A stretch of DNA of 64,000 nt, from IMG/VR virus record IMGVR_UViG_3300017917_001342, positions 186,001 through 250,000 of that record, one strand, 5' to 3'. Made by a program: the position numbers and the translations under genes. This document shows positions 1-64,000 of the stretch, piece after piece; positions within the stretch are counted from its first letter, which is position 1; every line of letters starts with the position of its first letter. Under the pieces are notes generated by a model. It was not told where the DNA came from. It worked only from the letters and a program-made list of their open reading frames with translations, and made no database searches.

Positions 1-2
1 TT

Positions 3-221
3 GCACAGTATGGCGAAGTCAACAAGGTTGCTACCGAGTTTACACGTCAAGGTATCGAAACGCTGCGTGAAAATCTTAACTTGATGGAACAGACTGCCCG
101 AGAGGTTGCAGAAACTGTGCTTGAAAGCAAGAGCGTAGTTGCTGATGTTGTCATGGGTAAGAATGCCGATGACAACAAAGCAGTTGAAACCAAAAAAGCC
201 AAAAGCCCGTTTAACCTCTAA
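3..221 (+). CDS. 3' end of a hypothetical protein (truncated by window start)
   Basis: Open frame AQYGEVNKV...KSPFNL* ending TAA at 219-221, just upstream of the next RBS. Confidence 0.7.
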   Translation, partial: AQYGEVNKVATEFTRQGIETLRENLNLMEQTAREVAETVLESKSVVADVVMGKNADDNKAVETKKAKSPFNL

Positions 222-237
222 TTAAGGGACTATAACA

Positions 238-2370
238 ATGCAATTTCTGATTTCGGGTCGCGAAGTTCTTGAACGTAACAAAGACTTTAAACTAGTAGGA
301 CGCGACAACGATCTCAAGCGTTTGTCCTCGGTACTGATGCGGACCAAAGCCGCATCAGTAATCCTAGTTGGTCCTGGCGGTGTAGGTGTTACTGCACTGT
401 GCATGGGGCTACAAGCTGCTAAAGAAGATCCTAACGTTGCCTTTGACATTGTTAGCAAGCGTATCTTCTGGCTTAAAACAGATGAACTGTTTGGCCAAGG
501 CAATATGGAAGCTATCAACAAAGGCTTTACCAGTGTTCTAAATATTCTCAAACGTACACCTGATAGTATCCTTGTAATTGAAGACACTCGTGATTTTATC
601 GAAGCTGCTCGCAACAACGGTTGCAGCCACTTTATCAACGGTCTTAACTCTGTAGTAAAGAATGGTGAAAGTCAGGTTATTCTTGAAGCAAAAGATCAAG
701 ACTTGGATATGATCTTTGCTGCACACAGCGACATGCGTCAATGCTACACTATGATTGACATCAGCGAACCGTTTGGTAATGATCTCAAAGAGATTGTAAA
801 AACAAATGCTGCATCACTTGAACAGCATCACGGTATTCGTATTGAGCCGGATGCTATTGATACTGCAATTGATCTTACAAACAAGTATCGTACTCGTGAT
901 GCTAGCCTTAGTCGTGCTCAACCAGAACGCAGCTATAACCTGCTAGACCGTGCTCTTGCAACATATCGTCTTGAAGCACATAAGCGTCATCCAAAGATTG
1001 ATCTGCTGCTCAGCAAAGGTGTGCCAGCTGATTCTGCTGAAATTCTTCAACTAGAAACTGAGTTTGCAAAAACTCAAGCTAGGATTAAAGAACTCTACAA
1101 TCTACAGCGTGAAGGCGAGATTGCAGTGATCAACCTAGAAGAGCAAATTGCTAAGCAAAAGCAACTAGATGACGAAGCTGCTGCTCGTGGTGAAACAGTA
1201 GAAGAAGAGCAGCCACAGCGTCGTATTCAAATGTTCAGCAGTGTTGCTAAAGCTGCGGGCTTTGAAAGCGCAAAAGTTCGTGCGCTGCGTGAAGAAGTTC
1301 GTCGCTTCCAAGCAGTGATCAACGAAAATCGTGCAGAGTTTGATGTGCTTACAGAAGCTATCAACGAACAACTGTGTCTTACCAAAGACATTGTGCTTGC
1401 AGAGTTTAGTCGTTTGAGCGGTATCCCTGCTAACAAGCTAAACGAAGATGAACGCGAAAAACTGCGTAATCTTGAAGCTACACTAAATGGTCGTGTGTTT
1501 GGTCAAAGCACAGTTATTGCTAAGATTGCCAATGCTATCAAAGTTGCACGTATTGGTCGTCGCAATGGTAACAAGCCGCAGGCTAGCTTCTTGATCATGG
1601 GCCCAAGTGGTACTGGTAAGACTGAAGTCTGTAAAGCACTGGCACATGCACTGAAAGATGATGAAGCTGCACTTACTCGCTTTGACATGAGTGAATACAT
1701 GGAAAAGCACAGTGTTGCTAAACTGATTGGTGCACCTGCAGGTTACGAAGGCAGCGAGCGCGGTGGTATTCTTACCAACGCAATGCGTCAGAATCCAAAC
1801 CGTATCATTCTGTTTGATGAAATTGAAAAAGCTGACCCCGCAGTGTTTGACCTGTTCCTACAGATTCTCAGTGATGGTCGACTGACTGATAACCATGGGC
1901 GTACTGTTAACTTCAGTGAGTCTATGATTATCATGACTACTAACATAGGGCAAACATTCTTCCTCAATGACAGCCTTAGCGATGAAGAAAGCGAACGTCT
2001 TGCAAATCTAGAACTAGACGACAAGTATCGTCCAGAATTCCTAAACCGATTTGCAGGTCGTCAAAACATTGTGTGTTTCCGTCGACTTGGTCTTGACAGC
2101 ATTGAAAAGATTGTACGCCGCGAACTCACTGATCTAAATCGTGCTTATCGTGAAAGCGGGCTTGATATTGTTGTTAGTGATGAATCTGTTAAACAGTTCT
2201 GTGCAGATCATTACGAACCACGTAACGGTGCCCGTGGTCTGCAAGGTTATGTTGTTAGCAACATTGAACCTCTAATTGCTGACTTGATTCTTGAGAATCG
2301 TGTTGCTAGTACTAAACTTGAACTGGTATACGATGCTAAAACCAAGCAGTTCAACTCAATCTTTTCCTAA
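238..2370 (+). CDS. ClpA/ClpB-family AAA+ protein lacking the N-domain, with a degenerate first nucleotide-binding site
   Basis: NBD2 intact: GPSGTGKTE, RFDMSEYMEKHSVAKLIGAPAGY, ILFDEIEKA, GRLTD, RPEFLNR, GARGL. NBD1 Walker A reads GPGGVGVT and Walker B reads LVIEDT. Coiled-coil middle region. Confidence 0.9.
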   Translation: MQFLISGREVLERNKDFKLVGRDNDLKRLSSVLMRTKAASVILVGPGGVGVTALCMGLQAAKEDPNVAFDIVSKRIFWLKTDELFGQGNMEAINKGFTSVLNILKRTPDSILVIEDTRDFIEAARNNGCSHFINGLNSVVKNGESQVILEAKDQDLDMIFAAHSDMRQCYTMIDISEPFGNDLKEIVKTNAASLEQHHGIRIEPDAIDTAIDLTNKYRTRDASLSRAQPERSYNLLDRALATYRLEAHKRHPKIDLLLSKGVPADSAEILQLETEFAKTQARIKELYNLQREGEIAVINLEEQIAKQKQLDDEAAARGETVEEEQPQRRIQMFSSVAKAAGFESAKVRALREEVRRFQAVINENRAEFDVLTEAINEQLCLTKDIVLAEFSRLSGIPANKLNEDEREKLRNLEATLNGRVFGQSTVIAKIANAIKVARIGRRNGNKPQASFLIMGPSGTGKTEVCKALAHALKDDEAALTRFDMSEYMEKHSVAKLIGAPAGYEGSERGGILTNAMRQNPNRIILFDEIEKADPAVFDLFLQILSDGRLTDNHGRTVNFSESMIIMTTNIGQTFFLNDSLSDEESERLANLELDDKYRPEFLNRFAGRQNIVCFRRLGLDSIEKIVRRELTDLNRAYRESGLDIVVSDESVKQFCADHYEPRNGARGLQGYVVSNIEPLIADLILENRVASTKLELVYDAKTKQFNSIFS

Positions 2371-2372
2371 GG

Positions 2373-3113
2373 ATGTACAACATGTCAGCTGAAGACAATG
2401 CTAACAAAATTCTAAACGACCTCAAGCGTGAAGCAGAAGAAACAGCTAAGCTAGCTGCTAATAGTCCTGCTGTGAAAACTGTTAAGGAATGGGGTCGACT
2501 TGCACGCTTTTGGTACCAGTTTACGGCAACAATGACCTTTATTTTCAATAGGTTCATTTGGCCATACTACTCCTGGTGTGCCTGGCTGTTTAGCGTTGTA
2601 TTTTGGCGTCCGTTTCGTGCTGCATGGGATCGATATGGATATAAAACTAGAAGCGACGGTACTCGTCGCTTCTCGACTGTACGTGGCACAGGTGTAATTG
2701 TAGCCGCAGCAGTTACCGTATTTTTTGTTTATCAACTGCTGTTTGTGCTGTTTGATACTGCGCTGTATTTTGCTACCGCGCGAGTCGATGAAACTGTTTA
2801 TATGAGCAACGCACAGGAAATCTCTGCTGCTGACAATCTTCACAGTGCGCAGGGTTGTATTAGCAAAGCAGACAGTGCTGAATTTACCTGTGGTACAGAA
2901 GACAGTTTGTACTTCCGTATTGAATCAAATGCATTTAGCCACATTTGGAGTTTGCTGCACAACGGTACACTGTTTTATCCAGACTACGTTGCAGCACCAA
3001 TTGCACCAGGCTGGGAGCAGTGTGTGATTACCAGCTATGGCATTCGTGCTAAGTTCTTTATGCGTACTTGGGATATCTATCCAAACCTACTAAGCGCAAC
3101 TTGCAAAGGTTAA
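2373..3113 (+). CDS. Hypothetical membrane protein
   Basis: 246-aa ORF with hydrophobic segments and a Cys-containing C-terminal domain. Confidence 0.75.
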   Translation: MYNMSAEDNANKILNDLKREAEETAKLAANSPAVKTVKEWGRLARFWYQFTATMTFIFNRFIWPYYSWCAWLFSVVFWRPFRAAWDRYGYKTRSDGTRRFSTVRGTGVIVAAAVTVFFVYQLLFVLFDTALYFATARVDETVYMSNAQEISAADNLHSAQGCISKADSAEFTCGTEDSLYFRIESNAFSHIWSLLHNGTLFYPDYVAAPIAPGWEQCVITSYGIRAKFFMRTWDIYPNLLSATCKG

Positions 3114-3114
3114 C

Positions 3115-3369
3115 ATGAAAGAATATGATAAAATTGCCTGTTTCTGCTGTGACAAACTGTTAGACAACATGCACTACGAATCACGTAACAGCTATGTGTA
3201 TGTCCATCCAATGGGTGGACTGCACTTTCAAACACACGGGCACTACGGTTCTGCTTTTTTTGACCCGATGGATGGCAGTTCATTAGATATAGCTATCTGC
3301 GACGAATGTGTTAAAGCCCGTGGGGACAAAATCAGAGGCACCGGAAAGACTGCGGAGCGATTCGGTTGA
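3115..3369 (+). CDS. Small Cys-rich (probably Zn-binding) hypothetical protein
   Basis: CFCC...ICDEC motifs; abuts the previous stop. Confidence 0.7.
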   Translation: MKEYDKIACFCCDKLLDNMHYESRNSYVYVHPMGGLHFQTHGHYGSAFFDPMDGSSLDIAICDECVKARGDKIRGTGKTAERFG

Positions 3370-3394
3370 CAGTGTAGTTGATTTATTGTAAACA
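3366..3394 (+). promoter_or_regulatory. sigma70-type promoter for the pnuC-nadR unit
   Basis: TTGACA (3366-3371), 17 nt, TAAACA (3389-3394). Confidence 0.55.
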
Positions 3395-3421
3395 ATAGTC
3401 AGCACATAGAGAGTGTGTTGA

Positions 3422-3638
3422 TCTAACTGCAAAAGGAGTTTTTGCAAATGGATAAAACTCGCGAACATACTGATCGCGAAAAAGCTTGGCTTGCTGCATG
3501 GTGCGCAGTTGTAACCAATCGACATCCTGATTATGCAGCTAAGTTTGCAGATCAATGTTTGAAAGAATTTGACGAACGATTTAACAAAGACGCTCAGTGA
3601 GAGAGTCTTTCTAACCGCAAAAGGAGTTTTTGCAAATG
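3422..3638 (+). repeat. 29-nt direct repeat of a translation-initiation region (3422-3450 and 3610-3638)
   Basis: TCTAAC[T/C]GCAAAAGGAGTTTTTGCAAATG twice with 1 mismatch; each copy ends in a start codon. Confidence 0.9.
3448..3600 (+). CDS. Small hypothetical protein, 50 aa (not in the ORF track)
   Basis: AAGGAG RBS, then MDKTREHTDREKAWLAAWCAVV...FDERFNKDAQ*. Confidence 0.7.
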   Translation: MDKTREHTDREKAWLAAWCAVVTNRHPDYAAKFADQCLKEFDERFNKDAQ

Positions 3639-4298
3639 ACTATGAAGTACATTCTCGAATCAATTGCATTGGCAATTGTACTTACTGCACTAAGCTATGT
3701 TGTTGGCTTGCAAGCAGGTTGGATTACAGAACTCAACTGGCTTGAAGTGTTTGCAGTAGCAACCAGCTATAGCTGCACTTGGCTTTGCACTCGTCAAAGC
3801 CGTTGGAATTACCCAATTGGTATTGTAACTACTGCTGCATACAGCGTGCTATTCTATCAGTGGGCAATGCCGGCGCTGGCACTGTTTAACCTGTATCTTG
3901 TGTTTTCGCTGATCTACGGTTGGTTCCGTTGGGGTAGCGATGATAACACTCGGCCTGTTACACGCATTCCGTTGAAATGGTATACAGGCTACGGTGCAAT
4001 TGGATTGGTAATCCTTGCGTTGTTCCTTGCTGCAAACTTGATGTTTAACCCTACTGGTATCAGCGAACTGAATCCTATTGATGTAGGTCTTGCAGTTGCA
4101 AGCGGTATTGCACAGTTGATGCTCGACAACAAGAAACTTGAAAACTGGACGCTGTGGGCAATTATTGATATTGTATCAATTCCATTCTTCATCCATGGTG
4201 GCTTGACACTGGTTGCGTTCCAGTATATCTTCTTCCTTGTGAACACTGTGATCGGACATGTTCATTGGAAAAGGTCTATGGTGACTGTAAATGCCTAA
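3636..4298 (+). CDS. pnuC: Nicotinamide riboside transporter PnuC
   Basis: Multi-pass membrane protein with WNYPIGIV, YGWFRW, KKLENWTLWAIID motifs; overlaps nadR; start moved to the ATG at 3636 after the RBS. Confidence 0.9.
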   Translation: MTMKYILESIALAIVLTALSYVVGLQAGWITELNWLEVFAVATSYSCTWLCTRQSRWNYPIGIVTTAAYSVLFYQWAMPALALFNLYLVFSLIYGWFRWGSDDNTRPVTRIPLKWYTGYGAIGLVILALFLAANLMFNPTGISELNPIDVGLAVASGIAQLMLDNKKLENWTLWAIIDIVSIPFFIHGGLTLVAFQYIFFLVNTVIGHVHWKRSMVTVNA

Positions 4299-5334
4299 CG
4301 CTGTTGTATTGATGACTGCACTTGTGCCCACTATCGGGCACAAGTATCTTATTGACTATGCAAAGAACCTTGGACTTATCGGCTATAGGGATCGGGTGCA
4401 TGTTATTGTGGGTACTATGGATCGAGAACCCGTCAAAGGTGATTTGAGATTTAATGCCATTTCTGAAACATATAAGAATGATTCTAGAGTGGTTGTTCAT
4501 CATCTACATCGTGATGTGCCTCAGGATCCTAGCGAACATCCTGATTTTTGGAATGTCTGGCGTGATATTGTTCGTGAGTTTGTTGATGTAAAGCCGGATG
4601 ATTACTTTGTGGCAAGCGAACTCTACGGCATGGATATGGCCCGTGTGCTTGGCTGTAAGTTTATGCCCTGCAATCGTTATCGCGAAACTGTACCAGTTAA
4701 AGGTACTGATGTTCGTAACGATCTGATGGACAGTTTTGAGCTTATTCTGCCTGCATTTCAAAAGCACATTCGCAAAACTGTAACTGTGTTTGGTGCAGAA
4801 AGCTGCGGCAAAACTACTATGACTCGTGCGTTGGCAAAAGAACTCAATGGCTACTTTGTACCTGAATGGGCTAGAGAATATCTTGAAACTGTAGGTGCAG
4901 AAGTAACTGACGAACGTATGCTGGCAATTGTTCATGGTCAGGCTGCTCTGCAACGAACTGCTCGTGACGATCTGTTCAATAAACCGTTTGTGTTTCAAGA
5001 CACTGATCTGTTTTCGACTCTAGGCTATTATAGGTTGTGGGGCGGTGGTACTGATCGCGACGTTGATCTTTGTGAATATCTTGCCAAGCAACTGAAATCT
5101 GATTTCTATATTGTAATGAATGATGGTATTCCTTTTGAAGCTGATCCGTTGCGTTATGGTGGAGACAAGCGTGAAAGCGGTATGCAGTATTGGATTGATC
5201 TTCTCGAAGAATTCAAACTACCATACTATGTAGTTCCAAATACAACCAAACATATGCAGACTAACTATGCTTGCAATGCAGTGATTGAAATGTTCGATCA
5301 ATCAACTCAACATATCAAGGAGTATAAACGATGA
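4291..5334 (+). CDS. nadR: NadR-like NMN adenylyltransferase / ribosylnicotinamide kinase (no HTH)
   Basis: N-terminal nucleotidyltransferase (PTIGH, FWNVW, ASELYG) plus P-loop kinase GAESCGKTT, VPEWAREY, DTD, DPLR; adjacent to pnuC. Confidence 0.9.
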   Translation: MPNAVVLMTALVPTIGHKYLIDYAKNLGLIGYRDRVHVIVGTMDREPVKGDLRFNAISETYKNDSRVVVHHLHRDVPQDPSEHPDFWNVWRDIVREFVDVKPDDYFVASELYGMDMARVLGCKFMPCNRYRETVPVKGTDVRNDLMDSFELILPAFQKHIRKTVTVFGAESCGKTTMTRALAKELNGYFVPEWAREYLETVGAEVTDERMLAIVHGQAALQRTARDDLFNKPFVFQDTDLFSTLGYYRLWGGGTDRDVDLCEYLAKQLKSDFYIVMNDGIPFEADPLRYGGDKRESGMQYWIDLLEEFKLPYYVVPNTTKHMQTNYACNAVIEMFDQSTQHIKEYKR

Positions 5335-5507
5335 AAATGAGACTATTGAATAAACAACTGAAAACAAATGATACAACATATGCGCCGGAATTGGAACTTG
5401 TTATCAGGGTTCCTATGCAACTAGCATCAGCGGGCGATTATGCTATTCCATCTGCGGAATTTTACGAACAAGTAGGTAGAGATTTAGTAGAACTGCTTGA
5501 CGAATAA
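5331..5507 (+). CDS. Small hypothetical protein, 58 aa
   Basis: ATGA overlap with the nadR stop, AGGAG RBS; MKMRLLNKQL...LVELLDE*. Confidence 0.6.
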   Translation: MKMRLLNKQLKTNDTTYAPELELVIRVPMQLASAGDYAIPSAEFYEQVGRDLVELLDE

Positions 5508-5508
5508 T

Positions 5509-6105
5509 CTAGCTGACCAATGGGTCTGTTATAACTAACGACCCGTCTTTTCTCTGCATGATATTATCACTGTGTAAGTCTATATAAAACTTACCTAGTT
5601 TAGTTAATCGCTCCATCACGGCTGCAATATCTGGATATTCTTCGTTGAGTTTATCTATTTGATCTTGATACCCAACAGGGTCGTCTGTTTTAAAAAATTG
5701 TCGCAATGTTTCTAACAGATTATGTAATTCATCTCGGTTAACTGGATACAATTTTTCCATGCGTACAGAGTAAGTGTTGTCATTTATGCGTATAAACTTA
5801 CCTTTGATCCTAGGAACGGCTGATAGGTTTTGATTGTTACGTGCAAAATTTAGATATGTAAAATACCCTGGATCATTGTTGAACACTTTAAACACCCAGG
5901 GATATCCGGGTTTTTCAAAAACTACTCCGTATGCGCCACGACCTAGTTTAGTAAATCCCAGCTCTTCTAATTCAAACACGAAATGTTGCCAGGCATTTTC
6001 TTTTTTTGTGTAATTATTAGGATCTGTGTCACCTAGACCTTTTGCAGCAACACCCACATGTGATTGCTTGATACGCTGTACACCTGTTATTTCATTAACA
6101 CGCAT
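5509..6105 (-). CDS. Ser/Thr protein kinase, T7 gp0.7 kinase-domain-like
   Basis: Gly loop LGRGAYGVV, VFK lysine, catalytic DLHSDNIM, ITDP; overall pattern resembles the T7 0.7 kinase as I recall it. Confidence 0.8.
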   Translation of the reverse strand: MRVNEITGVQRIKQSHVGVAAKGLGDTDPNNYTKKENAWQHFVFELEELGFTKLGRGAYGVVFEKPGYPWVFKVFNNDPGYFTYLNFARNNQNLSAVPRIKGKFIRINDNTYSVRMEKLYPVNRDELHNLLETLRQFFKTDDPVGYQDQIDKLNEEYPDIAAVMERLTKLGKFYIDLHSDNIMQRKDGSLVITDPLVS

Positions 6106-6728
6106 TAGTCTCTAGGTCCTAAACCAGACTTCTTGAGTAGATCTTTAAGCGCATTAACTTGATCATCCGCGGTCTTAGGCTTTTCACTTTTAACTTTGTA
6201 GCGATCATTGCCAATGGTAGCTAGTGTACCGCCAATGAACTGTTTGATGATATGTTGTGCAAAACCAATGGCACTTGATATTGGCATACCAGTTTTTTGT
6301 GCAATGGCACTAGCAAGATCAACTGCTGTAAATTCACCAAGTTCGCGCATTGCATTCATAGCTACTTTCGTAACACGTATCTGTGCGTCTATAGACTGCT
6401 GTACACCATGTGGAACATCTGCACCACCGTCACGATCTTCTTCATGCCAACCGTAGCGTTTATCACCCACACGATCTACACAGCATTTGAAATCACTTAC
6501 CACTGTCTTAAGTAGATCAACAATAGAAAAATCACTGTCAGGGTATAGTCTGCGAATATGATCGGCCCAGTCTTGTACACTGATACCATTTTCTCCTGCG
6601 TTCTTAACAGCTTCTAATGCATCAAGTATACGAGTCTGTGTTTCTGGATCATGCTTTTTCAAACGACGCTCAATTTGAAAATTAACGGATGGTTTATCTG
6701 CAATAGACTCTTTTAGTTTTTTTGGCAT
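6105..6728 (-). CDS. Hypothetical protein, possibly two winged-helix-like units
   Basis: 207-aa ORF coupled to the kinase; repeated helical units ending (V/I)G(D/N)(K/D)RY; N-terminal LKE/S. Confidence 0.65.
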   Translation of the reverse strand: MPKKLKESIADKPSVNFQIERRLKKHDPETQTRILDALEAVKNAGENGISVQDWADHIRRLYPDSDFSIVDLLKTVVSDFKCCVDRVGDKRYGWHEEDRDGGADVPHGVQQSIDAQIRVTKVAMNAMRELGEFTAVDLASAIAQKTGMPISSAIGFAQHIIKQFIGGTLATIGNDRYKVKSEKPKTADDQVNALKDLLKKSGLGPRD

Positions 6729-6758
6729 TCGAGCAGTCTTTCTTTTTATCAGTTGAGT

Positions 6759-6764
6759 TATTTA
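6759..6764 (-). promoter_or_regulatory. Late-type promoter TAAATA for the kinase operon
   Basis: TATTTA on the + strand, 30 nt upstream of the 6728 start. Confidence 0.6.
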
Positions 6765-6779
6765 TTTTGATATTTGCTA

Positions 6780-6807
6780 TTGACACTGTGTCCAAACCTG
6801 CTATATT
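6780..6807 (+). promoter_or_regulatory. sigma70-type early promoter with extended -10
   Basis: TTGACA, 16 nt, (TGC)TATATT, then an (AC)7 leader and GGAG RBS. Confidence 0.75.
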
Positions 6808-6849
6808 ACAGGTATAAAGTTTAACACACACACACACAGGAGAACTTGA

Positions 6850-7245
6850 ATGGGTATTGCTAAAGGCGCTCTTTATGTTGGCGCAGGATTGATCGGTGTC
6901 GCCGTGCTGTTTGGAGTTGCTACTCCGGTACTAAGTGTGCTTACTGCACCCGGACGAGTGCTCACTGATACTATGGGTACCAAGAACATTATCAACAACT
7001 ACGAAATGTTCTATGATATCAATGCAGGGCATGATCGTCGTGTTGCTGACATTGCAGGACACAAAGCTGCGGTTGCGTCTGCAACTGGTGATGAAAAGAA
7101 TCGACTCAATGTTGAGTTGATTGGTATGCAACAAACCTGTCGCGATCTTGTTACTCGCTACAACGCAGAAAGCAGCAAGATGAACAAGTCGCTGTTCAAA
7201 GCTGCTGATCTTCCTTCCGAACTTGACATCAACACCTGCAACTGA
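6850..7245 (+). CDS. Membrane-anchored hypothetical protein
   Basis: N-terminal hydrophobic helix, coiled-coil body, good RBS. Confidence 0.8.
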   Translation: MGIAKGALYVGAGLIGVAVLFGVATPVLSVLTAPGRVLTDTMGTKNIINNYEMFYDINAGHDRRVADIAGHKAAVASATGDEKNRLNVELIGMQQTCRDLVTRYNAESSKMNKSLFKAADLPSELDINTCN

Positions 7246-7257
7246 TAGGACACTGCT

Positions 7258-7806
7258 ATGAAAAACGTTCTTGTTAAACTGTCGATTGTTGCCGCTCTGG
7301 GTATGACCCTTATGGCCGGTAGCTGCGATATCCAGCCAAATGCATCTACTAAGCAAAGTGAATCACAAAAAGCTGCTGCCGCTGCTAACTCGATCAATTT
7401 TGCCGCAGGCAATGCTGAAATCGACAATATCAAGCGTCGACTGCAACTTACTAGTGATCCTGCGCTGATGGGATTCATTGTACTGTTCAACGACATGGGT
7501 CGTCCGATCCTGTACACTACTGTAAAAGGCAAGGTTACCAGTGGTAGCAAGCGTCTGACTGCACCGTTCCAAGAAACTGCACTGACTCGCGGCGGTGTTG
7601 CCGACGCTAGCTCGAGCAACTTTACTGATGCACCTAGCGACGAAGGCACTTGGGGTTCTAGCAACCCGTATATTTTCTTCTGGACTACCAGCGGACAATA
7701 CATTCAGTGGAGCGGTAACTACCTCTACAGTGACAAGCCGATTCGTATTACTGATAGCCCGGCAGTGGTGCTGATGGCGGATGAAGCTACTGCACCTAAG
7801 CAGTAA
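7258..7806 (+). CDS. Putative lipoprotein
   Basis: Signal peptide ending LMAGS-C; beta-rich domain (GKVTSGSKRLT, PSDEGTWGSS, YIFFWT). Confidence 0.8.
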   Translation: MKNVLVKLSIVAALGMTLMAGSCDIQPNASTKQSESQKAAAAANSINFAAGNAEIDNIKRRLQLTSDPALMGFIVLFNDMGRPILYTTVKGKVTSGSKRLTAPFQETALTRGGVADASSSNFTDAPSDEGTWGSSNPYIFFWTTSGQYIQWSGNYLYSDKPIRITDSPAVVLMADEATAPKQ

Positions 7807-7828
7807 ATCTGTTAGTAATTTAAGATAA

Positions 7829-7853
7829 AAGGGTGGTGCAATGCGCCACCCTT
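7829..7853 (+). terminator. Intrinsic terminator hairpin
   Basis: AAGGGTGGTGC-AAT-GCGCCACCCTT followed by a T-rich tract. Confidence 0.7.
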
Positions 7854-7881
7854 ATTCTTATGCAGACAATATATATGTTGC

Positions 7882-7887
7882 TAAATA
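7882..7887 (+). promoter_or_regulatory. Late-type promoter TAAATA
   Basis: CTAAATAT, 38 nt upstream of ATG 7926. Confidence 0.65.
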
Positions 7888-7925
7888 TTCAGCGCATAAT
7901 TTACATTATCCTGGATATTTACACT

Positions 7926-10900
7926 ATGAAAATCAATCAAATTATCAAGCTCAATGAAGAAGATCCCATGGGAGTCGGTAATGACTGGGTAGGGTCAGAT
8001 GGCATTGTAAATGATTTAGAGACTAACAATAGAATTGTAAAAATTACAGGTGAAATAGCTGGTGCACCAGGTGCCACTGCTGAAGAAATTATAGATACAC
8101 CATGGTATAAACGATGGTATAAAAACATGGGCTATGGTATAACGAAACTAGGCCGTGGTGCAAAGTGGACATTAAAATGGGTAGCTGTTCCAGTTATTGC
8201 ATTGTATGATTGTTACAATGCCTATCAAGAAATCGCTGCAATACCAAAAGACGATCCAGATAGATTAGAAAAAGGCACAGCTATAATTTCTAAATTAGTT
8301 GCATCGTACGGCTTACCAGTTGTTGGGGGTTATATAGGTGCATTAATAGGTGCTGGCGTAGGTGTATGGGCAGGTGGTATAGGTGCTTTACCGGCATCAA
8401 CAATTGGTGCACTTATTGGAACTGCTAGTGCAATAACTGCACAGGTAGTATATGGCGACGATATAGATGCAGAAATTGAAAAGCTAGTTAGTGCAATTTT
8501 TGATGTAATTGACAGTGAAGATTCAGAAACTACTACAACACCGCAAGACACTGAATCTAATACTTCACCTGTTCCGGCCGGACAACCTAACTTTGATAAT
8601 TTATCATATGAAGATGCATGGAAGGCAGCAAGAAAATTAGCCACAGAACTAGATCCAGATGAACCTGGGTCTTATTCCTTTGTGTGGCAAGGAAAAACTT
8701 ATCCGACAAGTTCAAAAGATGAACCGTTAATACCAGCCGAACGTAGACGTAATTTAATTACATTAAATCAACTAAACGAAGGTATTGGTTCAGATATCGG
8801 TGCAGTTATAAAAGACCTGTTTAAAGGTGCTAAAACACTAGAGCCAGAAATAAAACAAGGAGCAGATGCAGCCGCAGATGCAGCAAGAGCCGCTGAAGAC
8901 GCAGCCGCTGCATTAAAAGCTGGTCAAAGTGCAGAAGACGCAGCAAACGTTGCAAAAGAATTAAACATTGCAATAAGAGAAAACAATAAATTCCTTGCTG
9001 GACTATTAAATGACGCTAGTCATGTTGTAGAGTTAAACGGAAAGAAATATGCTAGGTATTATAGTCCTGCAAAAGACAAATGGATATGGACAGATATACA
9101 AGCCGCCGAAGCAGGCGGTAAACGATCATCTGGGTTTGTAGCCGATGCAACTGCTAAAGAATTAGATGATCTGATTAAATCTGGTACAGACACTGCAACA
9201 GACGCTGCAAAAGTCGCAGACGATGCTGCAAAAGCTGCTGACGATGCTACAACTACACCGCCTGCTGCCGCAGATGACGCTGCAACATCAACTACACCAA
9301 AACCGGCAGAACCTACAACACCTAAAGCCCCAGAACCTGCAACACCCGCAGCGCCATCTAGACTTACACCTGAATACATAGCAAAAATGAAAGCTAAGCC
9401 TGTAAGTAAATGGACTGATAAAGAACTTGCAGAATGGGGTTATCCGCCCGAACTTAGAAATGCAGTGAGTTTTATACAAAAAACAGATATTGATATGCTG
9501 ATACCTCTGGCTCAAGCATACAAAGTACCAATGCTCAAGAGTATTGCACAGTTAGCAATGAAAACGCCTGGCGCATTGTTCAGAGCTGTTAAATTACCAG
9601 TTACCAATCCAATTGCAATTTTGTTTATTACGGCCCCGGCTGCATTGACATTTTTTAAAGGTGTATTAGAACTTGATCCGTCTGATCCTCAATACAAAGA
9701 AAAATTAACAAAACTAGTTGTTGAATTTGTTGAAACTGTTGGTATCGGTGTTGCTGCTTGGTACATAAGTGGATTTGCCGGTAAAAAGTTAGCTGGCTTG
9801 TTAGGGCTATCAGAAGCTGGTGCATTTGCTTGGTTATTAAAATGGGTTGCTAGAGGCGGTACTATCTGGGCAGTAAACGAAAATGCAACAATACAATCGT
9901 TAATACAAGACCTTATAGGTAAAGGTGCTGATGCAATTGTTGGACCGACTACAAACAATAACGCAACAATAAAAACTAATCCCCTATATAAACAAGGTTT
10001 TGATTGGGCAAAAGCTCGAGGATATTCAGATCACGACTCTGATGCATTTGCTAGACATATTGTTCAGCAAGGCGGATTCCGTAACGAATATAAGTTTAAC
10101 GAACATGCAACTAACACATTTGCTCTTGCATGGTTGTACAAACAATTAAACGAATCTAACAGTCCAGTTAGAATTGTAAAGATAAACAAACACATTAAAA
10201 ATCTGTTAGAATACTTTGACAATTCTAATGCAGTGCATAAATTTGCAATTTCATTGTCGGAATCTATCAGTTTCAATGAAGAACAAACAAATAATTTTAT
10301 GACTAATATAACTGCTGCTATTGCGGCTAACACCAAAGGCGACAAAATGGGTGCGCAAAAAGCATTAGATGCAGCTAAGCAAAGTCAACCTGCAACAGCA
10401 CAAGATCAAATTAATCAAAAGAAAGTACTAGATCAAATGGCTAGAACCAACCCTGGATTAAACATACCGAACACCAATCAAAATGTAACAGAAGACGATC
10501 CGATGGGCGCAGGTAATGATTGGGCAACTACTGCAAATGCAAATGATCCAACTGCAAAAGGCACAGATCTACTTGCTGCGTATAATGAATTTGCTGCAAA
10601 ATATCCTGCTGCTAAATTCTTATTGGACATTGTACCTGTTACAGGTACTGCAACCAGTGTTATTGATGCAAGTCAAGACCTATACAACGGAAAATACGGA
10701 AAAGCTGCACTTGATATTCTAGGTGCTATACCAGGTTTCAAAATTGGAAAATATATAAGTCAAGGTCTAGCTAAAGCTATAAAAGCTGCAAATGTAACTA
10801 CTAAAACTGCAAACTATGCAAACGCTACAGCAGGACTTGTAGGCAATGAAATCAACGAATCACCTAAAGTAGGCGATCACATGATGTTGGAATTGGCAGA

Positions 10901-12959
10901 TGGCCGCGTTGTGGTTGCACCAATTGCAGAACTGCGCGGCAATGGTATAGTAGTAGAACTAGACGAAACTGGTAACCAGTGGTTAGAAGAAAGTCCAGAA
11001 CATCATGCCCTTAAGATAGGTCAAGGTGACGGACACCCATTGAGTACTACAGCCGAAATTTGGAACGCTATGATAGATCAGTTACCAAGCGATACACCGG
11101 ACGGTTGGGCAGAAGTATTCATTAGTATGCAAAATCAAACGGGTCAGCCTGCTAGAATCATGCCAAGACTTTGGTCGCAAATTTGGCGTCAACAGCACAA
11201 TGCGCTAGGGGATAGCCTGACTAGAGTTGATATGACAAATTGGGCAGAAGAAGTAGGTAAAGCATTAGACAGATCAGGTTTAGTTGAATCATCAATAGAA
11301 CCATCTAACAGCAATAAGTTAAAGAAACATCTGGATCCTAAAGACCCTGCAATGCTAGCAGTATGGATGGCAAGTCGTGCTGGTATAAAAGGTGTACCGG
11401 TTGACAAATTTGCCAAAGCCAAAGCTGTACAAAGCGGATTGCCAGCAGACCACTGGTGGAAAAAGATTAAAAAACTAGTGCAAGAAGGTGCAGTACCAAC
11501 AGTGCCTAGACTATTAGCTGCTAGAGATATTGAGCCTCTGGTACATTTTGAAGGCGACTATTACATAGTAAGTCACAACGATGGCAAACATTTAAAGTAC
11601 GATCTAGTTAAAAAAGTAGTAGCAACAACTGATCGTAACACACCTGCATATCAACATGTAGATCATCTAGACACAGGTCTACACAGGATTACTAAAGAAC
11701 AGCTTCGCAGATTAGCTAATGTTGCAATGGAAGCAGATAAACTTGCAGATGGTGAGGACGATACTCCTGATTTGCCAGACCTACTAGGCGTTATTGCACA
11801 GGTAATGGGCCGCAAAGTGCGTAAGCATCCAGATGCATTGTCAACTACCGTTAAGAAATCTGACATGGGTTATGTAGTCAGTAACCTACTGGTTAGACAC
11901 TTAGATGGTACAGAAGCACAGGATTTGAAAAATGCATTGCATCGTGCAGGATACAATGTATCAAAAGTCATTATCAATCCAACAACTATATTGGTAATAC
12001 TGAAAACTACAAAAACAACTCCTAATACCACAGCTATAATAACTGCTACTCCGCAACCAGATGTAGTAGGTGGACTTGCAGAAAGTGCCTATGCTATGGA
12101 AAAGCGTTATTACATAGTTCGTAAAGACGTTCCCACTGCACCAGTACCGGGTATGAGCGGCTATCACCAAAAGAGTGAAGCTGATAAAAAACTTGCCAGC
12201 ATGAAGAACAGTGATCAATATATGGTTCGTGCAATTGACAGCAAGCGTTTGCCAAAAGATGAAATTGCAGAAGCACGTAGAGATTTTAACTTTGACGAAA
12301 ACGATATTGCACGTATAGCAGCAATGGATGATCTTGATGCTGCTAAACGATATGCTATCAAATTGATAACAGCTAAAACTCGTAGACCAATGACTAAAGA
12401 TAAGATCATGTGGTTTACAAATTCTATCAATGATACCAAGACAATGAATCGTTTAGTCAAAATGCTTTACGACATGATGCTAAGTGGCGAAGGTCATGGT
12501 GTTATTGGTGATAGATATTCTACTGGTAAAAGCAGTTATCGCAGACAGTTCGATGAAGAATCACAACGTCTAGATCCAAAATGCTGGAAGGGTTATCGTA
12601 AGCAAGGCACTAAAGTTAAAGACGGAGTTCGTGTTAACAACTGTGTAAAAGTCAACGAAGAAATAAACGAAGCAGAATACCAAGGCAAAAGTGTACCTCT
12701 CAACAAGCCAATACGTACAAGCCCAAGTGAAGGCGGTAAGTTCAAAGTCTATGTAAAGGATCCTAAAACTGGTAACATCAAAATGGTACGTTTTGGTGAT
12801 ACTACTGGGTTGACTATCAAACGTGATGATCCAGAACGTCGTAAGAATTTCCGTGCAAGACACCATTGCGATAATCCAGGTCCAAAAACCAAAGCACGCT
12901 ATTGGTCCTGTAAGATGTGGACTCGCAAGCCTGTTGGTCAAGTGTTGAAAGGAAAATAA
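7926..12959 (+). CDS. Large modular (polyprotein-like) putative internal virion protein, 1677 aa
   Basis: Start moved to MKINQIIKLNEE. Gly-rich hydrophobic segments, PT-TG-like segment, Pro/Ala linker, C-terminal basic Cys-containing mini-domains; many [ILV]-x-E junctions. Confidence 0.8.
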   Translation: MKINQIIKLNEEDPMGVGNDWVGSDGIVNDLETNNRIVKITGEIAGAPGATAEEIIDTPWYKRWYKNMGYGITKLGRGAKWTLKWVAVPVIALYDCYNAYQEIAAIPKDDPDRLEKGTAIISKLVASYGLPVVGGYIGALIGAGVGVWAGGIGALPASTIGALIGTASAITAQVVYGDDIDAEIEKLVSAIFDVIDSEDSETTTTPQDTESNTSPVPAGQPNFDNLSYEDAWKAARKLATELDPDEPGSYSFVWQGKTYPTSSKDEPLIPAERRRNLITLNQLNEGIGSDIGAVIKDLFKGAKTLEPEIKQGADAAADAARAAEDAAAALKAGQSAEDAANVAKELNIAIRENNKFLAGLLNDASHVVELNGKKYARYYSPAKDKWIWTDIQAAEAGGKRSSGFVADATAKELDDLIKSGTDTATDAAKVADDAAKAADDATTTPPAAADDAATSTTPKPAEPTTPKAPEPATPAAPSRLTPEYIAKMKAKPVSKWTDKELAEWGYPPELRNAVSFIQKTDIDMLIPLAQAYKVPMLKSIAQLAMKTPGALFRAVKLPVTNPIAILFITAPAALTFFKGVLELDPSDPQYKEKLTKLVVEFVETVGIGVAAWYISGFAGKKLAGLLGLSEAGAFAWLLKWVARGGTIWAVNENATIQSLIQDLIGKGADAIVGPTTNNNATIKTNPLYKQGFDWAKARGYSDHDSDAFARHIVQQGGFRNEYKFNEHATNTFALAWLYKQLNESNSPVRIVKINKHIKNLLEYFDNSNAVHKFAISLSESISFNEEQTNNFMTNITAAIAANTKGDKMGAQKALDAAKQSQPATAQDQINQKKVLDQMARTNPGLNIPNTNQNVTEDDPMGAGNDWATTANANDPTAKGTDLLAAYNEFAAKYPAAKFLLDIVPVTGTATSVIDASQDLYNGKYGKAALDILGAIPGFKIGKYISQGLAKAIKAANVTTKTANYANATAGLVGNEINESPKVGDHMMLELADGRVVVAPIAELRGNGIVVELDETGNQWLEESPEHHALKIGQGDGHPLSTTAEIWNAMIDQLPSDTPDGWAEVFISMQNQTGQPARIMPRLWSQIWRQQHNALGDSLTRVDMTNWAEEVGKALDRSGLVESSIEPSNSNKLKKHLDPKDPAMLAVWMASRAGIKGVPVDKFAKAKAVQSGLPADHWWKKIKKLVQEGAVPTVPRLLAARDIEPLVHFEGDYYIVSHNDGKHLKYDLVKKVVATTDRNTPAYQHVDHLDTGLHRITKEQLRRLANVAMEADKLADGEDDTPDLPDLLGVIAQVMGRKVRKHPDALSTTVKKSDMGYVVSNLLVRHLDGTEAQDLKNALHRAGYNVSKVIINPTTILVILKTTKTTPNTTAIITATPQPDVVGGLAESAYAMEKRYYIVRKDVPTAPVPGMSGYHQKSEADKKLASMKNSDQYMVRAIDSKRLPKDEIAEARRDFNFDENDIARIAAMDDLDAAKRYAIKLITAKTRRPMTKDKIMWFTNSINDTKTMNRLVKMLYDMMLSGEGHGVIGDRYSTGKSSYRRQFDEESQRLDPKCWKGYRKQGTKVKDGVRVNNCVKVNEEINEAEYQGKSVPLNKPIRTSPSEGGKFKVYVKDPKTGNIKMVRFGDTTGLTIKRDDPERRKNFRARHHCDNPGPKTKARYWSCKMWTRKPVGQVLKGK

Positions 12960-12960
12960 T

Positions 12961-13410
12961 ATGCGCTTGTCTGAAATGCTCACATTTGATCAAGACACTA
13001 TAGACCATTTTGCAGAGATACTAGAAAAAGGTGAACCCTGGGCTATACAAACGATCTACGACGAATTAGAAGAATATGGTATACCCGACGGTGAGGAAGC
13101 TGTATTGTTTAGAGAACTGCTACCTGAGATAGTTGCCTGGTTTAATAACGCAATAACTCATGAGGCTCTTGCATATTCTGTAATAGATTACGCAATATTT
13201 CTAATACAGAACGAAAATCTTACAGCATTAATACCATTTGTCGTTAGAAGTTTAAAAGCAAATAAAACCGCAGTAATTAAACATCTGTTAACATTGATAA
13301 AAACCAATCACGAAGGTGCATTAGCAAGAGATTTGTTCAATGATCTATCAAAGTTTAACCTAAATTGGCCTGAATTAGCTGTAATTAAAAAAAGTTTAGA
13401 AGCGTTTTAA
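12961..13410 (+). CDS. Single WPEL-module protein
   Basis: MRLSEML leader; ends NLNWPELAVIKKSLEAF. Confidence 0.8.
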   Translation: MRLSEMLTFDQDTIDHFAEILEKGEPWAIQTIYDELEEYGIPDGEEAVLFRELLPEIVAWFNNAITHEALAYSVIDYAIFLIQNENLTALIPFVVRSLKANKTAVIKHLLTLIKTNHEGALARDLFNDLSKFNLNWPELAVIKKSLEAF

Positions 13411-14142
13411 ATGAGCGATAGCCCCTATACAGTTGTTAGTAAATCGTTTGATGAATTAAATGCTGCAAGTGAAGAAGCGCAGATTGCAGCAGTTAAAGCC
13501 AGACCAAATCTAATAACAAAAATTGATAATCCCAGTGCAGCAGTGCAATGGGCAGCAATTGAAGCTCACGCAATTGTTGCCAGATACTTAGAGCATCTCG
13601 ATGAGCGTGTACAACGAAAACTGATAGAAATAGATTATCGTAATCTACGTTACATAAACAATCCATCGCCTAGTATACAGTTAGCAGCAGTAACAGAAGA
13701 TCCTAAAAGTATTCAGTATATTACCAATCCAACTCCAGAAGCACAGGTTGTAGCAACTAAAAAATGGCCCGAGGCTATACGATACATCAGTAGTCCAACC
13801 GAAGATGCGCAGGTAAATGCAGTTCTTGGTCATCCGTGGTCTATAGAACACATTGCTGAGCCTTGTGTGCAAGCACAAAAAATTGCAATATATAGTCAAC
13901 CAGGTACAATGTTTGACTTGCAATGGCAGTTAGATCCTAATATCTTCAAAGAAGATGTAATCAAAACCGCCATTATTCGCACGATATTAACATCGTTAAA
14001 AAAGGACGGTAATACATATCAGGCAAGAAGATTTATCAATTTTTTAAAATCTTTTGATGTACAATGGCCTGAACTCGCAGTTATAGAACGTAGCATAGGC
14101 AACGAACCAGATGATGAATATGACGAAGGAATTCAACTATGA
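13411..14142 (+). CDS. Short helical-repeat protein (~23-aa repeats) plus C-terminal WPEL module
   Basis: About 6 repeats of P[ST]xxxQxxAVxxxPxxIxYIxN; ends VQWPELAVIERSIG. Confidence 0.8.
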   Translation: MSDSPYTVVSKSFDELNAASEEAQIAAVKARPNLITKIDNPSAAVQWAAIEAHAIVARYLEHLDERVQRKLIEIDYRNLRYINNPSPSIQLAAVTEDPKSIQYITNPTPEAQVVATKKWPEAIRYISSPTEDAQVNAVLGHPWSIEHIAEPCVQAQKIAIYSQPGTMFDLQWQLDPNIFKEDVIKTAIIRTILTSLKKDGNTYQARRFINFLKSFDVQWPELAVIERSIGNEPDDEYDEGIQL

Positions 14143-14888
14143 AAGCCAATGAATTCATTAACGAATCTATCAAATGGCAAGGCAACTCAGGTGCTACTCA
14201 AGCACGCCAAACTGATCATACTATTGAGGAAGCACGACGTTACGTTAAAGAAAACTATCCTCGAAATAAAACCTATACTATCAGCAGACTTGAACCAGGG
14301 TTTAGAGCATTGGATGCCAAAACCGGCTCTACTAATCCCAGTGCAGCAAATGCTACACTAAATCAAGAAGCAGCACTGAACCAGTTTGTTGAAATCTTTA
14401 AACTAAAACAAAATCCCTACATGAGCGGCAGCGAGCAAGTAACTGGCAGTATAGGATTCAGTTGGCATGTAGGTGAAGATAAAGAGCGCAAGCATGCCAT
14501 CTTCTATTATGAAGATCGCGGCATGGGCAATGACAGTATCACCATTGCTGCAAAAACCATTGTTGAACTCAAAGTAATGCAAGAAGTTCTTATTCATACA
14601 GGTCTTATCCCTGATCCTGATGAGGCCAAAGCAAAACGCACCGCTGACGCAGATAAACGTAGAGATGTACTTGCTAAAAAAGGCATTAAAATTGGTACTC
14701 GCATTACTGCTCGTAGACTAGACAACGGCGAAGTGTGGTTTGCTGGCAACGTAACTAGCATTGCACAAAACGGCTCTGTGGGTATTACTATTGATCAAGT
14801 AGATCCTGCTGTACAAGGTGTTACAGTTGGCAGTGTGTATAAAATGAAGCCAGGTAGTATTAGCAAAGACATGATCTCCAATGACTGA
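14139..14888 (+). CDS. Hypothetical putative internal virion protein
   Basis: Leader MKANEFINE/S closely resembles the T4 capsid-targeting sequence; beta-rich SH3/KOW-like C-terminus. Confidence 0.75.
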   Translation: MKANEFINESIKWQGNSGATQARQTDHTIEEARRYVKENYPRNKTYTISRLEPGFRALDAKTGSTNPSAANATLNQEAALNQFVEIFKLKQNPYMSGSEQVTGSIGFSWHVGEDKERKHAIFYYEDRGMGNDSITIAAKTIVELKVMQEVLIHTGLIPDPDEAKAKRTADADKRRDVLAKKGIKIGTRITARRLDNGEVWFAGNVTSIAQNGSVGITIDQVDPAVQGVTVGSVYKMKPGSISKDMISND

Positions 14889-14898
14889 TTATTTTCAA

Positions 14899-14913
14899 TA
14901 AATATCATAGGAG
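14899..14913 (+). promoter_or_regulatory. Late-type promoter TAAATA plus RBS
   Basis: ATAAATAT (core 14899-14904), AGGAG at 14909-14913. Confidence 0.7.
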
Positions 14914-14920
14914 ATTTATT

Positions 14921-15367
14921 ATGCGATTAGCAGATTTGTACGGCGACTTGTTTGAGTCTATCACAGCAGATGATATTAAAGATCCTATTTCCAAGGGACT
15001 AGTTCCTAATTTCATCCACAGTATGCCGTCTACTCATCTGCTAACAGGTATGGATCAATACTATCAATATTATAGATTCTTGATTGCCATTGCAGGTTAC
15101 CCGGAAGATTCCGACATACCATTAACTAGTGTTGTTAGGGATTGGCCTATGACAGTAGCATACACTACACAAGAAAAAGAAATGATAGATAAAGTTGCCA
15201 AACGTATGGGTATATCACCTACAGAAATTGCGTACGAAGGCAGTAAAGAATTACCCGATACCTACACTGTAAGTCCGGTAATGAAATTTTCAATGACTGA
15301 ATCTCAACACCGCAAATTAAAAAATCTAGCAGTTCTAACAGAGGCAATGATAAATGAAACTAAATGA
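14921..15367 (+). CDS. Hypothetical protein, paralogous to the N-terminal domain of the next gene
   Basis: Shared YRF, (A/G)YTxxE and VSPVMxFxM(T/S)E motifs with 15354..15752. Confidence 0.8.
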   Translation: MRLADLYGDLFESITADDIKDPISKGLVPNFIHSMPSTHLLTGMDQYYQYYRFLIAIAGYPEDSDIPLTSVVRDWPMTVAYTTQEKEMIDKVAKRMGISPTEIAYEGSKELPDTYTVSPVMKFSMTESQHRKLKNLAVLTEAMINETK

Positions 15368-17153
15368 TCTGTTTGAACAGTTTGGATCCACAAAACTTGC
15401 ACAAAATGCAGAAGCAGTAATACCACCTGTTGCGATATTCCCAGATCTTGACAACAGCAACAGTTACCTGCAATATAGATTCACAACTAATATGGCTGCG
15501 GCACGAGCGATTGCCGCCGGTGATGTACCATTTAAAAAAATTGTACCGTGGGAACAGTATCTAACTGTGGTAGGCTATACCCCAGAAGAAATAGAAACTG
15601 TGCGTCTAGCAGCAGAGCAATCTGGTATGAGAATGGAAATGCTTAACACTACCCCTAGCCACGAGCCAGATTGGGTTAACAAAGTTAGCCCGGTGATGCC
15701 GTTTCATATGAGCGAAACTAAGCGTAAAACCAAAGGCAAAGGTTTGTTTGAAAGCGATGGCAAACAGGTACTGGTAGTATATCCAGGACGTTTTCAGCCG
15801 GTACACCGAGGCCACGGTGCAGTGTTTAATGCACTACAAGAAGAGTTTGGTGGCAATGTGTTTATGGCAACGTCTGATAAAATAGAACCAGATCGCAGTC
15901 CATTCAGCTATGCAGATAAATCACTAATGGCTCGTGCTGCTGGTATACCTAGCGATAAATTTGTCAAGGTTAAAAATCCCTACAGTCCAATTGAAATTAC
16001 CAAACTCTACGATCCCAACAACACAGTGCTGATACTAGTTGTTGGTGCTAAAGACATGGTGGATGATCCTAGATTTAAATTTGGTAACAAAAAAGACGGA
16101 TCACCTAGTTACCTACAAAAATTTAAAGATATTGCTGTAGCTGAGCCTATGAGTAAACACGGCTATATTATGGAAGCACCCACTGTGGAATTTCTTGTAT
16201 TAGGACATCCCGTTACAAGTGCTACACAGGTACGTAATCTCTATGCTAAAAGTGATAACGTAAAACGAGATAGAATACTTAAAGATCTCTTTGAACAAAA
16301 CCGTGTAGAACTGAGACAACTGTTTGACAGTAAATTTGGTTCTGTGCAGGAAACTATCAGTGAATCTTTACACAGCGACCAAATTGTAGACCACATGCGC
16401 AATTTCTTAAAAATTGCACAACGTGAATTGCAATTAGCACAATTGCCTAAAATTATTTGGACTAGTTCAAGTACTGCTCATGGTGAGCGACCAACATTCG
16501 GGAAATTCCAAAATGACAACAACACTATTACAGTTAGCATTGTTAACAGGCATCCTATTGACATCATGCGTACACTTGCGCATGAACTCACGCATTACAA
16601 GCAAGATATCACAAAGGGTCTAAACGCCAACAGTGGTGATACTGGCAGTCCAGAAGAAGATGAGGCCAATGCTATGGCAGGCCGTATTATGCGGCATTTT
16701 GATGAAAAATACCCGCATGCATTTAACGCTAAACCGGTAGTATCAGAACAAATTAAACGTAGAAGTAAAACTACTAATGAAACTGATACAACTACACCAC
16801 AAACTAAAATGAATCCTGCAGATATAGAAGCAGACATGCTTGCTAATACAAGTGGTATGCCAGCGGATCCAAATGCTGCTAAAAACCTAGCGAAAAAGCT
16901 CGGTATTAAGCTGCTTGGTAAAATGGCAGGGAAAGCTATTGCTGGACCTGTAGGTGGTGTTGTAGGTGGTGTAATAGCAGGCGAAATTGCAGACCGCGCT
17001 CTTGTTAAAGAAGAAGTCTGGGATAAACCAAATCCTGTTAAAAAACATAAAAAGCTAGATGCTGACGATAAGGCTGCTGCAAAACGCAGAGCCAAAGCTG
17101 CTGGTAGAAAATACCCAAACATGGTTGACAACATCTGGGCTGCTAGACGATAA
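15354..17153 (+). CDS. Multidomain protein: unknown domain + HxGH nucleotidyltransferase + zincin metallopeptidase + Gly-zipper + basic peptide
   Basis: YPGRFQPVHRGH...SATQVR; RTLAHELTHYKQ...EDEANAMAG; GPVGGVVGGVIAG. Confidence 0.85.
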   Translation: MKLNDLFEQFGSTKLAQNAEAVIPPVAIFPDLDNSNSYLQYRFTTNMAAARAIAAGDVPFKKIVPWEQYLTVVGYTPEEIETVRLAAEQSGMRMEMLNTTPSHEPDWVNKVSPVMPFHMSETKRKTKGKGLFESDGKQVLVVYPGRFQPVHRGHGAVFNALQEEFGGNVFMATSDKIEPDRSPFSYADKSLMARAAGIPSDKFVKVKNPYSPIEITKLYDPNNTVLILVVGAKDMVDDPRFKFGNKKDGSPSYLQKFKDIAVAEPMSKHGYIMEAPTVEFLVLGHPVTSATQVRNLYAKSDNVKRDRILKDLFEQNRVELRQLFDSKFGSVQETISESLHSDQIVDHMRNFLKIAQRELQLAQLPKIIWTSSSTAHGERPTFGKFQNDNNTITVSIVNRHPIDIMRTLAHELTHYKQDITKGLNANSGDTGSPEEDEANAMAGRIMRHFDEKYPHAFNAKPVVSEQIKRRSKTTNETDTTTPQTKMNPADIEADMLANTSGMPADPNAAKNLAKKLGIKLLGKMAGKAIAGPVGGVVGGVIAGEIADRALVKEEVWDKPNPVKKHKKLDADDKAAAKRRAKAAGRKYPNMVDNIWAARR

Positions 17154-17184
17154 TTAATGCTGCAACTGCACAACGGAGGTTGTA

Positions 17185-17355
17185 GTGACATTATCAGCTA
17201 GTGACAGAGAAACACTTGGACGTATATTGTTCGAAACTGTGTGTCCAAGTAGAAATTGGCTAGATGTGTTACCAATGGAACGTAGACAGTGGGTGGCAGG
17301 CGCTGTTAAAATATATACTTTTGATTTAGATCAAATACGGCACGGCAGATACTAG
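17185..17355 (+). CDS. Small hypothetical protein, 56 aa (GTG start, not in the ORF track)
   Basis: GGAGGT RBS, then MTLSASDRETLGRILFE...RHGRY*; fills the intergenic gap. Confidence 0.55.
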   Translation: MTLSASDRETLGRILFETVCPSRNWLDVLPMERRQWVAGAVKIYTFDLDQIRHGRY

Positions 17356-17366
17356 TTGTTTTAAAC

Positions 17367-17372
17367 TAAATA
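17367..17372 (+). promoter_or_regulatory. Late-type promoter TAAATA, 5 nt from the ATG
   Basis: CTAAATATCTGCATG. Confidence 0.7.
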
Positions 17373-17377
17373 TCTGC

Positions 17378-19693
17378 ATGAAAATTAGCAGTATATTCAA
17401 AAACACAACTATATTAACTGATGGCAGGTCGTGGCGTCGTGACCCTGACGACGACATGTATAGTCGCGACAAAACATCAAAATACAAAATCAAAGATATT
17501 GTAGATGAACCGCCAGAAGAATTGGAAATCTCAGATGAAGAAAACTTCAAAGGGAAAGACCGAATAATTAAAATTCCTCATCTGAATTGTATATTTCTCA
17601 TTACTGCACATTGGCAATATAGACAATCACTTAGACATGGCAATTTAGACATTGCCATTGAAAAGCTATCAAACTTATTTGAACGTAACTACGACGTGAT
17701 ATCTAAACTTCCATATGGGTCGGAGTTTGGATTAATAGATCAAAAGAATTACAAAACTGTTTTTACCAAGCGTAGATCTAAAAACGGTACTACTGTATAT
17801 GCAACGAAAACCCTGCTTTCGCCTGAGATGAACCTAAGACCGTCGCAGTATTTTTTTAGAGAATCGTCTGACAACAGTGTGTTCTTAAAAGACCTTGTAA
17901 AAATGTCAGTTGGTATGCCGGACGCTGATTTTTGGATAAGACGCAGTGGCCAATTAAAAAGTCTCGGTGAACCTAGCAAACAATTTGACCCTGACAAAAT
18001 AGGTATCAAAGTTACTGCTACCAATATTATAGATCCAAACTATCTCTATTATGTGTTTATGAATTTGCAAAACCAGGGCGTGTTTGCGCAAATGGCAACA
18101 GGATCAACTGGTTTACAACACATTAAAATCAGCAGTCTTGCAAAAATACCGTTTGCACTAAGTGAATCGCTAAATGAAAACGACGATGAACCTATACGTA
18201 TTAGACTGCGTGGTAATGAAGATACTGCAAAGCGTTGGATCAAAAGCGTATACGATCAATTCCCAGCAAATCCGTTAAATGATCGTCAACACGTTATGCA
18301 ATTTGGCGACGATGCATACGTAGTGTTTGAATTAACACCAAGTTTTAACCGCAGAGGTGCCGTAGAAGTCAAGTGGATAAGCGCACACCCACAACGCAAA
18401 GGTCTCGGTTCTAAAGCACTGAAAACGTTGCAAGATTTAGCGCAAAAGAACAATGTTATGCTTACTCTTTACCCATGGGAAAAAGGTGAGATTAGCCAAC
18501 ATGATCTCAAGCGTTATTATAAAAAGCATGGGTTCAGAGGCGAAGGCGGCGGTAGTGATTACATGAAGTGGGATCCGCTGAACGAAAAAGACTACGACGA
18601 TATAGACGACGATGATAACCGCACACCTGACATAGAAGGTGCTAAGAAATATGTACAGGCTGTAAAACGAGATTTTGATCAGTTTGGTGAGTTGCCAATT
18701 ACTGGCATAATGAATGATTTAGAATATCGCTATAACTTAGATCCATCAACGGTTGATCAAGTTCTACAGCCTGTTAAAGACGACATTGTAATCTACATAA
18801 ACACTGAATTTGGAAAAGGTGAATACAGTATATACGGTGCAGTGCGTCGTCTAGATAAACTGTACAGATCAGGTATCAGTTGGCACGAACTGTATCGCAT
18901 GTTAGATAATCACAAGCACAGTATTATAAAATACATGCTCAGTCAGATTAAAAAAGGTGCAACTGGTATGGTAATGGAAATGACTATCATACTCAAACGT
19001 ATGGGACTTGACTGGCCAGAACTTACTGCAATACAACGCAGTTTGCGTGCAGATAAGCAAGCATTGCCAGAATCATATTCAAAAGAACAACGTATTGAGT
19101 TTGCACAAAAAGCATTTGAGCGAGGTACTGTATACGGTTTTTGGCGATTAGATCTGCTTGATTTAAAAGCTAGCGAAGTACCAGGCGCTATAGAAATACT
19201 TAACGCTGATAAAGACCGTTTTATTAGTGCATTATTACGCATGGTTAAAGACGGTAGCTTTTCTGCTGTGAAATATGCATTAAAAAATTATAGACATCAC
19301 GGGCTGGATTGGCCAGAACTTGATGTTATAGAACGCAGTGTTAAACAGATATCTGAATCCGACAGTTATGATGATCTGCGTAAACGCAACATGGACAAAG
19401 TGCTTAAATCGTTTAAGCTTGGTGCGTGGAACGGCTTCAAAAATCTAGATTTTTTTAATATGAAAGCTGCTGAAGTTCCAGGTGCAGTAGAAGCGTTAGA
19501 ACAGTTTAAAGAACAATTTGTTAAGATGCTGTTAACTCGCATGAAGAGTGGTGACTATGGTGATATAGGTACTGCTAGAAACCTAGCTGCTCAGATGCAA
19601 GGTGTTGGTATGAGTTGGCCGGAATTAGACATTGTTATAAAAAGTGCTAACAAAGCGTTTGATGATTATGATAAAAGTTTAGGCAACGACTGA
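17378..19693 (+). CDS. Multidomain protein: possible RNase-like domain + HsdS-type TRD + GNAT + three WPEL-terminated modules
   Basis: ITAHWQYRQSLR; IDPNYLYYVF...ATGSTGLQHIKISSLAKIPF; QRKGLGSKAL...RYYKKHGF; WPEL x3. Confidence 0.8.
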   Translation: MKISSIFKNTTILTDGRSWRRDPDDDMYSRDKTSKYKIKDIVDEPPEELEISDEENFKGKDRIIKIPHLNCIFLITAHWQYRQSLRHGNLDIAIEKLSNLFERNYDVISKLPYGSEFGLIDQKNYKTVFTKRRSKNGTTVYATKTLLSPEMNLRPSQYFFRESSDNSVFLKDLVKMSVGMPDADFWIRRSGQLKSLGEPSKQFDPDKIGIKVTATNIIDPNYLYYVFMNLQNQGVFAQMATGSTGLQHIKISSLAKIPFALSESLNENDDEPIRIRLRGNEDTAKRWIKSVYDQFPANPLNDRQHVMQFGDDAYVVFELTPSFNRRGAVEVKWISAHPQRKGLGSKALKTLQDLAQKNNVMLTLYPWEKGEISQHDLKRYYKKHGFRGEGGGSDYMKWDPLNEKDYDDIDDDDNRTPDIEGAKKYVQAVKRDFDQFGELPITGIMNDLEYRYNLDPSTVDQVLQPVKDDIVIYINTEFGKGEYSIYGAVRRLDKLYRSGISWHELYRMLDNHKHSIIKYMLSQIKKGATGMVMEMTIILKRMGLDWPELTAIQRSLRADKQALPESYSKEQRIEFAQKAFERGTVYGFWRLDLLDLKASEVPGAIEILNADKDRFISALLRMVKDGSFSAVKYALKNYRHHGLDWPELDVIERSVKQISESDSYDDLRKRNMDKVLKSFKLGAWNGFKNLDFFNMKAAEVPGAVEALEQFKEQFVKMLLTRMKSGDYGDIGTARNLAAQMQGVGMSWPELDIVIKSANKAFDDYDKSLGND

Positions 19694-19694
19694 C

Positions 19695-21914
19695 ATGAAG
19701 TTAGATGATATATTTGAAGCAGGCCCAAAGATAGACAACATTCATGGTATGGGTGCTGTTGGTATAAGTGGTAATATCGACTACATGGGTTTACGAGTAT
19801 ACGTAAAACCCAGCGTGTTTCTCAAACTTGCATACAGTCATCCTAACCTTGATACTACATACATTCAACAACAGTTGTCGATTGGACAAGCTATCGGCGC
19901 ACCGTTTCTAAGTATTGCAATACCTGAATCGTGGATCAGTCCAGATTCACATTACGAAAAAGTTGTAGAAGGTGACCTAACTGATCCTGCTGAAATCACA
20001 GGTCATGAAGGTCGTCATCGCATGGCTGCTATATTGAAGGAGTACGGAGATGTTCCTGTTGAAACACATCTTGTGTTTAATGGTCTTCGTCGTCGTCATA
20101 TTACTGATAACATGATCGAACGACTAAACAGTGATATATTAAACGAACATGGTAAACTTCTAATAGGGCCATGGTTTAGTTTAACAGAAACTATCACCGA
20201 AGCCGATGCAGATTTTATCTATCGCAATTTTCTAAAAGACATTAACATATACGGTATAACAAAAGCATTACATAAAATTTCTCTACGTATTGAACGTGCT
20301 GATGCAGACGGTGAAGATCCAGAGACGACTAGAAGTATTTTAACTGATCACAAAGAGTTAATACTTAAAGAACTATTATCTTGGATAAAACTATGTGAAT
20401 ACAAAGAAGATATCTACGAAGTTATCAAAGCTATCAAGTATGTTAATAGTATAGGTATTGATTGGCCAGAATTTGAAACAATTAAAAAAGGCTGTAAAAG
20501 TATTGCCGCCTCGGCGCCGAGTAATCCTTTTCAACTTGGTTATCACGAAATTAATGAAAACTTTGCAGATGGCAAAGGACCAGGTAGACCCGGTGATAGT
20601 CGCAGACATGGTATACCCAAACATGCAACTCTGTCACAGTTAGATAAAATTGGTAAAGGGTCTGGACGTAAGGCGCAGCTAGCACGTTGGCAAGCAAATA
20701 TGCGTAGAGGTCGTGCTAAAGTTAACGAAAATGAACTAGGCAGCTACATGCCATTAGATATTGCACAACTTAAAGAATTACTATTAGTTGTGCAAGATCA
20801 ACAGGAAATTGTAGATGATCACAGTTTTGATGTAGAACCGGGAACCGTTGCATATAAGCAAATAGAACAGGAATATCGTGCATTAACTGCTATCGAATAT
20901 GTTGTAAAAAACAATATCAAAGCAATTAATAATCCCGAACTACAGCCAGGCGCTATTTTTGTATATGATTGGGAATACGATGATGCAATTGGTGCAGCTC
21001 AATTACAAGTAACTGGTACAGTGGCCGAATTGAAATGGTTAGGTAGCTATAACAGCTCTGGTAAGCAACTGATAAAGCAGGGATTGTCACATGCTAAAAC
21101 AATGGGTGCTAAGTCTGTTAATCTAACTAGCAAATGGGGCAGTGCTGAATACTATAAAAAGCAAGGCTTTACACCAAAAGATAATGTGGCAGATAACCCA
21201 ATAACAGATGTCGGTACATCATTTACAAAAGACATAGATGAAGCATCTCAACAGTATAAAAAGATCAGTCCTGAACTGATAAAAGACATTGTTGCAACTG
21301 TGCCACAGACTCGTGAAATATGGTTCCATGGTAGTAGAGCAACAGGCGCACATCGACGTGACAGTGATTGGGATATACTAGTAGTAGTACCAGATGACAT
21401 TAAAGGCAATACCTATATAGATATTATAGAACTGTTGCGTAACATAGAACGAAACTATCCGAACTACGATATACAACCTGCTCACCCACGTAATATGATC
21501 ACTAATATTGCTAGAGAAGAAGGTGTATTGTTGTGGTCACATAAACCGCCAGTTACTGAAGCCATTGCACCACATGGCGATTTTAACAACGAATTGCGCA
21601 TGATGAAAGCTGGTACTAAGCCTGCTGCAATAATTGATCCTATGGTATATGAACACATGTATAAACCATTGGTAAATGATTACGGATGGGAAGTGGTTAC
21701 ATTTAAAAACAATTATGGTCGTAGATACGTAGTAGGACAGATGGGCGAATATGCTCGTATTAAACGTATTGCTGATCTAGTTGACAACATGAATAAAAAA
21801 ATGGAACAAGGTGTTAAAGCAACACCTGAGTATCATATACAATTAGGTCGCTTACTAGGTTATAGTGAACAAGATATTGAAGATTTCTTAGAAAAAATTG
21901 CAATGAATTCTTGA
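19695..21914 (+). CDS. Multidomain protein: ParB/Srx-like + WPEL + basic peptide + GNAT + MNT nucleotidyltransferase + unknown domain
   Basis: HEGRHR; WPEF; GKQLI...AEYYKKQGF; FHGSRATG...DSDWDILVVV; GRLLGYS. Confidence 0.8.
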   Translation: MKLDDIFEAGPKIDNIHGMGAVGISGNIDYMGLRVYVKPSVFLKLAYSHPNLDTTYIQQQLSIGQAIGAPFLSIAIPESWISPDSHYEKVVEGDLTDPAEITGHEGRHRMAAILKEYGDVPVETHLVFNGLRRRHITDNMIERLNSDILNEHGKLLIGPWFSLTETITEADADFIYRNFLKDINIYGITKALHKISLRIERADADGEDPETTRSILTDHKELILKELLSWIKLCEYKEDIYEVIKAIKYVNSIGIDWPEFETIKKGCKSIAASAPSNPFQLGYHEINENFADGKGPGRPGDSRRHGIPKHATLSQLDKIGKGSGRKAQLARWQANMRRGRAKVNENELGSYMPLDIAQLKELLLVVQDQQEIVDDHSFDVEPGTVAYKQIEQEYRALTAIEYVVKNNIKAINNPELQPGAIFVYDWEYDDAIGAAQLQVTGTVAELKWLGSYNSSGKQLIKQGLSHAKTMGAKSVNLTSKWGSAEYYKKQGFTPKDNVADNPITDVGTSFTKDIDEASQQYKKISPELIKDIVATVPQTREIWFHGSRATGAHRRDSDWDILVVVPDDIKGNTYIDIIELLRNIERNYPNYDIQPAHPRNMITNIAREEGVLLWSHKPPVTEAIAPHGDFNNELRMMKAGTKPAAIIDPMVYEHMYKPLVNDYGWEVVTFKNNYGRRYVVGQMGEYARIKRIADLVDNMNKKMEQGVKATPEYHIQLGRLLGYSEQDIEDFLEKIAMNS

Positions 21915-21945
21915 TTCAATATCAAATATCTAACATGCTTGTGTT

Positions 21946-22788
21946 ATGACAACAGTATTATTCAGCATGCCTTGCCACGAAAGTCACGAGGCTATAAACA
22001 TAAACATTTCAAACCTGCGTCGTTTTAATGGACTGCAACATCCAGTTGTTATTCATGCAGATTCTGGATGGAACGAATTTGATCCAGAACGTGTAGATTT
22101 TTCCGATATCTACGTCAATCCAAGACGTTATAGAACACAACATGCACATAGTCAGATTACTACTCACATCAGTAACTACTTGACAGCAGTAGAACAAGGT
22201 GTCGAGTTTGATTACGTTGCAGTATTTCACACTAGCGAAATGTTTGTAAAACGTGGTATGCATGATCATATAGCACGATACGATTATGGTCTTTGGTTTA
22301 CACCAGACACCCAGCCTAAAGATTTTGGTTGGCCTCCTCTACGTAACGCTATAGAAATGAATATGTTTAAGGATCTGTTTCCTGCAAATGCAGTAGACAA
22401 CTATCTAGGTAATCTGCTAGAAGGCAGTTGGTGGAGCAGAGATCTTTTCAAAGAAATAGTAGATTGGACACTTTACCACTATGATCTCGAAGATCTTCGT
22501 TTACCATGGGCAGCAGAAGAATGTTTCTTTCCTACTCTTAGCTGGCATCTAAGCGGAGGTAAACGATTTACACATCCCTATTGCGCATTTCATCATCAAG
22601 ATCACTATGTACAAGATCGTACACTGATAGACAACATACGTGCAGGTAGAGATATCACCTGCTGGCAACCTCAGAATTTTGTCTACGATTGGAAACCTAT
22701 TTCTAGCGAAGGTTTTTATTCTGTTAAGCGTATCAGCAGAGACTTAGACGATCCAATTAGACATTATATAAGTTGGCTAAAGACATGA
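21946..22788 (+). CDS. Possible glycosyltransferase-like protein
   Basis: GT-A-like start (VLFSMPCHE...VVIHAD), FDYV, AEECFFPT. The ORF is solid but the function is weakly supported. Confidence 0.5.
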   Translation: MTTVLFSMPCHESHEAININISNLRRFNGLQHPVVIHADSGWNEFDPERVDFSDIYVNPRRYRTQHAHSQITTHISNYLTAVEQGVEFDYVAVFHTSEMFVKRGMHDHIARYDYGLWFTPDTQPKDFGWPPLRNAIEMNMFKDLFPANAVDNYLGNLLEGSWWSRDLFKEIVDWTLYHYDLEDLRLPWAAEECFFPTLSWHLSGGKRFTHPYCAFHHQDHYVQDRTLIDNIRAGRDITCWQPQNFVYDWKPISSEGFYSVKRISRDLDDPIRHYISWLKT

Positions 22789-22836
22789 TGTAATATTTGT
22801 TAAATATAGTTGAGAATTCACTCGACTGTTTTTTAA

Positions 22837-22842
22837 TAAATA
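22837..22842 (+). promoter_or_regulatory. Late-type promoter TAAATA, 5 nt from the ATG (second copy at 22801-22806)
   Basis: ATAAATATCATCATG. Confidence 0.7.
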
Positions 22843-22847
22843 TCATC

Positions 22848-23756
22848 ATGAGACTATTAGACATTTTCACCCCCGATTACCTCCTGGAAGACCTTGAAGG
22901 TCAAAAAGCCCAGCGTGGTCAATTTATCAAAGATAAACTAGGTAAAGACTTTAAAGGTCTACCTGGGTATGATGACATCGATAAGCTAATTGACAAAATT
23001 GGCGAAGTTGACCCGTCACGTAATGGCATTTACATGCCCTGGATCGCGCGGTTGGTAATCACTAAACCGGGCGAAAACCGATCTGAAGACCTTGATCGTG
23101 TTGGACAAGACTTGCAAAACTTTGAACAGTTTAAAGCACGTATTGCTAACAAAGATATTAACAGTTACAAGAGTTTCCAACAGCTCTATGACGTAATTGA
23201 ACCATTTACTAGACCACAGCCAAAAACTGCTGATCAAAAAGCCAAAGAAAAAGAAGCAGCAGAAATTGCTAAACTGAAGAATGAAATTATCACAGTTTAC
23301 AATGGTCCCGAAGGTTGGATACGTATTCCTAAAACACAAGCTGCTGCGGTGTATCTAGGTCGTGGTACTCGTTGGTGTACTGCTGCTGATCGCAACAACA
23401 TGTTTAATCACTATAGTAAAAACGATAACCTGTTTGTTGTACACGATAAAGCACAGGCCAAAGCCTACAGAGAGTTTATGGCAGACCCTGCTAATGCTGG
23501 TAAGCGTAAACCGCACAACGGTATGTATCAGATGCACATTGAAAGTGGACAGTTTGCGTCAGATGACGACAGCAATCAAGGTATGAATGCTGTACCAGAT
23601 TGGGCAAGAACTCCAATTCTTGATTACTACAAAGCTAACAATCCAAAACTAACTTGGAAGCAGATTATGACACTGAGTACATTCGGTGACGAAAATCTTG
23701 CTGCGGGTACAGAACATGAGGATCTAATCAACCTCATGAAAGCCTATGGTATCTAA
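22848..23756 (+). CDS. Hypothetical protein with PcfJ-like GxGTxWCT domain
   Basis: Start moved to MRLLDIF...LLE/D; IPKTQAAAVYLGRGTRWCTAA...FNHY motif. Confidence 0.65.
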   Translation: MRLLDIFTPDYLLEDLEGQKAQRGQFIKDKLGKDFKGLPGYDDIDKLIDKIGEVDPSRNGIYMPWIARLVITKPGENRSEDLDRVGQDLQNFEQFKARIANKDINSYKSFQQLYDVIEPFTRPQPKTADQKAKEKEAAEIAKLKNEIITVYNGPEGWIRIPKTQAAAVYLGRGTRWCTAADRNNMFNHYSKNDNLFVVHDKAQAKAYREFMADPANAGKRKPHNGMYQMHIESGQFASDDDSNQGMNAVPDWARTPILDYYKANNPKLTWKQIMTLSTFGDENLAAGTEHEDLINLMKAYGI

Positions 23757-23759
23757 ACA

Positions 23760-24788
23760 ATGCGCTTCGCTGAATTGCAACCTCACACTCAATTCAGCGA
23801 AGCTGCTCTCAACTCTGTAACACAGCGTTATATTGATTCACACATAAAACACTTACTATACAAAAAAGACCAGTATGGTCCTCGTAATGTACGTAAAGTT
23901 GTTGAATTCTTAACTGATTTACAAAATCGTTTTAAACGAGATGGCGATCCCACTACATTTGAAATCGCCGAAGTACTTGAACCATATAGACAAGATATTA
24001 TAAAGTACTTGTCTAATTTGTTTGATGGTGTACCAGACAGTTATACGCCTGTATTTCAAGCAGCTATATTAACTAATAGTGGTGTACACTGGCCGGAAAT
24101 AGTTGAAATATTTGAGCCTTATCGAGAACCTATTATTAAAAGAATACTACAAACTGTGCGACACGGTTACAGAGACAGTGATGTAGATTCTTGGGTGACA
24201 GCATTACGAGCAATTGGGGTTGATTGGCCAGAAGTAGATATCATAGAACGAAGCCGAAACGCTAGTAAACAAATCGATGAAAACAGCTTAGTTGCTGATT
24301 CGCATAGACAATATATGCTTGATAATATTAGAGACCGTCGGTTTCATATTATCTTTTCACAATTAATCACCTATTTCAAACCAGATCCAGTTATTGCAGA
24401 TGCATTAACTAAAAACAAATCTGTTGTGCTGCAATACATATCCGATGCAATTAAGAACGGGTATTTCTTAGGTGCTGCAAAATATCTTGTTGGTTTGCAA
24501 AATGTTGGTGTTGCGTGGCCGGAACTGGAAAACATTAAAACTGCAATAAAAGTACCGTGCATAACTCGTATGCTAACAATACTAAAAAAGTCTGATTACG
24601 ATAGAGACCATCTGACAAATATATTAGAAACAATAAAGTATTTGAGAAAAGCTGGACTTGATTGGCCTGAGTTAAAAATTATCAACGACGCAGCCGAAAC
24701 GGAACTTGATTATCATCCCGAAGATGAAGAAGAAGAATACATCGCAACTGATGACGATCGCGGCGACTACTACAGAGATCTCTATTAA
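23760..24788 (+). CDS. WPEL-module repeat protein (4 copies)
   Basis: WPEI, WPEV, WPEL, WPEL; internal IDE/N junction. Confidence 0.85.
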   Translation: MRFAELQPHTQFSEAALNSVTQRYIDSHIKHLLYKKDQYGPRNVRKVVEFLTDLQNRFKRDGDPTTFEIAEVLEPYRQDIIKYLSNLFDGVPDSYTPVFQAAILTNSGVHWPEIVEIFEPYREPIIKRILQTVRHGYRDSDVDSWVTALRAIGVDWPEVDIIERSRNASKQIDENSLVADSHRQYMLDNIRDRRFHIIFSQLITYFKPDPVIADALTKNKSVVLQYISDAIKNGYFLGAAKYLVGLQNVGVAWPELENIKTAIKVPCITRMLTILKKSDYDRDHLTNILETIKYLRKAGLDWPELKIINDAAETELDYHPEDEEEEYIATDDDRGDYYRDLY

Positions 24789-24795
24789 ACAACGA

Positions 24796-24801
24796 TAAAT
24801 A
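24796..24801 (+). promoter_or_regulatory. Late-type promoter TAAATA
   Basis: ATAAATAT in the intergenic gap before 24831. Confidence 0.65.
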
Positions 24802-24830
24802 TCCCTATAACAGCACGGGTATTTTTCTAA

Positions 24831-26198
24831 ATGCAGATACAGAGTTTAATGGAAGCAAAAAACATTCCGCCGGATGTAGCTGCAAAAATAGACAGCATAG
24901 TAAAATCCATGCTGAAAACTGGCTACATAGATGTGTGTGTAAGACGACTTGAAGATGAAGGTCTCACAGATGCTGGCATACTTGATGTGTTAACTCCACA
25001 TGCAGACAAGCTAGTAAATCTCATAACAAGTAAAAAGCATAAGACATTACCTGGTTATACAGTTTATGAGTTGCTATTACTATTAGGTATAGGAGCAAGA
25101 TGGCCGTCGTTAATTGCAGCACTTGCCAATAACAAAGAGTCAGTAATTAAGTACATTTTAACACAGTTTAAAGAATATTCTAACGATGATATCGAAATGG
25201 ATATAATAAATTTCGATATAAAAGTTTTGCAAAAATTAGGTATCGATTGGCCAGAATTAGCAGTTATAAAAAAATCTGTTGAAAACGAATTGGTAAGAAT
25301 GGGTCACCCGCCATCATTAATGGAAGCACAGCCTGTAATACCTCAAAAACTTATTAAAATATTCAACCAACATCTTAACAACATATATGAGCGCGGTATT
25401 GACAAGTTAGCGTATTTGATAATTGATATGAAAAATGCAGGTGCAACCGATCAACAGATTGCATCGCTTCTCAGTGAAAAGCGTCAAGAAATTGTAAAGA
25501 TACTCAGAAATACTATTCACAATGAATCTCCTAAAAACTGGAGAGCAATTAACGAATTTGCTGTTGCAATTGCGTCATTATTAGATCTTGGAATCAAATG
25601 GCCGCCATTATTAGAATTATTAAACTACTATCGAGATAAAATCGAAGCCTGGGCAATTGCTGCGGTATTTGATGCAGGATTTGGCAAGCATGTTGCTGAG
25701 AAATTACGTAAGTTTGAACAATTGGGTTTTGATATATTACCAATACGCCGAGCAATCAAAGCAAACATATTACCTACACTAAAAGAATATCTTACTAAAA
25801 ATGGTATTGATCATTATACAGTTGCTAAATTAGAGGCTATGCATAGACTAAATCTATTGCCTAAAGCTCTAGATGACAAAACTACTAAACTTGTTTTTGA
25901 TGCAATAGAAAACTCTATGAGCAAAGGTATGCCTAATGATTTCAAAAATGCATTGAAATATTTTGCAATGATGAACATACCAAATCTTGAATCAACCGTA
26001 AAAAGCATAGTAGAAGCTAATAAAACACCTGTTATAAAATCATTACTAACTGCTATGAAAACTGGTTTAGGTAATGCAAACAACTATTACACGTTACCAA
26101 CTTATTACATAGTAGATACACTACAGCTATTACATAAACTAGGTATACAGTGGCCAGAAATTGCTGCAATTACTAGAAGCTTGAAGGCAGGGCGTTGA
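24831..26198 (+). CDS. WPEL-module repeat protein
   Basis: WPSL, WPEL, WPPL, WPEI; leader MQIQSLME/A and internal SLME/A. Confidence 0.85.
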   Translation: MQIQSLMEAKNIPPDVAAKIDSIVKSMLKTGYIDVCVRRLEDEGLTDAGILDVLTPHADKLVNLITSKKHKTLPGYTVYELLLLLGIGARWPSLIAALANNKESVIKYILTQFKEYSNDDIEMDIINFDIKVLQKLGIDWPELAVIKKSVENELVRMGHPPSLMEAQPVIPQKLIKIFNQHLNNIYERGIDKLAYLIIDMKNAGATDQQIASLLSEKRQEIVKILRNTIHNESPKNWRAINEFAVAIASLLDLGIKWPPLLELLNYYRDKIEAWAIAAVFDAGFGKHVAEKLRKFEQLGFDILPIRRAIKANILPTLKEYLTKNGIDHYTVAKLEAMHRLNLLPKALDDKTTKLVFDAIENSMSKGMPNDFKNALKYFAMMNIPNLESTVKSIVEANKTPVIKSLLTAMKTGLGNANNYYTLPTYYIVDTLQLLHKLGIQWPEIAAITRSLKAGR

Positions 26199-26199
26199 T

Positions 26200-28059
26200 A
26201 TGGATATGTACGGCAACTGGGTTTATTCAGCTTTAAAAGACGTTGTTCGTCAACGTCAATACAAAGATGTGGCATTCAAACTACGTAATCTTGGTAGAGA
26301 AGGTGTGGCATTTGCTAAATCTGATGATACAACAGCATTGCTTAACGATCGCAAAGACAACTGTCTACGCGGTATACTGTTCATAATGAAGTATCACGAC
26401 GATTATGGTCTTTATGGTCAAGATTTTGTTGATATTGCCAACGGTGCTCGCAAGGTTGGGTTAAACTGGCCTGAATTGGACATTATTGAAAAGGCTGCTA
26501 AATCAATGCCCGAAAATCCATATATAGATGAAGCTATGCATATTGATTTAAAATCTAGTCGTGAACAGATATTAGATAAACTTGAACAGATATTCAATGA
26601 TCCCGGTACGGATGTATTTGATCGCATTGCTGAATTAGATATTGCTAGGAATGTGCTACGACGCATAGAAAAATCAGACGTTGCCGAAATATTAGCAAAA
26701 TACAAAACCAATATCATTAAAGACACTCTGCATTATATGCGGCACGGTGTAGTAGAAGTAGACATTCCTGTATATTTAGAAACACTTCAAGACCTTGGTG
26801 CAAACTGGCCCGAATTAACCATCATTATGAATAGTTTTAAAAAACCAAAAAACACACCATTAGATGAAAACGCACACGATGATTTAGATACAGTATTGGC
26901 ATCGTTAAAAGACGATGCAGTAGCAAGACCAATTAAAGTAGCTTTTAATAGAATGTCAAATGACATGGCTGAACACTACAACAGAAAACCTATTTTGGAT
27001 TTTCTAAAATTTGTTGATCGCTACAAACCCTACATCGGCGACGAAAATATACACTTAATAGTAAATGCTACTAAGCAGAAAATGTTAGAATATATAGAAT
27101 GGGTGATAAGCAACTATTCTAAACCGTTTGCAGATCTCACTTTAACCGAACCGCTGTCTAACACATTAAAATCTATTGCATGGTTAAAACATCACTACGG
27201 CATAACATGGCCAGAGTTAAGCACTGTGCTGAATACCTATAAGACTGGTATAATAAAAACCTGTTTGAAACAGGCTAAGGATGCAAATAGCTACAGCATC
27301 GAAGACTTAGAAGATCTCATAACACACCTAGACGCTATAGGAGTCAACTGGCCTGAAATTGCTACTATCAAAAAAAGTGTGTTTACCCAACTAGACGAAA
27401 GCATAAACATGACTGACCATGGTGTCGCCATGATACTGAATAGTTTAGAAGATCAGCATTTTGATGACATACCCTATGCATTGGCAATTATTGGCGATGC
27501 AGACAGGCGTGCTAATTATGGGCTTGTGCCAGCGTTTGACGAAAACAAAACAGAAATAATGCGTGTTATATTAAAAGCAATACGCGATCCAGATGAATAT
27601 AATCTTTGGTTTCCAGAAGCATTTGAAAAAATGATACGAGGTGCAAGACTGCTTGGTATAGATTGGCCTGAATTTAAAGCTATTGAACGCAGCATCGGCT
27701 CAGATGAATTAGACGAAGGTGAAGCGGGTAATTCTGCAATGCAGTATAACCTAAGCGGTGTGCTGTCTAGTATTAAACATGACGAACCTAGAGAAATGGT
27801 ATTGTTCCTAAGTCAATTGGTTTGGATTGACAAATGGGGACTTGCAGAGTTAACAGACTACTCAAAAGAATTGACTCCGCACATCAAATTTATAGTAAAA
27901 GCCCTACTTGAATTTTTAAAATACGAATCAGATGATGCAGAACCAATAGACACTGTTAGAGACTGTCTAAGAGTATTAGAAAAGATGAATGTATCAAGCC
28001 CAGACTTGGACATAATTAAACGCAGTTTAGCAGTAGGAAAAGTCAATGACCAGCAGTAA
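26200..28059 (+). CDS. WPEL-module repeat protein (5 copies plus 1 degenerate)
   Basis: Modules separated by IDE/A, LDE/N, LDE/S, LDE/G. Confidence 0.85.
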   Translation: MDMYGNWVYSALKDVVRQRQYKDVAFKLRNLGREGVAFAKSDDTTALLNDRKDNCLRGILFIMKYHDDYGLYGQDFVDIANGARKVGLNWPELDIIEKAAKSMPENPYIDEAMHIDLKSSREQILDKLEQIFNDPGTDVFDRIAELDIARNVLRRIEKSDVAEILAKYKTNIIKDTLHYMRHGVVEVDIPVYLETLQDLGANWPELTIIMNSFKKPKNTPLDENAHDDLDTVLASLKDDAVARPIKVAFNRMSNDMAEHYNRKPILDFLKFVDRYKPYIGDENIHLIVNATKQKMLEYIEWVISNYSKPFADLTLTEPLSNTLKSIAWLKHHYGITWPELSTVLNTYKTGIIKTCLKQAKDANSYSIEDLEDLITHLDAIGVNWPEIATIKKSVFTQLDESINMTDHGVAMILNSLEDQHFDDIPYALAIIGDADRRANYGLVPAFDENKTEIMRVILKAIRDPDEYNLWFPEAFEKMIRGARLLGIDWPEFKAIERSIGSDELDEGEAGNSAMQYNLSGVLSSIKHDEPREMVLFLSQLVWIDKWGLAELTDYSKELTPHIKFIVKALLEFLKYESDDAEPIDTVRDCLRVLEKMNVSSPDLDIIKRSLAVGKVNDQQ

Positions 28060-29227
28060 AAACGCAGATGAATTAATTGCTGATCGTATGGACGGTTTAA
28101 AAAAGCAAGAACCTCTAGCACTTAGAGGATTAATCCATAATCTAAAGAGCAGACCCTATGAATGGTACGATGATGATATTGCTGCACTGTTAGAAGAATA
28201 CAAAGCTGACATATTAAAATACATCACACGCAAATATCATGTGGGCCAGATATCATTACCAACTAATGATATTAAAAAGCTAATGAGTGTTGGAATACAA
28301 TGGCCTGAATTAACTGATCTTGTCAACCGATACAAAACAGCTATTATCAAAAATGTACTAGAAACTCTTAAGCTAGATTACAGAAACGTAGCTGACACTG
28401 TAGGTACGTTGACTAGTATGAATCTCGGTTGGAAAGAATTAGACGCAATTAATCGTAGCTTAAATGCACTGCGTAATAATGTAAACGAAGCTTTAAAGTA
28501 TGATAACAATGAAATAGAAGAACTCAAAACTAACATAATTCAAGACCTACATGACGGATATTATAGAGATGCGTTAGATGTCATAGCAACACTGTGGCAT
28601 GACAATAGTAATCTTGGCGACGTAACTGCTATAACACGTTTATTGGAAAAACATAAACGTGGGTTGATTACACAGTTATTAACTGTAATCAAATATAGTA
28701 GCACTTACGAATTAAGCAAATATTTTAAAGATTTTATTAAAGGACTACAAGATTTTGGGATTGATTGGCCAGAATTCGACGCTATGTTAAAATCGATCAA
28801 CGCTGACAAAACAACACTTGATGAATCTTATTCAAAAAACGATGCAGAACAGTATAAGGATGAAATCATTAATACCATTAAGAAGGATGATATGGATGAT
28901 TTGTTTGAAATGCTTGCTGAGTTTGCATGGATACCGAGAGCACTTGTAGGCGATGTTACAAAACTAAATCGTATACTAGAACTACACAAAGTTCGAGTAA
29001 TAAAAGCATTACTGTCTTATATGCGAGAGCTAGATGACAGCGGTATTTGCTACATCATGCCACAAATTCTAGGCGGTTTAGAACATGCTGGCATAAATTG
29101 GCCCGAGTTAAAAATTATAGATCAAAGTGTTGACAAAATACAAAAACGTCGCGAAGCCGAAGATGACGATTTGTATGAGAGTAGCAAAGCAGTAAATACT
29201 ACTGCAAAAAAGGCTCGCAGACGATGA
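28046..29227 (+). CDS. WPEL-module repeat protein
   Basis: WPEL, WKEL, WPEF, WPEL; junctions VNE/A, LDE/S, LYE/S. Confidence 0.85.
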   Translation: MTSSKNADELIADRMDGLKKQEPLALRGLIHNLKSRPYEWYDDDIAALLEEYKADILKYITRKYHVGQISLPTNDIKKLMSVGIQWPELTDLVNRYKTAIIKNVLETLKLDYRNVADTVGTLTSMNLGWKELDAINRSLNALRNNVNEALKYDNNEIEELKTNIIQDLHDGYYRDALDVIATLWHDNSNLGDVTAITRLLEKHKRGLITQLLTVIKYSSTYELSKYFKDFIKGLQDFGIDWPEFDAMLKSINADKTTLDESYSKNDAEQYKDEIINTIKKDDMDDLFEMLAEFAWIPRALVGDVTKLNRILELHKVRVIKALLSYMRELDDSGICYIMPQILGGLEHAGINWPELKIIDQSVDKIQKRREAEDDDLYESSKAVNTTAKKARRR

Positions 29228-31533
29228 CACCTCATGAAATTCGCGTAACTCTAAATTTCTTCTTAGAAGATCTACAAGAAGAACGTTACATTGATGCTGT
29301 CAATGGTCTGATAGAATTGTATGCCTATACCAATTCTGATTATCCTCCATATGCTGATCGTAAAAACCAAATACCCTTTGACAAAATCAGCGAATTACTA
29401 CAACAGCATAAAACTGGTATTGTAAAACGCTTGTTGCGTTACATGAAGCATTATGATGCAGATGAAGTAAAACGATTTGTGTTGCTTGCTATCAATGCAT
29501 TAAAACACTTTGGTATAGATTGGCCTGAACTAGCTGTTATGAAAAACAGCGTTTCGCCGGAAGTTGAAGAATCCTGGAGCAACAAATATAAGAAAAGCAT
29601 CAATTGCAGCAATCCAAAAGGTTTTAGTCAACGTGCGCACTGTGCTGCTAGACGTAAGCGCAAAGCTGGCGGTAAGACTAAGAGCAAGCCAGTGAGAGAA
29701 GCATTGAGTTCGCCGCTGGGAGGTATTGTGCTGTCAATGCAAGACGCATTGCGAAAAGGCAGTGATGCCGCAGTATCGCATCGTGTTATTGACCTTTGGC
29801 GTGCTAACACAGCAGAACGACAGCGTGCAAGCGATATGCTAGCAGATGTAGAACACTTGGTAACAAGTTATGTAGAACGTCATCTCGGTTCAGAAAATCA
29901 TTTAGATGTACAAGACGGCTTGAACATGCTTCAAGTTTTACCACCAAGTGAAGATTGGGCAGACTTGCAAGTGTTATTAAACAAATACAAAACCAACATA
30001 CTAAAGTATTTGTTAAAGTGCATGAAGGATAATGATATAGATATACCTCATTATCGAATACCTGTGTTGAAAAAATGGGGCACAGATTGGCCAGAACTGG
30101 ACACAATCTACACCAGTGCTGATTCAGAATTGAAAAAACAAAAACGTATAGACGAGGGTGTTATTGCCTATCATGCTAGCCCGGTTGCTACAATTCGCAG
30201 CAAACGTTTTTGGCCATTTACACATTTTGGCAGTGAAAAAGCCGCAGCAGATCGTATCAAATATCTAAAGAAAACAGGCGAACTTGCAAAGGACTCGCCA
30301 GTCAGAGTCTATCAAGTTGAACTCAATATCAACAATCCCGCTGTAATCAAAGATGAACCTGTGCAACACAGTGCAACACAGTTTGCATTTGCATTGAAAA
30401 AGGCCAAGCTGATTTCTCAAGAGGAAATGGAAAGCATCACAAAACTTGGACACGATCCTGTTACCTATAAGCCTACTATGAGTTACGCTGATGCTGAAAA
30501 GCAACGCAATCGTAAATTGAGAGCATTGATGCGTAGCAAAGGCTTTGACGGATTTGCGTATGTGAATCGCTTTGAAGACAAAGGCAGTATGAGCTATGTC
30601 ATACTGGATCCCGCACAAGCTAGAACATTGCGACCAGTTAAAGCAGCGCCCGCAGAATTAAAAGAAGATGAACGCAACAATTTTTCCACAGTGTTTAGAA
30701 ATCGTTCTGAACAAGAAGGTGGTCACCGTTTTACACTCAATGCAGATGAATATGTAGAACATATAGAAAAACTCTTAAAATATGGAATGCTAGCAACTGA
30801 TAATGTAGTGATAGAATTAGCTACGCTGGGTCGACGCAGGCCCGATGCAATTAAAAATTGGCCAGAACTAGCTAACTTATTAAATCAACACAAAGATGAG
30901 TTGATGCGCATTATACAACATCACTTTAATAAAGACGTTACCAGTGAGCATGCAATGGCTCGCAGTGTTGATGTTGCAGGTGCATTAAAGCTAATTGGTA
31001 TAGACTGGCCAGAAATCGCTCAGCTTATTGAAAAGAACAAGCACAAAATAGTCAAAACACTGCTTGAGTTTATGCGAGATGAATATGACGCCCATATCCC
31101 ATACGAACTTAAAACACTGCGTAGCTATGGTGCAGATTGGCCAGAGTTAGCAGTAATTGAAAAAAGCCTAAACGCAGGATTGAATGAATCAAAGTCTAAC
31201 AAATTACCGCAGGACGTTACTGACATGGTAATGGACATGCTTAAACGAGATGGCACAGGCATCGCACTGTATCATATTTGGGAATGGAAATTAGACATAG
31301 ATAAACTGCCAGAATTAGAAGAATTCCTAAACGACCGCAAGCAAACCTATATGGAAATTATGTTGAAAAACATGAAGATGGGCGGAGACGCACTATACGG
31401 TACAGAACAGTATTTAGAACGTTTAGAAGGTACTAAAATAAATTGGCCTGAACTCAAAGTCATACGTAATAGCTTAAATAAGCTATTAGCAGAATTGCAT
31501 GCGTCGGAAGAACATCCAAATGAAAACCATTGA
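29224..31533 (+). CDS. Multidomain protein: WPEL modules + basic Cys peptide + ADP-ribosyltransferase (ART-PolyVal-like)
   Basis: AYHAS...THFG...VYQVELNINNP...KGFDGFAYVNRFED...SYVILDPAQ; six WPE[LI]; TAAATA at 29193-29198 upstream. Confidence 0.85.
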   Translation: MTPHEIRVTLNFFLEDLQEERYIDAVNGLIELYAYTNSDYPPYADRKNQIPFDKISELLQQHKTGIVKRLLRYMKHYDADEVKRFVLLAINALKHFGIDWPELAVMKNSVSPEVEESWSNKYKKSINCSNPKGFSQRAHCAARRKRKAGGKTKSKPVREALSSPLGGIVLSMQDALRKGSDAAVSHRVIDLWRANTAERQRASDMLADVEHLVTSYVERHLGSENHLDVQDGLNMLQVLPPSEDWADLQVLLNKYKTNILKYLLKCMKDNDIDIPHYRIPVLKKWGTDWPELDTIYTSADSELKKQKRIDEGVIAYHASPVATIRSKRFWPFTHFGSEKAAADRIKYLKKTGELAKDSPVRVYQVELNINNPAVIKDEPVQHSATQFAFALKKAKLISQEEMESITKLGHDPVTYKPTMSYADAEKQRNRKLRALMRSKGFDGFAYVNRFEDKGSMSYVILDPAQARTLRPVKAAPAELKEDERNNFSTVFRNRSEQEGGHRFTLNADEYVEHIEKLLKYGMLATDNVVIELATLGRRRPDAIKNWPELANLLNQHKDELMRIIQHHFNKDVTSEHAMARSVDVAGALKLIGIDWPEIAQLIEKNKHKIVKTLLEFMRDEYDAHIPYELKTLRSYGADWPELAVIEKSLNAGLNESKSNKLPQDVTDMVMDMLKRDGTGIALYHIWEWKLDIDKLPELEEFLNDRKQTYMEIMLKNMKMGGDALYGTEQYLERLEGTKINWPELKVIRNSLNKLLAELHASEEHPNENH

Positions 31534-34171
31534 TTTAAACATATTTTTAGAAGCTCAAGGTCCTGCAAAGATACCAACTGGTTCTGGTAAGTCCACTATT
31601 GCAAACCCTGCGCATTCTCCCGGTAGCTATTACGAAGGTGATCCTGCTAACTTTGATTTTGGTGCACAGCGTAGAAACTACCAAGCATTAAATGCCGCAT
31701 TGGCACGTAACGGTAAAAAGCTTAATTACATCGGTGTTTCCAAAGCAGATAGTGGTAGAGACACCTTTGTTGCAACTGCACCCGGTGTTGTATGGTACAA
31801 ATACGAAGGCAGCAATCCACAGTCTGGACAAAACATACTCTACATCAACGGTGTTAAAGACAAGTTTACGTCATTTATGGCATTGTCGCCAGAGGAACAA
31901 GACAAGAAACTGTCTGCAAGTCCTGCTGCATTGAGTTTACAAAAAGGTGATGTGTTTGGTTATATCAATGCACTGGCTGCGTCAGATGCGCCTGCAAACA
32001 CTGTTGTTGACAGTTTGAATCAAAACAAAGATTTGATACTGCAACGAATAGCAAACGAACTGTTAAACTACCCAAAATACATATCTAAGATAAAAACCTT
32101 TAATAAAGCATTGGCTAACAAAGGTGCGTTGCTACCATGGTTAACAGTTGACGAAATTTTAAAAGCAATCCAGCCTGTGATATCGAAAGATCTGTTCGAC
32201 TATTTTTTAAGGTGGCCAAGTACAGATTCATTGAAACGTATCAAATCTGCAATCGCAGTTGGATTGCTGTTTGACATGTCTTATATGCAAGAATTGACCA
32301 ATAACAATGTTGATGGGTTTGTCGAACGCTTTTCTAGTCCCGGCATGTTTACCGGACCAGGATATCGCATGGTAGACAACCTAATAGAATTTCTAACTCT
32401 TGTACGCTACAGTAACCCACGATTAGAAGTTAAGAATCTAATTGACAATGTGGATTATAAGCGCATTGTAAAATATTTAAACGATTCTAGCAATGTAACA
32501 GGAAATGTATATCAAGCTGCTAAACTGTTGTTAAATGCAGGATTTCCAAAAGATCGCATTGTACAGGCATTTGAAGATCTAAAAGAAGAAATGGTTGGCA
32601 ATGCACTGCTTAAATTAGTTAGAACTGCTAGAGTTGATGATATTGGAAATCTCAATGCAGCACTTAATATACTTGGTATATCATGGCCCGAAATTGTTGG
32701 GGATAATATACGTAAGCTGATTGAAAATAACAAAACTAATATTATTAAAACTATACTTACTAATGTAAAAAATGGAGTTTTTCAAAATGCGTTAAATGCT
32801 GTCGATTTCTTTATAGATAACGACTACAAATGGCCAGAGCTAGCTGCAATAAAACGAAGCTTAATCGCTTCACTAAATAACCGAACAGACGAAACACGCA
32901 ACAGTTTGAGTAACAATATGAAAATCGACGAAGTTGAACAATTAGACGAGGACCTTGGTAATCTAAATCAGCTAGGTATGGGTCCGCTGCTTAATGTACT
33001 CAAACAGGAGCATTGGAGTCGCCGAAATTACGATCCAGAGATACGTCCGGTCGGCAAGCGTTTTGTTGGATCGGGCTATGACCGACGAGTAGGTCCTAAC
33101 AGCGAAATACAAGACATTGGTGCAGTAAAAGACATTCTTAAATCTCTACGTAAAGCATTTAAAACCACAGCAGCCGTTGCATTTGCACTATATATAGGCG
33201 GCAAACCTGTGATGTTTGGTGTCACAGATGAATATACACTAGCAGGCAGCAGTCGTCATGGTAAAATTGCCTACGATCTAACACCCTGGGCAGAAACTGT
33301 TAAGCTGTATGATCAGCAACAAAAAGGTCGCTACGCACCTAGTACACAGTTGACAACTATGCGTGACAAAGAAGAACGCAATTACAGTGATCCACGCGAC
33401 AAATGGGATACTCCTGTAATGGTTACTCAAAAATACGCAGGTGATATGATATCAACTGGCGACTTGTCAACTATTGCAAAAGTAATTGAATTTATTTCTG
33501 CTAACACAGGCGAACCTATCACAGCTAAGTTAGTAATGAAAGACGAAGCTGGCTTTGAAAAAATGAAAAGCCGACAGATCAATCATGTTGCAGTTCGCAG
33601 TGCAGCAGAAGATCTCAAGCATAGACTAAGTGTTTACAAGAACAGCAAAAAACCATCTGTAGATACTATTGAAGATTTTATTGCTATGAGCCTTAGAAAA
33701 CCAGGCAGTGTAGTTCAGTTTGCAGGTGTACCATATCGTTTAACTGCAACCAGCTACGATAAAATAGAACCAGTATCTTTGCTATCAGGTAAAGAGTTTA
33801 GCACAGATTATAAAAGCAATCTCAAGGACGATTATCATAACAGTGTTAGGATCTATTACAGATACGACAAAGACACTAATCAATTGTTGCCGATATATGC
33901 CGAATGGTATGACAAAACTGATCCAAATAACCCATCATATCAACGAGTATCTGCTGTTCTAGATGGCAAAGGTTATATCAAAAGTAGACTAAAAGTGCAG
34001 TCGCTAACAAAAGAAGCGGTGATACCAAAAATATTAGAGAAGATTAAATCGTCGCAATTCAAAGATGCATTGTTATATGTTCAGGCATTGCAAAAAATGG
34101 GTATGGACTGGCCAGAGTTAAGTGTTATTGAACGCAGTGCAAATGCTGAATTAAACAAGCCGAGAGACTGA
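31520..34171 (+). CDS. Large WPEL-module protein, apparently a fusion of two genes
   Basis: Start moved to MKTIDLNIFLE/A; internal TAAATA (32874) and in-frame MKIDEVEQLDE/D at 32918; both halves end in WPEL. Confidence 0.8.
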   Translation: MKTIDLNIFLEAQGPAKIPTGSGKSTIANPAHSPGSYYEGDPANFDFGAQRRNYQALNAALARNGKKLNYIGVSKADSGRDTFVATAPGVVWYKYEGSNPQSGQNILYINGVKDKFTSFMALSPEEQDKKLSASPAALSLQKGDVFGYINALAASDAPANTVVDSLNQNKDLILQRIANELLNYPKYISKIKTFNKALANKGALLPWLTVDEILKAIQPVISKDLFDYFLRWPSTDSLKRIKSAIAVGLLFDMSYMQELTNNNVDGFVERFSSPGMFTGPGYRMVDNLIEFLTLVRYSNPRLEVKNLIDNVDYKRIVKYLNDSSNVTGNVYQAAKLLLNAGFPKDRIVQAFEDLKEEMVGNALLKLVRTARVDDIGNLNAALNILGISWPEIVGDNIRKLIENNKTNIIKTILTNVKNGVFQNALNAVDFFIDNDYKWPELAAIKRSLIASLNNRTDETRNSLSNNMKIDEVEQLDEDLGNLNQLGMGPLLNVLKQEHWSRRNYDPEIRPVGKRFVGSGYDRRVGPNSEIQDIGAVKDILKSLRKAFKTTAAVAFALYIGGKPVMFGVTDEYTLAGSSRHGKIAYDLTPWAETVKLYDQQQKGRYAPSTQLTTMRDKEERNYSDPRDKWDTPVMVTQKYAGDMISTGDLSTIAKVIEFISANTGEPITAKLVMKDEAGFEKMKSRQINHVAVRSAAEDLKHRLSVYKNSKKPSVDTIEDFIAMSLRKPGSVVQFAGVPYRLTATSYDKIEPVSLLSGKEFSTDYKSNLKDDYHNSVRIYYRYDKDTNQLLPIYAEWYDKTDPNNPSYQRVSAVLDGKGYIKSRLKVQSLTKEAVIPKILEKIKSSQFKDALLYVQALQKMGMDWPELSVIERSANAELNKPRD

Positions 34172-34174
34172 TCT

Positions 34175-35437
34175 ATGAAGATTACAGAGTTATCAGAGGC
34201 TGTAGAATTACCGCCAGATGTTATAGAACAACTTAACGGTTTATTAATTAAACCATTGCGTGATACTCTGATAAGACGTATGGCATATCCAAATCTCTAT
34301 TACATAATTGATACATTTGAAGATATGCTTGCTGATAAAAAATATGCCAAGTCGCCGCGTCGTAAACAGGCAATTGCGTTGCTATTTCCATATGTTTTGC
34401 AAGCATTAGATGAGATTATCAAAAATGCCAAAGCAGACGGTAGCTATTATCCTTTCACTAGAATAGTCAAGCTACTGAGATACAGCATAGACAACGAAGC
34501 TGTTGCAGAAGTTTTAGAAAACAACAAAGGCAAACTCTTACAGATATTAAAAGCCTTTATTGACAAAACTCACAAATCTGCACATAACGTTGGACGAAAT
34601 GCCGACGAGAGTGCAATTGTAGATATTGTCAATGCTCTTGATCATGCAGGCATTGATTGGATAGAACTCAAAGACCTATATAAACAACATTTCTATAATC
34701 GCTATAGCGGCTGGTTAAGTCAATCGCAAGACAAATGGGGTACAAATACTGTATTCAATGTGTTAAACGACATGAGTAGGCACAAACTCACTATAGATGA
34801 TCTCAACGAAGAACTAGCGAACCGTTTACAGTCTATGAAATCAACAATATTAAACAGATCACTGTTTAATTTTAGACATGATTCTGTGCGATACGGTTTG
34901 GTAGAAATGGGAGACTACTATAAAAAACTGCGACGTCTTGGGTTCGATTGGCCTGAATTACAAATATCTAGCTTAGATCAATTCAAAACACCTATCATGC
35001 GTGAGTTACTGACACTGTTTAAAGAACAAAACGTAGGCCGCGCAGCAAAAATAGTAGCAGAATTAAAGCAGGCAACAGATTGGCCAGAACTAGCTGCTAT
35101 GGAACGATCACTAGGTGCTAAACAACTTGATGAAGAACTGCACCCTGCACGTATCAAAGCAGTTGATGAATCTCTGCGCAACGGTGATTATATAGGTGCT
35201 GCACATTATATGGGTGTGTACGGTGTCAACATAGATGAGTTCGACAAGCGTGTTCGTGAACGATTTGAAGAAATGAAACCAGAAATCATTCGTGAAATGC
35301 TACAGCTTGTCAAAAACATTTCGCTCGATCGTGGTTATCGAATAATGGACAATGTTCGTAAAGCTGGACTAGGTTGGCCAGAGATTGATATCATATTCAA
35401 AAGTCTAGACAAGTCCTACACTGAACGATACCGTTAA
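34175..35437 (+). CDS. WPEL-module repeat protein
   Basis: Leader MKITELSE/A; WIEL, WPEL, WPEL, WPEI; LDE/E junction. Confidence 0.85.
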   Translation: MKITELSEAVELPPDVIEQLNGLLIKPLRDTLIRRMAYPNLYYIIDTFEDMLADKKYAKSPRRKQAIALLFPYVLQALDEIIKNAKADGSYYPFTRIVKLLRYSIDNEAVAEVLENNKGKLLQILKAFIDKTHKSAHNVGRNADESAIVDIVNALDHAGIDWIELKDLYKQHFYNRYSGWLSQSQDKWGTNTVFNVLNDMSRHKLTIDDLNEELANRLQSMKSTILNRSLFNFRHDSVRYGLVEMGDYYKKLRRLGFDWPELQISSLDQFKTPIMRELLTLFKEQNVGRAAKIVAELKQATDWPELAAMERSLGAKQLDEELHPARIKAVDESLRNGDYIGAAHYMGVYGVNIDEFDKRVRERFEEMKPEIIREMLQLVKNISLDRGYRIMDNVRKAGLGWPEIDIIFKSLDKSYTERYR

Positions 35438-35444
35438 ATATAGT

Positions 35445-36023
35445 ATGTTTAACGAATCAGCGCCTCTTACAGCAGATGGCAGTTTTGCCAAAAGTCTAAG
35501 CTACAGCAAACTCTGGATGTGTCTAGAGTTAAAACGTCTTATGGAAGAATTGAACATCAAAAAATTCAACGCTGTATACAGTTTAGGCAGTTGGTATGGC
35601 AATATGGGTATATTCATGTTGCTTACCTACGTACCGTTTAAAGTATTGGTTAATGTAGATATTGACCCAGAACCATTAGCAGCAAGTCAAACAGTTCTTA
35701 AAAAACTGTCACCTAATAAAAAAATCATAGGCCTCTGCAAAGATGCCAACAACATAAAATATGTTGCAGCACAGCCAAGTTTAGTAATCAATACCAGTAC
35801 TAATAATATGAAAAACTCTGGTTGGTTGGATCATATACCAACTGGCACTGTGGTTGCTATACAGGGTAGAAACAACGAACCCAAAAACAAACTCAATACT
35901 TGCAACTCGCTAGATGAGTTTGATGCACAATATCCACTGAGAGATGTACAGTTTTTAGGCAGCATAAAGCTAGCTGATCCGGGCGACAAATACCAACGTT
36001 GGATGAAGATAGGTATAAAGTAA
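35445..36023 (+). CDS. Class I SAM-dependent methyltransferase-like protein
   Basis: YSLGSWYG, VNVDIDP, DAN, LVINTS; TAAATA at 35435-35440, 4 nt before the ATG. Confidence 0.75.
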   Translation: MFNESAPLTADGSFAKSLSYSKLWMCLELKRLMEELNIKKFNAVYSLGSWYGNMGIFMLLTYVPFKVLVNVDIDPEPLAASQTVLKKLSPNKKIIGLCKDANNIKYVAAQPSLVINTSTNNMKNSGWLDHIPTGTVVAIQGRNNEPKNKLNTCNSLDEFDAQYPLRDVQFLGSIKLADPGDKYQRWMKIGIK

Positions 36024-37070
36024 ATGGCAACAGTTATAGGCGCAGGACAACGTTACGACAGAATCATTGGTGTAGGTGGTGTAACTGTAAGCACAGACGG
36101 TTATTTGTGGAGCAGTCAGAGTGAAATTACACAGCCGTTCCCACCGAGAATGCGTGCGCAGGGTATTGCAGTAAACGGCAGCAGCAATGTCTGGGTTGCA
36201 ATAAGCGACAACGGGTTTGCATCTACTAGCTACGATCTTTCAACCTGGACCGCTGCACGACTGTTAGATGCTGACTTTACTGCACAGGGTATCAGTTGGA
36301 GCATAAACGGCAGTGGTGCTAGACCTATATTCTGTGTGGCAGGCAGTAGAAAATACAACAACGGCAATGTATTGCCAAATGAATATGAAGACAATACACA
36401 GATTGCACAAATATTAATCAACGAGTCTGGCAGTCCCTATACCTGGGATCAGGCATTTACACACCCTGACAACAACAGTTACTTTTTCAATGTGAAATAT
36501 TTTACAGGTATACTGGTTAACGGTATACCAACTAATGTATGGATTGCAGTGGGTTCAGCAAATGGCCAACCGGATATCTGGTACACTAATGACGTTACAT
36601 GGATAGGCGGTGGATCAGTCCCTGACAACAACACATGGCAGCGTGTAAGTATACCTGAGGTGTTTGCTAATAGACCTTTATATGATGTTGCAGAATATCA
36701 AGGTACACTATACTTTAGTGGCCGAGGTGTGATACTCAATACCAACGACCTTGGTAACCCAACTTGGGATTCTAGCAATTTCTTTACAACCGCACGTTCT
36801 ACACCAAATTATCGTAACATTGCTATTAACCCTGCCGGACACATAGTTGTGGTTAGCAGCGGTGACATTCGTTACAGTACAGACAGAGTTGGTTGGACTA
36901 GTTACGAATATGAAGGTTATTTTTTCCAAAGTGTTTGCTGGTTCCAAGATCATTGGATAGTCGGCAGTTACAGTACACTGACTGAATACACTTATTTTAC
37001 TAGTACCAATACCAGTACCTGGGTACCACGCAATAATCTAGTTCAAATTTACGGCTTCTGTAGTTATTGA
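36024..37070 (+). CDS. Beta-propeller-like protein (possibly structural)
   Basis: Repeated S-x-D-x-x-x-W (BNR-like) and WVAI/WIAV/WIVG strands. Confidence 0.65.
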   Translation: MATVIGAGQRYDRIIGVGGVTVSTDGYLWSSQSEITQPFPPRMRAQGIAVNGSSNVWVAISDNGFASTSYDLSTWTAARLLDADFTAQGISWSINGSGARPIFCVAGSRKYNNGNVLPNEYEDNTQIAQILINESGSPYTWDQAFTHPDNNSYFFNVKYFTGILVNGIPTNVWIAVGSANGQPDIWYTNDVTWIGGGSVPDNNTWQRVSIPEVFANRPLYDVAEYQGTLYFSGRGVILNTNDLGNPTWDSSNFFTTARSTPNYRNIAINPAGHIVVVSSGDIRYSTDRVGWTSYEYEGYFFQSVCWFQDHWIVGSYSTLTEYTYFTSTNTSTWVPRNNLVQIYGFCSY

Positions 37071-37095
37071 CACACAGTTGACCACCGATTACACT
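37067..37095 (+). promoter_or_regulatory. sigma70-type promoter
   Basis: TTGACA, 17 nt, TACACT; AAGGAG RBS downstream. Confidence 0.6.
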
Positions 37096-37127
37096 ATAGT
37101 ATCGCAAATGTGTAAAAGGAGCATACT

Positions 37128-37400
37128 ATGAGTATTGGAAGCTTGAGCGAAGCAGATCGACTAAAGATCAAAGAACTAATTGACCAGGGTGTGTCTGTAA
37201 CTCGAGACATCGAAACTCTCAAAGATGGTCTTAAAGAAACGGTCGATGCAATTGCAACAGAACTTGAAATTAAAAAAGCAGTTCTTACTAAGGCAATTCG
37301 TGTAGCATATAAGATGGCAGAAAATCGCGACGAACTTGCAGAAGGTCGAGAAATTTTTGACGAAATTGAAGAACTGCTAGATATTGCTAAGAAAAAGTAA
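37128..37400 (+). CDS. Small dsDNA-binding protein (T4 DsbA / GapR-like)
   Basis: 90-aa helical protein with the pattern LKDGLKETVDAIATELEIKKAVLTKAIR, directly upstream of the polymerase. Confidence 0.65.
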   Translation: MSIGSLSEADRLKIKELIDQGVSVTRDIETLKDGLKETVDAIATELEIKKAVLTKAIRVAYKMAENRDELAEGREIFDEIEELLDIAKKK

Positions 37401-37421
37401 CTGTAGATTATATCTATTACC

Positions 37422-37456
37422 AAGCGAGCAAGTAACTTTGCTCGCTTATTTTATTT
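37422..37456 (+). terminator. Intrinsic terminator
   Basis: AAGCGAGCAA-GTAACT-TTGCTCGCTT then ATTTTATTT. Confidence 0.8.
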
Positions 37457-37542
37457 CAGCATTGCCATTGTTTAACGAGTATTTGCTTGGTACAATTAAA
37501 TTTAAGTAAGGTTAGCCGGCCACAAGCGGTAAAGGAGAGTAA

Positions 37543-40311
37543 ATGAGTTACGTTGATGCAATCATTGACAAAGAAAAGAATACTATTTTTGTTGCAGAAC
37601 GTGCGCCAGACGGGCGTAGAATACTAACAGAACACCCGACAAAATATGTAGTGTATTGGCCAAGTGATCGAGGACAATGGACCAGTATACACGGTGTTAA
37701 ATTAACACGCTTTCAAACAAATAAAAGCAAAGATTTCCAAAGAGAACTTGGTGTAATACCAAAAGCCAAACAGCACGAAAGCGATATTAATCCAATCTTT
37801 CGCTGTTTATACGACAACTACAGAGATGCGCCAAGTCCAGACCTACATGTTGGACTGTTCGACATTGAAGTAGACTTTGATCCAGAACGTGGATTTTCTA
37901 GTCCAGATGATGCATTTGCACCAATCACAGCAATTTCAATCTGGCTAAACTGGATGGACCGTTGTTTTACGCTGGCTATCAAACCGAAAACTATGAGTAC
38001 AGAAGCTGCAAAGACAGTGTGTGATAGTTTTCCGGACACTATGCTATGCAACACAGAAAAAGAACTGCTAGACATATTTCTCACACTGATCGAAGACTGC
38101 GACATTCTAAGTGGTTGGAACTCAGAAGGCTTTGATATTCCCTATATCTATAACCGTGTAGTGCAGGTATTAGGCAAAAGTGAAACTGCGAGAATGTGTC
38201 TTTGGGGCAAGTATCCAAAGAAGCGTGAATATGAAAGTTATGGTCGTCAAACTATCACCTATGATCTAGTAGGTCGTGTACACTTAGACTATCTACAACT
38301 TTATCGCAAACACACCTATCACGAAATGCACAGCTATAGACTTGATGCAATTGGTGAATATGAAGTAGGTGAACGTAAAACACAGTATGAAGGCACTCTT
38401 GATCAGCTCTACAACAATGACTTTAAAAAGTTCATTGAATACAACAGACAAGACGTTTTACTGCTAGCTAAAATTGATGCAAAGCTAAAGTTCATTGAAC
38501 TGTCTAACAATCTTGCACATACCAACTGTGTGTTGCTGCAAACTACAATGGGCGCTGTGGCACTTATTGACCAAGCTATTGTCAATGCTGCTAGAGACTT
38601 AGAGTTAATTGTACCTAGTAGAGTTCGAGAAACTGAAGCTGAACGTGAAGAGCGTTGGGCAGAAGAAACTGAGATGGGCGGCTCTGTGGTTGGTGCATAT
38701 GTTGCTGATCCAAAACCTGGTATGCACGATTGGATCGGCGGTGTTGACATCAACAGTCTGTATCCGTCAGTGATTCGTGCGCTAAACATGAGTCCAGAAA
38801 CTATTCTTGGACATATACGTCCAGACGTTACTGATGCATTTGTACTTAACAAAGTCAAAAACGAAAAGAAAACTTTTGCAGACGCATGGAACGGTGTATT
38901 CGGTACACTGGAATATCAAGAAGTAATGGAACAGTCTGCTAAGGTTATCACGGTTGATTTCGAAGATGGTACTAGTGCGCAGGTAACTGCTAAAGAAGTC
39001 TATAATCTAGTTTGGAACAGCGGTAAGAAACTAACACTCAGCGCAAACGGTACTATATTTGACTATAGCAAACCTGGACTTATTCCGGGCGTGTTGTCTC
39101 GCTGGTACAGAGAACGTAAAGAACTACAGGCTGAATATAAAAAGTGGGCAAAGCTTGCAGATGAAGCTACAGATCCTGATCAAAAATCAGAGTGCAAAAA
39201 GAAAGCTGAGTTTTATGATCAACGCCAATTGATCAAGAAGATTTTGCTTAACAGTTTGTATGGCGCTATCGGTAACCCAGGCAGTCGCTGGTATGATCCA
39301 AGAGTTGCACAGAGTACTACACTTAGCGGTCGCTGTGTTGTTAAACACATGAGCAGTAAGATTAATGAAATTATCACTGGTGAATACAATCACGTTGGTA
39401 AAGCAATTATCTATGGTGACACTGACTCTGCATACTTTACAGCGTTTACAACTATGCGTGATAATCCAGAGTTTGCGGACTATGACTGGAGTAAAGACAA
39501 TGTAATTGATCTCTATGATAAAATTGCAGACATTACCAACGCTAGTTTCCCAGAGTTTATGTATAGAGCATTTGGGTGCCCAGATGAAAACGGTAAGATC
39601 ATTCGCGCAGCACGAGAACTCTGTGCAGCAAAAGGTCTGTTTATTACCAAGAAACGCTATGCTGTTTTAATCTATGACAAAGAAGGCAAGCGTAAAGATC
39701 AGAATGGTAAACCCGGCGAGATCAAAGCAATGGGTCTTGATCTTAAACGCAGTGATACTCCAAAAACTGTGCAAGACTTTTTGCAAAGCATACTGATATC
39801 TGTGCTTACAGGTGTTAAGAAAGAATCTGTGCTGCAACAGATTATGGACTTCCGCAAAGAATTCCGTAGCTGGCCGGGTTGGGAAAAAGGTTCACCTAAG
39901 CGTGCAAACAACATCACACACCACGCTCGCAATCAAGAGATTATGGAAAAGGTCAACTTCAACAAAGTTGGTAGTGACAGCAAGCGTGCAATGGTACCAG
40001 GGCATGTGCTTGCAAGTCTTAACTGGAACAAACTCAAGCGAATCTACAATGACAACTACAGTATGCCAATTCAAGATGGACAGAAGGTTATTGTATGTAA
40101 ACTAAAACCAAATCCCAGTGGTATGACCAGTGTGGCATATCCAACAGATGAACTTAAACTACCACAATGGTTTAAAGATTTACCGTTTGATCATGATGCA
40201 ATGGAAGAAGCACTGATTGATAAGAAGCTTGATAACCTGCTTGGTGTGTTAAAGTGGAACGTAAATGACAACAAGGCCAATACCAGCTTTGATGATCTGT
40301 TTAGTTTTTAA
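37543..40311 (+). CDS. Family-B DNA polymerase (T4 gp43-like)
   Basis: Exonuclease motifs DIEVD, GWNSEGFDIPY, YNRQD; polymerase motifs DINSLYPS, KILLNSLYG, YGDTDS, KKRY; no intein or intron. Confidence 0.97.
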   Translation: MSYVDAIIDKEKNTIFVAERAPDGRRILTEHPTKYVVYWPSDRGQWTSIHGVKLTRFQTNKSKDFQRELGVIPKAKQHESDINPIFRCLYDNYRDAPSPDLHVGLFDIEVDFDPERGFSSPDDAFAPITAISIWLNWMDRCFTLAIKPKTMSTEAAKTVCDSFPDTMLCNTEKELLDIFLTLIEDCDILSGWNSEGFDIPYIYNRVVQVLGKSETARMCLWGKYPKKREYESYGRQTITYDLVGRVHLDYLQLYRKHTYHEMHSYRLDAIGEYEVGERKTQYEGTLDQLYNNDFKKFIEYNRQDVLLLAKIDAKLKFIELSNNLAHTNCVLLQTTMGAVALIDQAIVNAARDLELIVPSRVRETEAEREERWAEETEMGGSVVGAYVADPKPGMHDWIGGVDINSLYPSVIRALNMSPETILGHIRPDVTDAFVLNKVKNEKKTFADAWNGVFGTLEYQEVMEQSAKVITVDFEDGTSAQVTAKEVYNLVWNSGKKLTLSANGTIFDYSKPGLIPGVLSRWYRERKELQAEYKKWAKLADEATDPDQKSECKKKAEFYDQRQLIKKILLNSLYGAIGNPGSRWYDPRVAQSTTLSGRCVVKHMSSKINEIITGEYNHVGKAIIYGDTDSAYFTAFTTMRDNPEFADYDWSKDNVIDLYDKIADITNASFPEFMYRAFGCPDENGKIIRAARELCAAKGLFITKKRYAVLIYDKEGKRKDQNGKPGEIKAMGLDLKRSDTPKTVQDFLQSILISVLTGVKKESVLQQIMDFRKEFRSWPGWEKGSPKRANNITHHARNQEIMEKVNFNKVGSDSKRAMVPGHVLASLNWNKLKRIYNDNYSMPIQDGQKVIVCKLKPNPSGMTSVAYPTDELKLPQWFKDLPFDHDAMEEALIDKKLDNLLGVLKWNVNDNKANTSFDDLFSF

Positions 40312-40360
40312 CACATTGACAAATGGCCACAGTTAGACAATACTTTTATATGAGGATACT

Positions 40361-40585
40361 ATGACAAAAACTACAGAAGACGACAGCGAAGGACTTGCAT
40401 ATTCACCGCAAGATCTCAAAACACTGTTTGAAGCATTTCAGATTGCACCAAGTTGGCTAAGCAAGCGTTTTATTATGAAAGAGCTTTGCGGATGGAATGA
40501 CGCAGCAATCGAACAAAACGTTAAACTAATGACAGAAGAACAGGCACAGCATGCCAAAGGCAATAAAATAGGAGCATACAGATGA
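40361..40585 (+). CDS. Small hypothetical protein
   Basis: GAGG RBS; ATGA-coupled to the next gene; WLSKRFIMKELCGW motif. Confidence 0.75.
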   Translation: MTKTTEDDSEGLAYSPQDLKTLFEAFQIAPSWLSKRFIMKELCGWNDAAIEQNVKLMTEEQAQHAKGNKIGAYR

Positions 40586-41319
40586 AGGACTATATTCAAG
40601 ATTTAACTAAAAACGTAGTCAGCACGGGATTTTTTGATAAGATCAAAATCACTGCTGACAAAAAAGGTGTTGCTATCGAAGCACTGGAAAAAGACAAAGA
40701 AGTAGTGTTCAAAGGTTCTTTTGCTGATGCACTAGAAGGTGTTGAGGGCGAGTTCGGACTTAGCAATCTCAGCTTGCTGAGTCACATTGCAAACGACAGC
40801 GAATTCAACAGCAAAGACAGTAAACTAGAAGTGGTATATGATACCAAAAACGGTGAAAAGATTGCAGTTGAACTTACCTATGTTAACAAAAGTAAGAGCT
40901 ACATCAACTATCGTTTTATGAGCAAGCAACTGATTCCAGATCAGCCAAAGTTCATGCAGCCACAATGGGATGTTGTAATTAAGCCAAGCAAGGCTCACGT
41001 ACAGCAGTTTGCATGGGCTAGCAGCGGTCTTGGTGCGTATGAACAGTATTTTATTCCTAAGATTCAAAATGGTGAACTCAAGTTCTTCATCGGTGAAGAA
41101 GATACTGCAAATCAACGTGGTGGGGTTGTATTTGCTACTGGACTAAGTGAAAAGTTTGAAGCACAGCACAAGTGGAAGATTCAACACATTATGACTGTGC
41201 TTAAGCTTGCAGACAATGCCGATTGTGAAATGGCCTTTAGTAATAAGGGTGTGATTCAAATCACTCTTAACACTGGGCTTGGTAACTATCGTTTCATCTT
41301 CCCAGCAAAGGTGCGCTAA
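40582..41319 (+). CDS. Probable sliding clamp (gp45-like)
   Basis: 245 aa, alpha/beta pattern with GEFGLSNL and INYRFMS; position after the polymerase. Confidence 0.7.
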   Translation: MKDYIQDLTKNVVSTGFFDKIKITADKKGVAIEALEKDKEVVFKGSFADALEGVEGEFGLSNLSLLSHIANDSEFNSKDSKLEVVYDTKNGEKIAVELTYVNKSKSYINYRFMSKQLIPDQPKFMQPQWDVVIKPSKAHVQQFAWASSGLGAYEQYFIPKIQNGELKFFIGEEDTANQRGGVVFATGLSEKFEAQHKWKIQHIMTVLKLADNADCEMAFSNKGVIQITLNTGLGNYRFIFPAKVR

Positions 41320-41696
41320 TGCAGCATCCACATCACGCAGTTACTGAGTTTCATGAGGCGTTTGATCTTATGATTAACTCTACTCCGGTATTACCAGATC
41401 CTGCTACAAGAGATCTGCGTAGAAAACTGTTGGAAGAAGAATTTAACGAATATATCACAGCAGAAGCTGAAGATGATATCGTTGAAATTGCAGATGCACT
41501 TGCAGACTTGATCTACATTGCCTGCGGTACAGCAGTTGCCTACGGTATACCGCTTGATAAAGTGTTTGCAGAAGTGCATCGCAGCAATATGGCTAAACTG
41601 GTAGACGGTAAAGTTATACGTAGAGAAGATGGCAAAGTGTTGAAACCTGCAGGCTGGACACCGCCAGACATAAAGTCTATACTAGACGCACATTAA
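41319..41696 (+). CDS. MazG-like / PRA-PH-family nucleoside triphosphate pyrophosphohydrolase
   Basis: EEEFNE...EIADALADLIY...EVHRSNMAK...DGKVLKP. Confidence 0.9.
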   Translation: MQHPHHAVTEFHEAFDLMINSTPVLPDPATRDLRRKLLEEEFNEYITAEAEDDIVEIADALADLIYIACGTAVAYGIPLDKVFAEVHRSNMAKLVDGKVIRREDGKVLKPAGWTPPDIKSILDAH

Positions 41697-41718
41697 CTGC
41701 TCCTTAAAATGTGCGAAA

Positions 41719-41756
41719 TTATGCCGTGTAAGTTTGATGCTTACACGGCATAAATA
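41719..41756 (+). promoter_or_regulatory. Perfect 14-bp inverted repeat overlapping a TAAATA late promoter
   Basis: TTATGCCGTGTAAG-7 nt-CTTACACGGCATAA; TAAATA at 41751-41756. Confidence 0.7.
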
Positions 41757-41782
41757 TCTCACGCATTACTTGAGGTTACTTT

Positions 41783-42649
41783 ATGGCTAATTTTCCATTG
41801 AGAGCAATACCGTCGCTTAAGACTTATCTTAAAGAAGCCGACGAAGATAAAAAGACTAAAACTGCAACTGCAACGGACACAGACGATCTCAAGAAGATGT
41901 TTGAGCCGCAAAAAGATCAACCAATTGCCAAAGTTGACAAACCGGGTGAAAAATCATCAGAAACTCCAAAAGCTGATGCACCAAAATTAAAGGCTGCATC
42001 TGCTGCGGATACTGCCCGTGCAATGCGTGGCGTCAGTGCTACAGACGACATGCGAGACATGCTGAGCAGGATGAATGTGCCAGACGAACTGGTAGACCGC
42101 GAACCGGAACTTGATAAAACCGATGGCGAAGAACCAAAGCCACCAACTCCAAGCGATGTACCTGCTGTTATCAGTCGTGCAATTGCTACAACTGATCCTA
42201 ATGCAGTGGATCCAAAATTCCATCAGGTTAAGAATCTACCTGGTTACATGAGCCGCGCAATTCGTGCAATGGGTCGTGAAACATTTAAGAACTATACAGA
42301 TACACCAATTGAAGAAATCAGTGTTATTGCTAATCTAGGCGGACAGGGTCCAAACAGTGAGCGAGAACTCAACGGTGTATCAGCTTGGCTCAAGCACAAT
42401 GCAAAAGAAATTGACAAAGGTACACTTGACTTTGGTCAGATGATGCCAGGATATCAAGCACAGACTATTCGATTCTCTACACAGGGTGTGCAGTTCCTTG
42501 TTGTGCGTGACTTTGCAGGTGGTTACATATATGCATGGCCAGAAGGTGCGGCAGGTAACGAAATAGCAGGACCTAAATCAACACCTGCATTAGCTGCACC
42601 TAGCGACGACGATGATTTAGAGTCGCTAATGAAAAAATACGGAGTCTAA
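41783..42649 (+). CDS. Hypothetical putative internal virion protein
   Basis: Leader ...SLKTYLKE/A, low-complexity N-half, globular C-domain FHQVKNLPGY...IRAMGR. Confidence 0.75.
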   Translation: MANFPLRAIPSLKTYLKEADEDKKTKTATATDTDDLKKMFEPQKDQPIAKVDKPGEKSSETPKADAPKLKAASAADTARAMRGVSATDDMRDMLSRMNVPDELVDREPELDKTDGEEPKPPTPSDVPAVISRAIATTDPNAVDPKFHQVKNLPGYMSRAIRAMGRETFKNYTDTPIEEISVIANLGGQGPNSERELNGVSAWLKHNAKEIDKGTLDFGQMMPGYQAQTIRFSTQGVQFLVVRDFAGGYIYAWPEGAAGNEIAGPKSTPALAAPSDDDDLESLMKKYGV

Positions 42650-42651
42650 TA

Positions 42652-42679
42652 AAAAACAGCGTCGAAAGACGCTGTTTTT
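42652..42679. terminator. Bidirectional terminator between convergent blocks
   Basis: AAAAACAGCGTC-GAAA-GACGCTGTTTTT. Confidence 0.9.
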
Positions 42680-42683
42680 GTTT

Positions 42684-43277
42684 TTATTCTGCGCTAAGCA
42701 CAATATCGTAAATTTCTTCCCAGTCTTTAACCATTTGTATTTCTGGGTGTTCAAAACTAAAATTGTGTCCGTGTGCTACCAGCAAGCTACGCATTCCTAG
42801 ATCTGAACCGCACACAGCATTTTCAATCTTATCTTCGATCCACCACACACCTGTATCCTTGTATGGTTGCAGTGCTTCATGCTTGCCAGCGTTGGTAGGC
42901 AAAAACACAAAGTTACGAAATGCAGTTTCGCCAAACAGTTTGAAAAGATTCTTCTTACGCAGTTGTTGCGCATAGGTGTTTGTGCTGAGACTGGTTACAA
43001 CATCAAACACATATCCATGTTTTTCATGTAGCAGTTTAACGTAATAAGCAGCATCACGCAGTGCTGGCAAGAACCCAATTGCAGCACTTTCGTTGAACAG
43101 TCTGATAAGCTGCATACTTTCTTTTTTACTGATACCGTACCTGAGATCCATTTCGTAGGCTTTGATGTGTTCTGGCACTATGATATGTCCGTGTTCTTCC
43201 ATCCATAGTGCAAAAGCCCATTCCCAATTGCAAAGTACTCCGTCGCAATCTGTGACTATGAGTTTAGGTTTATCCAT
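42684..43277 (-). CDS. HAD-superfamily phosphatase (5'-nucleotidase / T4 30.2-like)
   Basis: TDCDGVL, VVTS, K, WIEDKIEN. Confidence 0.85.
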   Translation of the reverse strand: MDKPKLIVTDCDGVLCNWEWAFALWMEEHGHIIVPEHIKAYEMDLRYGISKKESMQLIRLFNESAAIGFLPALRDAAYYVKLLHEKHGYVFDVVTSLSTNTYAQQLRKKNLFKLFGETAFRNFVFLPTNAGKHEALQPYKDTGVWWIEDKIENAVCGSDLGMRSLLVAHGHNFSFEHPEIQMVKDWEEIYDIVLSAE

Positions 43278-43279
43278 TT

Positions 43280-44026
43280 TTACCCCTTGATAATATTGAT
43301 AATTTTTGTGTAATTCAGGCGAGTTTCTGCAACATCTTCATTGTTATAATGACGACGATGATCTTTAACTCGTCCGCTGACAGTGAGTACATCACCGTCA
43401 TTGTGTTTGGTTTTGTTAAAGAAACTTACCACATAGTTTTCATCTGTAATACAGGTATGTGAATACACGCCAAACTGTTGACTGTATCGCGCACTGAGTA
43501 CTTTGGCATTGACTTTGACAACATCGCCGACAGGTGCAAGATACTCATTCTTTGCACCAAAGAACACATCTTGTGTTTTTTGATTTTTTTCAATGTTTTC
43601 TGCCAAATTGACTACATAGCAAAGACGTTTCATGTCTCGACTAGTGACAGTGTCTTTGTTAAGAATCACACTGAGTTCGCGCATAAACGGATTGACTTTG
43701 CCCTGCATGATTTCGAACATAGAAGTCTGCATAACGAGCTCGCGCATCTCAACAGCACGAGTTTTATGGTCATCGTTGATAGACAATTCAACATTGACTG
43801 TATGAGCATCATTGTGCCAATGAGAAAAGCCAAGGTTGCACATTACAGTAACATGCAACCCCGGTACCCAGCGATATTCAACATCATAGTCATTGTCAAC
43901 CTTGCTATTATAGGTATAGATCTCCTGCACAATTTCTCGATTGGCACGATTTTTAGTCCAGCCTTGAGCTCGATATTCGTCCCATGCTGCAACAATAACA
44001 GCAACGGCGTCAAGTGTATTAATCAT
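43280..44026 (-). CDS. Hypothetical protein with C-terminal OB-fold-like domain
   Basis: YLAPVGDVV...VSGRVKDH...ETRLNY; has its own promoter. Confidence 0.7.
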   Translation of the reverse strand: MINTLDAVAVIVAAWDEYRAQGWTKNRANREIVQEIYTYNSKVDNDYDVEYRWVPGLHVTVMCNLGFSHWHNDAHTVNVELSINDDHKTRAVEMRELVMQTSMFEIMQGKVNPFMRELSVILNKDTVTSRDMKRLCYVVNLAENIEKNQKTQDVFFGAKNEYLAPVGDVVKVNAKVLSARYSQQFGVYSHTCITDENYVVSFFNKTKHNDGDVLTVSGRVKDHRRHYNNEDVAETRLNYTKIINIIKG

Positions 44027-44085
44027 GATGCAGACCTTCTATTGCAGTGTTTGTTACAGCTACAATAGCATCACATCTAGTGCTG

Positions 44086-44346
44086 TCAACCCGCACTACA
44101 TCGAATACCGATGTTTTCTAGCATAGATTTAGCAAGTAGGTAATCTGCATCTTCTACATAGTCATTGTAATAGTCGTCGCTGATTACAATAGTATTGTCA
44201 TCGTCGATGATGTCGAAAATCAAATTAATCAATTCAATTTGATCCATTTCGTCAAACCATTGACTTTTTCTACCATCGAAGTCTGAACTGTATGTGACAA
44301 ACCATGAACTAATAGTGTATGGGCTACTTACTGAAATACCTGCCAT
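44086..44346 (-). CDS. Acidic hypothetical protein
   Basis: AAGGA RBS, 86 aa, in the minus-strand gene array. Confidence 0.65.
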   Translation of the reverse strand: MAGISVSSPYTISSWFVTYSSDFDGRKSQWFDEMDQIELINLIFDIIDDDNTIVISDDYYNDYVEDADYLLAKSMLENIGIRCSAG

Positions 44347-44362
44347 TTTATTTTCCTTTTTA

Positions 44363-44743
44363 TTAAACGATTACTCGTTGGCGGTTTTGAGTTTCTGCAT
44401 TTTTTCCATAGAGACACACACCACGTTTGCGAATCAAAGTGGCCATGCCTTGTGGATTAACGTCAAACATTTCTTTTACATGCTCTTCGGTAACGCCGTC
44501 GGGCATAGTGATAGCATACATTTCGTAATTGCGCTGCGGATTATATCTTGCACGCAACTGCAACATTGGAATCAGTTCACCAACGTCAACGTCTTTATAC
44601 ACTTCACCTTTCAGTGTTGCTTCAATACGCTTACGATCATACCCGTCCATATCTACTACAGTTTCGAGGCCGTAGCAGTCCCAGAACAGCAGAAAACGAT
44701 GCGGATCTTCTTGCTCTAAATCTTCTTCCCAATCGTCGTTCAT
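44363..44743 (-). CDS. Hypothetical protein
   Basis: WDCYGLE...LRARYNPQRNYEMY motif; tight gene packing. Confidence 0.75.
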   Translation of the reverse strand: MNDDWEEDLEQEDPHRFLLFWDCYGLETVVDMDGYDRKRIEATLKGEVYKDVDVGELIPMLQLRARYNPQRNYEMYAITMPDGVTEEHVKEMFDVNPQGMATLIRKRGVCLYGKNAETQNRQRVIV

Positions 44744-44751
44744 AATTGTTC

Positions 44752-44940
44752 TTACTGTTGGAAATCAAAATGATTTAGAATAAAACCGCCAACTGGACAA
44801 AAACCCTTGTCATAGTTGTCGTCGGCAACGTCTGCACACTCTTTGATGATCATTTTTGCAAACTGCACATAATCAAGATCTGCACGTTCCCAATTTTCGG
44901 CGCGGCATTTTTCAGCAATAGCTTCGATACGATTAGTCAT
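44752..44940 (-). CDS. Small hypothetical protein (paralogue of 44937..45194)
   Basis: Shared FAxxI(I/V)xEC...xHF motif. Confidence 0.75.
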   Translation of the reverse strand: MTNRIEAIAEKCRAENWERADLDYVQFAKMIIKECADVADDNYDKGFCPVGGFILNHFDFQQ

Positions 44941-45194
44941 TTTTTGACTCCAAAATGTTCAACTAGTTTAGCAGATAGATCTTCGCGCCATAATGCGTCG
45001 AAGTCTCTTTGATAGTCTTCATTGAAATATCGAATACATTCGTCAACAATTGACTCAGCAAACTTTTCAAGCGAACCTGGATTGTTAAGCGACTCTTGCC
45101 AAATACGTACAGGTTCAACACCTGTTTCAACATCTGCCCATTTAGTTTGTTTCAAGCCAGCAGCTTTAGCTAGTTCTTTGAACTTTGGATTCAT
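44937..45194 (-). CDS. Small hypothetical protein
   Basis: MNPKFKELA...EKFAESIVDEC...EHFGV. Confidence 0.75.
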   Translation of the reverse strand: MNPKFKELAKAAGLKQTKWADVETGVEPVRIWQESLNNPGSLEKFAESIVDECIRYFNEDYQRDFDALWREDLSAKLVEHFGVKK

Positions 45195-45439
45195 TGAGTT
45201 TTTTCCAATGCGGCCTTGGCTTGTGACATATAGGGTTCGGTGTCGATTTTGCGCAGCAAACGTTTGTATCCGTTTTTAACTAACACATCTGCAACATCGT
45301 CTTGCTGTACTTTGTCTTCGTAGTAGACCGTAGCACTACCACCCCAAGGTTTAGTACTACGGTCAGTAATACGAGTGTCATTGACATATACTGCACCGGA
45401 CGCTGCTACAGTCAGTGAAACACGTTTATTGCTCATCAC
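45191..45439 (-). CDS. Hypothetical protein
   Basis: Coupled overlaps on both sides. Confidence 0.7.
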   Translation of the reverse strand: MMSNKRVSLTVAASGAVYVNDTRITDRSTKPWGGSATVYYEDKVQQDDVADVLVKNGYKRLLRKIDTEPYMSQAKAALEKTQ

Positions 45440-45621
45440 ACTTCGCCGAAGTAGCGAATTTCTGCACCGTATTGCTTGTGCCGAGATTCAACTTGATTGC
45501 GAGCTTGTTGATTGTCACGAGCTTCGACAATAGTCTCGTAATAATCAGCAGTGGTGTAGTGTGCATTCTGCCCCGGAGGAAGATAGGGTTGAACGCCGAA
45601 TTTATACTTCTTGTATTGCAT
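45436..45621 (-). CDS. Small hypothetical protein
   Basis: GAGGT RBS, 61 aa. Confidence 0.65.
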   Translation of the reverse strand: MQYKKYKFGVQPYLPPGQNAHYTTADYYETIVEARDNQQARNQVESRHKQYGAEIRYFGEV

Positions 45622-45630
45622 TTTATCACC

Positions 45631-46101
45631 TCATGCAGTTTCGTTGTTGATCATCATAAGTTCGATATAGAACCGATGGTATTTTTCCATACGATCCAAG
45701 TCTTTCTGTGTGACACCCTTGAGGCGACGCACATCAGTGTTGTGACGAAGATCAGCCATCTTAACTTTCACAGCATCTGGATTGCATGCAACCCGAACCT
45801 TGTAGTCGTCATAGCTTTCGCCGGGCATCTTAGTCAGCGAACGGATACCTTCGATGATACGATCTGTGAACCCCATTTCTTTGAGTTCAGAAAACGTAGT
45901 ATCAGTGTCTTCTACAAGATCATGTGCAAGAGCAATGCACTGAAGTTCTTCATCATCAGTTTTGAGATAGTGCATCACTTTGAGCGGATGCAGGATGTAG
46001 GGATTCTTACCACGATCAAACTGACCAGCATGACGATTCGTAGCCAGCACAAGCATCTTACCAAGCAGTTCGCCCTTTTGAATTTTGTGTTCTTTTGTCA
46101 T
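45631..46101 (-). CDS. Stand-alone HD-domain (p)ppGpp hydrolase-like protein (SpoT-HD/Mesh1 type)
   Basis: HAGQFDRGKNPYILHP, ALAHDLVEDT, VKMADLRHN; start moved to the ATG after AGGAG. Confidence 0.85.
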   Translation of the reverse strand: MTKEHKIQKGELLGKMLVLATNRHAGQFDRGKNPYILHPLKVMHYLKTDDEELQCIALAHDLVEDTDTTFSELKEMGFTDRIIEGIRSLTKMPGESYDDYKVRVACNPDAVKVKMADLRHNTDVRRLKGVTQKDLDRMEKYHRFYIELMMINNETA

Positions 46102-46150
46102 CGCCATCTCCTGTGTTTGCATTACAACAATAGCAGAATCTAACGCAGTG

Positions 46151-46354
46151 TCAACCGCGTTTCTTCAAATCTGCCAACTCAAAGATTGCACAGTTCAGAG
46201 TGTGTTCACCCCGGGTCAGTGTGGCAATGGCCATCGGCCATTGCCCAAGTTCTTTGCAGACACGCTCGGCCGTGTCCATGCCATGTTCGGCACAGTTGCT
46301 TTCCACAACGCGATAGGCACCTTCACGAAACATTGCATAGATATCGTAAGTCAT
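46151..46354 (-). CDS. Small hypothetical protein
   Basis: Own promoter and AAGGA RBS. Confidence 0.7.
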   Translation of the reverse strand: MTYDIYAMFREGAYRVVESNCAEHGMDTAERVCKELGQWPMAIATLTRGEHTLNCAIFELADLKKRG

Positions 46355-46417
46355 AGCGTGTTCCTTTGCTGTGTTGCTGCGTTGTGTTTAGCATGTCACA
46401 TAAACAGTGTCAACCGG

Positions 46418-46822
46418 TTAATGGAATCGATAAACGTCGTGGCAGTCTTTCAGCTTGCAACGTTTCACAACGATTTCTTGCAAGCTGCTGCCCCAACCGC
46501 TGAACGATTTGTATTTGATCGGAGTACCGTTAGCATGATATGCCACAGGCTGTTCACTTTCGGGCAAGCGCGAGATATTCCAATCACGTTCGCAATCATA
46601 CAGCGTTTTAGCAGCAGTCATAGCAGCTTCACGATCACCATAGAAGTCGATTGCTTGATAGCAAGGTGTATCGTCGCGATTAAAGCTGTCATAGGTAGTA
46701 TAGATAGCAAACACCACCCAACCTTCTTCAACGCTGTCGTCGGTGCAGTTGAAGCTTTCATAGTCAGTGCCTTGCGGCTTTTCACGGTACAGGTCGAACC
46801 CAGTCAAGTCTAAGTAATACAT
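46418..46822 (-). CDS. Hypothetical protein
   Basis: Own promoter and AAGGAG RBS. Confidence 0.75.
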   Translation of the reverse strand: MYYLDLTGFDLYREKPQGTDYESFNCTDDSVEEGWVVFAIYTTYDSFNRDDTPCYQAIDFYGDREAAMTAAKTLYDCERDWNISRLPESEQPVAYHANGTPIKYKSFSGWGSSLQEIVVKRCKLKDCHDVYRFH

Positions 46823-46873
46823 AGTGTCGCTCCTTGTTTACAACTATGCAAATAGCAGAATCTGTTAACAGTG

Positions 46874-47089
46874 TCAACGTTTCTTGATTGATTTTTTGCC
46901 TTTTTCTGTTAGGCGTACAAATCCAACTCGATCTTTGTTGATTGCAAATTCAACTAAGTCACCTGCGTCTATTGCACGATTTTGCACATGTGAAAACAGA
47001 GGTGCACCTACTCGTTTCCACCCATTGACTATTTCTTTAGAGCGATAAACAAGTTCAAGTAATGCTCTAGTCTCGCTATTGATTGCCAT
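46874..47089 (-). CDS. Small hypothetical protein (possible winged-helix fragment)
   Basis: GDLVE...VRLTEKGK C-terminus. Confidence 0.6.
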   Translation of the reverse strand: MAINSETRALLELVYRSKEIVNGWKRVGAPLFSHVQNRAIDAGDLVEFAINKDRVGFVRLTEKGKKSIKKR

Positions 47090-47339
47090 TGCGTTCTGTT
47101 TGCTCTAGTTCATCGAGATATGCCCGTGCTTCTGCAATAGTACGACGTTTCGTATATTTGCCGTTTCCTGCACTAAGCAACCATATCATAAACAACACAG
47201 CACCGATCCATTGCAAGGGTTCAATACCAAGCAAATAGCCAGGCAACACCATAGCAAACACCATTAGCAAGCTGTAGGTGTCTGTAAGTATACTTTCGCG
47301 TAGAGTTTCGCGAACAATAACAACTTTAGTATTAGACAT
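47076..47339 (-). CDS. Small membrane protein
   Basis: Two hydrophobic helices; GGAG RBS. Confidence 0.7.
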   Translation of the reverse strand: MSNTKVVIVRETLRESILTDTYSLLMVFAMVLPGYLLGIEPLQWIGAVLFMIWLLSAGNGKYTKRRTIAEARAYLDELEQTERNGNQ

Positions 47340-47589
47340 TGATAGACTCCGCTAGTTTGATTAGATCTTCTTCGGTGCCCTGTTCAAACACTGTACCGTG
47401 GCCGCTGTCCACAACACGCAGTCCAGGCGCTGTAATAATCGTTGTGTATCCTTCATCAAGTAAACGCACAACCACGTCGCCTTTACGCCACATGTCAATG
47501 GTCCACATACCGCCCATAGTCTCATAACCACGCGGTACATAGTGTTCGCCAGTTTTGACAGTGTTTACAATAGTGCTAATTGCTTGCAT
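47332..47589 (-). CDS. Hypothetical protein
   Basis: GAGG RBS, tight packing. Confidence 0.7.
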   Translation of the reverse strand: MQAISTIVNTVKTGEHYVPRGYETMGGMWTIDMWRKGDVVVRLLDEGYTTIITAPGLRVVDSGHGTVFEQGTEEDLIKLAESINV

Positions 47590-47598
47590 GATGTCCTC

Positions 47599-47805
47599 TC
47601 AGTAGGGAGTTGCAGTCATGGGCTTAACAATAAGCCCACAACATTTGCAGTATGAAAAACTCAGATGATAATAAAAATGAAAATCGTCATCTCTAACATC
47701 ATCATATTCTCGATCTTCAATTTCCTGCGTAGTAACCACACGCGGCACAGTAACGACAACAATATTGCTATCGACTTTGCAGCAATCGAGCATTTCGTTT
47801 TCCAT
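47599..47805 (-). CDS. Small Cys-rich hypothetical protein
   Basis: DCC...YCKCCG. Confidence 0.65.
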   Translation of the reverse strand: MENEMLDCCKVDSNIVVVTVPRVVTTQEIEDREYDDVRDDDFHFYYHLSFSYCKCCGLIVKPMTATPY

Positions 47806-47814
47806 AGTAGCGTC

Positions 47815-48039
47815 TCACTCTTCCAAAAACTTTTGGATAAACTGATTGTGAAACTCTTGTCCCTGTGCCATTACAGTAGCAAGGTCGTCCGAGCCAGGCA
47901 ATGAGCAAGCCCAATTGGGCCAATACTTGCCTTCTTCGTAGCTAATGGTGATATACCCGCGATGTGATGCAGGAGTATCAGCAATCCACATGTCTCGCTT
48001 AATCCATTCAAGCTGCTTGATCTTCACGATAGACTCCAA
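47815..48039 (-). CDS. Hypothetical protein
   Basis: VKIKQLEW motif; tight packing. Confidence 0.65.
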   Translation of the reverse strand: MESIVKIKQLEWIKRDMWIADTPASHRGYITISYEEGKYWPNWACSLPGSDDLATVMAQGQEFHNQFIQKFLEE

Positions 48040-48167
48040 ATGATCAGTGCTACAATAGCAACTGTGTCAATTACTACAGCCAGTAGTAGCCAGAACACAA
48101 GAGGGATTTTGCGTTCTGGCTCTGCTTTTACAGGATATTTGTCAAACTGTGGATTGTAATCATCCAT
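48024..48167 (-). CDS. Small single-pass membrane protein
   Basis: MDDYNPQF...IPLVFWLLLAVVIDTVAIVALIIWSLS; start reassigned. Confidence 0.55.
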   Translation of the reverse strand: MDDYNPQFDKYPVKAEPERKIPLVFWLLLAVVIDTVAIVALIIWSLS

Positions 48168-48172
48168 TGTGT

Positions 48173-48382
48173 TTACCGTTGTGCTTGAGGTTGTGCATTG
48201 TGATCTTCCTCGAGATCGCGATAGTGATCTTCGAGTTCCCATTCCTGACGCCACAGTTCGCGGGCAGTGTTGCCGTAGCCAAAGCCTGCGTAATACTCGT
48301 CGTCATAGAGATCATCTTCAGTATCGTAGAGACGATCTTCTGCGGTAATTGTAGCAAATTTACCAAGAGTTGCCATTTCCAT
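48173..48382 (-). CDS. Small acidic hypothetical protein
   Basis: AAGGA RBS, 69 aa, D/E-rich. Confidence 0.65.
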   Translation of the reverse strand: MEMATLGKFATITAEDRLYDTEDDLYDDEYYAGFGYGNTARELWRQEWELEDHYRDLEEDHNAQPQAQR

Positions 48383-48400
48383 AGTCCTTTCGCTGTTTGA

Positions 48401-48832
48401 TTATTTTTCGCTAACAATCCAAGCTGCAACAACTTTACGACGCAGCTTGGGAAACTCTGCAACCGGAACCGGTCGCTTGGTCCAATTGTCCCCCGCAAAT
48501 CCCATATGGCATGTCATCATATGATCGTTAGTTGCAAACATGATAGGCATGCAATATTCAAAGGGTGTACGACCTTTAAAGAACTGTTCAATCGTGGGAG
48601 GCGTGGGATATTTAGCAGCAAGATCAATGGGTGTTGCCTTGTACCCCTGTTCACGAAGCAGCAACACCGCTTCTTCAAGATGCACACCTTCGACATCTTT
48701 GAGCGGCTTGTTTTGCATAAACGCTGCTCGCACATGCATGTGACCAACAGGTGCACCAGTGAGCATTGCAACAGCACTGGGAACACACCATGCAGTGTGC
48801 TCCCAACCATCCAAATTCAAAGTATGCAGCAT
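48401..48832 (-). CDS. Hypothetical protein, possible papain-like (C39-type) fold
   Basis: WCVPSAVAMLTG...DHMM...GDN spacing suggests a Cys-His-Asp triad. Confidence 0.5.
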   Translation of the reverse strand: MLHTLNLDGWEHTAWCVPSAVAMLTGAPVGHMHVRAAFMQNKPLKDVEGVHLEEAVLLLREQGYKATPIDLAAKYPTPPTIEQFFKGRTPFEYCMPIMFATNDHMMTCHMGFAGDNWTKRPVPVAEFPKLRRKVVAAWIVSEK

Positions 48833-48888
48833 AACATTCTCGCTTTGCGCTGTGTTAACGTATTACGTAATTACTGCCTACAACTGTC

Positions 48889-48920
48889 AGTGTCAAGCAC
48901 TGTGACCAATGCTTGACACT
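48889..48920. terminator. 11-bp inverted repeat overlapping a -35 box
   Basis: AGTGTCAAGCA-10 nt-TGCTTGACACT. Confidence 0.6.
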
Positions 48921-48926
48921 TTTTAT

Positions 48927-49724
48927 TTAGGCAATCATACGCTTAGAACCAGCGCCAATCGCACGCCCAAGGTTAACACGTTCGCCTGCGGCTGCACCTG
49001 CACTGTGCGCAGTATGGTTTGAACCGTAGCTGAAGCTAGCACCCCTGCGCAGTCGAGTGTACTTGGTACGATACGCTTCATCAACTTCTTTGCGCTTTTG
49101 TTCAGCAATTTCGCAAACAACCATCGCAGTGCTGCTGGAGGTAGCAGCGTTTTCGATTTGCAGTTGCTCAGCTTTGCGCTTGTTGGCTTGACGCTCAAGC
49201 TCGGCATCCTGTGCCATGCGGTACAGCCGGTTGCTGATACGGTTCACCATCGACATTTGGAAGCTGGCCTTAGCGCCGCCGCCAACGCTGACATTGCTGC
49301 GACGATAGTTTTCGTATTCGCGTTCCATTGCTTCTTTGATCACAGCAATCAGATAGTTTGCAAGTTCAGTGTCCGGGCGATGTCCCGTGAACGTGATGTT
49401 GCCACTGTAGGTATCATACACGCTCTTGGTCTGAGTAAACGCACAAATACCACCCAGCGCCATAACAACTTTGTGGCGATGCTTGTTGCCAACCAACGCA
49501 CTGGTATCCGACTTTTTGTGAACGATATCCAGCGTAATACGACCTTCAGTTTCGGCCAGCGCCAGTTCAGCTTCTTCGATGTTGTAAGCATCCATCAGCT
49601 TTGCAGCAACCGCAAACGCAGCTTGCATTTCAGCTTCGCTGGAACCATCGTTTTCAGCTTTTGCACGAAGGTTCAGTACACGTTGCAGCATCTTGTCGCG
49701 CTTAGACTGTTCAGTGTCGGACAT
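48927..49724 (-). CDS. DUF2786-like domain protein
   Basis: KMLQRVLNLRAKAE...EAEMQAAFAVAAKLMDAYNI N-terminus; C-terminal AGAAAGERVNL. Confidence 0.75.
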   Translation of the reverse strand: MSDTEQSKRDKMLQRVLNLRAKAENDGSSEAEMQAAFAVAAKLMDAYNIEEAELALAETEGRITLDIVHKKSDTSALVGNKHRHKVVMALGGICAFTQTKSVYDTYSGNITFTGHRPDTELANYLIAVIKEAMEREYENYRRSNVSVGGGAKASFQMSMVNRISNRLYRMAQDAELERQANKRKAEQLQIENAATSSSTAMVVCEIAEQKRKEVDEAYRTKYTRLRRGASFSYGSNHTAHSAGAAAGERVNLGRAIGAGSKRMIA

Positions 49725-49784
49725 TTTGTATTTCCTACGTTGTGTTACGTTATGTCAGTTGTATAGCAGAGCGGTAAAAGGTGG

Positions 49785-50084
49785 TCAACCGTATTTTAAC
49801 AGTAATTCTAAGAATTTTTCCTGTGAGAGATCTACTAGTTTAGCCCATTCCTCAAATGGATAAGGCTTGTCATGCAAGTACCACGAAACTGTACCATCTT
49901 CTCTGGTAACAGCCGGACCATCGGTTCTATGTATCTGGCCGTAGTAGTACCATCGTTCGTGTGGGCTATAGTCTCTGCAAACAGCAGGACCGTCAGTTCT
50001 GTGTAATACCTTATCTGGCTTGTGTGTACCAGTTACATGGTAATACAGTGTTAATCCACTGCGTAGTTTAACAATTTCCTGCAT
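49785..50084 (-). CDS. HRxDGPA-repeat protein
   Basis: Two HRTDGPAV repeats; ends LLKYG. Confidence 0.8.
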   Translation of the reverse strand: MQEIVKLRSGLTLYYHVTGTHKPDKVLHRTDGPAVCRDYSPHERWYYYGQIHRTDGPAVTREDGTVSWYLHDKPYPFEEWAKLVDLSQEKFLELLLKYG

Positions 50085-50086
50085 AG

Positions 50087-50449
50087 TTAACCATATTGCA
50101 AAATCATAGCCAGTCGCTGTTCTTGATAGATCATTGGCACACGTTTGATATACTCTTCGAATCGTAACTTTTTACCGTCTAGCCACCATTCTACGCTGCC
50201 GTCATCATGCTCAACTGCCGGACCGAGAAGTCGATGCAGATGATTCCAATAACGCCATTCAAGTATACCTGTAGTTTTGGTATAAATCGCAGGGCCGTCG
50301 AGTCTATGGATAGTATTATTTTGATACCACACATAAGACCCATCTGGATATTCCAGTGCAGGTCCGTCAACTCGATGCAATTTACCGTTGACTTTCCAAC
50401 GCTTTACACCGGCTCTGCTAACAGTCAATGTCGGAGTCTTTTTAGTCAT
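50087..50449 (-). CDS. HRxDGPA-repeat protein (paralogue)
   Basis: HRVDGPA, HRLDGPA, HRLLGPA; ends ILQYG. Confidence 0.8.
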   Translation of the reverse strand: MTKKTPTLTVSRAGVKRWKVNGKLHRVDGPALEYPDGSYVWYQNNTIHRLDGPAIYTKTTGILEWRYWNHLHRLLGPAVEHDDGSVEWWLDGKKLRFEEYIKRVPMIYQEQRLAMILQYG

Positions 50450-51204
50450 ACATCGTCTCGCAGTGTTTTATTACGTTCAACTGCCCATGCTGCATAGGAT
50501 TCTGCAATTTGCATATCGGTCATTAGTGTAGACATTGCCGCAGTGTCTTTTGGTAAACAACCACCGCCGAATCCATATCTACCATCCGGTCCTGGCTGAT
50601 CCCAATAGCCTTTGCCAAGTCTAGGATCCATGTCTAATACTTGTTTAACGCCGCGCCAATTAAGATTCAATGCATCGCAGGTTTTTCTAATGTCGTTTAC
50701 AATTACAGTTCTAACAGCAAGATAAGAATTGACAGCCAGTTTTGCCATAGCTGCATCTTTTGCACTGCCAATATGTGTTATTGGTATTGTTGCAAAATCT
50801 TGCATAAACTCTGCAACATTGTCACCGCCTACAATTGACATCAATGGAGTTACTGCATCAGTAGTCCAAGTGGCTTTACGTAGAAACTCTGGCCATACAA
50901 TAGCAGTGTTGTCGAGTTTTAAACTGTCGCAATCAACAGGCGACATCGTACTGCGTATCACCGTAACACCTAAAAAACCCTGTTGTGCAGCAAGATCTAA
51001 TGCGTTGATTACAGCAGATGTATCGTGTGTATGCTCGGAATTCAGCGGCGTTGGTACACAGACAAAATGATACTTTGCACTTTTCCAGTCTACAATAGAC
51101 TCTGGCAATTTTGGATCATTTATGTATACTGAGATGTGATTTTGCAAAGCGACTAGTTCAGTTGCTTTACCTACATATCCATATCCGCTAATAACACAGT
51201 TCAT
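50446..51204 (-). CDS. UDP-glucose/GDP-mannose dehydrogenase-like protein lacking the C-terminal domain
   Basis: GYGYVG, VCVPTP, IRST, PEFLR, AKLAVNSYLA, DPRLG, GFGGGCLPKD. Confidence 0.88.
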   Translation of the reverse strand: MNCVISGYGYVGKATELVALQNHISVYINDPKLPESIVDWKSAKYHFVCVPTPLNSEHTHDTSAVINALDLAAQQGFLGVTVIRSTMSPVDCDSLKLDNTAIVWPEFLRKATWTTDAVTPLMSIVGGDNVAEFMQDFATIPITHIGSAKDAAMAKLAVNSYLAVRTVIVNDIRKTCDALNLNWRGVKQVLDMDPRLGKGYWDQPGPDGRYGFGGGCLPKDTAAMSTLMTDMQIAESYAAWAVERNKTLRDDV

Positions 51205-51542
51205 TAGACAATATCAGTTGTTTCAAGTTTACCCAATTCAATGCGAAGAATCTGTTCTGGTGCGTACCAAACGCTGTCAATTTTGATACCTTTAGTACCG
51301 CATTTTGCCAGCCATTCGTTTACTTTATCTTCAGCATCTACACGAATATTACCAAGCCCGCCAATGTTGTAATCTTCAAATGTAATGGTGCGTTCAAACG
51401 GCGGTCTAACATCTTTGATATAGATCACCAGATGCTGAGTATGACGTTGCAAAGGAGTAGTTTCGTCCCAGGCGTCGTAGGCTTTTTGTGCATCATCTCG
51501 CGGATCCCACAGCCATTTAAGTGTAGCAAACAGTCCCATCAT
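51204..51542 (-). CDS. Hypothetical protein
   Basis: GGAGG RBS; ATG overlaps the upstream stop. Confidence 0.7.
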   Translation of the reverse strand: MMGLFATLKWLWDPRDDAQKAYDAWDETTPLQRHTQHLVIYIKDVRPPFERTITFEDYNIGGLGNIRVDAEDKVNEWLAKCGTKGIKIDSVWYAPEQILRIELGKLETTDIV

Positions 51543-51901
51543 GCCTCCATCACATAGGGTTTGTCCCAACGACCAACGTTGATGTCAATGTAGTGCGAAC
51601 GGTGGAAGTAATCAGTTTGTGCATCGCTGTGGTCGAAGAAATCCGGACCTTTCATTGCAGCATAGACTTCTTTGAGAAAGTCTTTGGCTTTGCCAGTGTA
51701 GTGATCTTCGAGCCAGTACACGTTGACGTCAATATGACCATTGTGTGCATCTTGACCAAAATCAAGCACACCGCTTTTGATATTCAGTACCAGCGTGCTG
51801 TGATGATGCACGCTCAGCGTGCCTTTCATGTTGTATTTTTTGAGAACAGCTTTGATTGCCGGAGCCAGTTGCGCTTTCATCTCTTGAGAAACGTAAGCCA
51901 T
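51539..51901 (-). CDS. Hypothetical early protein (possibly LPD29-like)
   Basis: MAYVSQE...DHSDAQTDYF...INVGRWDKPY; own promoter; family call tentative. Confidence 0.65.
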   Translation of the reverse strand: MAYVSQEMKAQLAPAIKAVLKKYNMKGTLSVHHHSTLVLNIKSGVLDFGQDAHNGHIDVNVYWLEDHYTGKAKDFLKEVYAAMKGPDFFDHSDAQTDYFHRSHYIDINVGRWDKPYVMEA

Positions 51902-51982
51902 TGCGTAAGTCCTTGTGCTGTGTTGCTGCGTTGTGTTATACATAGCACCAGGCAAAGGTACGGTCAACCGTTTTATAAAAAT

Positions 51983-52004
51983 AAAGGGGGTATAAACCCC
52001 CTTT
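51983..52004. terminator. Intrinsic terminator
   Basis: AAAGGGGGT-ATAA-ACCCCCTTT with A/T tracts on both sides. Confidence 0.8.
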
Positions 52005-52006
52005 TT

Positions 52007-52705
52007 TTAAGAAATAACTTCTACGTCTATGTGTTTTTCTTTTGACGTAAAGATTTCGTCCGGATACAGGTGGTGTTCACGACGATTGCGTTCTTCGTCT
52101 TTGAATCCGATCCCCATGATAAGCAGTATGTTGCCTTTTACACCTAGCAATTCTTGAACTTTTGCTACGTCAAAACATTGGCAGCAACCTGTTGAGTAAC
52201 CCATGAGTGATGCAGTGAGGTTCATATAACCTGCTGCAATACCAACTGCAATAGAACGATCTCGCTTGTAATCTTCTGACAACATAGTAACAAGTTGTTG
52301 CTTGTCATTGTCGTAATATTCAAGATGCAAACCTGTTACACGTTCGCTCATCACCTGGTGATATGCAGCCGCTGCGGGACTGTGTTCTAGGTCTTCGGCA
52401 TTGAAATCTTCTACTAACACAACTAATAGATTTGCTAGTAATTGTGCCTGAGTCTTCATGCTGAATTCGCTAGTGTGTTTGTTAACCACACCGCCCAACA
52501 TAGAAGTGTCATGAATTTGTCTAATAAGGTCTCTATTTGTTACAAATATAGGTTTATAAAATGTAACGTTTTGCTTAGACGGGCATTCAGTTACAGCAGT
52601 CTTAATTACTTCTAGATCTTCTTCGGGGATTGATTTTGAGAGATCCCAATTGCGTTGGCAACGCTGGCTGCGACGCACTGCCTTTATCAATGTTGTGTTA
52701 TCCAT
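52007..52705 (-). CDS. Nitroreductase-family protein
   Basis: RRSQRCQRNWD...IPEEDL, CPSKQN, LTASLMGYSTG, LLIMGIG; TAAATA upstream at 52740 and 52755. Confidence 0.8.
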   Translation of the reverse strand: MDNTTLIKAVRRSQRCQRNWDLSKSIPEEDLEVIKTAVTECPSKQNVTFYKPIFVTNRDLIRQIHDTSMLGGVVNKHTSEFSMKTQAQLLANLLVVLVEDFNAEDLEHSPAAAAYHQVMSERVTGLHLEYYDNDKQQLVTMLSEDYKRDRSIAVGIAAGYMNLTASLMGYSTGCCQCFDVAKVQELLGVKGNILLIMGIGFKDEERNRREHHLYPDEIFTSKEKHIDVEVIS

Positions 52706-52781
52706 AATAACCTCTCTTTCATATACAGGTCTGGCTAGATATTTAGTGCGCAGTTATTTAAATCTGAGGTTATTATCACAA

Positions 52782-53513
52782 TTAGAGCAAATATTTTTTT
52801 ATCAGAGATTTTACTTTGCCTGCAAAGTTTTGTTTCTCTTCTCTAGTACTCATAGTGTCTATTAGATGTTTAGATTCATCGTAGAATTTATATGCACGGC
52901 TAAACAATCTATTGTATTGACGCTGTCCTTCGGGACCTTCTTGGAATAAACCGCGCCCTAGTTTTTGATTAGATAATGCAAGTCTTATGACTTCTTTTGA
53001 TTCCTGTGCAGTACCTACACGGCCTATGGTTTTTAAACTTTCCATTTCGCCATTGACGATATCAAGCAATGCCTGTGCAAAACGTGCATTGATTTCCTGC
53101 GGTTGTCTTAGATAGGTTTTATATGAATCATCATCACTTTGACGTCGAAGTGCTTTGCCTCGACTTTTGTAATCATCTAATGCATGTTGTATCTCGTGTG
53201 TAAGCACACTGATCAACTCGGTTCTATAATGAACAAGCCGGCGATCTAATGACACAAGATTGTATCTTGGATCATACCAACCTACTACGCCCTTTTCTGG
53301 TTTATGTAGTGCAAATTGTAATTGCTGATCGAACAACAGGTTAATCATATAACCAGAATAGAACTGCGGCAACGCCCCCGGCATTTCGCTTAGTGTTACA
53401 ACGTGTTTTGGTTTATTTTCAATTAGCCAATCAGCAACGTATTTAGAAATACGTAGTAGATCTACGCTGTCTTCAGTGGCTTCATCTAGTGTGTCGAATT
53501 CAAATATGCGCAT
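52782..53513 (-). CDS. Zincin-like metallopeptidase domain protein with internal-protein-type leader
   Basis: THEIQHALD...EINARF; leader MRIFEFDTLDE/A; TAAATA at 53519-53524, 5 nt from the ATG. Confidence 0.8.
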   Translation of the reverse strand: MRIFEFDTLDEATEDSVDLLRISKYVADWLIENKPKHVVTLSEMPGALPQFYSGYMINLLFDQQLQFALHKPEKGVVGWYDPRYNLVSLDRRLVHYRTELISVLTHEIQHALDDYKSRGKALRRQSDDDSYKTYLRQPQEINARFAQALLDIVNGEMESLKTIGRVGTAQESKEVIRLALSNQKLGRGLFQEGPEGQRQYNRLFSRAYKFYDESKHLIDTMSTREEKQNFAGKVKSLIKKYLL

Positions 53514-53546
53514 GCTGATATTTAGTCAGCATGCGCACACTTTTGA

Positions 53547-53921
53547 TTAACCAAACTTGGCTTTGAGACGTTCGTATTCGGCACGTTCACGTTCTGCTTG
53601 TTCAGCTTCGCGACGTTTGATGTCCTCGATGCGAGCGTTGTACTCTTCATCGGTTTCCATACGCTTACCAACAAACTTCCAAACGATACGTTCACCGTCG
53701 TAGTCATTTACCCAGTCTTTGTCAAGCTTGATGTCTTTGAACTTGTCGCCGTAATCCTTGCGGATTTCTTCAACACGAGCAACGATTTCGTCAAGTGTGT
53801 AACCATCCCAATCCATGGTTACTTCAATAAACACTTTGCGACCAAAGCTGGTGTAATCCTCACCAAGGCTCGCTGTGATTTCTTTGCGATCCATTTCATT
53901 TACTTTGCGAGCCTTGGTCAT
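53547..53921 (-). CDS. Hypothetical protein
   Basis: RMETDEEYNAR...ERAEYERLKAKFG; own promoter and AGGAG. Confidence 0.75.
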   Translation of the reverse strand: MTKARKVNEMDRKEITASLGEDYTSFGRKVFIEVTMDWDGYTLDEIVARVEEIRKDYGDKFKDIKLDKDWVNDYDGERIVWKFVGKRMETDEEYNARIEDIKRREAEQAERERAEYERLKAKFG

Positions 53922-53992
53922 GTTAGTCTCCTAATGTGTGTTGTGATTTACACTTAACATCTATAGATCTGTTGTCAACAGGTATTTTAGAG

Positions 53993-54298
53993 TTAAACCC
54001 CGATACTGTCTGCCAAAATACCTGCATCGTGCAAATACTTAAGTACAGTATCATTCGGTGTCACCCAAAACTGTTCTAGGTTGTTGTCGTTAATTTCTAG
54101 AATTCGAGTCCTCACCTCAGGATACGCAGTGCAGATTTTATCAAATCGATCATACAGTTTCATACATTGTTCGGTAGTTAACCCATATTCTTTGCGAGAT
54201 GCCCTAGCCATAAATGCCATATGAATAATCAACTGATCGATATTGCCAGTGGGCTCTGTAGGTGCTGCTTTAAGATCATTAAAAGTCATAGTAGTCAA
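53993..54298 (-). CDS. Hypothetical protein
   Basis: Own promoter; likely ATG at 54289. Confidence 0.7.
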   Translation of the reverse strand: MTTMTFNDLKAAPTEPTGNIDQLIIHMAFMARASRKEYGLTTEQCMKLYDRFDKICTAYPEVRTRILEINDNNLEQFWVTPNDTVLKYLHDAGILADSIGV

Positions 54299-54356
54299 CC
54301 TTATGTGATTAAATTTTACACTGCACTACTAGCATCTACTAATGCAGTGTCAACCG

Positions 54357-54692
54357 TTAACTGCCAGTAATCAGTTCAATATCGCCAGTATCTAGAAGAA
54401 CAAAATCTTCTACAAAGATTCGATCAAAGTTACCACTTAGTCGAATAGCAGTGTCGGCAGCAATGTAGAGATCCTTCCATGTATAGCCATCAATATCTAC
54501 GGCAACTTCAAAACCTTTGCCGCGATAGATAAGCATCGGTTCGAGTTCTTCCAGAATAGGTGCTTCTTGATCAAATTTAATACCTTCACCATACATGCTG
54601 AATACAGCATAGAGATCATGTTCTTCTGCAAATTCACGGAAATAGTCGTACTCAACATCGAACGAATCAAGCGGCATAATAGGTCCTTTCAT
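54357..54692 (-). CDS. Acidic hypothetical protein
   Basis: TWKDLYIAAD...IFVEDF...LITGS; start uncertain. Confidence 0.65.
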   Translation of the reverse strand: MKGPIMPLDSFDVEYDYFREFAEEHDLYAVFSMYGEGIKFDQEAPILEELEPMLIYRGKGFEVAVDIDGYTWKDLYIAADTAIRLSGNFDRIFVEDFVLLDTGDIELITGS

Positions 54693-54739
54693 TTTGCCAA
54701 GATAAACAATGTACTGTAGCCATTAACAAAGATCAACAC

Positions 54740-55291
54740 TTACCATACATCCCAGATATGTTTCTTACCAAGGTAGGTATCTGGATAGGGAAGATGATCC
54801 CAGTCTTCGTCTTTAAGAATACGACGTTCAAGTCGACGAACAGCATTGCGCACAGTTTCTTTGCTGAGAGTTTTGTACGCAGTGTTGCATCCAGTTTCGT
54901 TCCAATAGCCATCGCGGGTAAGTTTTGCATACTTGCGCTTAGCTTCGGCAATTTCTTTATCAACATCAATGGGAGCATTTTCATAACGATATTTGCTCAC
55001 ATAGTATTTGTATTTTTCAGGCAGCGCACGAAGATAGCAGTCGTACATAACGCTGCCAGGATTAGTGTGACAGTACCAAAACTGTTTACGAACTGCACGG
55101 CAGTCAGCTTCGTAGCGTGCATTGGCAGCAGCAAGATCACGCTGATATTCGGCGTCGGTCTTGCGAATTTTGATTTGTGTAGTTAGTTCGCCGTAGCGAT
55201 GGTAACGACGATACAGCCAGTTGAGTTCGTCGTTGACGAATGCAACTTCAGTCTCGTAGCGAGACTTGGGTTTACGGTAAGTTCTGCTCAT
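54740..55291 (-). CDS. Basic Arg/Tyr-rich hypothetical protein
   Basis: MSRTYRK... with an AAGGAG RBS inside a hairpin. Confidence 0.8.
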   Translation of the reverse strand: MSRTYRKPKSRYETEVAFVNDELNWLYRRYHRYGELTTQIKIRKTDAEYQRDLAAANARYEADCRAVRKQFWYCHTNPGSVMYDCYLRALPEKYKYYVSKYRYENAPIDVDKEIAEAKRKYAKLTRDGYWNETGCNTAYKTLSKETVRNAVRRLERRILKDEDWDHLPYPDTYLGKKHIWDVW

Positions 55292-55294
55292 TTT

Positions 55295-55349
55295 GACTCC
55301 TTTTAAGCTAGATAGCTTAGAAGTCGTCGTAAAACTTTCTATAGTGCAT
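55295..55349 (-). promoter_or_regulatory. Leader peptide (MHYRKFYDDF*) plus RBS-sequestering hairpin
   Basis: uORF 55349-55317 with its own AAGGA RBS; GACTTC-TAAGCT...AGCTTA-AAA-GGAGTC stem covers the downstream SD. Confidence 0.65.
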
Positions 55350-55412
55350 AGTCTGTTCCTTTTTGTTATTAATCAAACATTAGCAAAAAGCTGTAGTTAA
55401 TGCAAGAAAAAT

Positions 55413-55679
55413 TTAATATCCTAGACGTTCACAAAGTGCATCCATGCCGGTTGTAGTACCTTTGATTTCGGGTAGTGCTTGCCAGCGGCGATATTGTTTA
55501 CACAATTCAACAGTGCCGTTTTGTAAACCAGCTGTATTGGTTTCTATCGCTGTAGATTTGTCTGTCTTTGTAAACACAGTACGATGGTATGCAGTGTCAG
55601 CTATGTAAAAACACAAGTTGATACCAGCTAAAAACAATACTAACAGTATTGCATCTAGTGGGTCGTTCTTTTTATGCAT
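55413..55679 (-). CDS. Small membrane-anchored protein
   Basis: MHKKNDPLDAILLVLFLAGINLCFYIA; start reassigned. Confidence 0.6.
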   Translation of the reverse strand: MHKKNDPLDAILLVLFLAGINLCFYIADTAYHRTVFTKTDKSTAIETNTAGLQNGTVELCKQYRRWQALPEIKGTTTGMDALCERLGY

Positions 55680-55680
55680 T

Positions 55681-55923
55681 TTAGTTACCGTTATCCAGTT
55701 GTTGACATTGTGCATTAAACACAAATCGTTGATAGTCGTCAGCTTTAGCATTGAGAAACGCTAGTGTTTTGTCAATGCTGTCTTTGCTATACTTGTCAAA
55801 TGCTTCTTTTTTAGACCACTCTTTAATGTCATTGGTTACAGCACTGTAGGCATCTTGAAACATCTCTAATACACGGTTTGCATCTTTTTCTGTTTCAACA
55901 TCTACATACACACGATATGCCAT
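55681..55923 (-). CDS. Hypothetical protein
   Basis: AGGAGG RBS. Confidence 0.75.
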   Translation of the reverse strand: MAYRVYVDVETEKDANRVLEMFQDAYSAVTNDIKEWSKKEAFDKYSKDSIDKTLAFLNAKADDYQRFVFNAQCQQLDNGN

Positions 55924-55944
55924 ACTGACCTCCTAACAACAATA

Positions 55945-56484
55945 TCATGCTGCCATACGGTTAGCACCAAGAGCGTCGCTAACCTTATAGCGTTCAAACA
56001 TTTTATGTTCTTTTGTGCCAAATTCAAACGGATTTGCAGCATTAGATTCAACAGCTTTGCGCACAGTTGCCTGCATAGCACGATTGGCAGCAGCTTTGGC
56101 AGCGCGAAGTGCAGTTTTGCTAGGACCTTCTTTGAAATTGCCTTTTTGAACAATGTCAACGAACCGTTCAACAGGACGAACACCACGTGCCTGATTGCAG
56201 CGATTGCAGCTCATTGCAAAGTTTTCCCAAGTGTCAGTACCGCCTTGGCTGCGCGGTGTAACATGCTCGATAGTTGCGCTGTTGTGTTTGTTGGATTCAG
56301 GTACACAGTGCTGGCCACACCAGCAGCAACGCCAGTTTTGTGCTTCTGCAAGACGTACACGCATGTAGACCTTTTTAGCAGACATGTAAGCCAGTTTGGC
56401 CTTAAAACCTTCGCCCGGATATTGCTTTTTCCAATAAGCTTTAGTGGGCTCTTCGGTGATAACAAACGGGACTTCGAACTTCAT
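55945..56484 (-). CDS. HNH endonuclease (Zn-binding, McrA-type core)
   Basis: CCWCG...ATIEHVTPRSQGG...N...CNRCNQARG. Confidence 0.88.
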   Translation of the reverse strand: MKFEVPFVITEEPTKAYWKKQYPGEGFKAKLAYMSAKKVYMRVRLAEAQNWRCCWCGQHCVPESNKHNSATIEHVTPRSQGGTDTWENFAMSCNRCNQARGVRPVERFVDIVQKGNFKEGPSKTALRAAKAAANRAMQATVRKAVESNAANPFEFGTKEHKMFERYKVSDALGANRMAA

Positions 56485-56539
56485 GACCGGTATCCTTGTT
56501 GCTGCCTATGCGTTACACATAGCATCAACAACTTAGTTG

Positions 56540-56857
56540 TCAATCCTCAAATCGAGAATATTCCCACAATTTTACTTTGTTATGACTACCGTAGGATTCA
56601 GGTGGTAACTGATCTCGCACAAACCGTTTGATTTCCAGTATAGCTGGACGATTATGTTGGTCTGCTGCATTGTTTAGATACTCGTTATCTTTGTCAGACT
56701 CTGCATCTGCTAGCAACGAACCTAAGAAATTGCCAGGACCTATTTTGTAGTAATAGTAATATTCCAGACTATGTCTCGTATGGTCGGGAATATTATAACC
56801 TTCAAAATCTAAACCACGCAGTTTAGCATAGAGAACATGTTCGTCATACTTGCTCAT
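56540..56857 (-). CDS. Hypothetical protein
   Basis: PGNFLGSLL...AAD...N...LPPESYGS...W motif. Confidence 0.75.
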   Translation of the reverse strand: MSKYDEHVLYAKLRGLDFEGYNIPDHTRHSLEYYYYYKIGPGNFLGSLLADAESDKDNEYLNNAADQHNRPAILEIKRFVRDQLPPESYGSHNKVKLWEYSRFED

Positions 56858-57102
56858 GCCGAATCCTTTGGTGGGTGATGTGCAGGATCTAGAACTACGT
56901 GAGTGCAGGTGTTATCAATTTTAATATACCATTCGCCGTATTCCGCCAACGCTTTGGGAATATTCTCTAGCTCTCTGCGCAGGTATTCTGCTTGATCTTT
57001 CCAGAATTTCGCTTCGGCAATCAACTTTGCACGTTCTTCTGAGCGATATACTTCGCCAAAACTATCCAAATGGCAATTAGTATGTGACATTATGTAGTCC
57101 AA
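56854..57102 (-). CDS. Hypothetical protein
   Basis: Coupled overlaps; start uncertain. Confidence 0.6.
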   Translation of the reverse strand: MDYIMSHTNCHLDSFGEVYRSEERAKLIAEAKFWKDQAEYLRRELENIPKALAEYGEWYIKIDNTCTHVVLDPAHHPPKDSA

Positions 57103-57404
57103 TCCTTTGATAATTCATGAAACATGCGTTTTTGATCTCTAAGACTGCGTAGTTCTTGAACAGCATGTGCTTCGAAAACTACCGGAACAAATACTGCAAC
57201 ACAATTGTCATGACCCAATCGTGTGAGCATATTATCTACAACAGCACGATCTGGATTGCATTGTGGTTTAACATCACCCATAGTCATACCGTACCACCAC
57301 ATAAGACCTTTGTCCTTGTCGCAGAGCCACCAATAGTTGACCCATGCGTGTCCTGTCATAGGCTTAGCAGCAACATCAATTGGTACATAGAGCATAGTTG
57401 GCAT
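57090..57404 (-). CDS. Hypothetical protein
   Basis: Trp-rich, PQCN motif; tight packing. Confidence 0.7.
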   Translation of the reverse strand: MPTMLYVPIDVAAKPMTGHAWVNYWWLCDKDKGLMWWYGMTMGDVKPQCNPDRAVVDNMLTRLGHDNCVAVFVPVVFEAHAVQELRSLRDQKRMFHELSKDWTT

Positions 57405-57406
57405 GA

Positions 57407-57988
57407 TTAATAGAACACGTTGCGAATAAAGATCTCAGCATCGTGTAGTTCTGGAATCGCAGCGATGAGATTGCGTTTGCAAACTTCGATACGGTCAAAG
57501 AACTCTTTGTTCAGTACTACTGCATTGTCAAGCCCACCATGCGGGTTGTCCATATCAAGAATAGCAGGGCAGTATCGACCGCTGAGATTTACACCAATAG
57601 AGAAGTTGGCTTTTTCGTCGCCCAATTCAACTGGATCGTATATAGCTTTGACATACCAAACTCGTGCAATCCTAGAACCCCAAGGCGATTTAACACCTAC
57701 ATGCTCATTGCTTTTAGCATAGGATTTTGGTTCTACAATCTTACCAGTTTCCCAGTTGAAATCGCTCAGTGTGCTAATAAATGCATTGCGTAACACTGTG
57801 TCATAACGAGTGCCAGGGTCAAAGTCGTAGCTAGCATAACGATCGCTGTCATTTACAGCTAAAAATTCATCGTAGTCTACAACAGTATCGTTATCAAGAT
57901 TTACAATATCAATACCAACACGCTTTGCAAACTCAAACGCACGTTCAGCATTAGGGTAACCAAAGTGAATTTCTCTATCAACAGGCAT
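57407..57988 (-). CDS. Hypothetical protein
   Basis: 193-aa ORF, tight packing. Confidence 0.75.
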   Translation of the reverse strand: MPVDREIHFGYPNAERAFEFAKRVGIDIVNLDNDTVVDYDEFLAVNDSDRYASYDFDPGTRYDTVLRNAFISTLSDFNWETGKIVEPKSYAKSNEHVGVKSPWGSRIARVWYVKAIYDPVELGDEKANFSIGVNLSGRYCPAILDMDNPHGGLDNAVVLNKEFFDRIEVCKRNLIAAIPELHDAEIFIRNVFY

Positions 57989-57990
57989 GA

Positions 57991-58203
57991 TTAATTTCCA
58001 AATTCTTTCATCACGGTGTAGAGTTTTTCAGTTAGTTCACGTTTAACTCGTGCTGCTGCTACATGATCTTGCACGTTGCTGACATGCGGATCAACAGTCA
58101 GCACACCACGCAGCATGCGAATTGCGTTGATAAGCAGTTCTGCATCATCTTCACGAATGTCTCGATCGAGTACCACAGTGAGTGCATTATAACGGTCAGT
58201 CAT
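57991..58203 (-). CDS. Small hypothetical protein
   Basis: MTDRYNALTVVLDRDIREDDAE...GVLTV. Confidence 0.75.
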   Translation of the reverse strand: MTDRYNALTVVLDRDIREDDAELLINAIRMLRGVLTVDPHVSNVQDHVAAARVKRELTEKLYTVMKEFGN

Positions 58204-58393
58204 TTTCAAAACCCTTGTAAGATTCAGTTAACGTTACTTTCATTGCTTCTACTTCAACTGCGATCTGTTCGCCACTAGATGCTTCAATAAAATGAATATC
58301 GTCTAGCGCAACATCGACACCATTGGCTGTAAAATATTGATGTACTGCCTGTCGAACTTCGTCGTCGTCAAGAAAGATGTGTATAGCTGCCAT
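58196..58393 (-). CDS. Small hypothetical protein
   Basis: 65 aa, tight packing. Confidence 0.65.
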   Translation of the reverse strand: MAAIHIFLDDDEVRQAVHQYFTANGVDVALDDIHFIEASSGEQIAVEVEAMKVTLTESYKGFEND

Positions 58394-58396
58394 TTT

Positions 58397-59227
58397 TCAC
58401 GCTTTCAATGCTGCAAGGAAAACATATGGCACCATGTCTTCTCTGTCAAGCTCTTTATCAGTAGCATGGTCATAATGCACTGCCCAAATGCCTCGTTCTC
58501 GATTGGGCTTTTCATACTCGTCATACTGTACCCACTCTGGAATATAGTCATCATCAGTTGCGTCTTCTGCTTCTTTAACCAGACCATAGCGAACACGCAG
58601 GCTAGCTTTGACATTGCCAAGGTTGGCAAATCGCTTGTCGACAAATGCATTGCCGTCATTGTCTTCAATCTTCCAATAGGTCTTGGCTTTGCCAGCTGAG
58701 ACCAGTTTGAGGTATGCGCTGGCTTCCTTAGCCGGAATGAACGCACCTCTGATCATCTTGCCGCCTTGATATGTACGTGTAGACAAAATCTCCAATCCCG
58801 GTGCCATTTCAGCTACAATGCATTTCTCTTGGGGTTTGTACCAAGCAAGTCGCATTTTTTGATCGATGATTTTAACACGAGTGCCAGCAGGAACGGTATG
58901 TTCTTTAGTACCGTCGTCAACCCAGCCGTTGAATGTCCAGTCGCGTTCAAATTCCCACTCGCTGCCTTTTACAGCAAGAGTCACAAATTCTTTTTTCATA
59001 GCAGGGATCTTGACTTCGGTAAATGCAGTTTTAGCGTCTACAAATCGCCATGTATAACCGTTATAGGTTACAGCCCAGACATAGCCACCTTTGTGATATT
59101 CTTCATATACATTGTAGCGAAGTTTTGTATCAGCATCGGTAAATTTGTGAGTTTTACCTTCGTTGCGCCATCCAGTACCGTGAACCACAGTACCTGGTTT
59201 AATCATTGCCCATTTAGACTTAGCCAT
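58397..59227 (-). CDS. Hypothetical protein
   Basis: 276-aa ORF, GGAG RBS. Confidence 0.8.
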   Translation of the reverse strand: MAKSKWAMIKPGTVVHGTGWRNEGKTHKFTDADTKLRYNVYEEYHKGGYVWAVTYNGYTWRFVDAKTAFTEVKIPAMKKEFVTLAVKGSEWEFERDWTFNGWVDDGTKEHTVPAGTRVKIIDQKMRLAWYKPQEKCIVAEMAPGLEILSTRTYQGGKMIRGAFIPAKEASAYLKLVSAGKAKTYWKIEDNDGNAFVDKRFANLGNVKASLRVRYGLVKEAEDATDDDYIPEWVQYDEYEKPNRERGIWAVHYDHATDKELDREDMVPYVFLAALKA

Positions 59228-59230
59228 GTC

Positions 59231-59470
59231 TTACTCCGTTGAGTCAGCAAAAACAATTCCGTAGGAATTAAGAAGTTTCCATTTATTTGGGTAAAATACA
59301 CCAGTGTATTTAGAAATAGATACAGTGCCTGTAATACCATAGTTTCCTAAATACTTTATTACACTTATAAATTTGCCGGAAAGATATAACGTTTTATTTT
59401 CAGTTGTAACAACGTAATTATTATAGTTGTTATCCCAATCTTGTTTATCAAAATTAATAGACAACAGCAT
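59231..59470 (-). CDS. AT-rich small hypothetical protein
   Basis: GAGG RBS before ATG 59470. Confidence 0.6.
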   Translation of the reverse strand: MLLSINFDKQDWDNNYNNYVVTTENKTLYLSGKFISVIKYLGNYGITGTVSISKYTGVFYPNKWKLLNSYGIVFADSTE

Positions 59471-59481
59471 ATGTATTCCTC

Positions 59482-59658
59482 TCAAGGATCATAGTAAAAA
59501 TCTGGATTTCGACATTCTTCGAGACCTTGTGCAAAGTCCCAGTTGTCTTGCTCAACTGCTGCCCAATATTGACGCCAAAGATCATCGGTAGCAGAGTAAT
59601 AATCTCCGCTGTACGTTCGACCGCGACGATATTTTTTATCGTCGTTATTGACTTGCAT
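59482..59658 (-). CDS. Small hypothetical protein, 58 aa (not in the ORF track)
   Basis: MQVNNDDKKYRRG...PDFYYDP* fills the gap; AAGGT RBS. Confidence 0.55.
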   Translation of the reverse strand: MQVNNDDKKYRRGRTYSGDYYSATDDLWRQYWAAVEQDNWDFAQGLEECRNPDFYYDP

Positions 59659-59968
59659 TTGCTAGCACCTTTTCATTGTGCAGTGCAAGAAACTCTTTGA
59701 TCTTAGGCAGAAGATATGTGTCTCGAACACGTTCCACAACACACATACTGCCATTGTGCATTTCTTCCCATTGACGACACTTGCGGCCGTAGATGTCCAG
59801 CATGTCATGGAACAGATACAGATTGTATGCTTCTGAACGTGTGTTATCGTATTCAAAGAACCAAAACTTTGCCAGATCTTCTTTTTTCATATGTGCAAGT
59901 TCGTCGCGAGCTCGCATTAGGATGCCGGAGAAGACATCCTCTAGGACTTCTTTATCAATTTCAGTCAT
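59645..59968 (-). CDS. Hypothetical protein
   Basis: CAGGA RBS, 107 aa. Confidence 0.7.
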   Translation of the reverse strand: MTEIDKEVLEDVFSGILMRARDELAHMKKEDLAKFWFFEYDNTRSEAYNLYLFHDMLDIYGRKCRQWEEMHNGSMCVVERVRDTYLLPKIKEFLALHNEKVLANASQ

Positions 59969-59980
59969 TTTATGATCCTG

Positions 59981-60325
59981 TTATGCCATTTCGTAACCAG
60001 CAGTTGCCCACTTTTCAACAAAGTCCTTTTCGGCATCAAACGACACATAGTCGTCGCCCTGCATACCCTGTTCGCTGTAGTAGAACTCATTGCTGAGACC
60101 CATTGCAACCAGCTTTTTAACTAGTGCTTTGTGGAAACCACTGTCTGTATAAATTAGACCATGTTCGCGAATGTTCCAACCGCGAGTATCAAAGTACACC
60201 CGCAGTTCACCGTAATCATTGCCGTCGTAGCAAACCAGTTCAAGACCAGTTACTTTGACAGCTTTCGCAACGCCGCTCCAATGACCGTCACCGGCCGTAT
60301 TGATCACGAAGTTGACAGTTTTCAT
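59981..60325 (-). CDS. Hypothetical early protein
   Basis: GELRVYF...GLIYTD...YSEQGMQG; first gene behind the promoter at 60361-60388. Confidence 0.8.
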   Translation of the reverse strand: MKTVNFVINTAGDGHWSGVAKAVKVTGLELVCYDGNDYGELRVYFDTRGWNIREHGLIYTDSGFHKALVKKLVAMGLSNEFYYSEQGMQGDDYVSFDAEKDFVEKWATAGYEMA

Positions 60326-60414
60326 TTTTTAGAAGTCCTCTTGGTTGAATAACTATACTGAACATAACATTTGTTGCAGCGTTGTCAACCACTTTACTGC
60401 TAAAATTTATAAAA

Positions 60415-60420
60415 TAAATA
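60415..60420 (+). promoter_or_regulatory. Late-type promoter TAAATA for the fibre genes
   Basis: AATAAATAC, 24 nt upstream of ATG 60445. Confidence 0.65.
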
Positions 60421-60444
60421 CAAGCTATAACATGGTATAAATCA

Positions 60445-62298
60445 ATGCGGGTACAAGGTAATAAGAACTATGGTGTGGATAGCAACGTCTATGTTGGCTA
60501 TCAAGGTGAACTCACCGTAGATCCCAACACACTCGCAGTTAGAGTTCACGACGGTGTAACGCCTGGCGGTTTGCCAATTGTAGGTATAACTGGTCCAACT
60601 GGCGGTTTAGGCGGTCCTACGGGACCAACAGGTACAGCATCTACAGTGCCAGGTCCTACTGGTCCTGCTAGTATAGTTACTGGACCAACTGGTCCGGGTG
60701 TTGGTGCTACAGGTCCAAGCGGTTTTACAGGTCCAACAGGTCCAACAGGTTCTCCTAGTATAATAACTGGCCCCACTGGTGCACCCGGTATAGCATCTAG
60801 AACTGGTGCCACAGGTCCAACTGGCCCATTAGGCGGTCCTACTGGTCCTACTGGTGCAGAAGGTCCACAAGGCCCTGCAGGCGGTCCTACTGGTCCAACA
60901 GGATTGAGAGGTGCAACTGGTACCACTGGTGCAATAGGACCTACTGGATATACTGGTGCAATAGGTCCAACTGGTGCACCAAGCACAGTTCAAGGCCCTA
61001 CTGGACACACTGGTCCAGCTAGTACAATAACTGGTCCAACTGGCCCATTAGGTGGTCCTACAGGACCTACTGGTGTAGCCGGTACAGCAACAAACACTGG
61101 TGCTACAGGACCTACAGGTGATCAAGGTCCTACAGGCGCAACTGGTGAACCTGGTACTGCTGCTAATACAGGTGCTACAGGTGCTACGGGTCCAACTGGA
61201 CCGTTAGGAGGCCCAACGGGCCCGGCTGGTTCTAGTGGACCTACTGGTATTAGGGGTGCAACAGGTCCAACTGGACCGTTAGGAGTAGGACAAACAGGTG
61301 CTACTGGTCCTACCGGTATTCAAGGTGATTTAGGTTTAACTGGTCCTACTGGACACACAGGTCCCATAGGCGCTGCTAGTACTGTAACTGGTCCCACTGG
61401 TCCTTTAGGGGGTCCTACAGGTCCTACAGGAGCAGCAAGCGTAATCACAGGTCCTATAGGTGATGCAGGGCCTACCGGTCCAACTGGTGCCCCTGGCACA
61501 GCAGCAAATACAGGTGCAACAGGTCCTACAGGAGATTTGGGCCCAACTGGTCCAACAGGCGCTCCGGGCACTGCTGCGAACACTGGTGCAACAGGTGCAA
61601 CAGGTCCTGCTGGTAATCCTGGTGGCCCAACTGGCCCAACTGGATTAAGAGGTTTCACTGGTCCAACTGGTGTTGCAGGTGTATCAGGTGATATAGGCCC
61701 AACTGGTCCAACTGGTGTAATGGGGGAACTTGGTCCAACAGGTGCTACAGGACGTACTGGTCCAGCAAGTACTGTTACTGGTCCAACTGGTTTTACTGGC
61801 CCGACTGGCCCGACAATTTTATCTACTCAACGCACATTAGCAAGACGTAATAACGCAACTCAAACTATCGCTACTAACACAGAAACCGTAGTGGTATTTG
61901 ACACTGCTGATACTAGTCAAGGACAATCGCCTGTATACATTAATAATTTCAATCTAAACTATGACGGTGTTACCAACATAGGTAGGTTTACTTACACTGG
62001 TGTTGATACTGTTACTTTAGTAATAACATGGCAGATCGGTTGGCAATTTGTAGGCGGCGGTGTACGTTCAACATGGCTAACTGTAAACGGTGATATTGGC
62101 AACAGATATGGTTATAGTACTGTTAACAGTACCGCAGTTGCAACTTTCCAATCTCCTAACACAGTGATATTGTTAAGTAATAATGATTATTTTGAAATCT
62201 ACTGTTATCAAACTGCCACTAGCAGTGTTACACTTGGTGGTAACATAGGTAATACTACAGGTAATCGCAGTGTTCGCATACAAGTTACACAGATATAA
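60445..62298 (+). CDS. Collagen-like fibre protein (Mtd_N-like anchor, G-P-T triple-helix repeats, C1q/TNF-like head)
   Basis: GELTVD...VHDGVTPGG; about 400 aa of interrupted G-X-T; C-terminal VVFDT...[13 protein letters not shown]. Confidence 0.85.
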
Positions 62299-62310
62299 GG
62301 CTTATAGTTT

Positions 62311-64000
62311 ATGGTATACCAACTTATAACAGGACCAACTGGCTATACTGGCCCAACAGGTGTACCCGGTACTGCTGCAAACACTGGAGCACAAGGTGAT
62401 CCTGGTCCAACTGGCCCAACTGGTTTACGAGGTATAACTGGACCTACAGGTCCGTTAGGTGGTCCAACTGGTCCGCAAGGCGGTCAAGGTGTTAAAGGCG
62501 ATACTGGACCGACCGGCCCGGCAGGCAATGATGGTGTAACAGGTCCGCAAGGTGAACCGGGCACTGCTGCAAACACTGGACCTCAAGGCGATGCTGGACC
62601 AACTGGTCCTACAGGGTTGCGTGGTACTACAGGTCCTACTGGACCGTTAGGTGGTCCAACTGGTCCACAAGGTACAAGAGGAGTTACAGGTCCTCAGGGA
62701 TTAACTGGTGCAACTGGTGCAACTGGTAATATAGGTCCTACAGGGCCGTTAGGTGGTCCTACTGGTCCGCAAGGATTGCAGGGTGCAACTGGGCCTAGAG
62801 GATTTCAAGGATATACTGGGCCTACTGGATTAGGATATACAGGTGCAACTGGCTCAACCGGACCTATAGGATTAACGGGTCCTATTGGTAACACAGGTCC
62901 AACTGGTTATACAGGATTGCAAGGAACTACTGGCCCAACTGGCCCATTGGGCGGTCCTACAGGTCCAACTGGTACCATTGGTGATATAGGTCCAACCGGC
63001 CCAACCGGTAATGCTGGTTATACAGGCCCTACTGGTAATATTGGCCCTACTGGTGCAGCAAGCACAGTAACAGGCCCTACTGGATATACAGGCGTTACTG
63101 GACCAGCTGGTGCTGATGGTATTACTGGTTCAACTGGCCCAACAGGTGCCGCAAGTACAGTAACAGGCCCAACTGGATATACAGGTGTTACAGGTCCAGC
63201 TGGTGCAGATAGTGTAATTACTGGTCCAACTGGTGCAAATGGAAATAACGGAGCAACAGGTCCTACAGGTGCAAATGGCACTAACGGAGCAACTGGACCG
63301 ACTGGCGCAAACGGAATTAACGGATCAACTGGTCCTACAGGTGCAAATGGCACTAATGGAGCAACAGGCCCAACTGGTGCAAGCGGAGCAGATAGTACAG
63401 TAACAGGCCCTACTGGTGCTACAGGTGCAAATGGCACTAATGGAGCAACAGGCCCAACTGGTGCAAATGGCACTAATGGAGCAACAGGCCCAACTGGTGC
63501 AAGCGGAGCAGATAGTACAGTAACAGGCCCTACTGGTGCTACAGGTGCAAATGGAACTAATGGAGCAACGGGACCAACTGGTGCAGCAAGCACAGTAACA
63601 GGACCAACAGGCTATACAGGTGTTACAGGTCCAACAGGTACTAACAACCCATTTAACCAATCTCTTAATACAAGTGATGCAGTTGAATTTGCAAATTTAA
63701 TTGTTACAGGCAATGCACTTGTATTAACTAATCTTAATGTAAACGGCAATATTACTCTAAGCGGTAATGTTACACAAATATCCGGTAACAGTGGTCAATT
63801 TTTTGGTGATGTAAATGGTATAGGTGCACTGTATGCAGGTATATCGGTTGGCTATAGCACTGTTGTAAATCCTGTAATACAAAGTTCAGCTAGTATCGCA
63901 AATTATGTACAAAACAATTTCCAAAACATTAACAGTAGCAATATTGCATCAGCAGATTTAGTTGTTACAGCGGATAATGGTACTGATACTACACATTATA
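62311..64000 (+). CDS. Second collagen-like fibre protein (runs off the window end)
   Basis: [17 protein letters not shown]..., G-X-T repeats to about 63640, then NPFNQSLNT... beta-rich domain; no stop seen. Confidence 0.85.
63340..63554 (+). repeat. 95-nt exact direct repeat with 120-nt period in the collagen region
   Basis: 63340-63434 is identical to 63460-63554. Confidence 0.9.

Follow-up and report, generated by a model that had tools for sequence, protein, structure and literature searches.

A truncated, orphan homologue of the HsdS TRD is an autonomous, mobile domain found in phage polyvalent proteins

A single polyvalent protein, encoded by a phage or a conjugative element, joins numerous effector domains of unrelated kinds, and its delivery with the DNA is predicted; the paper describing these proteins (PMC5512222; Iyer, Burroughs, Anand, de Souza, Aravind 2017) proposed processing mainly through built-in zincin metallopeptidases and makes no mention of a target-recognition domain (TRD) or an HsdS-like module. 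In phage T4, IPI, IPII and IPIII, which are internal proteins, together with Alt, carry a short N-terminal leader ending in hydrophobic-x-Glu, the T4 CTS being MKTYQEFIAE (PMC8442874; for CTS and ejection-protein biology see also PMC7411985 and PMC5694885). HsdS, the subunit that gives type I restriction–modification (R-M) systems their specificity, is defined by a pair of TRDs connected through two conserved alpha-helical regions (PMC12602166).

The stretch of DNA analysed here, called the window, comprises 64,000 nucleotides (positions 186,001 to 250,000) of IMG/VR record IMGVR_UViG_3300017917_001342, from an uncultured phage known from that metagenomic record alone. An alternative genetic code was dropped as unneeded, every ORF being open under table 11. 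One ORF of the window encodes a 771-aa phage polyvalent protein (P0001), in which disparate domains (BECR-fold, TRD, GNAT and helical repeats) share a single polypeptide. A leader and a disordered acidic stretch are followed by a RelE/BECR-like domain, a truncated TRD that we call the mini-TRD, a mini-GNAT and 3–4 helical 'WPEL' repeats, whose linkers contain LPE565/S and ISE660/S (the slash marks a candidate cut). Orthologues from other metagenomes are 86, 72 and 64% identical. The features, in window coordinates, are as follows.

12961..35437, + strand: cluster of ~17 co-oriented ORFs, the majority of which share the WPEL repeat
17378..19693, + strand: polyvalent protein P0001, 771 aa
17378..17404, + strand: N-terminal leader MKISSIFKN, like the T4-CTS-like leaders of neighbouring ORFs but without the terminal Glu
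17564..17863, + strand: RelE/ParE/BECR-fold domain, predicted PBECR-like RNase module (residues ~63–162)
17855..17863, + strand: FRE162/S163, candidate prohead-protease site at the N-terminal border of the mini-TRD
17864..18166, + strand: mini-TRD (residues 163–263), equivalent to strand 1 of a canonical HsdS TRD together with its C-terminal half
18158..18178, + strand: LSE263/S and LNE267/N, candidate prohead-protease sites at the C-terminal border of the mini-TRD
18185..18586, + strand: small GNAT acetyltransferase domain (residues ~270–403, ending at LNE403/K)
18587..19690, + strand: C-terminal alpha-helical WPEL repeats, 3–4 copies of ~100 aa each

The mini-TRD is an autonomous, mobile domain. 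A sequence-only reading had delimited a unit of ~100 aa at 17864–18166, bounded by FRE/S and LSE/S, and these coordinates proved exact. A phmmer search of 1.84 billion representatives showed at least 335 relatives at E<=1e-3 (152 at E<=1e-10), almost all aligning only to residues ~165–260, and the domain is encoded on 168 IMG/VR viral contigs. It occurs stand-alone (~95 aa) or in N-terminal, internal or C-terminal positions in proteins of up to 2722 aa. Family members are 34–56% identical to the query, and an 80-sequence alignment has a mean column identity of 41% with invariant A/G/G columns. Residues A183, D184, F185, W186, R189, G197 and G209 are invariant or nearly so, and the conserved motif reads PDADFW-x-R-x-GS-x3-VG-x-P ... 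IGIKV ... DP-x-YLYY ... G-x-F ... A-x-G-x-T-x-L-x-I. A degenerate relic was dismissed, the domain being too conserved for one. Across 80 members, the median pI is 8.7 and the net charge only about +2.

So far the family is known from metagenomes only, and 50,697 GenBank phage records gave no match by megablast with the ORF or tblastn with the mini-TRD; the sole PHROGs match was phrog_2668, of unknown function (E 1.8e-4). The nearest Pfam family is DUF6943 (PF22105), to which 33 of the 80 members have sub-threshold matches (best E 1e-4), with P0001 itself at 14.9–15.7 bits, below the 27-bit gathering cut-off; the ESM Atlas, too, places DUF6943 clusters with the closest neighbours of the family, both by features and by structure. 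Bacteria (Bacteroidota, Cyanobacteriota) are the main source of DUF6943 proteins, whose function is unknown. No literature mentioning DUF6943 was found.

The mini-TRD is genuinely homologous to the HsdS TRD but lies outside the curated Pfam family. Its AF2 model (pLDDT 86.7) matched 1YDX (E 1.3e-4) and 7EEW (E 8.1e-4) in a Foldseek search of the PDB, and VIA-align against 48,161 chains returned TRDs at all of ranks 1–15 (Z 9.7 to 3.3), the best non-TRD fold reaching Z 2.7; searches of the ESM Atlas, BFVD and AFDB concurred. With hhalign, the family aligned to a profile of 78 HsdS TRDs over 80 columns (probability 95.4%, E 1.7e-8) at a score of 52.0, where 30 column-shuffled control profiles scored at most 15.5. 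The 78-TRD profile was required: a single EcoKI HsdS sequence gave no hhalign match to the family, and the family profile retrieved no TRD from PDB sequences, where matches were noise at E>0.5. The HsdS-type character first proposed from the letters alone is borne out by both predicted structure and profile, though Pfam Methylase_S (PF01420) itself gives no match at E<=10 for P0001 or 80 relatives.

The mini-TRD shares its fold (Z up to 9.7) with the TRDs of HsdS (PF01420; 1YDX, 1YF2, 7EEW, EcoKI HsdS), as well as the motifs gD-hydrophobic-x-x-R/S-x-G-x3-vG, id-x2-fLyY and a-x-G-x3-x-I ... l-x2-i-x-iP. It differs in size, at ~95 aa against 150–180 aa, and lacks ~55–65 residues between strand 1 and the 'gDil..G..vG' hairpin. 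HsdS has two TRDs, whereas the phage protein has one truncated TRD. AF2 models contain no long helices around the mini-TRD that could represent the conserved-region or coiled-coil helices of HsdS, and on its C-terminal side the domain leads through the linker SLNENDDEP to the GNAT. In M2S1 structures, most of the contact with HsdM is made by the conserved-region helices. HsdS TRDs are hypervariable between alleles, and variation among 103 close HsdS relatives falls in the TRD columns; the mini-TRD family, in contrast, is conserved. Esub1 of Streptococcus pyogenes (8VSQ) also has the TRD fold (Z 7.3) and no demonstrated methylase partner (PMC11754733), but it is an orphan half-S-subunit that keeps a full-size TRD and dimerising helices, both absent from the mini-TRD, and it is a host protein targeted by the phage protein Prx, whereas the mini-TRD is phage-encoded.

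The mini-TRD is an orphan. HsdS normally occurs with hsdM and hsdR, whereas the mini-TRD has neither and is embedded in a phage multi-effector protein. The early observation that no methylase lies nearby extends to the entire 518,643-bp phage genome, in which N6_Mtase, Eco57I, N6_N4_Mtase, MethyltransfD12 and Methylase_S had no match; HsdR context and HsdS conserved helices are likewise missing. Methylase domains were also absent from the 81 full-length family members, and neighbour clustering with PHROGs at 80 viral mini-TRD loci revealed neither a methylase nor a constant partner. Neighbours at the viral loci include endonuclease, exonuclease, DNA polymerase and helicase genes, and in other phages the stand-alone mini-TRD genes have replication and nuclease genes around them rather than head genes. 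The contigs encoding two family members (2–4 kb) had uninformative neighbours. Within the 81 full-length members, co-occurring domains are GNAT, ART-PolyVal, PARP, NUDIX, GH19, cell-wall hydrolase, cytidylyltransferase, Pol-beta NTase, ParB_N, Hint, PcfJ and sigma70_r4; the repertoire of PMC5512222 is shared in GNAT, ART-PolyVal, Pol-beta NTase, ParB_N, BECR RNases and peptidoglycan hydrolases.

On either side of the mini-TRD in P0001 are domains of effector type. The upstream domain, previously a weak call as a small-toxin RNase, has a RelE/BECR fold by VIA-align and is a predicted RNase-like module, supported at the level of the fold: its AF2 model (pLDDT ~85 over residues ~63–162) gave more than 25 RelE/ParE/HigB/YoeB/CdiA-CT/BrnT matches at Z 3.7–6.1, led by RelE1 (6.1), RelE (5.9) and HigB2 (5.8). 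Its conserved residues are His78, which lies in the first helix, R82/R86, and Thr145, close to the domain end, with His78 and Thr145 conserved across 6–7 homologues; this arrangement agrees with the PBECR RNase configuration (PMC5512222); no Pfam model matched, those for PBECR included. A role for the mini-TRD as immunity protein or antitoxin of the adjacent RNase module was dropped, as only 5–6 of the 335 relatives carry that module. The downstream domain had been called a clear GNAT, and we too read it as one; P0001 falls just below the Pfam Acetyltransf_1 cut-off (20.4 bits, E 6.5e-4, against 20.7); the homologue P0006, 40% identical to the P0001 domain, lies above it at 40.7 bits. The best PDB sequence match of the GNAT was 6IUF, which is AcrVA5 (E 0.018).

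The surrounding cluster, in which cytidylyltransferase, HExxH peptidase and Pol-beta NTase are among the domains of effector type, is enriched in T4-CTS-like leaders. These occur on 6 of 17 cluster ORFs (MKANEFINE/S, at window position 14139; MRLADLYGDLFE/S; MKLNDLFE/Q; MKLDDIFE/A; MQIQSLME/A; MKITELSE/A) against 15 of 426 ORFs elsewhere (p 5e-5), and one such leader is on the ORF beside the capsid gene. The P0001 orthologues P0004 (MKICSIISE/A) and P0005 (MKICSIITE/S) have the full CTS-like pattern, and the leader of P0006 is MRATEFITE/E; the hydrophobic-x-Glu ending of the T4 leaders recurs on both the MKANEFINE/S ORF and P0006. The gp21-family protease and gp23-family capsid protein of T4 also have counterparts in this genome, a T4-type, gp21-family prohead protease (Peptidase_S77, E 9e-26; positions 407627–408076 of the genome, minus strand) encoded adjacent to a gp23-like capsid protein (E 3.5e-93) whose propeptide region contains ...ILFE/SATPG. 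Three of three complete mini-TRD-carrying relatives (335–360 kb) encode S77 as well.

The FRE/S and LSE/S borders of the mini-TRD fit the motif of T4-type prohead proteases and are candidate cleavage sites. Across the family, 104 of 163 mini-TRD flanks contain [LIVMF]-x-E, whereas windows drawn at random from these proteins have it in 26% of cases (p 4e-24). The border motif is also directional: it occurs 144 times forward and 70 times reversed, the x-D version just 24 times, and 2000 composition-preserving shuffles never attained 144. The motif comprises only three residues and the representatives are phylogenetically non-independent, so these p-values overstate the case. Sequence similarity to T4 internal proteins was not found, and the putative cargo here differs from those proteins in being a string of domains with further cleavage motifs, that is, a polyprotein. 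It also departs from the processing proposed in PMC5512222, in that the linkers carry a T4-type prohead serine protease motif and the proteins T4-like leaders.

The reading we favour, and hold to be reasonably probable, is that the mini-TRD is a cassette of a capsid-delivered polyprotein, acting as an early effector and as an autonomous binding module for one invariant ligand. Either a T4-type N-terminal capsid-targeting leader or the helical repeats that these proteins share would carry the polyprotein into the prohead, and a gp21-type prohead protease would cut after Glu in the inter-domain [L/I/V/M/F]-x-E motifs (FRE162/S and LSE263/S), releasing a mini-TRD of ~11 kDa that would exit the capsid with the DNA upon infection. 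Its ligand may be DNA, bound independently of sequence, or the gamma-class adenine-methylase module with which TRDs normally pair. We infer packaging, cleavage, ejection and the ligand alike, the leaders, motifs and head genes being the basis for delivery. The sequence-only reading had described the domain as injected; a polyvalent cluster with CTS-like leaders, S77 and gp23-like genes and enriched border motifs speaks well for that description, and the mini-TRD probably travels from the capsid into the host. Many stand-alone family members begin directly with the mini-TRD and have no leader, so capsid delivery is not obligatory for its function.

Four other roles were weighed. A functional specificity subunit (or half-subunit) that joins a methylase to methylate phage or host DNA would explain the TRD fold and homology, but we find it hardly credible: there is no methylase in the 518-kb genome or the 81 family proteins, no conserved-region helix, only a single truncated TRD, none of the hypervariability typical of real TRDs and no Methylase_S match in Pfam. 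Having lost a TRD segment, the coiled-coil regions and the methylase partner, and being conserved instead of hypervariable, the mini-TRD cannot work in this way. Quite improbable, too, is a packaging or assembly adaptor that binds the scaffold core, portal or another head component and brings effectors into the prohead with no role in the host. The mini-TRD is very often the first domain (residues ~10–105) of otherwise unrelated multi-domain proteins and has no fixed partner domain, as an adaptor might; however, C-terminal, internal and leaderless ~95-aa occurrences also exist, the CTS-like leaders and shared helical repeat of the cluster could already serve this purpose, and cleavage motifs on both sides suggest release, not anchoring. 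A sequence-independent DNA-binding module on the packaged genome, which would protect the DNA in cis or ensure co-ejection of the cargo, is possible though not likely. DNA binding is the ancestral TRD function, the family is mildly basic with R189 and K211 conserved, and T4 internal proteins are basic and DNA-embedded (PMC3012670, PMC8442874); the charge is nevertheless modest, conservation peaks at acidic, aromatic or Gly positions (D182, D184, F185, W186) and not at a basic patch, and the missing TRD part is one that differs between specificities, so that much of the DNA-reading surface may be lost.

An anti-restriction decoy, the mechanism put forward in the sequence-only reading, we judge unlikely. 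It would occupy the TRD-binding surface of a gamma-class adenine-methylase module (HsdM of type I R-M, possibly PglX of BREX or type IIG enzymes) or coat recognition sites, leaving host restriction complexes unable to read the DNA that enters. Such a role would suit an orphan phage TRD that resembles known anti-defence proteins in being small and autonomous and that is strongly conserved, as for a conserved target. All solved fold homologues partner gamma-class N6-adenine methylases (type I, IIB, IIG/L, BREX PglX, M.TaqI, CamA), the accompanying modules are of counter-defence type (the AcrVA5-nearest GNAT and PBECR-like RNases), and T4 IPI* is a precedent for capsid-delivered anti-restriction (PMC3012670). 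The domain nonetheless lacks the conserved-region helices that, with TRDs, define HsdS (PMC12602166), HsdM binding could not be shown for the orphan TRD protein Esub1 (PMC11754733), no genomic association names a target, and the absence of the variable TRD half and of diversification counts against masking of specific sites. A literature search for phage TRD-like anti-restriction proteins found nothing. As for the two actions proposed from the letters alone, site masking is unlikely because the family is conserved and lacks the ~55–65-residue TRD part that varies with specificity, and the usual route to poisoning M2S1 assembly is improbable for a domain that has none of the conserved coiled-coil helices of HsdS. 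Tentatively, and with the view that it is rather unlikely, we also consider that the mini-TRD founds a class of capsid-delivered 'TRD mimics' that dock on the gamma-class adenine-methylase module common to BREX, type IIG and type I R-M systems and blind these systems to incoming DNA. The prohead protease would free such a mimic from a CTS-targeted polyprotein. What is imitated would then be a protein, the specificity subunit, and not DNA as with Ocr. Ocr and ArdA might share a target with the mini-TRD (type I R-M, BREX) only if the decoy reading is right; they have a different fold and are strongly acidic, whereas the mini-TRD family is not. A DNA mimic was dropped on these grounds, the family being basic and of TRD fold, and the separation from mimics such as Ocr drawn in the sequence-only reading holds.

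If the mini-TRD is indeed a cassette of a capsid-delivered polyprotein, a DNA-recognition domain of restriction enzymes would have been captured, trimmed to its conserved core and spread in very large uncultured phages, a new evolutionary fate for the TRD fold and an ~11-kDa candidate against type I R-M and BREX. A head maturation protease would then process a leader-targeted polyprotein, such that a single targeting signal could load many effectors, and [L/I/V/M/F]-x-E borders together with T4-like leaders would allow candidate ejected proteins of uncultivable huge phages to be listed from sequence alone.

The HsdS-like unit that the sequence-only reading placed at nucleotides 17864-18166 lies in a single 771-aa open reading frame (ORF; window 17378-19693, + strand; product P0001), where it corresponds exactly to residues 163-263, with FRE ending at residue 162 before it, LSE at 263 closing it and S264 following. 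We refer to it as the mini-TRD, after the target-recognition domain (TRD) of the type I restriction-modification (R-M) specificity subunit HsdS. A phmmer search of 1.84 billion cluster representatives with P0001 residues 1-275 identified 335 proteins at E<=1e-3, nearly all matching only within residues ~165-260. In relatives the domain stands alone (~95 aa) or takes an N-terminal, internal or C-terminal place in proteins as long as 2722 aa, and it is encoded on 168 IMG/VR viral contigs. The family is mildly basic (median pI 8.7), and an 80-member alignment has a mean column identity of 41% and the signature L-x-DL ... PDADFW-x-x-R-x-GS-x3-VG-x-P ... IGIKV ... DP-x-YLYY ... G-x-F ... A-x-G-x-T-x-L-x-I. 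Judged by sequence, the mini-TRD is a true mobile domain rather than a random pattern. Its closest Pfam family is DUF6943 (no known function), with sub-threshold matches in 33 of 80 members. In IMG/VR loci L053, L054, L056, L062, L069 and L078, a family-B DNA polymerase gene is followed directly downstream by a stand-alone mini-TRD gene of 109 aa, and the gene cluster around P0001 likewise lies just upstream of a DNA polymerase (window 37543-40311); this proximity may be weak synteny.

The alignment-based AlphaFold2 model of the mini-TRD (mean pLDDT 86.7) had as its best Foldseek matches in the PDB M. genitalium HsdS (E 1.3e-4), a V. vulnificus type I methylase and BsaXI S, together with Esub1, PacII S, 1YF2 and 3OKG. 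VIA-align, a search independent of Foldseek, placed only TRDs at ranks 1-15 among 48,161 chains (Z 9.7 to 3.3; best unrelated fold, Z 2.7), drawn from type I, IIB and IIG/L enzymes, BREX PglX, M.TaqI, CamA and M.BseCI. The ESM Atlas, BFVD and AlphaFold-DB clusters agreed, their closest entries being viral hypothetical proteins of ~95-110 aa and DUF6943 proteins, with HsdS and TRDs fused to methylases coming next. At the sequence level, the mini-TRD family profile found no TRD among PDB sequences, and a profile of 78 distinct TRDs, taken from 103 relatives of EcoKI HsdS, aligned with it over 80 columns (probability 95.4%, E 1.7e-8), scoring 52.0 against <=15.5 for 30 column-shuffled controls and one reversed control. 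This alignment pairs P0001 residues 180-263 with EcoKI HsdS residues ~72-160, matching the HsdS hairpin gDil..G..vG to PDADFW..GS..VG, id..fLyy to DPNYLYY, and the last strand ahead of the HsdS PP. The proposed TRD likeness was thus upheld by the model, both structure searches and the TRD profile, but the curated Pfam Methylase_S model matched neither P0001 nor 80 relatives, even at E<=10. On the basis of the structure matches and the profile alignment, the mini-TRD combines strand 1 with the C-terminal half of a TRD, the one whose structure is conserved; the domain lacks ~55-65 residues of a normal TRD and the conserved-region helix.

By definition HsdS has two TRDs, kept in place by two helical conserved regions, and works with HsdM (PMC12602166). 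In contrast, P0001 has one truncated TRD, then a short acidic linker and a GNAT, and the mini-TRD family is conserved at positions that vary in real HsdS TRDs. The description of the domain as an orphan extends well beyond its neighbourhood: a methylase domain was absent from 81/81 full-length family members, and N6_Mtase, Eco57I, N6_N4_Mtase, MethyltransfD12 and Methylase_S (four DNA adenine/amino-methyltransferase Pfam families plus Methylase_S), each of which gave matches in control genomes, had none across the whole 518,643-bp phage genome (G000), a viral record that is rated as complete and has direct terminal repeats. The window covers its bases 186001-250000; GC content is ~40%. A working specificity subunit is largely ruled out by the single truncated TRD, the lack of hits to the searched methylase families in the genome and of a methylase domain in the family, and the conservation. 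Such a blank is unusual at this phage size. Because none of the searched methylase families matched, the phage is suggested to counter restriction otherwise, for example by ejected effectors or base modification.

In the rest of P0001, residues ~63-162 form a RelE/ParE/BECR-type domain (pLDDT ~85, in a model built on seven sequences) with >25 matches (Z 3.7-6.1) to RelE, HigB, ParE, YoeB, YafQ, CdiA-CT, RegB and BrnT. Its few homologues keep His78 of the first helix and Thr145 close to the domain's end, and PBECR RNases of polyvalent proteins have the same His/Thr configuration (PMC5512222); no Pfam PBECR model matched the domain. What had been a weak call of a toxin-RNase-like domain thus gains support from the predicted fold. 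The GNAT reported downstream (residues ~270-403, window 18185-18586) is small, falling just under the Pfam cut-off in P0001 and well above it in the homologue P0006. Its best solved relative by sequence is 6IUF, the acetyltransferase AcrVA5 (E 0.018), an anti-CRISPR that acetylates Cas12a; as a lead, the P0001 GNAT may be a protein acetyltransferase whose target is an enzyme of host defence.

In residues 404-771 a ~100-aa alpha-helical repeat carrying a "WPEL" motif (G-[LIM]-[DS]-W-P-E-L-x2-I-[EQK]-[RK]-S) recurs 3-4 times; it is TPR-like by predicted structure and matches no Pfam or PHROG family. The repeat, in one to five copies per ORF, is common to at least 15 ORFs of a cluster of ~17 co-oriented ORFs (window 12961-35437, + strand), and occurs in a few ORFs outside it (G000 64681-65340, 74823-75644 and 338521-338847). 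It may be a common element holding the cluster proteins in the head core. The orthologues P0002 (967 aa), P0003, P0004 and P0005 keep the mini-TRD and GNAT core and differ by entire cassettes: all four carry ~190 additional residues between GNAT and repeats, and P0004 and P0005 lack the RelE-like module, their leader being joined directly to the mini-TRD. This shuffling falls at linkers bearing the candidate cleavage motifs.

Across 81 full-length members, the mini-TRD is fused to GNAT, DUF6321, ART-PolyVal, PARP, GH19, cell-wall hydrolase, NUDIX, cytidylyltransferase, dCMP deaminase, Pol-beta NTase, ParB_N, PcfJ, Hint and sigma-70 region 4 domains. This is the repertoire that Iyer et al. (2017) described for "polyvalent proteins", whose injection with DNA they predicted (PMC5512222); no TRD or HsdS-like module appears in that paper. 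P0001 is therefore a phage polyvalent protein, a known kind, and of the neighbouring ORFs listed here those at window 15354-17153 and 19695-21914 have the same character:

Window 7833-12959, + strand: 1708-aa ORF directly upstream of the cluster, with a doubtful, mechanically chosen GTG start; weak partial matches (DUF6861, E 1.9e-6; phrog_7595 at the C-terminus)
Window 13411-14142, + strand: 243-aa ORF; phrog_5925 (no known function), E 2e-33; built of ~25-aa repeats (NPS/T-x-x-x-Q-x-x-A-V-x-x-x-P-x-x-I-x-Y-I) with a WPEL repeat at the end
Window 15354-17153, + strand: second polyvalent protein, 599 aa; cytidylyltransferase-like domain (Pfam E 4.8e-9), HExxH metalloprotease-like stretch at residues 366-446 (AHELTHY, phrog_87), conserved C-terminal 47 aa (phrog_34011, E 1.9e-15)
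Window 19695-21914, + strand: 739-aa neighbour; Pol-beta nucleotidyltransferase domain (Pfam E 3.7e-8)

The 599-aa protein possibly brings its own processing peptidase. By eye, the 739-aa protein has a putative ParB/sulfiredoxin-like GHEGRHR near residue 100 and a putative GNAT-like stretch near 440.

The window also encodes a Lon-like protease, an NMN adenylyltransferase, a family-B DNA polymerase and a collagen-like tail fibre. Outside it, G000 has the gene of a T4 gp23-like major capsid protein (E 3.5e-93), adjoined by that of a Peptidase_S77 prohead protease of the T4 gp21 type (E 9e-26); the source is a phage of very large genome whose head morphogenesis is, by gene content, of the T4 type. 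The capsid protein carries ILFE/SATPG (slash after the Glu) within its predicted propeptide region. Peptidase_S77 was present in 3/3 complete mini-TRD-carrying relatives (335-360 kb); the remaining large contigs checked were 30-56% fragments. In T4 head maturation, gp21 cuts (L/I)-x-E behind the Glu. The related proteases of giant phages cut at A-x-E or S/A/G-x-E (PMC5694885). T4 internal proteins bear the leader MKTYQEFIAE (PMC8442874), their capsid-targeting sequence (CTS), by which they are sent to the prohead core and which gp21 then removes (PMC8442874; PMC7411985, PMC5694885). We found CTS-like leaders on 6/17 cluster ORFs against 15/426 other G000 ORFs (Fisher p 5e-5), and on further genes:

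Cluster ORFs starting at window 14139, 14921, 15354, 19695, 24831 and 34175: MKANEFINE/S, MRLADLYGDLFE/S, MKLNDLFE/Q, MKLDDIFE/A, MQIQSLME/A, MKITELSE/A
Window 52782-53513, - strand: MRIFEFDTLDE/A
Locus L085, 475-1026, - strand: MRNFISIVE/A, on a 183-aa ORF beside the gp23-like capsid gene
P0001 orthologues and relatives: MKICSIITE/S, MRATEFITE/E, MRFTEIITE/S, MKLTDLFE/A

P0001 itself begins MKISSIFKN, without the Glu. The FRE/S and LSE/S borders proved to be a family-wide pattern, not a quirk of P0001: [LIVMF]-x-E occurs in 104/163 mini-TRD flanks (153 representatives) compared with 26% of 17-aa windows drawn at random from these proteins (p 4e-24; such enrichment p-values are optimistic because the representatives are mutually related), followed mostly by S, N, A or G. 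Flanks held 144 forward against 70 reversed motifs and 24 of [LIVMF]-x-D, the forward count exceeding all 2000 composition-preserving shuffles (mean 59.9 ± 6.4). A motif of three residues is weak evidence at any single site. Given these leaders and borders, P0001 most likely enters the host by the T4 route of internal, ejected proteins. Since every inter-domain linker carries an [LIVMF]-x-E-type motif (E162, E263/E267, E403, E565, E660), we read the ORF as a polyprotein that would be loaded into the prohead, then cut at these motifs into separate domains, which would finally be ejected.

The case is at its weakest over what the mini-TRD does. The domain works alone, because leaderless ~95-aa versions are common, and it has no fixed partner domain among the 81 full-length members; its conservation points to an invariant ligand. 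Two readings are about equally likely. The mini-TRD could bind DNA independently of sequence, in the style of T4 internal proteins, DNA binding being the ancestral TRD function. Alternatively, in a sharpened form of the decoy first proposed, it could bind a gamma-class adenine-methylase module, with which every solved homologue of its fold is paired; for Esub1, however, an orphan TRD protein, HsdM binding could not be shown (PMC11754733). The original decoy had two forms: to mask recognition sites, the family would have to diversify and to keep the variable TRD half, and it does neither; to poison M2S1 assembly through the usual interface, the mini-TRD would have to possess the conserved helices, and it lacks them. 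A packaging adaptor or a residual S-subunit role is less likely than either reading. The boldest reading, in which the mini-TRD imitates the specificity subunit as a protein mimic and so blinds type I R-M or BREX, we consider rather improbable.

The T4-type internal-protein route is already known. We found no curated model for the mini-TRD family and no literature on a TRD-like phage module; a TRD-derived module in polyvalent proteins, with a large family of members in uncultured phages of very large size, appears to be new, as do the predicted T4-like capsid-targeting leaders on polyvalent proteins. The sequence evidence that the head protease, not a built-in metallopeptidase, may cut polyvalent proteins into domains also appears to be new.

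Follow-up and report, generated by a model that had tools for sequence, protein, structure and literature searches.

A divergent ADP-ribosyltransferase-like domain of the ART-PolyVal family between helical WPEL modules of a megaphage protein

What is the segment that separates the WPEL modules of the phage protein P0002, and what could it do for the phage? The gene lies in the window, the whole 64,000-nucleotide stretch analysed here, and its carrier is a 519-kb phage. The initial annotation took the segment 30157–30666 for an ADP-ribosyltransferase (ART) cassette of the kind found in polyvalent proteins. The segment is read in frame 1 of the plus strand as 170 residues without a stop, which correspond to residues 312–481 of P0002. 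A codon-by-codon check placed L-N-I-N-N-P at residues 367–372, GFDG at 440–443, and K-G-S-M-S-Y-V-I-L-D-P-A-Q directly after E451-D452. All the motifs first quoted are thus present; only the spacing given as E-x5-Y is in fact E-x6-Y (or D-x5-Y), a trivial difference. The borders are also where they had been drawn, at IDE|G (309–311|312) and LKE|D (479–481|482), and the module HMM confirmed that the domain stands among WPEL modules, with two on its N-terminal and four on its C-terminal side (Table 1). For the modules themselves, an ESM Atlas look-up returned no named family and only a generic TPR or helical-repeat likeness (TM 0.5–0.64 over about 90 residues). A DHquinase_I match in the repeat region of P0002, given by the Pfam and PHROG scans, was spurious.

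Table 1. Positions in the window of the ART-like domain, its gene and associated features
Feature	Position	Strand	Basis or remark
Co-directional gene block, 11 adjacent genes with 35 WPEL modules in total	12961..35437	+	Module HMM
CTP_transf_like cassette, gene without WPEL modules	15354–17153	+	In WPEL block
Weak GNAT match	17378–19693	+	In WPEL block
Pol-beta nucleotidyltransferase	19695–21914	+	In WPEL block
Promoter-like motif TAAATAT, 35 nt before gene 24831	24796..24802	+	
Intact gene, 769-aa modular protein P0002	29224..31533	+	ORF; start codon shared in part with the preceding gene's stop (ATGA)
WPEL helical module 1, residues 60–113	29401..29562	+	Module HMM
Basic two-Cys linker motif, residues 118–157, single copy in genome	29575..29694	+	
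WPEL helical module 2, residues 249–302	29968..30129	+	Module HMM
I-D-E directly before domain, candidate cleavage site for the T4-type prohead protease ([LIV]-x-E, cleaved behind the E)	30148..30156	+	
ART-PolyVal-family ADP-ribosyltransferase domain (predicted), residues 310–473	30151..30642	+	Leave-out profile 158.8 bits; AF2 pLDDT 90.9; ART-fold matches
H317, invariant His, strand 1 (AYHAS; family consensus YHGT)	30172..30174	+	71/71; model strand 6–13
H334-F335-G336, invariant short strand 2, then helix	30223..30231	+	71/71 each; secondary structure of model
E451 (invariant) and D452 (67/71), loop before strand 5	30574..30579	+	Alignment; AcrIF11 analogy
S457, invariant Ser, front edge of strand 5	30592..30594	+	71/71; model strand 149–153
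L-K-E, second candidate protease site, low-confidence linker after domain	30658..30666	+	pLDDT 53–73
WPEL modules 3–5, back to back, residues 506–559, 555–604 and 599–652	30739..31179	+	Module HMM
WPEL module 6, residues 701–754	31324..31485	+	Module HMM

The Pfam family ART-PolyVal (PF18760) covers the ART domain that polyvalent proteins of phages and plasmids carry (Iyer et al. 2017, PMC5512222). The check proposed in the initial annotation, an HMM search with this family, failed on the window copy itself: there was no match at E <= 1 with the protein or the domain, nor at E <= 10 in a six-frame search of the genome, so that the copy stays below the Pfam gathering cut-off of 31.2 bits. The reason is extra sequence inserted behind strand 1 and within the helical region. 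Pfam and PHROG scans of P0002 and of the domain likewise gave no ART match, the PHROG matches being weak and of unknown function. With no match from the Pfam model, the window copy is assigned to the family by transitive homology and by its fold. The relative P0003, 82% identical, scored only 14.5 bits against PF18760, but relatives at 47–50% identity reached or passed the cut-off; P0008, P0011 and P0012, aligned over the domain at 45–46% identity, had 32.3–33.8 bits, and PF18760 was found in all of eleven stand-alone homologues (137–162 aa, 45–51% identical). Among the 71 aligned relatives 57 matched the model, with a best E of 1e-16. A leave-out profile of 65 relatives, which excluded the window copy and the five sequences nearest to it, scored the domain with E 6e-45 (search space 1e6 sequences), a pattern far beyond chance. 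Together with the PF18760-bearing relatives and the ART fold described below, this upholds the assignment to ART-PolyVal, to which the domain is linked by sequence homology (through intermediates and the leave-out profile), fold, conserved motifs and its nature as a shuffled phage cassette. It follows that the standard Pfam model overlooks a whole megaphage subclade.

When 1.84 billion representatives were searched with a profile, 2079 relatives came up at E <= 1e-3, many of them proteins of 1.7–4.7 thousand residues and two carrying ART-PolyVal together with LPD38; the two closest were 80–85% identical over the domain. The domain thus occurs both alone, as the short proteins mentioned above, and within giant polyvalent proteins, in line with the earlier description of a self-contained cassette. 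Neither megablast nor tblastn detected a relative of the gene or its WPEL part among 50,697 deposited phage genomes; the only matches were three weak ones (E 4e-3), which joined the C-terminal motif to cyanophage polyvalent-type proteins. Scanning the IMG/VR viral contigs with the whole of P0002 did not reveal further relatives. While the enzyme family is already known, the carrier architecture, an ART between unnamed helical repeat modules, is new.

The initial annotation had tied its reading to the ART fold, and the fold was indeed recovered in the predicted structure. The AF2 model of the domain (pLDDT 90.9, pTM 0.83) replaced an earlier one made from 8 sequences (pLDDT 65.5), which was set aside. 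Its top solved matches belonged almost exclusively to the ART superfamily, which supplied 28 of the 29 top matches in an exhaustive structural scan of 48,161 chains. Foldseek against the PDB returned a cyanophage A4 pre-ejectosome chain, AcrIF11, MbcT, RES, NatT, ParT and diphtheria toxin. With VIA-align, PARP13, tankyrase, PARP1, MbcT, diphtheria toxin and ParT gave Z-scores of 7.1–7.8, all structural Z-scores being below 8, in the middling range of the tool's own scale. In BFVD there were 68 matches at E <= 1e-3, among them proteins named as ART-PolyVal-like and an N4-like virion RNA polymerase. As the family profile found nothing significant among PDB sequences, the assignment of an ADP-ribosyltransferase fold depends on the predicted structure.

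The best structural match was the A4 pre-ejectosome protein (PDB 9K3A chain B, residues 1419–1653; Foldseek E 6e-7; VIA Z 7.8 over 149 residues, rmsd 6.0 A), a large podovirus ejection protein located inside the capsid. The family profile did not match its sequence at E <= 10, and no ART domain is mentioned in the published account of the protein. Second in Foldseek came AcrIF11 (PDB 6KYF; Foldseek E 9e-4; VIA Z 5.8), which shares the ART fold and an acidic pair on a loop. Its non-canonical key residues H-F-H-D may be compared with H317, F335, Y363 and E451-D452 of the window copy. However, AcrIF11 has no detectable sequence homology to the domain, and is a small, stand-alone protein that is expressed in the cell and targets Asn250 of Cas8f.

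Ten columns were invariant across the 71 sequences, and all of them are kept in P0002: H317, H334, F335, G336, A341, D377, Y446, N448, E451 and S457. For this reason the domain is probably active, as far as its sequence can tell. The HFG strand occupies the position of the Y-x-x or S-x-S NAD-binding motif of other ARTs (motif table, PMC7955679). The published ART-PolyVal active site consists of H on strand 1, Y, and D on strand 5 (PMC5512222); the window copy has H317, Y363 and D462, which may well be the residues of this triad. Conservation is lower, however, at Y363 (52/71 relatives) and D462 (46/71) than at H334, F335, G336, Y446, N448, E451 and S457 (71/71 each). The invariant S457 appears to stand at the place of the PARP/diphtheria-type catalytic Glu, so the catalytic mechanism would not be the textbook one. 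By analogy with the acidic loop D115/E116 of AcrIF11 (bioRxiv 10.1101/2024.08.26.609590), E451 and D452 are the foremost candidates for the catalytic acid. Catalytic residues were mapped onto PARP, diphtheria toxin and AcrIF11 by secondary-structure position, published motif tables and the sequences of these proteins, and the result is to be read as a lead only.

The Ser at the canonical strand-5 Glu position, together with the lack of a Pfam match, could suggest that the module has lost its catalysis and persists in a repeat protein for structure or binding alone. This is extremely improbable: S457 is invariant in 71/71 relatives, including members scoring up to 1e-16 with the Pfam model, and Ser is therefore the family norm and not a loss. 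The other invariant residues are also all retained, and domain identity to the two closest relatives is high (80–85%).

An active domain would use NAD+, which H317 and the short strand H334-F335-G336 would hold in place. E451, with D452, would supply the acidic residue, on the loop leading into strand 5, that activates the ribose-nicotinamide bond, and the ADP-ribose would be moved onto a host macromolecule. To our knowledge, hardly any ART-PolyVal protein has been assayed, and none has a known target. Since the fold resembles those of PARP, diphtheria toxin and AcrIF11, a protein is the likelier target. With the H-Y-E clade of PARP and diphtheria toxin the domain shares the split-sheet ART fold (Z 7.1–7.8) and YHG[ST] on strand 1; it differs from them in the family's invariant Ser at the place of the strand-5 Glu, in a different helical insert, and in an identity of only 10–15%.

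Two other chemistries were weighed against transfer to a protein. MbcT, RES-Xre and NatT were among the structural matches (Z 6.1–7.4) and one relative had a weak RES match, as might be the case if the domain degraded NAD+ (as a glycohydrolase or phosphorylase) like the RES/MbcT toxins, instead of modifying a macromolecule. We hold this to be quite improbable. The RES signature comprises an Arg on strand 1, a Glu and a Ser, but the Arg is replaced by His in the window copy, for which Pfam gave no RES match; the matches to PARP and diphtheria toxin are as high or higher; and the PnuC-like and NadR-like salvage genes of the phage fit the upkeep of NAD+ better than its destruction. Marginally less credible still is a nucleic-acid target, either a DNA base or a terminal phosphate of RNA or DNA, as for DarT or Tpt1/KptA. 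The invariant His residues on strands 1 and 2 (H317 and H334) recall the H-H-h clade, TRPT1 having the motifs HGT and HLA (PMC7955679), and both DarT (Z 4.9) and the ADPR/phospho-adenosine complex 9ld3 (Z 6.0) were among the matches. PARP, diphtheria toxin, ParT and AcrIF11 matched better, however, and those who described the family group ART-PolyVal with the protein-modifying H-Y-[EDQ] enzymes (PMC5512222).

When and where the enzyme would act is suggested by its genomic setting. The TAAATAT motif listed in Table 1 probably drives a tightly packed four-gene unit (24831–31533), judged an operon from overlapping or abutting ORFs, in which the ART gene is the last. TAAATA[TA] was found 10–48 nt upstream of 63 genes, including those for the prohead protease and the portal and five of the WPEL block, and was depleted elsewhere in the window. 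This shorter form is the enriched one, the exact T4 late promoter TATAAATA being upstream of 11 genes only, and no TTGACA-type motif was found upstream of the WPEL-block genes. The phage genome also encodes a gp55-like late sigma factor (6e-84) and a T4-type prohead protease (Peptidase_S77, 88.8 bits; phrog_207 head maturation protease, 1.6e-57), whose gene adjoins those for the major head, scaffold-like and portal proteins. Across the family, [LIVM]xE is enriched at both borders of the domain (upstream of strand 1, 40/91 against a background of 19%), and the Glu of IDE is invariant in the 8 closest relatives. Because the tripeptide is common, such flanking sites do not prove cleavage, and a structural role in the fold could be enough to account for the conserved Glu immediately ahead of strand 1.

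Packaging and processing are proven for T4 Alt, of which the domain had been proposed to be a functional analogue. The placement of Alt in a different clade was correct: Alt belongs to R-S-E (PMC5512222), while strand 1 of the domain carries His and not Arg, and no Alt/VIP2-type domain (PF03496) was found in the phage genome. Any likeness would lie in the life history of a late-made ART, packed in a T4-type prohead and injected along with the DNA. What the phage has in common with the Alt system is the prohead protease, the late sigma factor and, in genes neighbouring that of the ART, an Alt-like leader: nine genes of the block share an N-terminal leader resembling the N-terminus of T4 Alt. 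The protease, the sigma factor, the head-type promoter motif and the flanking [LIV]xE sites lend circumstantial support to Alt-like packaging and injection of the ART protein, which is thus plausible.

We therefore favour, at slightly better than even chances, a divergent but intact ART-PolyVal NAD+-dependent enzyme set between WPEL modules, made late, packaged, possibly freed by the protease, and injected. Its gene belongs to a late-type operon in the 22-kb WPEL array, where some of the paralogues carry other host-modifying cassettes; the product would follow the course of polyvalent proteins and of T4 Alt, with late synthesis and then prohead loading. The T4-type protease may release the enzyme at the flanking [LIV]-x-E sites, and once delivered with the DNA it would go to work as the next infection begins.

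The same active enzyme might instead remain unpackaged and act on a host or defence protein in the infected cell, like T4 ModA/ModB and AcrIF11, with the WPEL modules serving target recognition or localisation and not capsid loading. We consider this a serious possibility, though well short of even. AcrIF11, a proven intracellular ART, was the second-best Foldseek match; the gene is about 190 kb away from the head genes, in a region flanked by the NAD-salvage genes on the one hand and a DNA polymerase gene on the other, and thus beside replication and NAD-metabolism functions; P0002 has no MuF or other head-anchoring domain, with no MuF, metallopeptidase or LPD domain detected by Pfam; and the leader of its neighbours, M-[KR]-x-x-[DE]-[LIF], is absent from the ART protein. 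On the other hand, the operon has the promoter motif of the head genes and lacks a sigma-70-like TTGACA, the family is typical of virion-delivered polyvalent proteins (PMC5512222), and the top structural match is a pre-ejectosome protein.

Returning to the packaged enzyme, its carrier departs from known polyvalent proteins in several respects. These join several unrelated effector domains in one large polypeptide and typically contain MuF, a zincin metallopeptidase, ArdC or LPDs, while in P0002 only one enzymatic domain can be recognised, accompanied by six WPEL modules. It is also one of 11 paralogous WPEL genes, and not one giant polypeptide, with the other cassettes in separate neighbouring genes. 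Tentatively, and with a chance we would put at rather low, the whole block may be a 'disaggregated polyvalent protein': a late array of eleven helical-repeat carriers that are loaded into the prohead and trimmed by the protease, so that small enzymes are injected. The cassettes would be the ADP-ribosyltransferase, the Pol-beta nucleotidyltransferase and the GNAT-like domain, each in a different carrier; the WPEL modules and the common N-terminal leader would load the T4-type prohead, with trimming at [LIV]-x-E.

ADP-ribosyltransferases are the commonest macromolecule-modifying domains thought to be injected by large phages. If the disaggregated arrangement is true, it would be a previously undescribed megaphage route for packaging an effector cocktail, and the WPEL module a new repeat for capsid loading or an internal body. 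A capsid-loaded WPEL array would widen the idea of the polyvalent protein from a giant polypeptide to a modular family of paralogues and offer a handle on what megaphages deliver when infection starts; in this sense the array is of greater importance than the ART copy alone. The compact domain, of about 170 residues and with clear borders, makes a convenient construct for assays. Around the genes of three relatives, P0007, P0012 and P0006, the neighbourhoods were mixed.

The virus, a megaphage, has a record of 518,643 bp (the window being its bases 186001–250000) with direct terminal repeats. The region singled out in the initial annotation, window 30157–30666, corresponds to residues 312–481 of P0002, the ADP-ribosyltransferase (ART) protein, and is open throughout in translation. 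The motifs described there (AYH, HFG, L-N-I-N-N-P, GFDG, and E-D-K-G-S-M-S-Y-V-I-L-D-P-A-Q) could all be read, except that the spacing given as E-x5-Y is E-x6-Y, and both of the proposed borders, I-D-E/G and L-K-E/D, were found. The ART domain is single-copy in the genome. In P0002, WPE[LIVMF] occurs at residues 100 and 289 on its N-terminal side and at residues 546, 595, 639, and 741 on its C-terminal side. The description of a cassette inserted among WPEL modules was accurate, as the domain occurs solo, in giant proteins, and in P0002, and the modules also occur without it. The features of the region are listed in the table.

Coordinates of the features (window positions unless residues are stated)
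Feature	Position	Strand	Remarks
Lon-like ATP-dependent protease	238–2370	+	phrog_4871, 2.6e-175; start of window
PnuC-like nicotinamide-riboside/NMN transporter	3630–4298	+	1.4e-27
NadR-like nicotinamide-nucleotide adenylyltransferase	4291–5334	+	1.8e-64
1708-aa ORF	7833–12959	+	DUF6861 just below cut-off; small C-terminal PHROG matches
CTP_transf_like (cytidylyltransferase-like)	15354–17153	+	36.9 bits
GNAT, weak match	17378–19693	+	E 0.007, below cut-off
Pol-beta nucleotidyltransferase	19695–21914	+	33.9 bits
ART protein gene P0002	29224–31533	+	intact ORF, 769 aa
WPEL modules of P0002 (n=6)	residues 60–113, 249–302, 506–559, 555–604, 599–652, 701–754		module HMM
Terminator-like hairpin, strong	37422–37447	+	11 pairs then T run
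TAAATA[TA] copies	7882, 14899, 17367, 22801, 22837, 24796, 31475, 35435, 41751	+
Leader-bearing gene starts	12961, 14139, 14921, 15354, 17378, 19695, 23760, 24831, 34175		e.g. M-K-L-N-D-L-F-E

Taken literally, the HMM check suggested in the initial annotation failed: the Pfam model of the ART-PolyVal family, PF18760, gave no match at E ≤ 1 on P0002 or on the isolated domain, and a six-frame search of the full genome returned nothing at E ≤ 10. The proposed assignment to this family was nevertheless borne out through homologues that carry PF18760. A word-seeded search detected 763-aa orthologues (80–82% identity across the searched region), relatives of 1137 aa that have WPEL modules and DUF5661 at the C-terminus, and proteins of 447–488 aa, the latter two groups 47–50% identical over the domain; three of these shorter relatives score 32.3–33.8 bits with PF18760, for which the cut-off is 31.2. 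By searching with the domain only, eleven stand-alone proteins of 137–162 aa were found, 45–51% identical to it and all with PF18760. A profile built from the eight closest domains and searched against 1.84 billion representative proteins yielded 2079 relatives at E ≤ 1e-3, of which 560 reached E ≤ 1e-10, ranging from solo proteins of 140 aa up to giants of 1.7–4.7 thousand residues. In two giant relatives, ART-PolyVal is joined by LPD38, a domain of polyvalent proteins. PF18760 matched 57 of the 71 aligned domain segments (best E 1e-16), and a leave-out profile of 65 segments, from which the window copy and the five relatives nearest to it were excluded, scored 158.8 bits on P0002 residues 310–473. 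Judged by sequence, homology of the window copy to the family is unambiguous despite the Pfam miss, which is best explained by insertions that the alignment places in the window clade after strand 1, before strand 3, and in the helical part (~16–24 residues). Among ART-bearing relatives, P0005, P0006, and P0018 end in DUF5661, which P0002 lacks; WPEL modules are also present in P0005 and P0006, while P0018 consists of GNAT, ART, and DUF5661, a GNAT-ART pairing noted for polyvalent proteins.

The AlphaFold2 model from the 71-row alignment (pLDDT 90.9, pTM 0.83) has the predicted order strand, short strand plus helix, strand, three helices, and three strands. Its best PDB match by Foldseek was a pre-ejectosome chain of cyanophage A4 (E 6e-7), and the other best matches were 6KYF, MbcT, RES-Xre, NatT, ParT, and the diphtheria toxin catalytic domain. 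6KYF is AcrIF11, an anti-CRISPR and proven ADP-ribosyltransferase (bioRxiv 10.1101/2024.08.26.609590). With VIA-align, Z was 7.1–7.8 to PARP13, tankyrases, PARP1/2, MbcT, diphtheria toxin, and ParT. An exhaustive scan that did not depend on Foldseek compared the model with 48,161 representative chains; Z ≥ 5 was reached by only 41, and 28 of the 29 at the top belonged to the ART superfamily. Viral predicted structures gave 68 matches at E ≤ 1e-3; an N4-like virion RNA polymerase was among them, as were proteins labeled "ART-PolyVal-like" and "large polyvalent protein associated domain". No structural Z exceeded 8 and every match is middling when taken singly; the predicted ART fold of residues 310–473 is secure because the match list is almost exclusively ART and the sequence family agrees. 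The A4 match covers residues 1419–1653 of PDB 9K3A chain B, a domain of an A4 ejection protein; from the residue numbering, this chain is probably gp27. The A4 structure paper does not describe an ADP-ribosyltransferase-like domain, and a genuine match would mean that an ART-like domain inside a capsid has already been imaged.

ART-PolyVal enzymes have been known since 2017. As ARTs are also reported in >40% of jumbo phages (PMC9503650), the P0002 domain is itself a new, divergent member of a known enzyme family. What is new is the carrier, with its unnamed WPEL repeats and polyvalent-type cassettes spread across an array of paralogous, probably late genes.

Ten residues are invariant in the 71 sequences (H317, H334, F335, G336, A341, D377, Y446, N448, E451, and S457), and D452, G440, D442, G454, and Q465 are conserved in ≥90% of them. 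The window copy keeps them all; a catalytically dead domain, the last of the alternatives considered, is unlikely given the full set of invariant residues. Placed on the model with a published ART motif table (PMC7955679), H317 in strand 1 (AYHAS; family consensus YHGT) would be the His of the R/H-G-S/T motif, H334-F335-G336, the short strand 2 that precedes a helix, would take the place of the Y-x-x/S-x-S motif, and S457, at the front edge of strand 5, would occupy the position of the catalytic Glu of PARPs and diphtheria toxin. According to the describers of ART-PolyVal, its configuration comprises H in strand 1, Y in strand 2, and D in strand 5 (PMC5512222), most likely H317, Y363, and D462. 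Each of these occurs in the window copy, but Y363 and D462 are conserved in only 52 and 46 of the 71 sequences, so we infer that E451-D452, invariant or nearly so in the loop that leads to strand 5, is the better candidate for the catalytic acid. AcrIF11 uses H-F-H-D instead of H-Y-Y-E, with D115/E116 on a loop (bioRxiv 10.1101/2024.08.26.609590) that may be likened to the E451-D452 loop. An NAD+-degrading enzyme of the RES/MbcT type, second in likelihood among the alternatives, fits poorly, since the residue in strand 1 is His and not Arg and NAD+ salvage genes are present in the phage. This pair, PnuC-like and NadR-like, lies 25 kb upstream of the NAD+-consuming ART gene. There is one Macro-domain gene in the genome (record coordinates 134621–134956); searches of the genome for NADAR and Alt/VIP2 domains gave nothing.

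The module HMM located 35 WPEL modules in 11 co-directional genes (window 12961–35437, plus strand) and four solitary modules elsewhere in the genome. Each is a predicted helical unit of ~50 residues with G-[IV]-D-W-P-E-L-x-x-I-x-[KR]-S at its end. An Atlas look-up returned generic TPR-like similarity only; the homologues form 35 clusters of unnamed metagenomic proteins on contigs of up to 193 kb, and none was found in deposited phage genomes. A 21.5-kb metagenome contig carries a syntenic block including the ART gene. Further enzymatic cassettes of the window block are the CTP_transf_like domain, the weak GNAT match, and the Pol-beta nucleotidyltransferase of the table, each in a gene of its own. 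For polyvalent proteins, four classes of protein-modifying domain have been listed, and ARTs, GNATs, and Pol-beta nucleotidyltransferases make up three of them (PMC5512222). An ART directed at nucleic acid is the third most likely alternative. Between modules 1 and 2 of P0002, residues 118–157 (window 29575–29694, plus strand) contain a basic two-Cys motif, W-S-N-K-Y-K-K-S-I-N-C-S-N-P-K-G-F-S-Q-R-A-H-C followed by a Lys/Arg run, which is single-copy in the genome and matched no family. P0005 has a similar basic stretch immediately N-terminal of its ART domain.

The evidence that P0002 might behave like Alt, the packaged and injected ART of T4, is circumstantial but coherent. A prohead protease of the T4 gp21 type (Peptidase_S77, 88.8 bits) is encoded beside the major head protein, scaffold-like, and portal genes, and the genome also has a gene for a gp55-like late sigma factor (6e-84; record coordinates 419800–420666, minus strand). 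TAAATA[TA] is 14–17-fold enriched in upstream intergenic DNA of the genome and lies ≤80 nt upstream of 63 genes, with a peak at −21 to −40 from the start (range 10–48 nt); the protease and portal genes and their neighbors are preceded by it. In the window overall it is depleted (20 copies versus 36.9 expected), and 9 of the 11 plus-strand copies are within ~40 nt upstream of gene starts, including, in the WPEL block, 14921, 17378, 24831, 31499, and 35445. The ART gene is the fourth and last of the abutting genes 3′ of the copy at 24796. No TTGACA-type motif was found in the WPEL block; this class precedes minus-strand genes at window 43–56 kb. The T4 late promoter is TATAAATA, and the resemblance suggests that the block is expressed late, together with the head genes, TAAATA[TA] being probably a late promoter read with the gp55-like factor.

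Sites of the T4 gp21 type are [LIVM]-x-E. Of 91 family domains, 40 have one within the 15 residues that lead into strand 1 (background 19%), and 53 of 83 have one following the domain (background 32%); these sequences are related, and the Glu may be structural rather than a cleavage site. A cut at both candidate flanking sites would free 170 residues, near the size of the stand-alone homologues. Nine WPEL-block genes, versus 12 of ~507 ORFs elsewhere, start with M-[KRQ]-x-x-[DES]-[LIMF], which resembles the N-terminus of T4 Alt (taken from the T4 record) and could be a capsid-targeting leader. P0002 itself lacks this leader. Its lack of head-anchoring domains and its distance of ~190 kb from the head genes count against packaging, and the likeliest alternative is an intracellular, non-packaged effector similar to ModA/ModB or AcrIF11. 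On balance, packaging and injection of P0002 appear about as probable as their opposite. In the 1708-aa ORF upstream of the block, the GTG start is doubtful because TAAATAT at 7882 lies inside the ORF, with an in-frame Met ~30 codons on. At the other end, the terminator-like hairpin stands between the WPEL block with two further genes and the DNA polymerase gene (37543–40311).

What the first reader, a model, noticed from the sequence alone, without database searches (positions are those of the whole stretch)
32830..32953. Fossil gene boundary inside an ORF: internal late promoter and second leader
Seen: right after a terminal WPEL module, the frame passes through TAAATA (32874-32879) and a linker to an in-frame ATG at 32918. 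That ATG encodes MKIDEVEQLDE/D, a typical leader with a cleavage site. The motif-to-ATG distance (38 nt) equals that at 7882/7926. Inference: two genes fused by loss of a stop codon, tolerated because the old leader supplies the protease site. This gives a simple mechanism for how the polyproteins arise; the downstream half may still be expressed alone.
Basis: partly seen in the sequence, partly recalled or inferred. Interest (0 to 1): 0.7.

Follow-up and report, generated by a model that had tools for sequence, protein, structure and literature searches.

The report
Two phage genes fused, old leader kept
Inside one 883-residue gene of an uncultured 518-kb freshwater jumbo phage lies the buried start of a formerly separate gene, whose short leader with a protease site is still conserved; this shows how giant phages can build polyprotein-like precursors by joining neighbouring genes.

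Summary
WPEL is at 32831-32842, TAAATA at 32874-32879, and an in-frame ATG at 32918 encodes MKIDEVEQLDE|D. The 38-nt spacing equals that at 7882/7926.

The fusion inference is strongly supported. More than 50 stand-alone homologues of 390-440 aa start with Met plus an M[KRL][ILV]x[DE]..LxE leader exactly where M474 aligns. That Met and the Glu before LGNL are invariant. One relative carries the two halves as adjacent separate genes, 31 nt apart. On the C-half tree, the fused versus stand-alone state changes at least three times.

Contigs from six metagenome assemblies, differing by up to 8%, keep the frame open, so no stop was miscalled.

"Fossil" is only half right. Against a 43%-identical fused relative, the linker has decayed (2/16 identical) but the leader is kept (9/11). 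AlphaFold2 models two folded halves joined by a disordered joint.

The genome encodes a T4-type prohead protease. The likeliest mechanism is therefore cleavage after LDE, releasing both halves inside the prohead. This step is inferred, not shown.

The internal promoter is unproven. TAAATA is avoided fivefold inside genes, so its presence is notable. However, it is the weakest variant (CTAAATA) and is absent from the other fused relative.

The parts
31475..31480 (+). TAAATA late-promoter-like motif of the fused gene, 39 nt before its real start
   Evidence: It lies in the 3' end of the upstream ORF 29224-31533.
31520..34171 (+). Fused gene (883 codons plus stop). The longest ORF starts at 31499, but homologues begin at the Met of 31520.
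   Evidence: P0001, P0002, P0045 and P0031 all start at the equivalent of M8.
31520..31552 (+). N-terminal leader MKTIDLNIFLE, a T4 CTS-like propeptide with F-L-E before Ala
   Evidence: Residues 1-16 of the model have pLDDT below 50.
31553..32593 (+). N-half body: an alpha/beta domain (about aa 19-145) followed by a helical region. It has its own stand-alone homologues.
   Evidence: P0045, P0031, P0025, P0044 and many 130-250-aa proteins.
32594..32869 (+). Two tandem WPEL helical modules (WPEI at 32684-32695, WPEL at 32831-32842) that close the N-half
   Evidence: The stand-alone N-half homologues P0045 and P0031 end 12 residues after the equivalent Trp.
32870..32917 (+). Linker SLNNRTDETRNSLSNN. 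It is probably the translated former end of the upstream gene plus the intergenic spacer. It is disordered and fast-evolving.
   Evidence: pLDDT below 50 for model residues 455-475. 2/16 identity to P0002. Unusually little RNA structure.
32874..32879 (+). TAAATA (in context CTAAATAA), a late-promoter-like motif 38 nt before the internal ATG. Function unproven.
   Evidence: Unchanged in strains up to 8% divergent. Absent in L002.
32918..32950 (+). Internal leader MKIDEVEQLDE: the former start codon and propeptide of the downstream gene. Predicted cleavage is after E484 (L-D-E|D).
32951..34168 (+). C-half mature part (DLGNLNQLGMGPLLNVLKQ...), an alpha/beta fold without a PDB match, ending in a WPEL module (WPEL at 34109-34120)

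Best explanation
ORF 31520-34171 is a fusion of two formerly separate late genes of a T4-superfamily jumbo phage. Each was built as a short N-terminal leader, a body and a closing WPEL module.

The upstream gene lost its termination. Its tail and the roughly 45-nt spacer are now read as a disordered linker (32870-32917), which runs into the old start codon (32918) and leader of the downstream gene.

The leader MKIDEVEQLDE resembles T4 capsid-targeting propeptides and ends in L-x-E. The phage's T4-type prohead protease most likely cuts there, and also after the N-terminal leader. The 883-residue precursor would then be split inside the prohead into the same two mature proteins as before. This would make the fusion harmless and keep the internal leader under selection.

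Shown: the fusion, the position of the old start, its conservation, the open frame, the disordered joint, and the presence of the protease gene.

Inferred: packaging into the head, cleavage at E484, and how the stop was lost.
For: A phmmer search of 1.84 billion proteins gave 328 hits. Dozens of 390-440-aa proteins align from their residues 1-15 to query residues 474-482. Their N-termini read M[KRL][ILV]x[DE][IL]..E[DKN] directly before LGNLxQLxVGPLINVLKQ. E11 is invariant and M1 nearly invariant across 57 sequences. M467 and E477 are invariant in the full-length alignment.

The halves occur as separate adjacent genes on ERZ28612991: P0045 (454 aa, ending in a WPEL-like module), then 31 nt, then P0008 (407 aa).

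Syntenic relatives L003-L008 have the C-half alone between homologues of the window's flanking genes.

The fused relative P0002 (43% identity) keeps MKISEVTQLDED after an unrelated linker. Fusions to other partners, P0006, P0020 and P0046, keep the Met-Lys; P0010 keeps only L-R-E-D. The C-half tree shows at least three state changes.

The frame is open with no indels across the joint in assemblies X1, X2, X4, X5, X6 and X7. The nearby substitutions I checked are synonymous or conservative.

AlphaFold2 gives two confident halves, with pLDDT below 50 only at the N-terminus and at the joint.

A Peptidase_S77 (T4 gp21-type) gene is present at genome 407627-408076. The major capsid protein has an I-L-F-E|S site.

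T4 CTS propeptides are 10-19 residues long, with processing determinants at positions 8 and 10 (PMC9026906).
Against: There is no proteomic or biochemical evidence that any of these proteins is in the virion or is cut. The phage is uncultured.

The C-half has no known fold or function.

On the tree, the window's C-half is sister to stand-alone genes (99/96 support), while the other fused form, P0002, lies outside. The history is therefore either repeated fusion or fusion followed by loss of the N-half. The AU test does not decide between them (p = 0.094).

Retention of Met-Lys in most fused forms is not needed for cleavage alone. It hints at another role: targeting or internal initiation.
Confidence: 0.7

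Rival explanations
1. Dual expression. Besides the fused precursor, the downstream half is still made on its own, either from the internal CTAAATA late promoter or simply by internal initiation at ATG 32918 on the long mRNA. The old boundary would then still be a working gene start. This can coexist with the best explanation.
For: TAAATA is strongly avoided inside genes: 38 observed against 210 expected on the sense strand. Only about 19 copies are deep inside genes in 441 kb, so finding one within 60 nt of the old start has a chance of about 0.003-0.03. The prohead protease gene itself is preceded by CTAAATAT. Met-Lys is conserved in five of six fused architectures. The region around the ATG is unusually unstructured. 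T4 gp21 has a used internal start, which is a precedent (PMC9026906).
Against: CTAAATA is the least avoided variant (observed/expected 0.36, against 0.10 for ATAAATA). There is no TAAATA within 120 nt of the internal ATG in the fused relative L002, whose four TAAATA copies all precede gene starts. The 38-nt spacing is uncommon. The Shine-Dalgarno match of -2.2 kcal/mol is equalled by 37% of internal ATGs. Conservation of the motif in strains up to 8% divergent is uninformative, because only two synonymous sites fall in it.
Confidence: 0.25
2. The fused protein stays whole. The 'leader' would be only an N-terminal segment of the C-domain, not a cleaved propeptide, and the ORF encodes a stable two-domain protein.
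For: No cleavage data exist. The leader forms a short helix in the model. L-x-E occurs often by chance.
Against: The Glu at P1 is invariant and the hydrophobic residue at P3 nearly invariant over 57 divergent sequences, while the rest of the leader varies in length from 10 to 29 residues. About 20 genes in the genome share the same M-K/R-hydrophobic-x-acidic start. The T4-type protease is present. The leader has low pLDDT.
Confidence: 0.2
3. Fission rather than fusion. The two-domain protein would be ancestral, and the many stand-alone genes would be derived splits.
For: The window's fused C-half is sister to stand-alone genes. Its leader is closer to that of the distant fused P0002 (9/11 identical) than to that of the sister clade, so at least one loss of the N-half is plausible.
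Against: 35 of 40 rows across all deep branches are stand-alone. Fused forms have different N-partners. A Met plus a full leader at the joint is what a start leaves behind, not what a split creates. The N-half also has stand-alone homologues that end at the module.
Confidence: 0.07
4. Assembly or sequencing artefact: a real stop or frameshift at the joint was miscalled.
For: None beyond the general possibility for a metagenomic contig.
Against: Contigs from six runs in at least five studies, identical or up to 8% divergent, cross 32840-32950 without gaps or stops. Independently predicted proteins P0001 and P0002 are fused too.
Confidence: 0.02

Closest known systems
T4 internal proteins (IPI, IPII, IPIII, Alt) with capsid targeting sequences cleaved by prohead protease gp21
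   Same: A short N-terminal propeptide (10-19 aa) that starts M-K, has hydrophobic positions and ends in a Glu preceded two residues earlier by Leu/Ile. The bodies behind a conserved leader are highly diverse. A gp21-type protease gene is in the same genome (PMC9026906, PMC3012670).
   Different: Here one leader lies 466 residues inside a protein, at a fusion joint. The bodies are large (about 400-470 aa), carry WPEL modules and have no similarity to T4 IPs. Targeting and cleavage are untested.
Proteolytically processed head and inner-body/ejection proteins of giant phages phiKZ, 201phi2-1 and SPN3US
   Same: Many paralogous head proteins are cut after Glu at short motifs by a gp21-related protease, with several sites per precursor (PMC5694885, PMC9026906).
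   Different: Those phages are a different lineage with S/A-x-E motifs and long propeptides. No case is described there, to my knowledge, of a joint that is demonstrably the start of a formerly separate gene.
Rosetta-stone gene fusions of adjacent genes
   Same: Both halves exist as separate genes, adjacent in one relative, and as one ORF here.
   Different: The joint keeps a start codon, a processing signal and possibly a promoter. The fusion may therefore be undone post-translationally.
T4 late promoters (TATAAATA)
   Same: An A/T-rich -10-type element. In this genome NTAAATA is enriched before starts and avoided inside genes.
   Different: The internal copy is CTAAATAA (6 of 8), is not conserved in L002, and no TSS data exist.

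Membership tests
T4-type capsid targeting sequence / prohead-protease propeptide | Short (10-19 aa) propeptide at the start of the protein, with hydrophobic targeting positions | tested here: met
   The stand-alone homologues have 10-29-aa leaders of the form M[KRL][ILV]x[DE][IL]. The window's copy is 11 aa but internal.
T4-type capsid targeting sequence / prohead-protease propeptide | Cleavage motif with Leu/Ile at P3 and Glu at P1 | tested here: met
   The motif is L-D-E|D at 482-484. Glu is invariant and P3 hydrophobic in 57 sequences.
T4-type capsid targeting sequence / prohead-protease propeptide | A gp21-type prohead protease encoded by the phage | tested here: met
   Peptidase_S77 hit, 88.8 bits, at genome 407627-408076.
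T4-type capsid targeting sequence / prohead-protease propeptide | The protein is packaged into the head and the propeptide is removed | not testable with these tools
   The phage is uncultured and no proteome exists.
Gene fusion of formerly separate genes | Each half has full-length stand-alone homologues whose ends coincide with the joint | tested here: met
Gene fusion of formerly separate genes | The halves are found as adjacent separate genes in a relative | tested here: met
   P0045 followed by P0008, 31 nt apart, on ERZ28612991.
Gene fusion of formerly separate genes | The stand-alone state is ancestral | tested here: inconclusive
   The tree is unrooted. Stand-alone forms fill all deep branches and there are at least three state changes. 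AU p = 0.094 for one fused clade.
T4-type late promoter | Match to TATAAATA | tested here: inconclusive
   The sequence is CTAAATAA. The core TAAATA is present, and the C variant is also found before the protease gene, but it is the least avoided variant in coding DNA.
T4-type late promoter | Conserved at the same place in relatives | tested here: not met
   No TAAATA occurs within 120 nt of the internal ATG in L002. Near strains keep it, but this is uninformative.
T4-type late promoter | Transcription start a few nt downstream; gp55-type sigma factor present | not tested
   No usable RNA data exist, and a gp55 homologue was not searched for.
Pfam / PHROG families | Significant profile match | tested here: not met
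   No families matched the 890-aa ORF.

The most novel reading that the evidence does not exclude
The buried boundary is still a working gene start. The internal CTAAATA promoter and/or ATG 32918 would yield a stand-alone C-half with its own targeting leader, alongside the fused precursor. One locus would then deliver two packaging routes and tunable amounts of the same cargo. The conserved internal Met-Lys-Ile would reflect this dual use rather than cleavage alone.
Probability: 0.2. Interest if true: 0.6.

Novelty: new variant of a known kind. Interest (0 to 1): 0.5.

Why it matters
Giant phages carry many large, unannotated head-associated proteins, and how these arise is poorly understood. 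This locus gives a clean, datable example. All three states are seen: genes apart, adjacent, and fused. The joint still shows the old start and processing signal, and the state changed at least three times within one family.

If the protease cuts at the retained leader, fusion costs nothing. That would explain why polyprotein-like precursors accumulate in phages that have a Glu-specific prohead protease.

The result also defines two uncharacterised, widespread protein families (the N-half domain and the C-half fold) and a WPEL module. It gives a testable prediction for cleavage at E484.

Tried and rejected
- Megablast and tblastn of the ORF against the phage collection gave no match. Only the DNA polymerase placed the phage, near Atu_ph07 and Rak2-like jumbo phages.
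- Pfam and PHROG searches gave nothing for the ORF.
- The search for related loci with the single protein found no relative, and the 57-sequence alignment was too diverse for it. A 10-sequence alignment worked.
- Foldseek against PDB gave no significant match for the C-half. The ESM Atlas gave only scores of about 0.5, including an 'IpIV internal head protein' cluster, too weak to use.
- A leader matrix without the Met is not specific, because it picks up amphipathic helices everywhere. I therefore dropped the idea of finding Met-less buried leaders that way.
- The internal 'MKAAEV' in ORF 17378-19693 was rejected as a leader, because it aligns with 'LKASEV' in the preceding repeat.
- A test of ORF 24831-26198 for an internal duplication of leader plus body found only WPEL-module similarity.
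- Conservation of TAAATA in divergent strains was uninformative, and Shine-Dalgarno strength was non-diagnostic.
- Sigma-70 and terminator scans were at background level.
- DNA of the contigs for P0001 and for P0045/P0008 could not be fetched. The linker could therefore not be aligned to a true intergenic spacer, and the way the stop was lost stays open. Out-of-frame TAA triplets at 32862 and 32874 allow a frameshift route, but they are not significant.
Full report
**Setting**

The window is bases 186001-250000 of a single 518,643-bp virus contig with direct terminal repeats, 41% G+C, judged complete. Its family-B DNA polymerase (37543-40311) is 43-49% identical to those of Agrobacterium phage Atu_ph07, Sinorhizobium phage Phosso, Xanthomonas XaC1 and the Rak2/CBB group. 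The genome also encodes a T4-type major capsid protein and a T4 gp21-type prohead protease (Peptidase_S77). It is therefore an uncultured jumbo phage of the T4 superfamily. Public runs place it in pond and freshwater metagenomes.

**The observation**

- The finding lies in ORF 31499-34171 (+, 890 codons). Homologues show the real start is ATG 31520 (MKTIDLNIFLEA).
- WPEL (W445-L448) is at 32831-32842.
- The frame then reads tca cTA AAT Aac, which puts TAAATA at 32874-32879.
- The linker SLNNRTDETRNSLSNN follows, and ATG 32918 opens MKIDEVEQLDED.
- The 38-nt spacing equals that between TAAATA 7882-7887 and ATG 7926.

**Local context**

- Ten + strand genes between 12961 and 35437 carry about 26 copies of a ~45-residue helical module ending G.xWPEL..I..S. 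Each of these proteins ends in one, but most copies are internal.
- About twenty genes of the genome begin M-[KR]-[ILV]-x-[DE]-[LIF]....
- A matrix built from those starts ranks M474 third of about 2,800 internal Mets (11.6 bits against 17-25 for real starts). This is suggestive but not decisive.

**The decisive evidence: homologues**

A phmmer search of 1.84 billion representative proteins returned 328 hits.

The C-terminal part (474-890) matches dozens of proteins of 390-440 residues. Their own residues 1-15 align with query residues 474-482, and four of them align 1 to 474 exactly. Their N-termini are MKINEILTED, MRLIDLRPEQLNEH, MKINEIILEN and the like, always directly before the conserved LGNLxQLxVGPLINVLKQ.

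In a 57-sequence alignment the Glu two residues before LGNL is invariant and Met1 nearly so. In an alignment with the full ORF, the internal Met and that Glu are among only three invariant columns.

The N-terminal part has its own stand-alone homologues. P0045 (454 aa) and P0031 (499 aa) start with the same kind of leader and stop 12 residues after the Trp of a closing WPEL-like module.

On ENA contig ERZ28612991, P0045 is followed after 31 nt by P0008, a 407-residue C-half homologue starting MKTPDALLEN|LGNL.

In closer relatives (L003-L008, 51-57% identity), the C-half is a separate gene. It sits directly between homologues of the window's flanking genes 29224-31533 and 34175-35437, and the N-half is absent.

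Fused forms:
- P0001 (92% identical) and P0002 (43% identical, L002:8001-10688) have the same N-partner as the window.
- P0006, P0010, P0020 and P0046 have other N-partners.

**History**

On a maximum-likelihood tree of 40 C-halves, the window and P0001 are sister to the stand-alone P0003/L005/L008 clade (99/96 support). P0002 lies outside, and P0006 with P0010 form a third fused group. This requires at least three changes of state.

An AU test does not reject placing the three same-partner fusions together (p = 0.094). Repeated fusion, or one fusion followed by loss of the N-half, both remain possible. The window's leader is closer to that of P0002 (9/11 identical) than to that of its sister clade (MTIDHLDLLED), which hints at the second route.

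Stand-alone forms fill all deep branches, and a start codon plus a whole leader sits at the joint. Fusion, not fission, is therefore the origin.

**Is the ORF real?**

Logan contigs from six runs in at least five studies cross the joint without gaps or stops.
- X2 has a 596-nt contig with no differences.
- X4, X5, X6 and X7 differ by 2-8%.
- The changes I checked near the joint are synonymous or conservative: gag>gaa, tta>cta, gac>gat, cga>cca, gac>aac and cga>caa.

A miscalled stop is excluded as far as contigs can show.

**Fossil or functional?**

Against P0002, the bodies are 43-45% identical, the linker 2/16 and the leader 9/11. Against P0001, the leader is 11/11.

Five of six fused architectures keep Met-Lys at the joint. 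P0010 keeps only L-R-E-D.

AlphaFold2 with the family alignment gives a confident C-half (pLDDT 93) with a floppy first ten residues. For the whole protein it gives two confident halves, with pLDDT below 50 only at the N-terminus and at model residues 455-475, that is, the linker plus leader.

The spacer has decayed into a linker, but the leader is maintained by selection.

**Mechanism**

T4 internal proteins carry 10-19-residue capsid targeting sequences. Targeting depends on positions 4 and 7, and processing on positions 8 and 10. They are removed by gp21 after Glu (PMC9026906, PMC3012670, PMC5694885).

The leaders here have the same build, the phage has the protease, and its capsid protein has an I-L-F-E|S site.

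I infer the following steps, none of which is shown:
1. The 883-residue precursor is made late.
2. It is brought to the prohead core by its N-terminal leader.
3. It is cut after F-L-E18 and after L-D-E484, releasing the same two mature proteins as the unfused genes would.

That would make the fusion neutral and explain the conserved cleavage site.

**The internal promoter**

In favour:
- NTAAATA behaves as a strong signal in this genome. There are 125 copies in 77 kb of non-coding DNA against 79 in 442 kb of coding DNA.
- Copies cluster 4-7 or 15-30 nt before starts.
- Synonymous-codon shuffles expect 210 sense and 200 antisense copies in genes, where 38 and 41 are found.
- Only about 19 sense copies are deep inside genes, so one lying 38 nt before the old start is notable.
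- The protease gene is preceded by the same CTAAATA variant.
- The RNA around the ATG is less structured than in 190 of 200 shuffles.

Against:
- CTAAATA is the least avoided variant (observed/expected 0.36, against 0.10 for ATAAATA).
- The fused relative L002 has no TAAATA within 120 nt of its internal ATG, although all four of its TAAATA copies precede gene starts.
- The 38-nt spacing is rare.
- The Shine-Dalgarno match is weak.

I put independent expression of the C-half at about one in four.

**How the stop was lost**

This cannot be resolved, because the DNA of the unfused relative was not retrievable. Stand-alone N-halves stop about 12-14 residues after the Trp, which corresponds to 32867-32878. 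Out-of-frame TAA triplets lie at 32862 and 32874. A frameshift is therefore as possible as a point mutation.

**Comparison and novelty**

The parts are all of known kinds: CTS-like propeptides, a Glu-specific prohead protease, multiply cleaved head proteins in giant phages, and fusion of neighbouring genes.

What is new is the combination. A T4-type leader is preserved at an internal fusion joint, all intermediate states are documented, and the event recurs, in two uncharacterised protein families of an uncultured 518-kb phage.

I rate it a new variant of a known kind, of moderate interest.

Noticed in passing
window 17367-17378, 22837-22848, 35435-35445; genome 63568, 104611, 239524, 298274, 361232: A class of TAAATA motifs lies only 4-5 nt before the ATG, mostly at genes with MK leaders. 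With a T4-like start a few nt downstream, these late mRNAs would be leaderless or nearly so. In several cases the TAA of the motif is the stop codon of the upstream gene.
   Followed up: partly
whole genome (G000): TAAATA is avoided about fivefold inside genes on both strands: 38 against 210 expected on the sense strand, 41 against 200 on the antisense strand. ATAAATA is the most avoided variant (0.10) and CTAAATA the least (0.36).
   Followed up: yes
window 12961-35437: About 26 copies of a ~45-residue helical 'G.xWPEL..I..S' module occur in ten consecutive genes, often as tandem pairs. Every such protein ends in one. No Pfam or PHROG family matches, and the module is widespread in metagenomic proteins of up to 2,070 aa with up to 14 matched stretches.
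   Followed up: partly
window 24831-26198: After the WPEL module at aa 140 comes 'PPSLMEAQPVIP', which echoes the protein's own N-terminus 'MQIQSLMEAKNIPP'. This may be a second buried boundary without a Met. BLASTP found only module similarity.
   Followed up: partly
window 17378-19693: About 100-residue tandem repeats are each closed by a WPEL module. The internal 'MKAAEVPGAVEALEQ' is a repeat copy of 'LKASEVPGAIEILNA', not a leader.
   Followed up: yes
window 32951-34168: The C-half folds confidently (pLDDT 93) into an alpha/beta architecture with no PDB match. The only structural relatives are uncharacterised proteins of Agrobacterium phage Atu_ph07 and a Myoviridae sp. in BFVD.
   Followed up: partly
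window 31553-31930 (aa 19-145): The N-terminal alpha/beta domain of the N-half is a mobile unit. It is found alone in 130-370-aa proteins and inside much larger multi-repeat proteins (for example P0018, 1,822 aa, 14 stretches).
   Followed up: no
L002 13437-14009: The relative that carries the fused homologue encodes a 190-aa protein with PCRF/RF-1 (peptide chain release factor) domains just downstream of the cluster.
   Followed up: no
window 7828-7858: A G+C-rich hairpin followed by a T-run (terminator-like) lies directly before the TAAATA at 7882 and the 1,677-codon gene starting at 7926. The listed 1,708-aa ORF start (GTG 7833) is therefore too far upstream.
   Followed up: partly
L003/L004 3137-3147: In the closest relative with a stand-alone C-half, its ATG overlaps the stop of the upstream gene (ATGCCCCATAA), and its leader (MPHNYLDLLED) differs from the window's. 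This is compatible with secondary loss of the N-half.
   Followed up: partly
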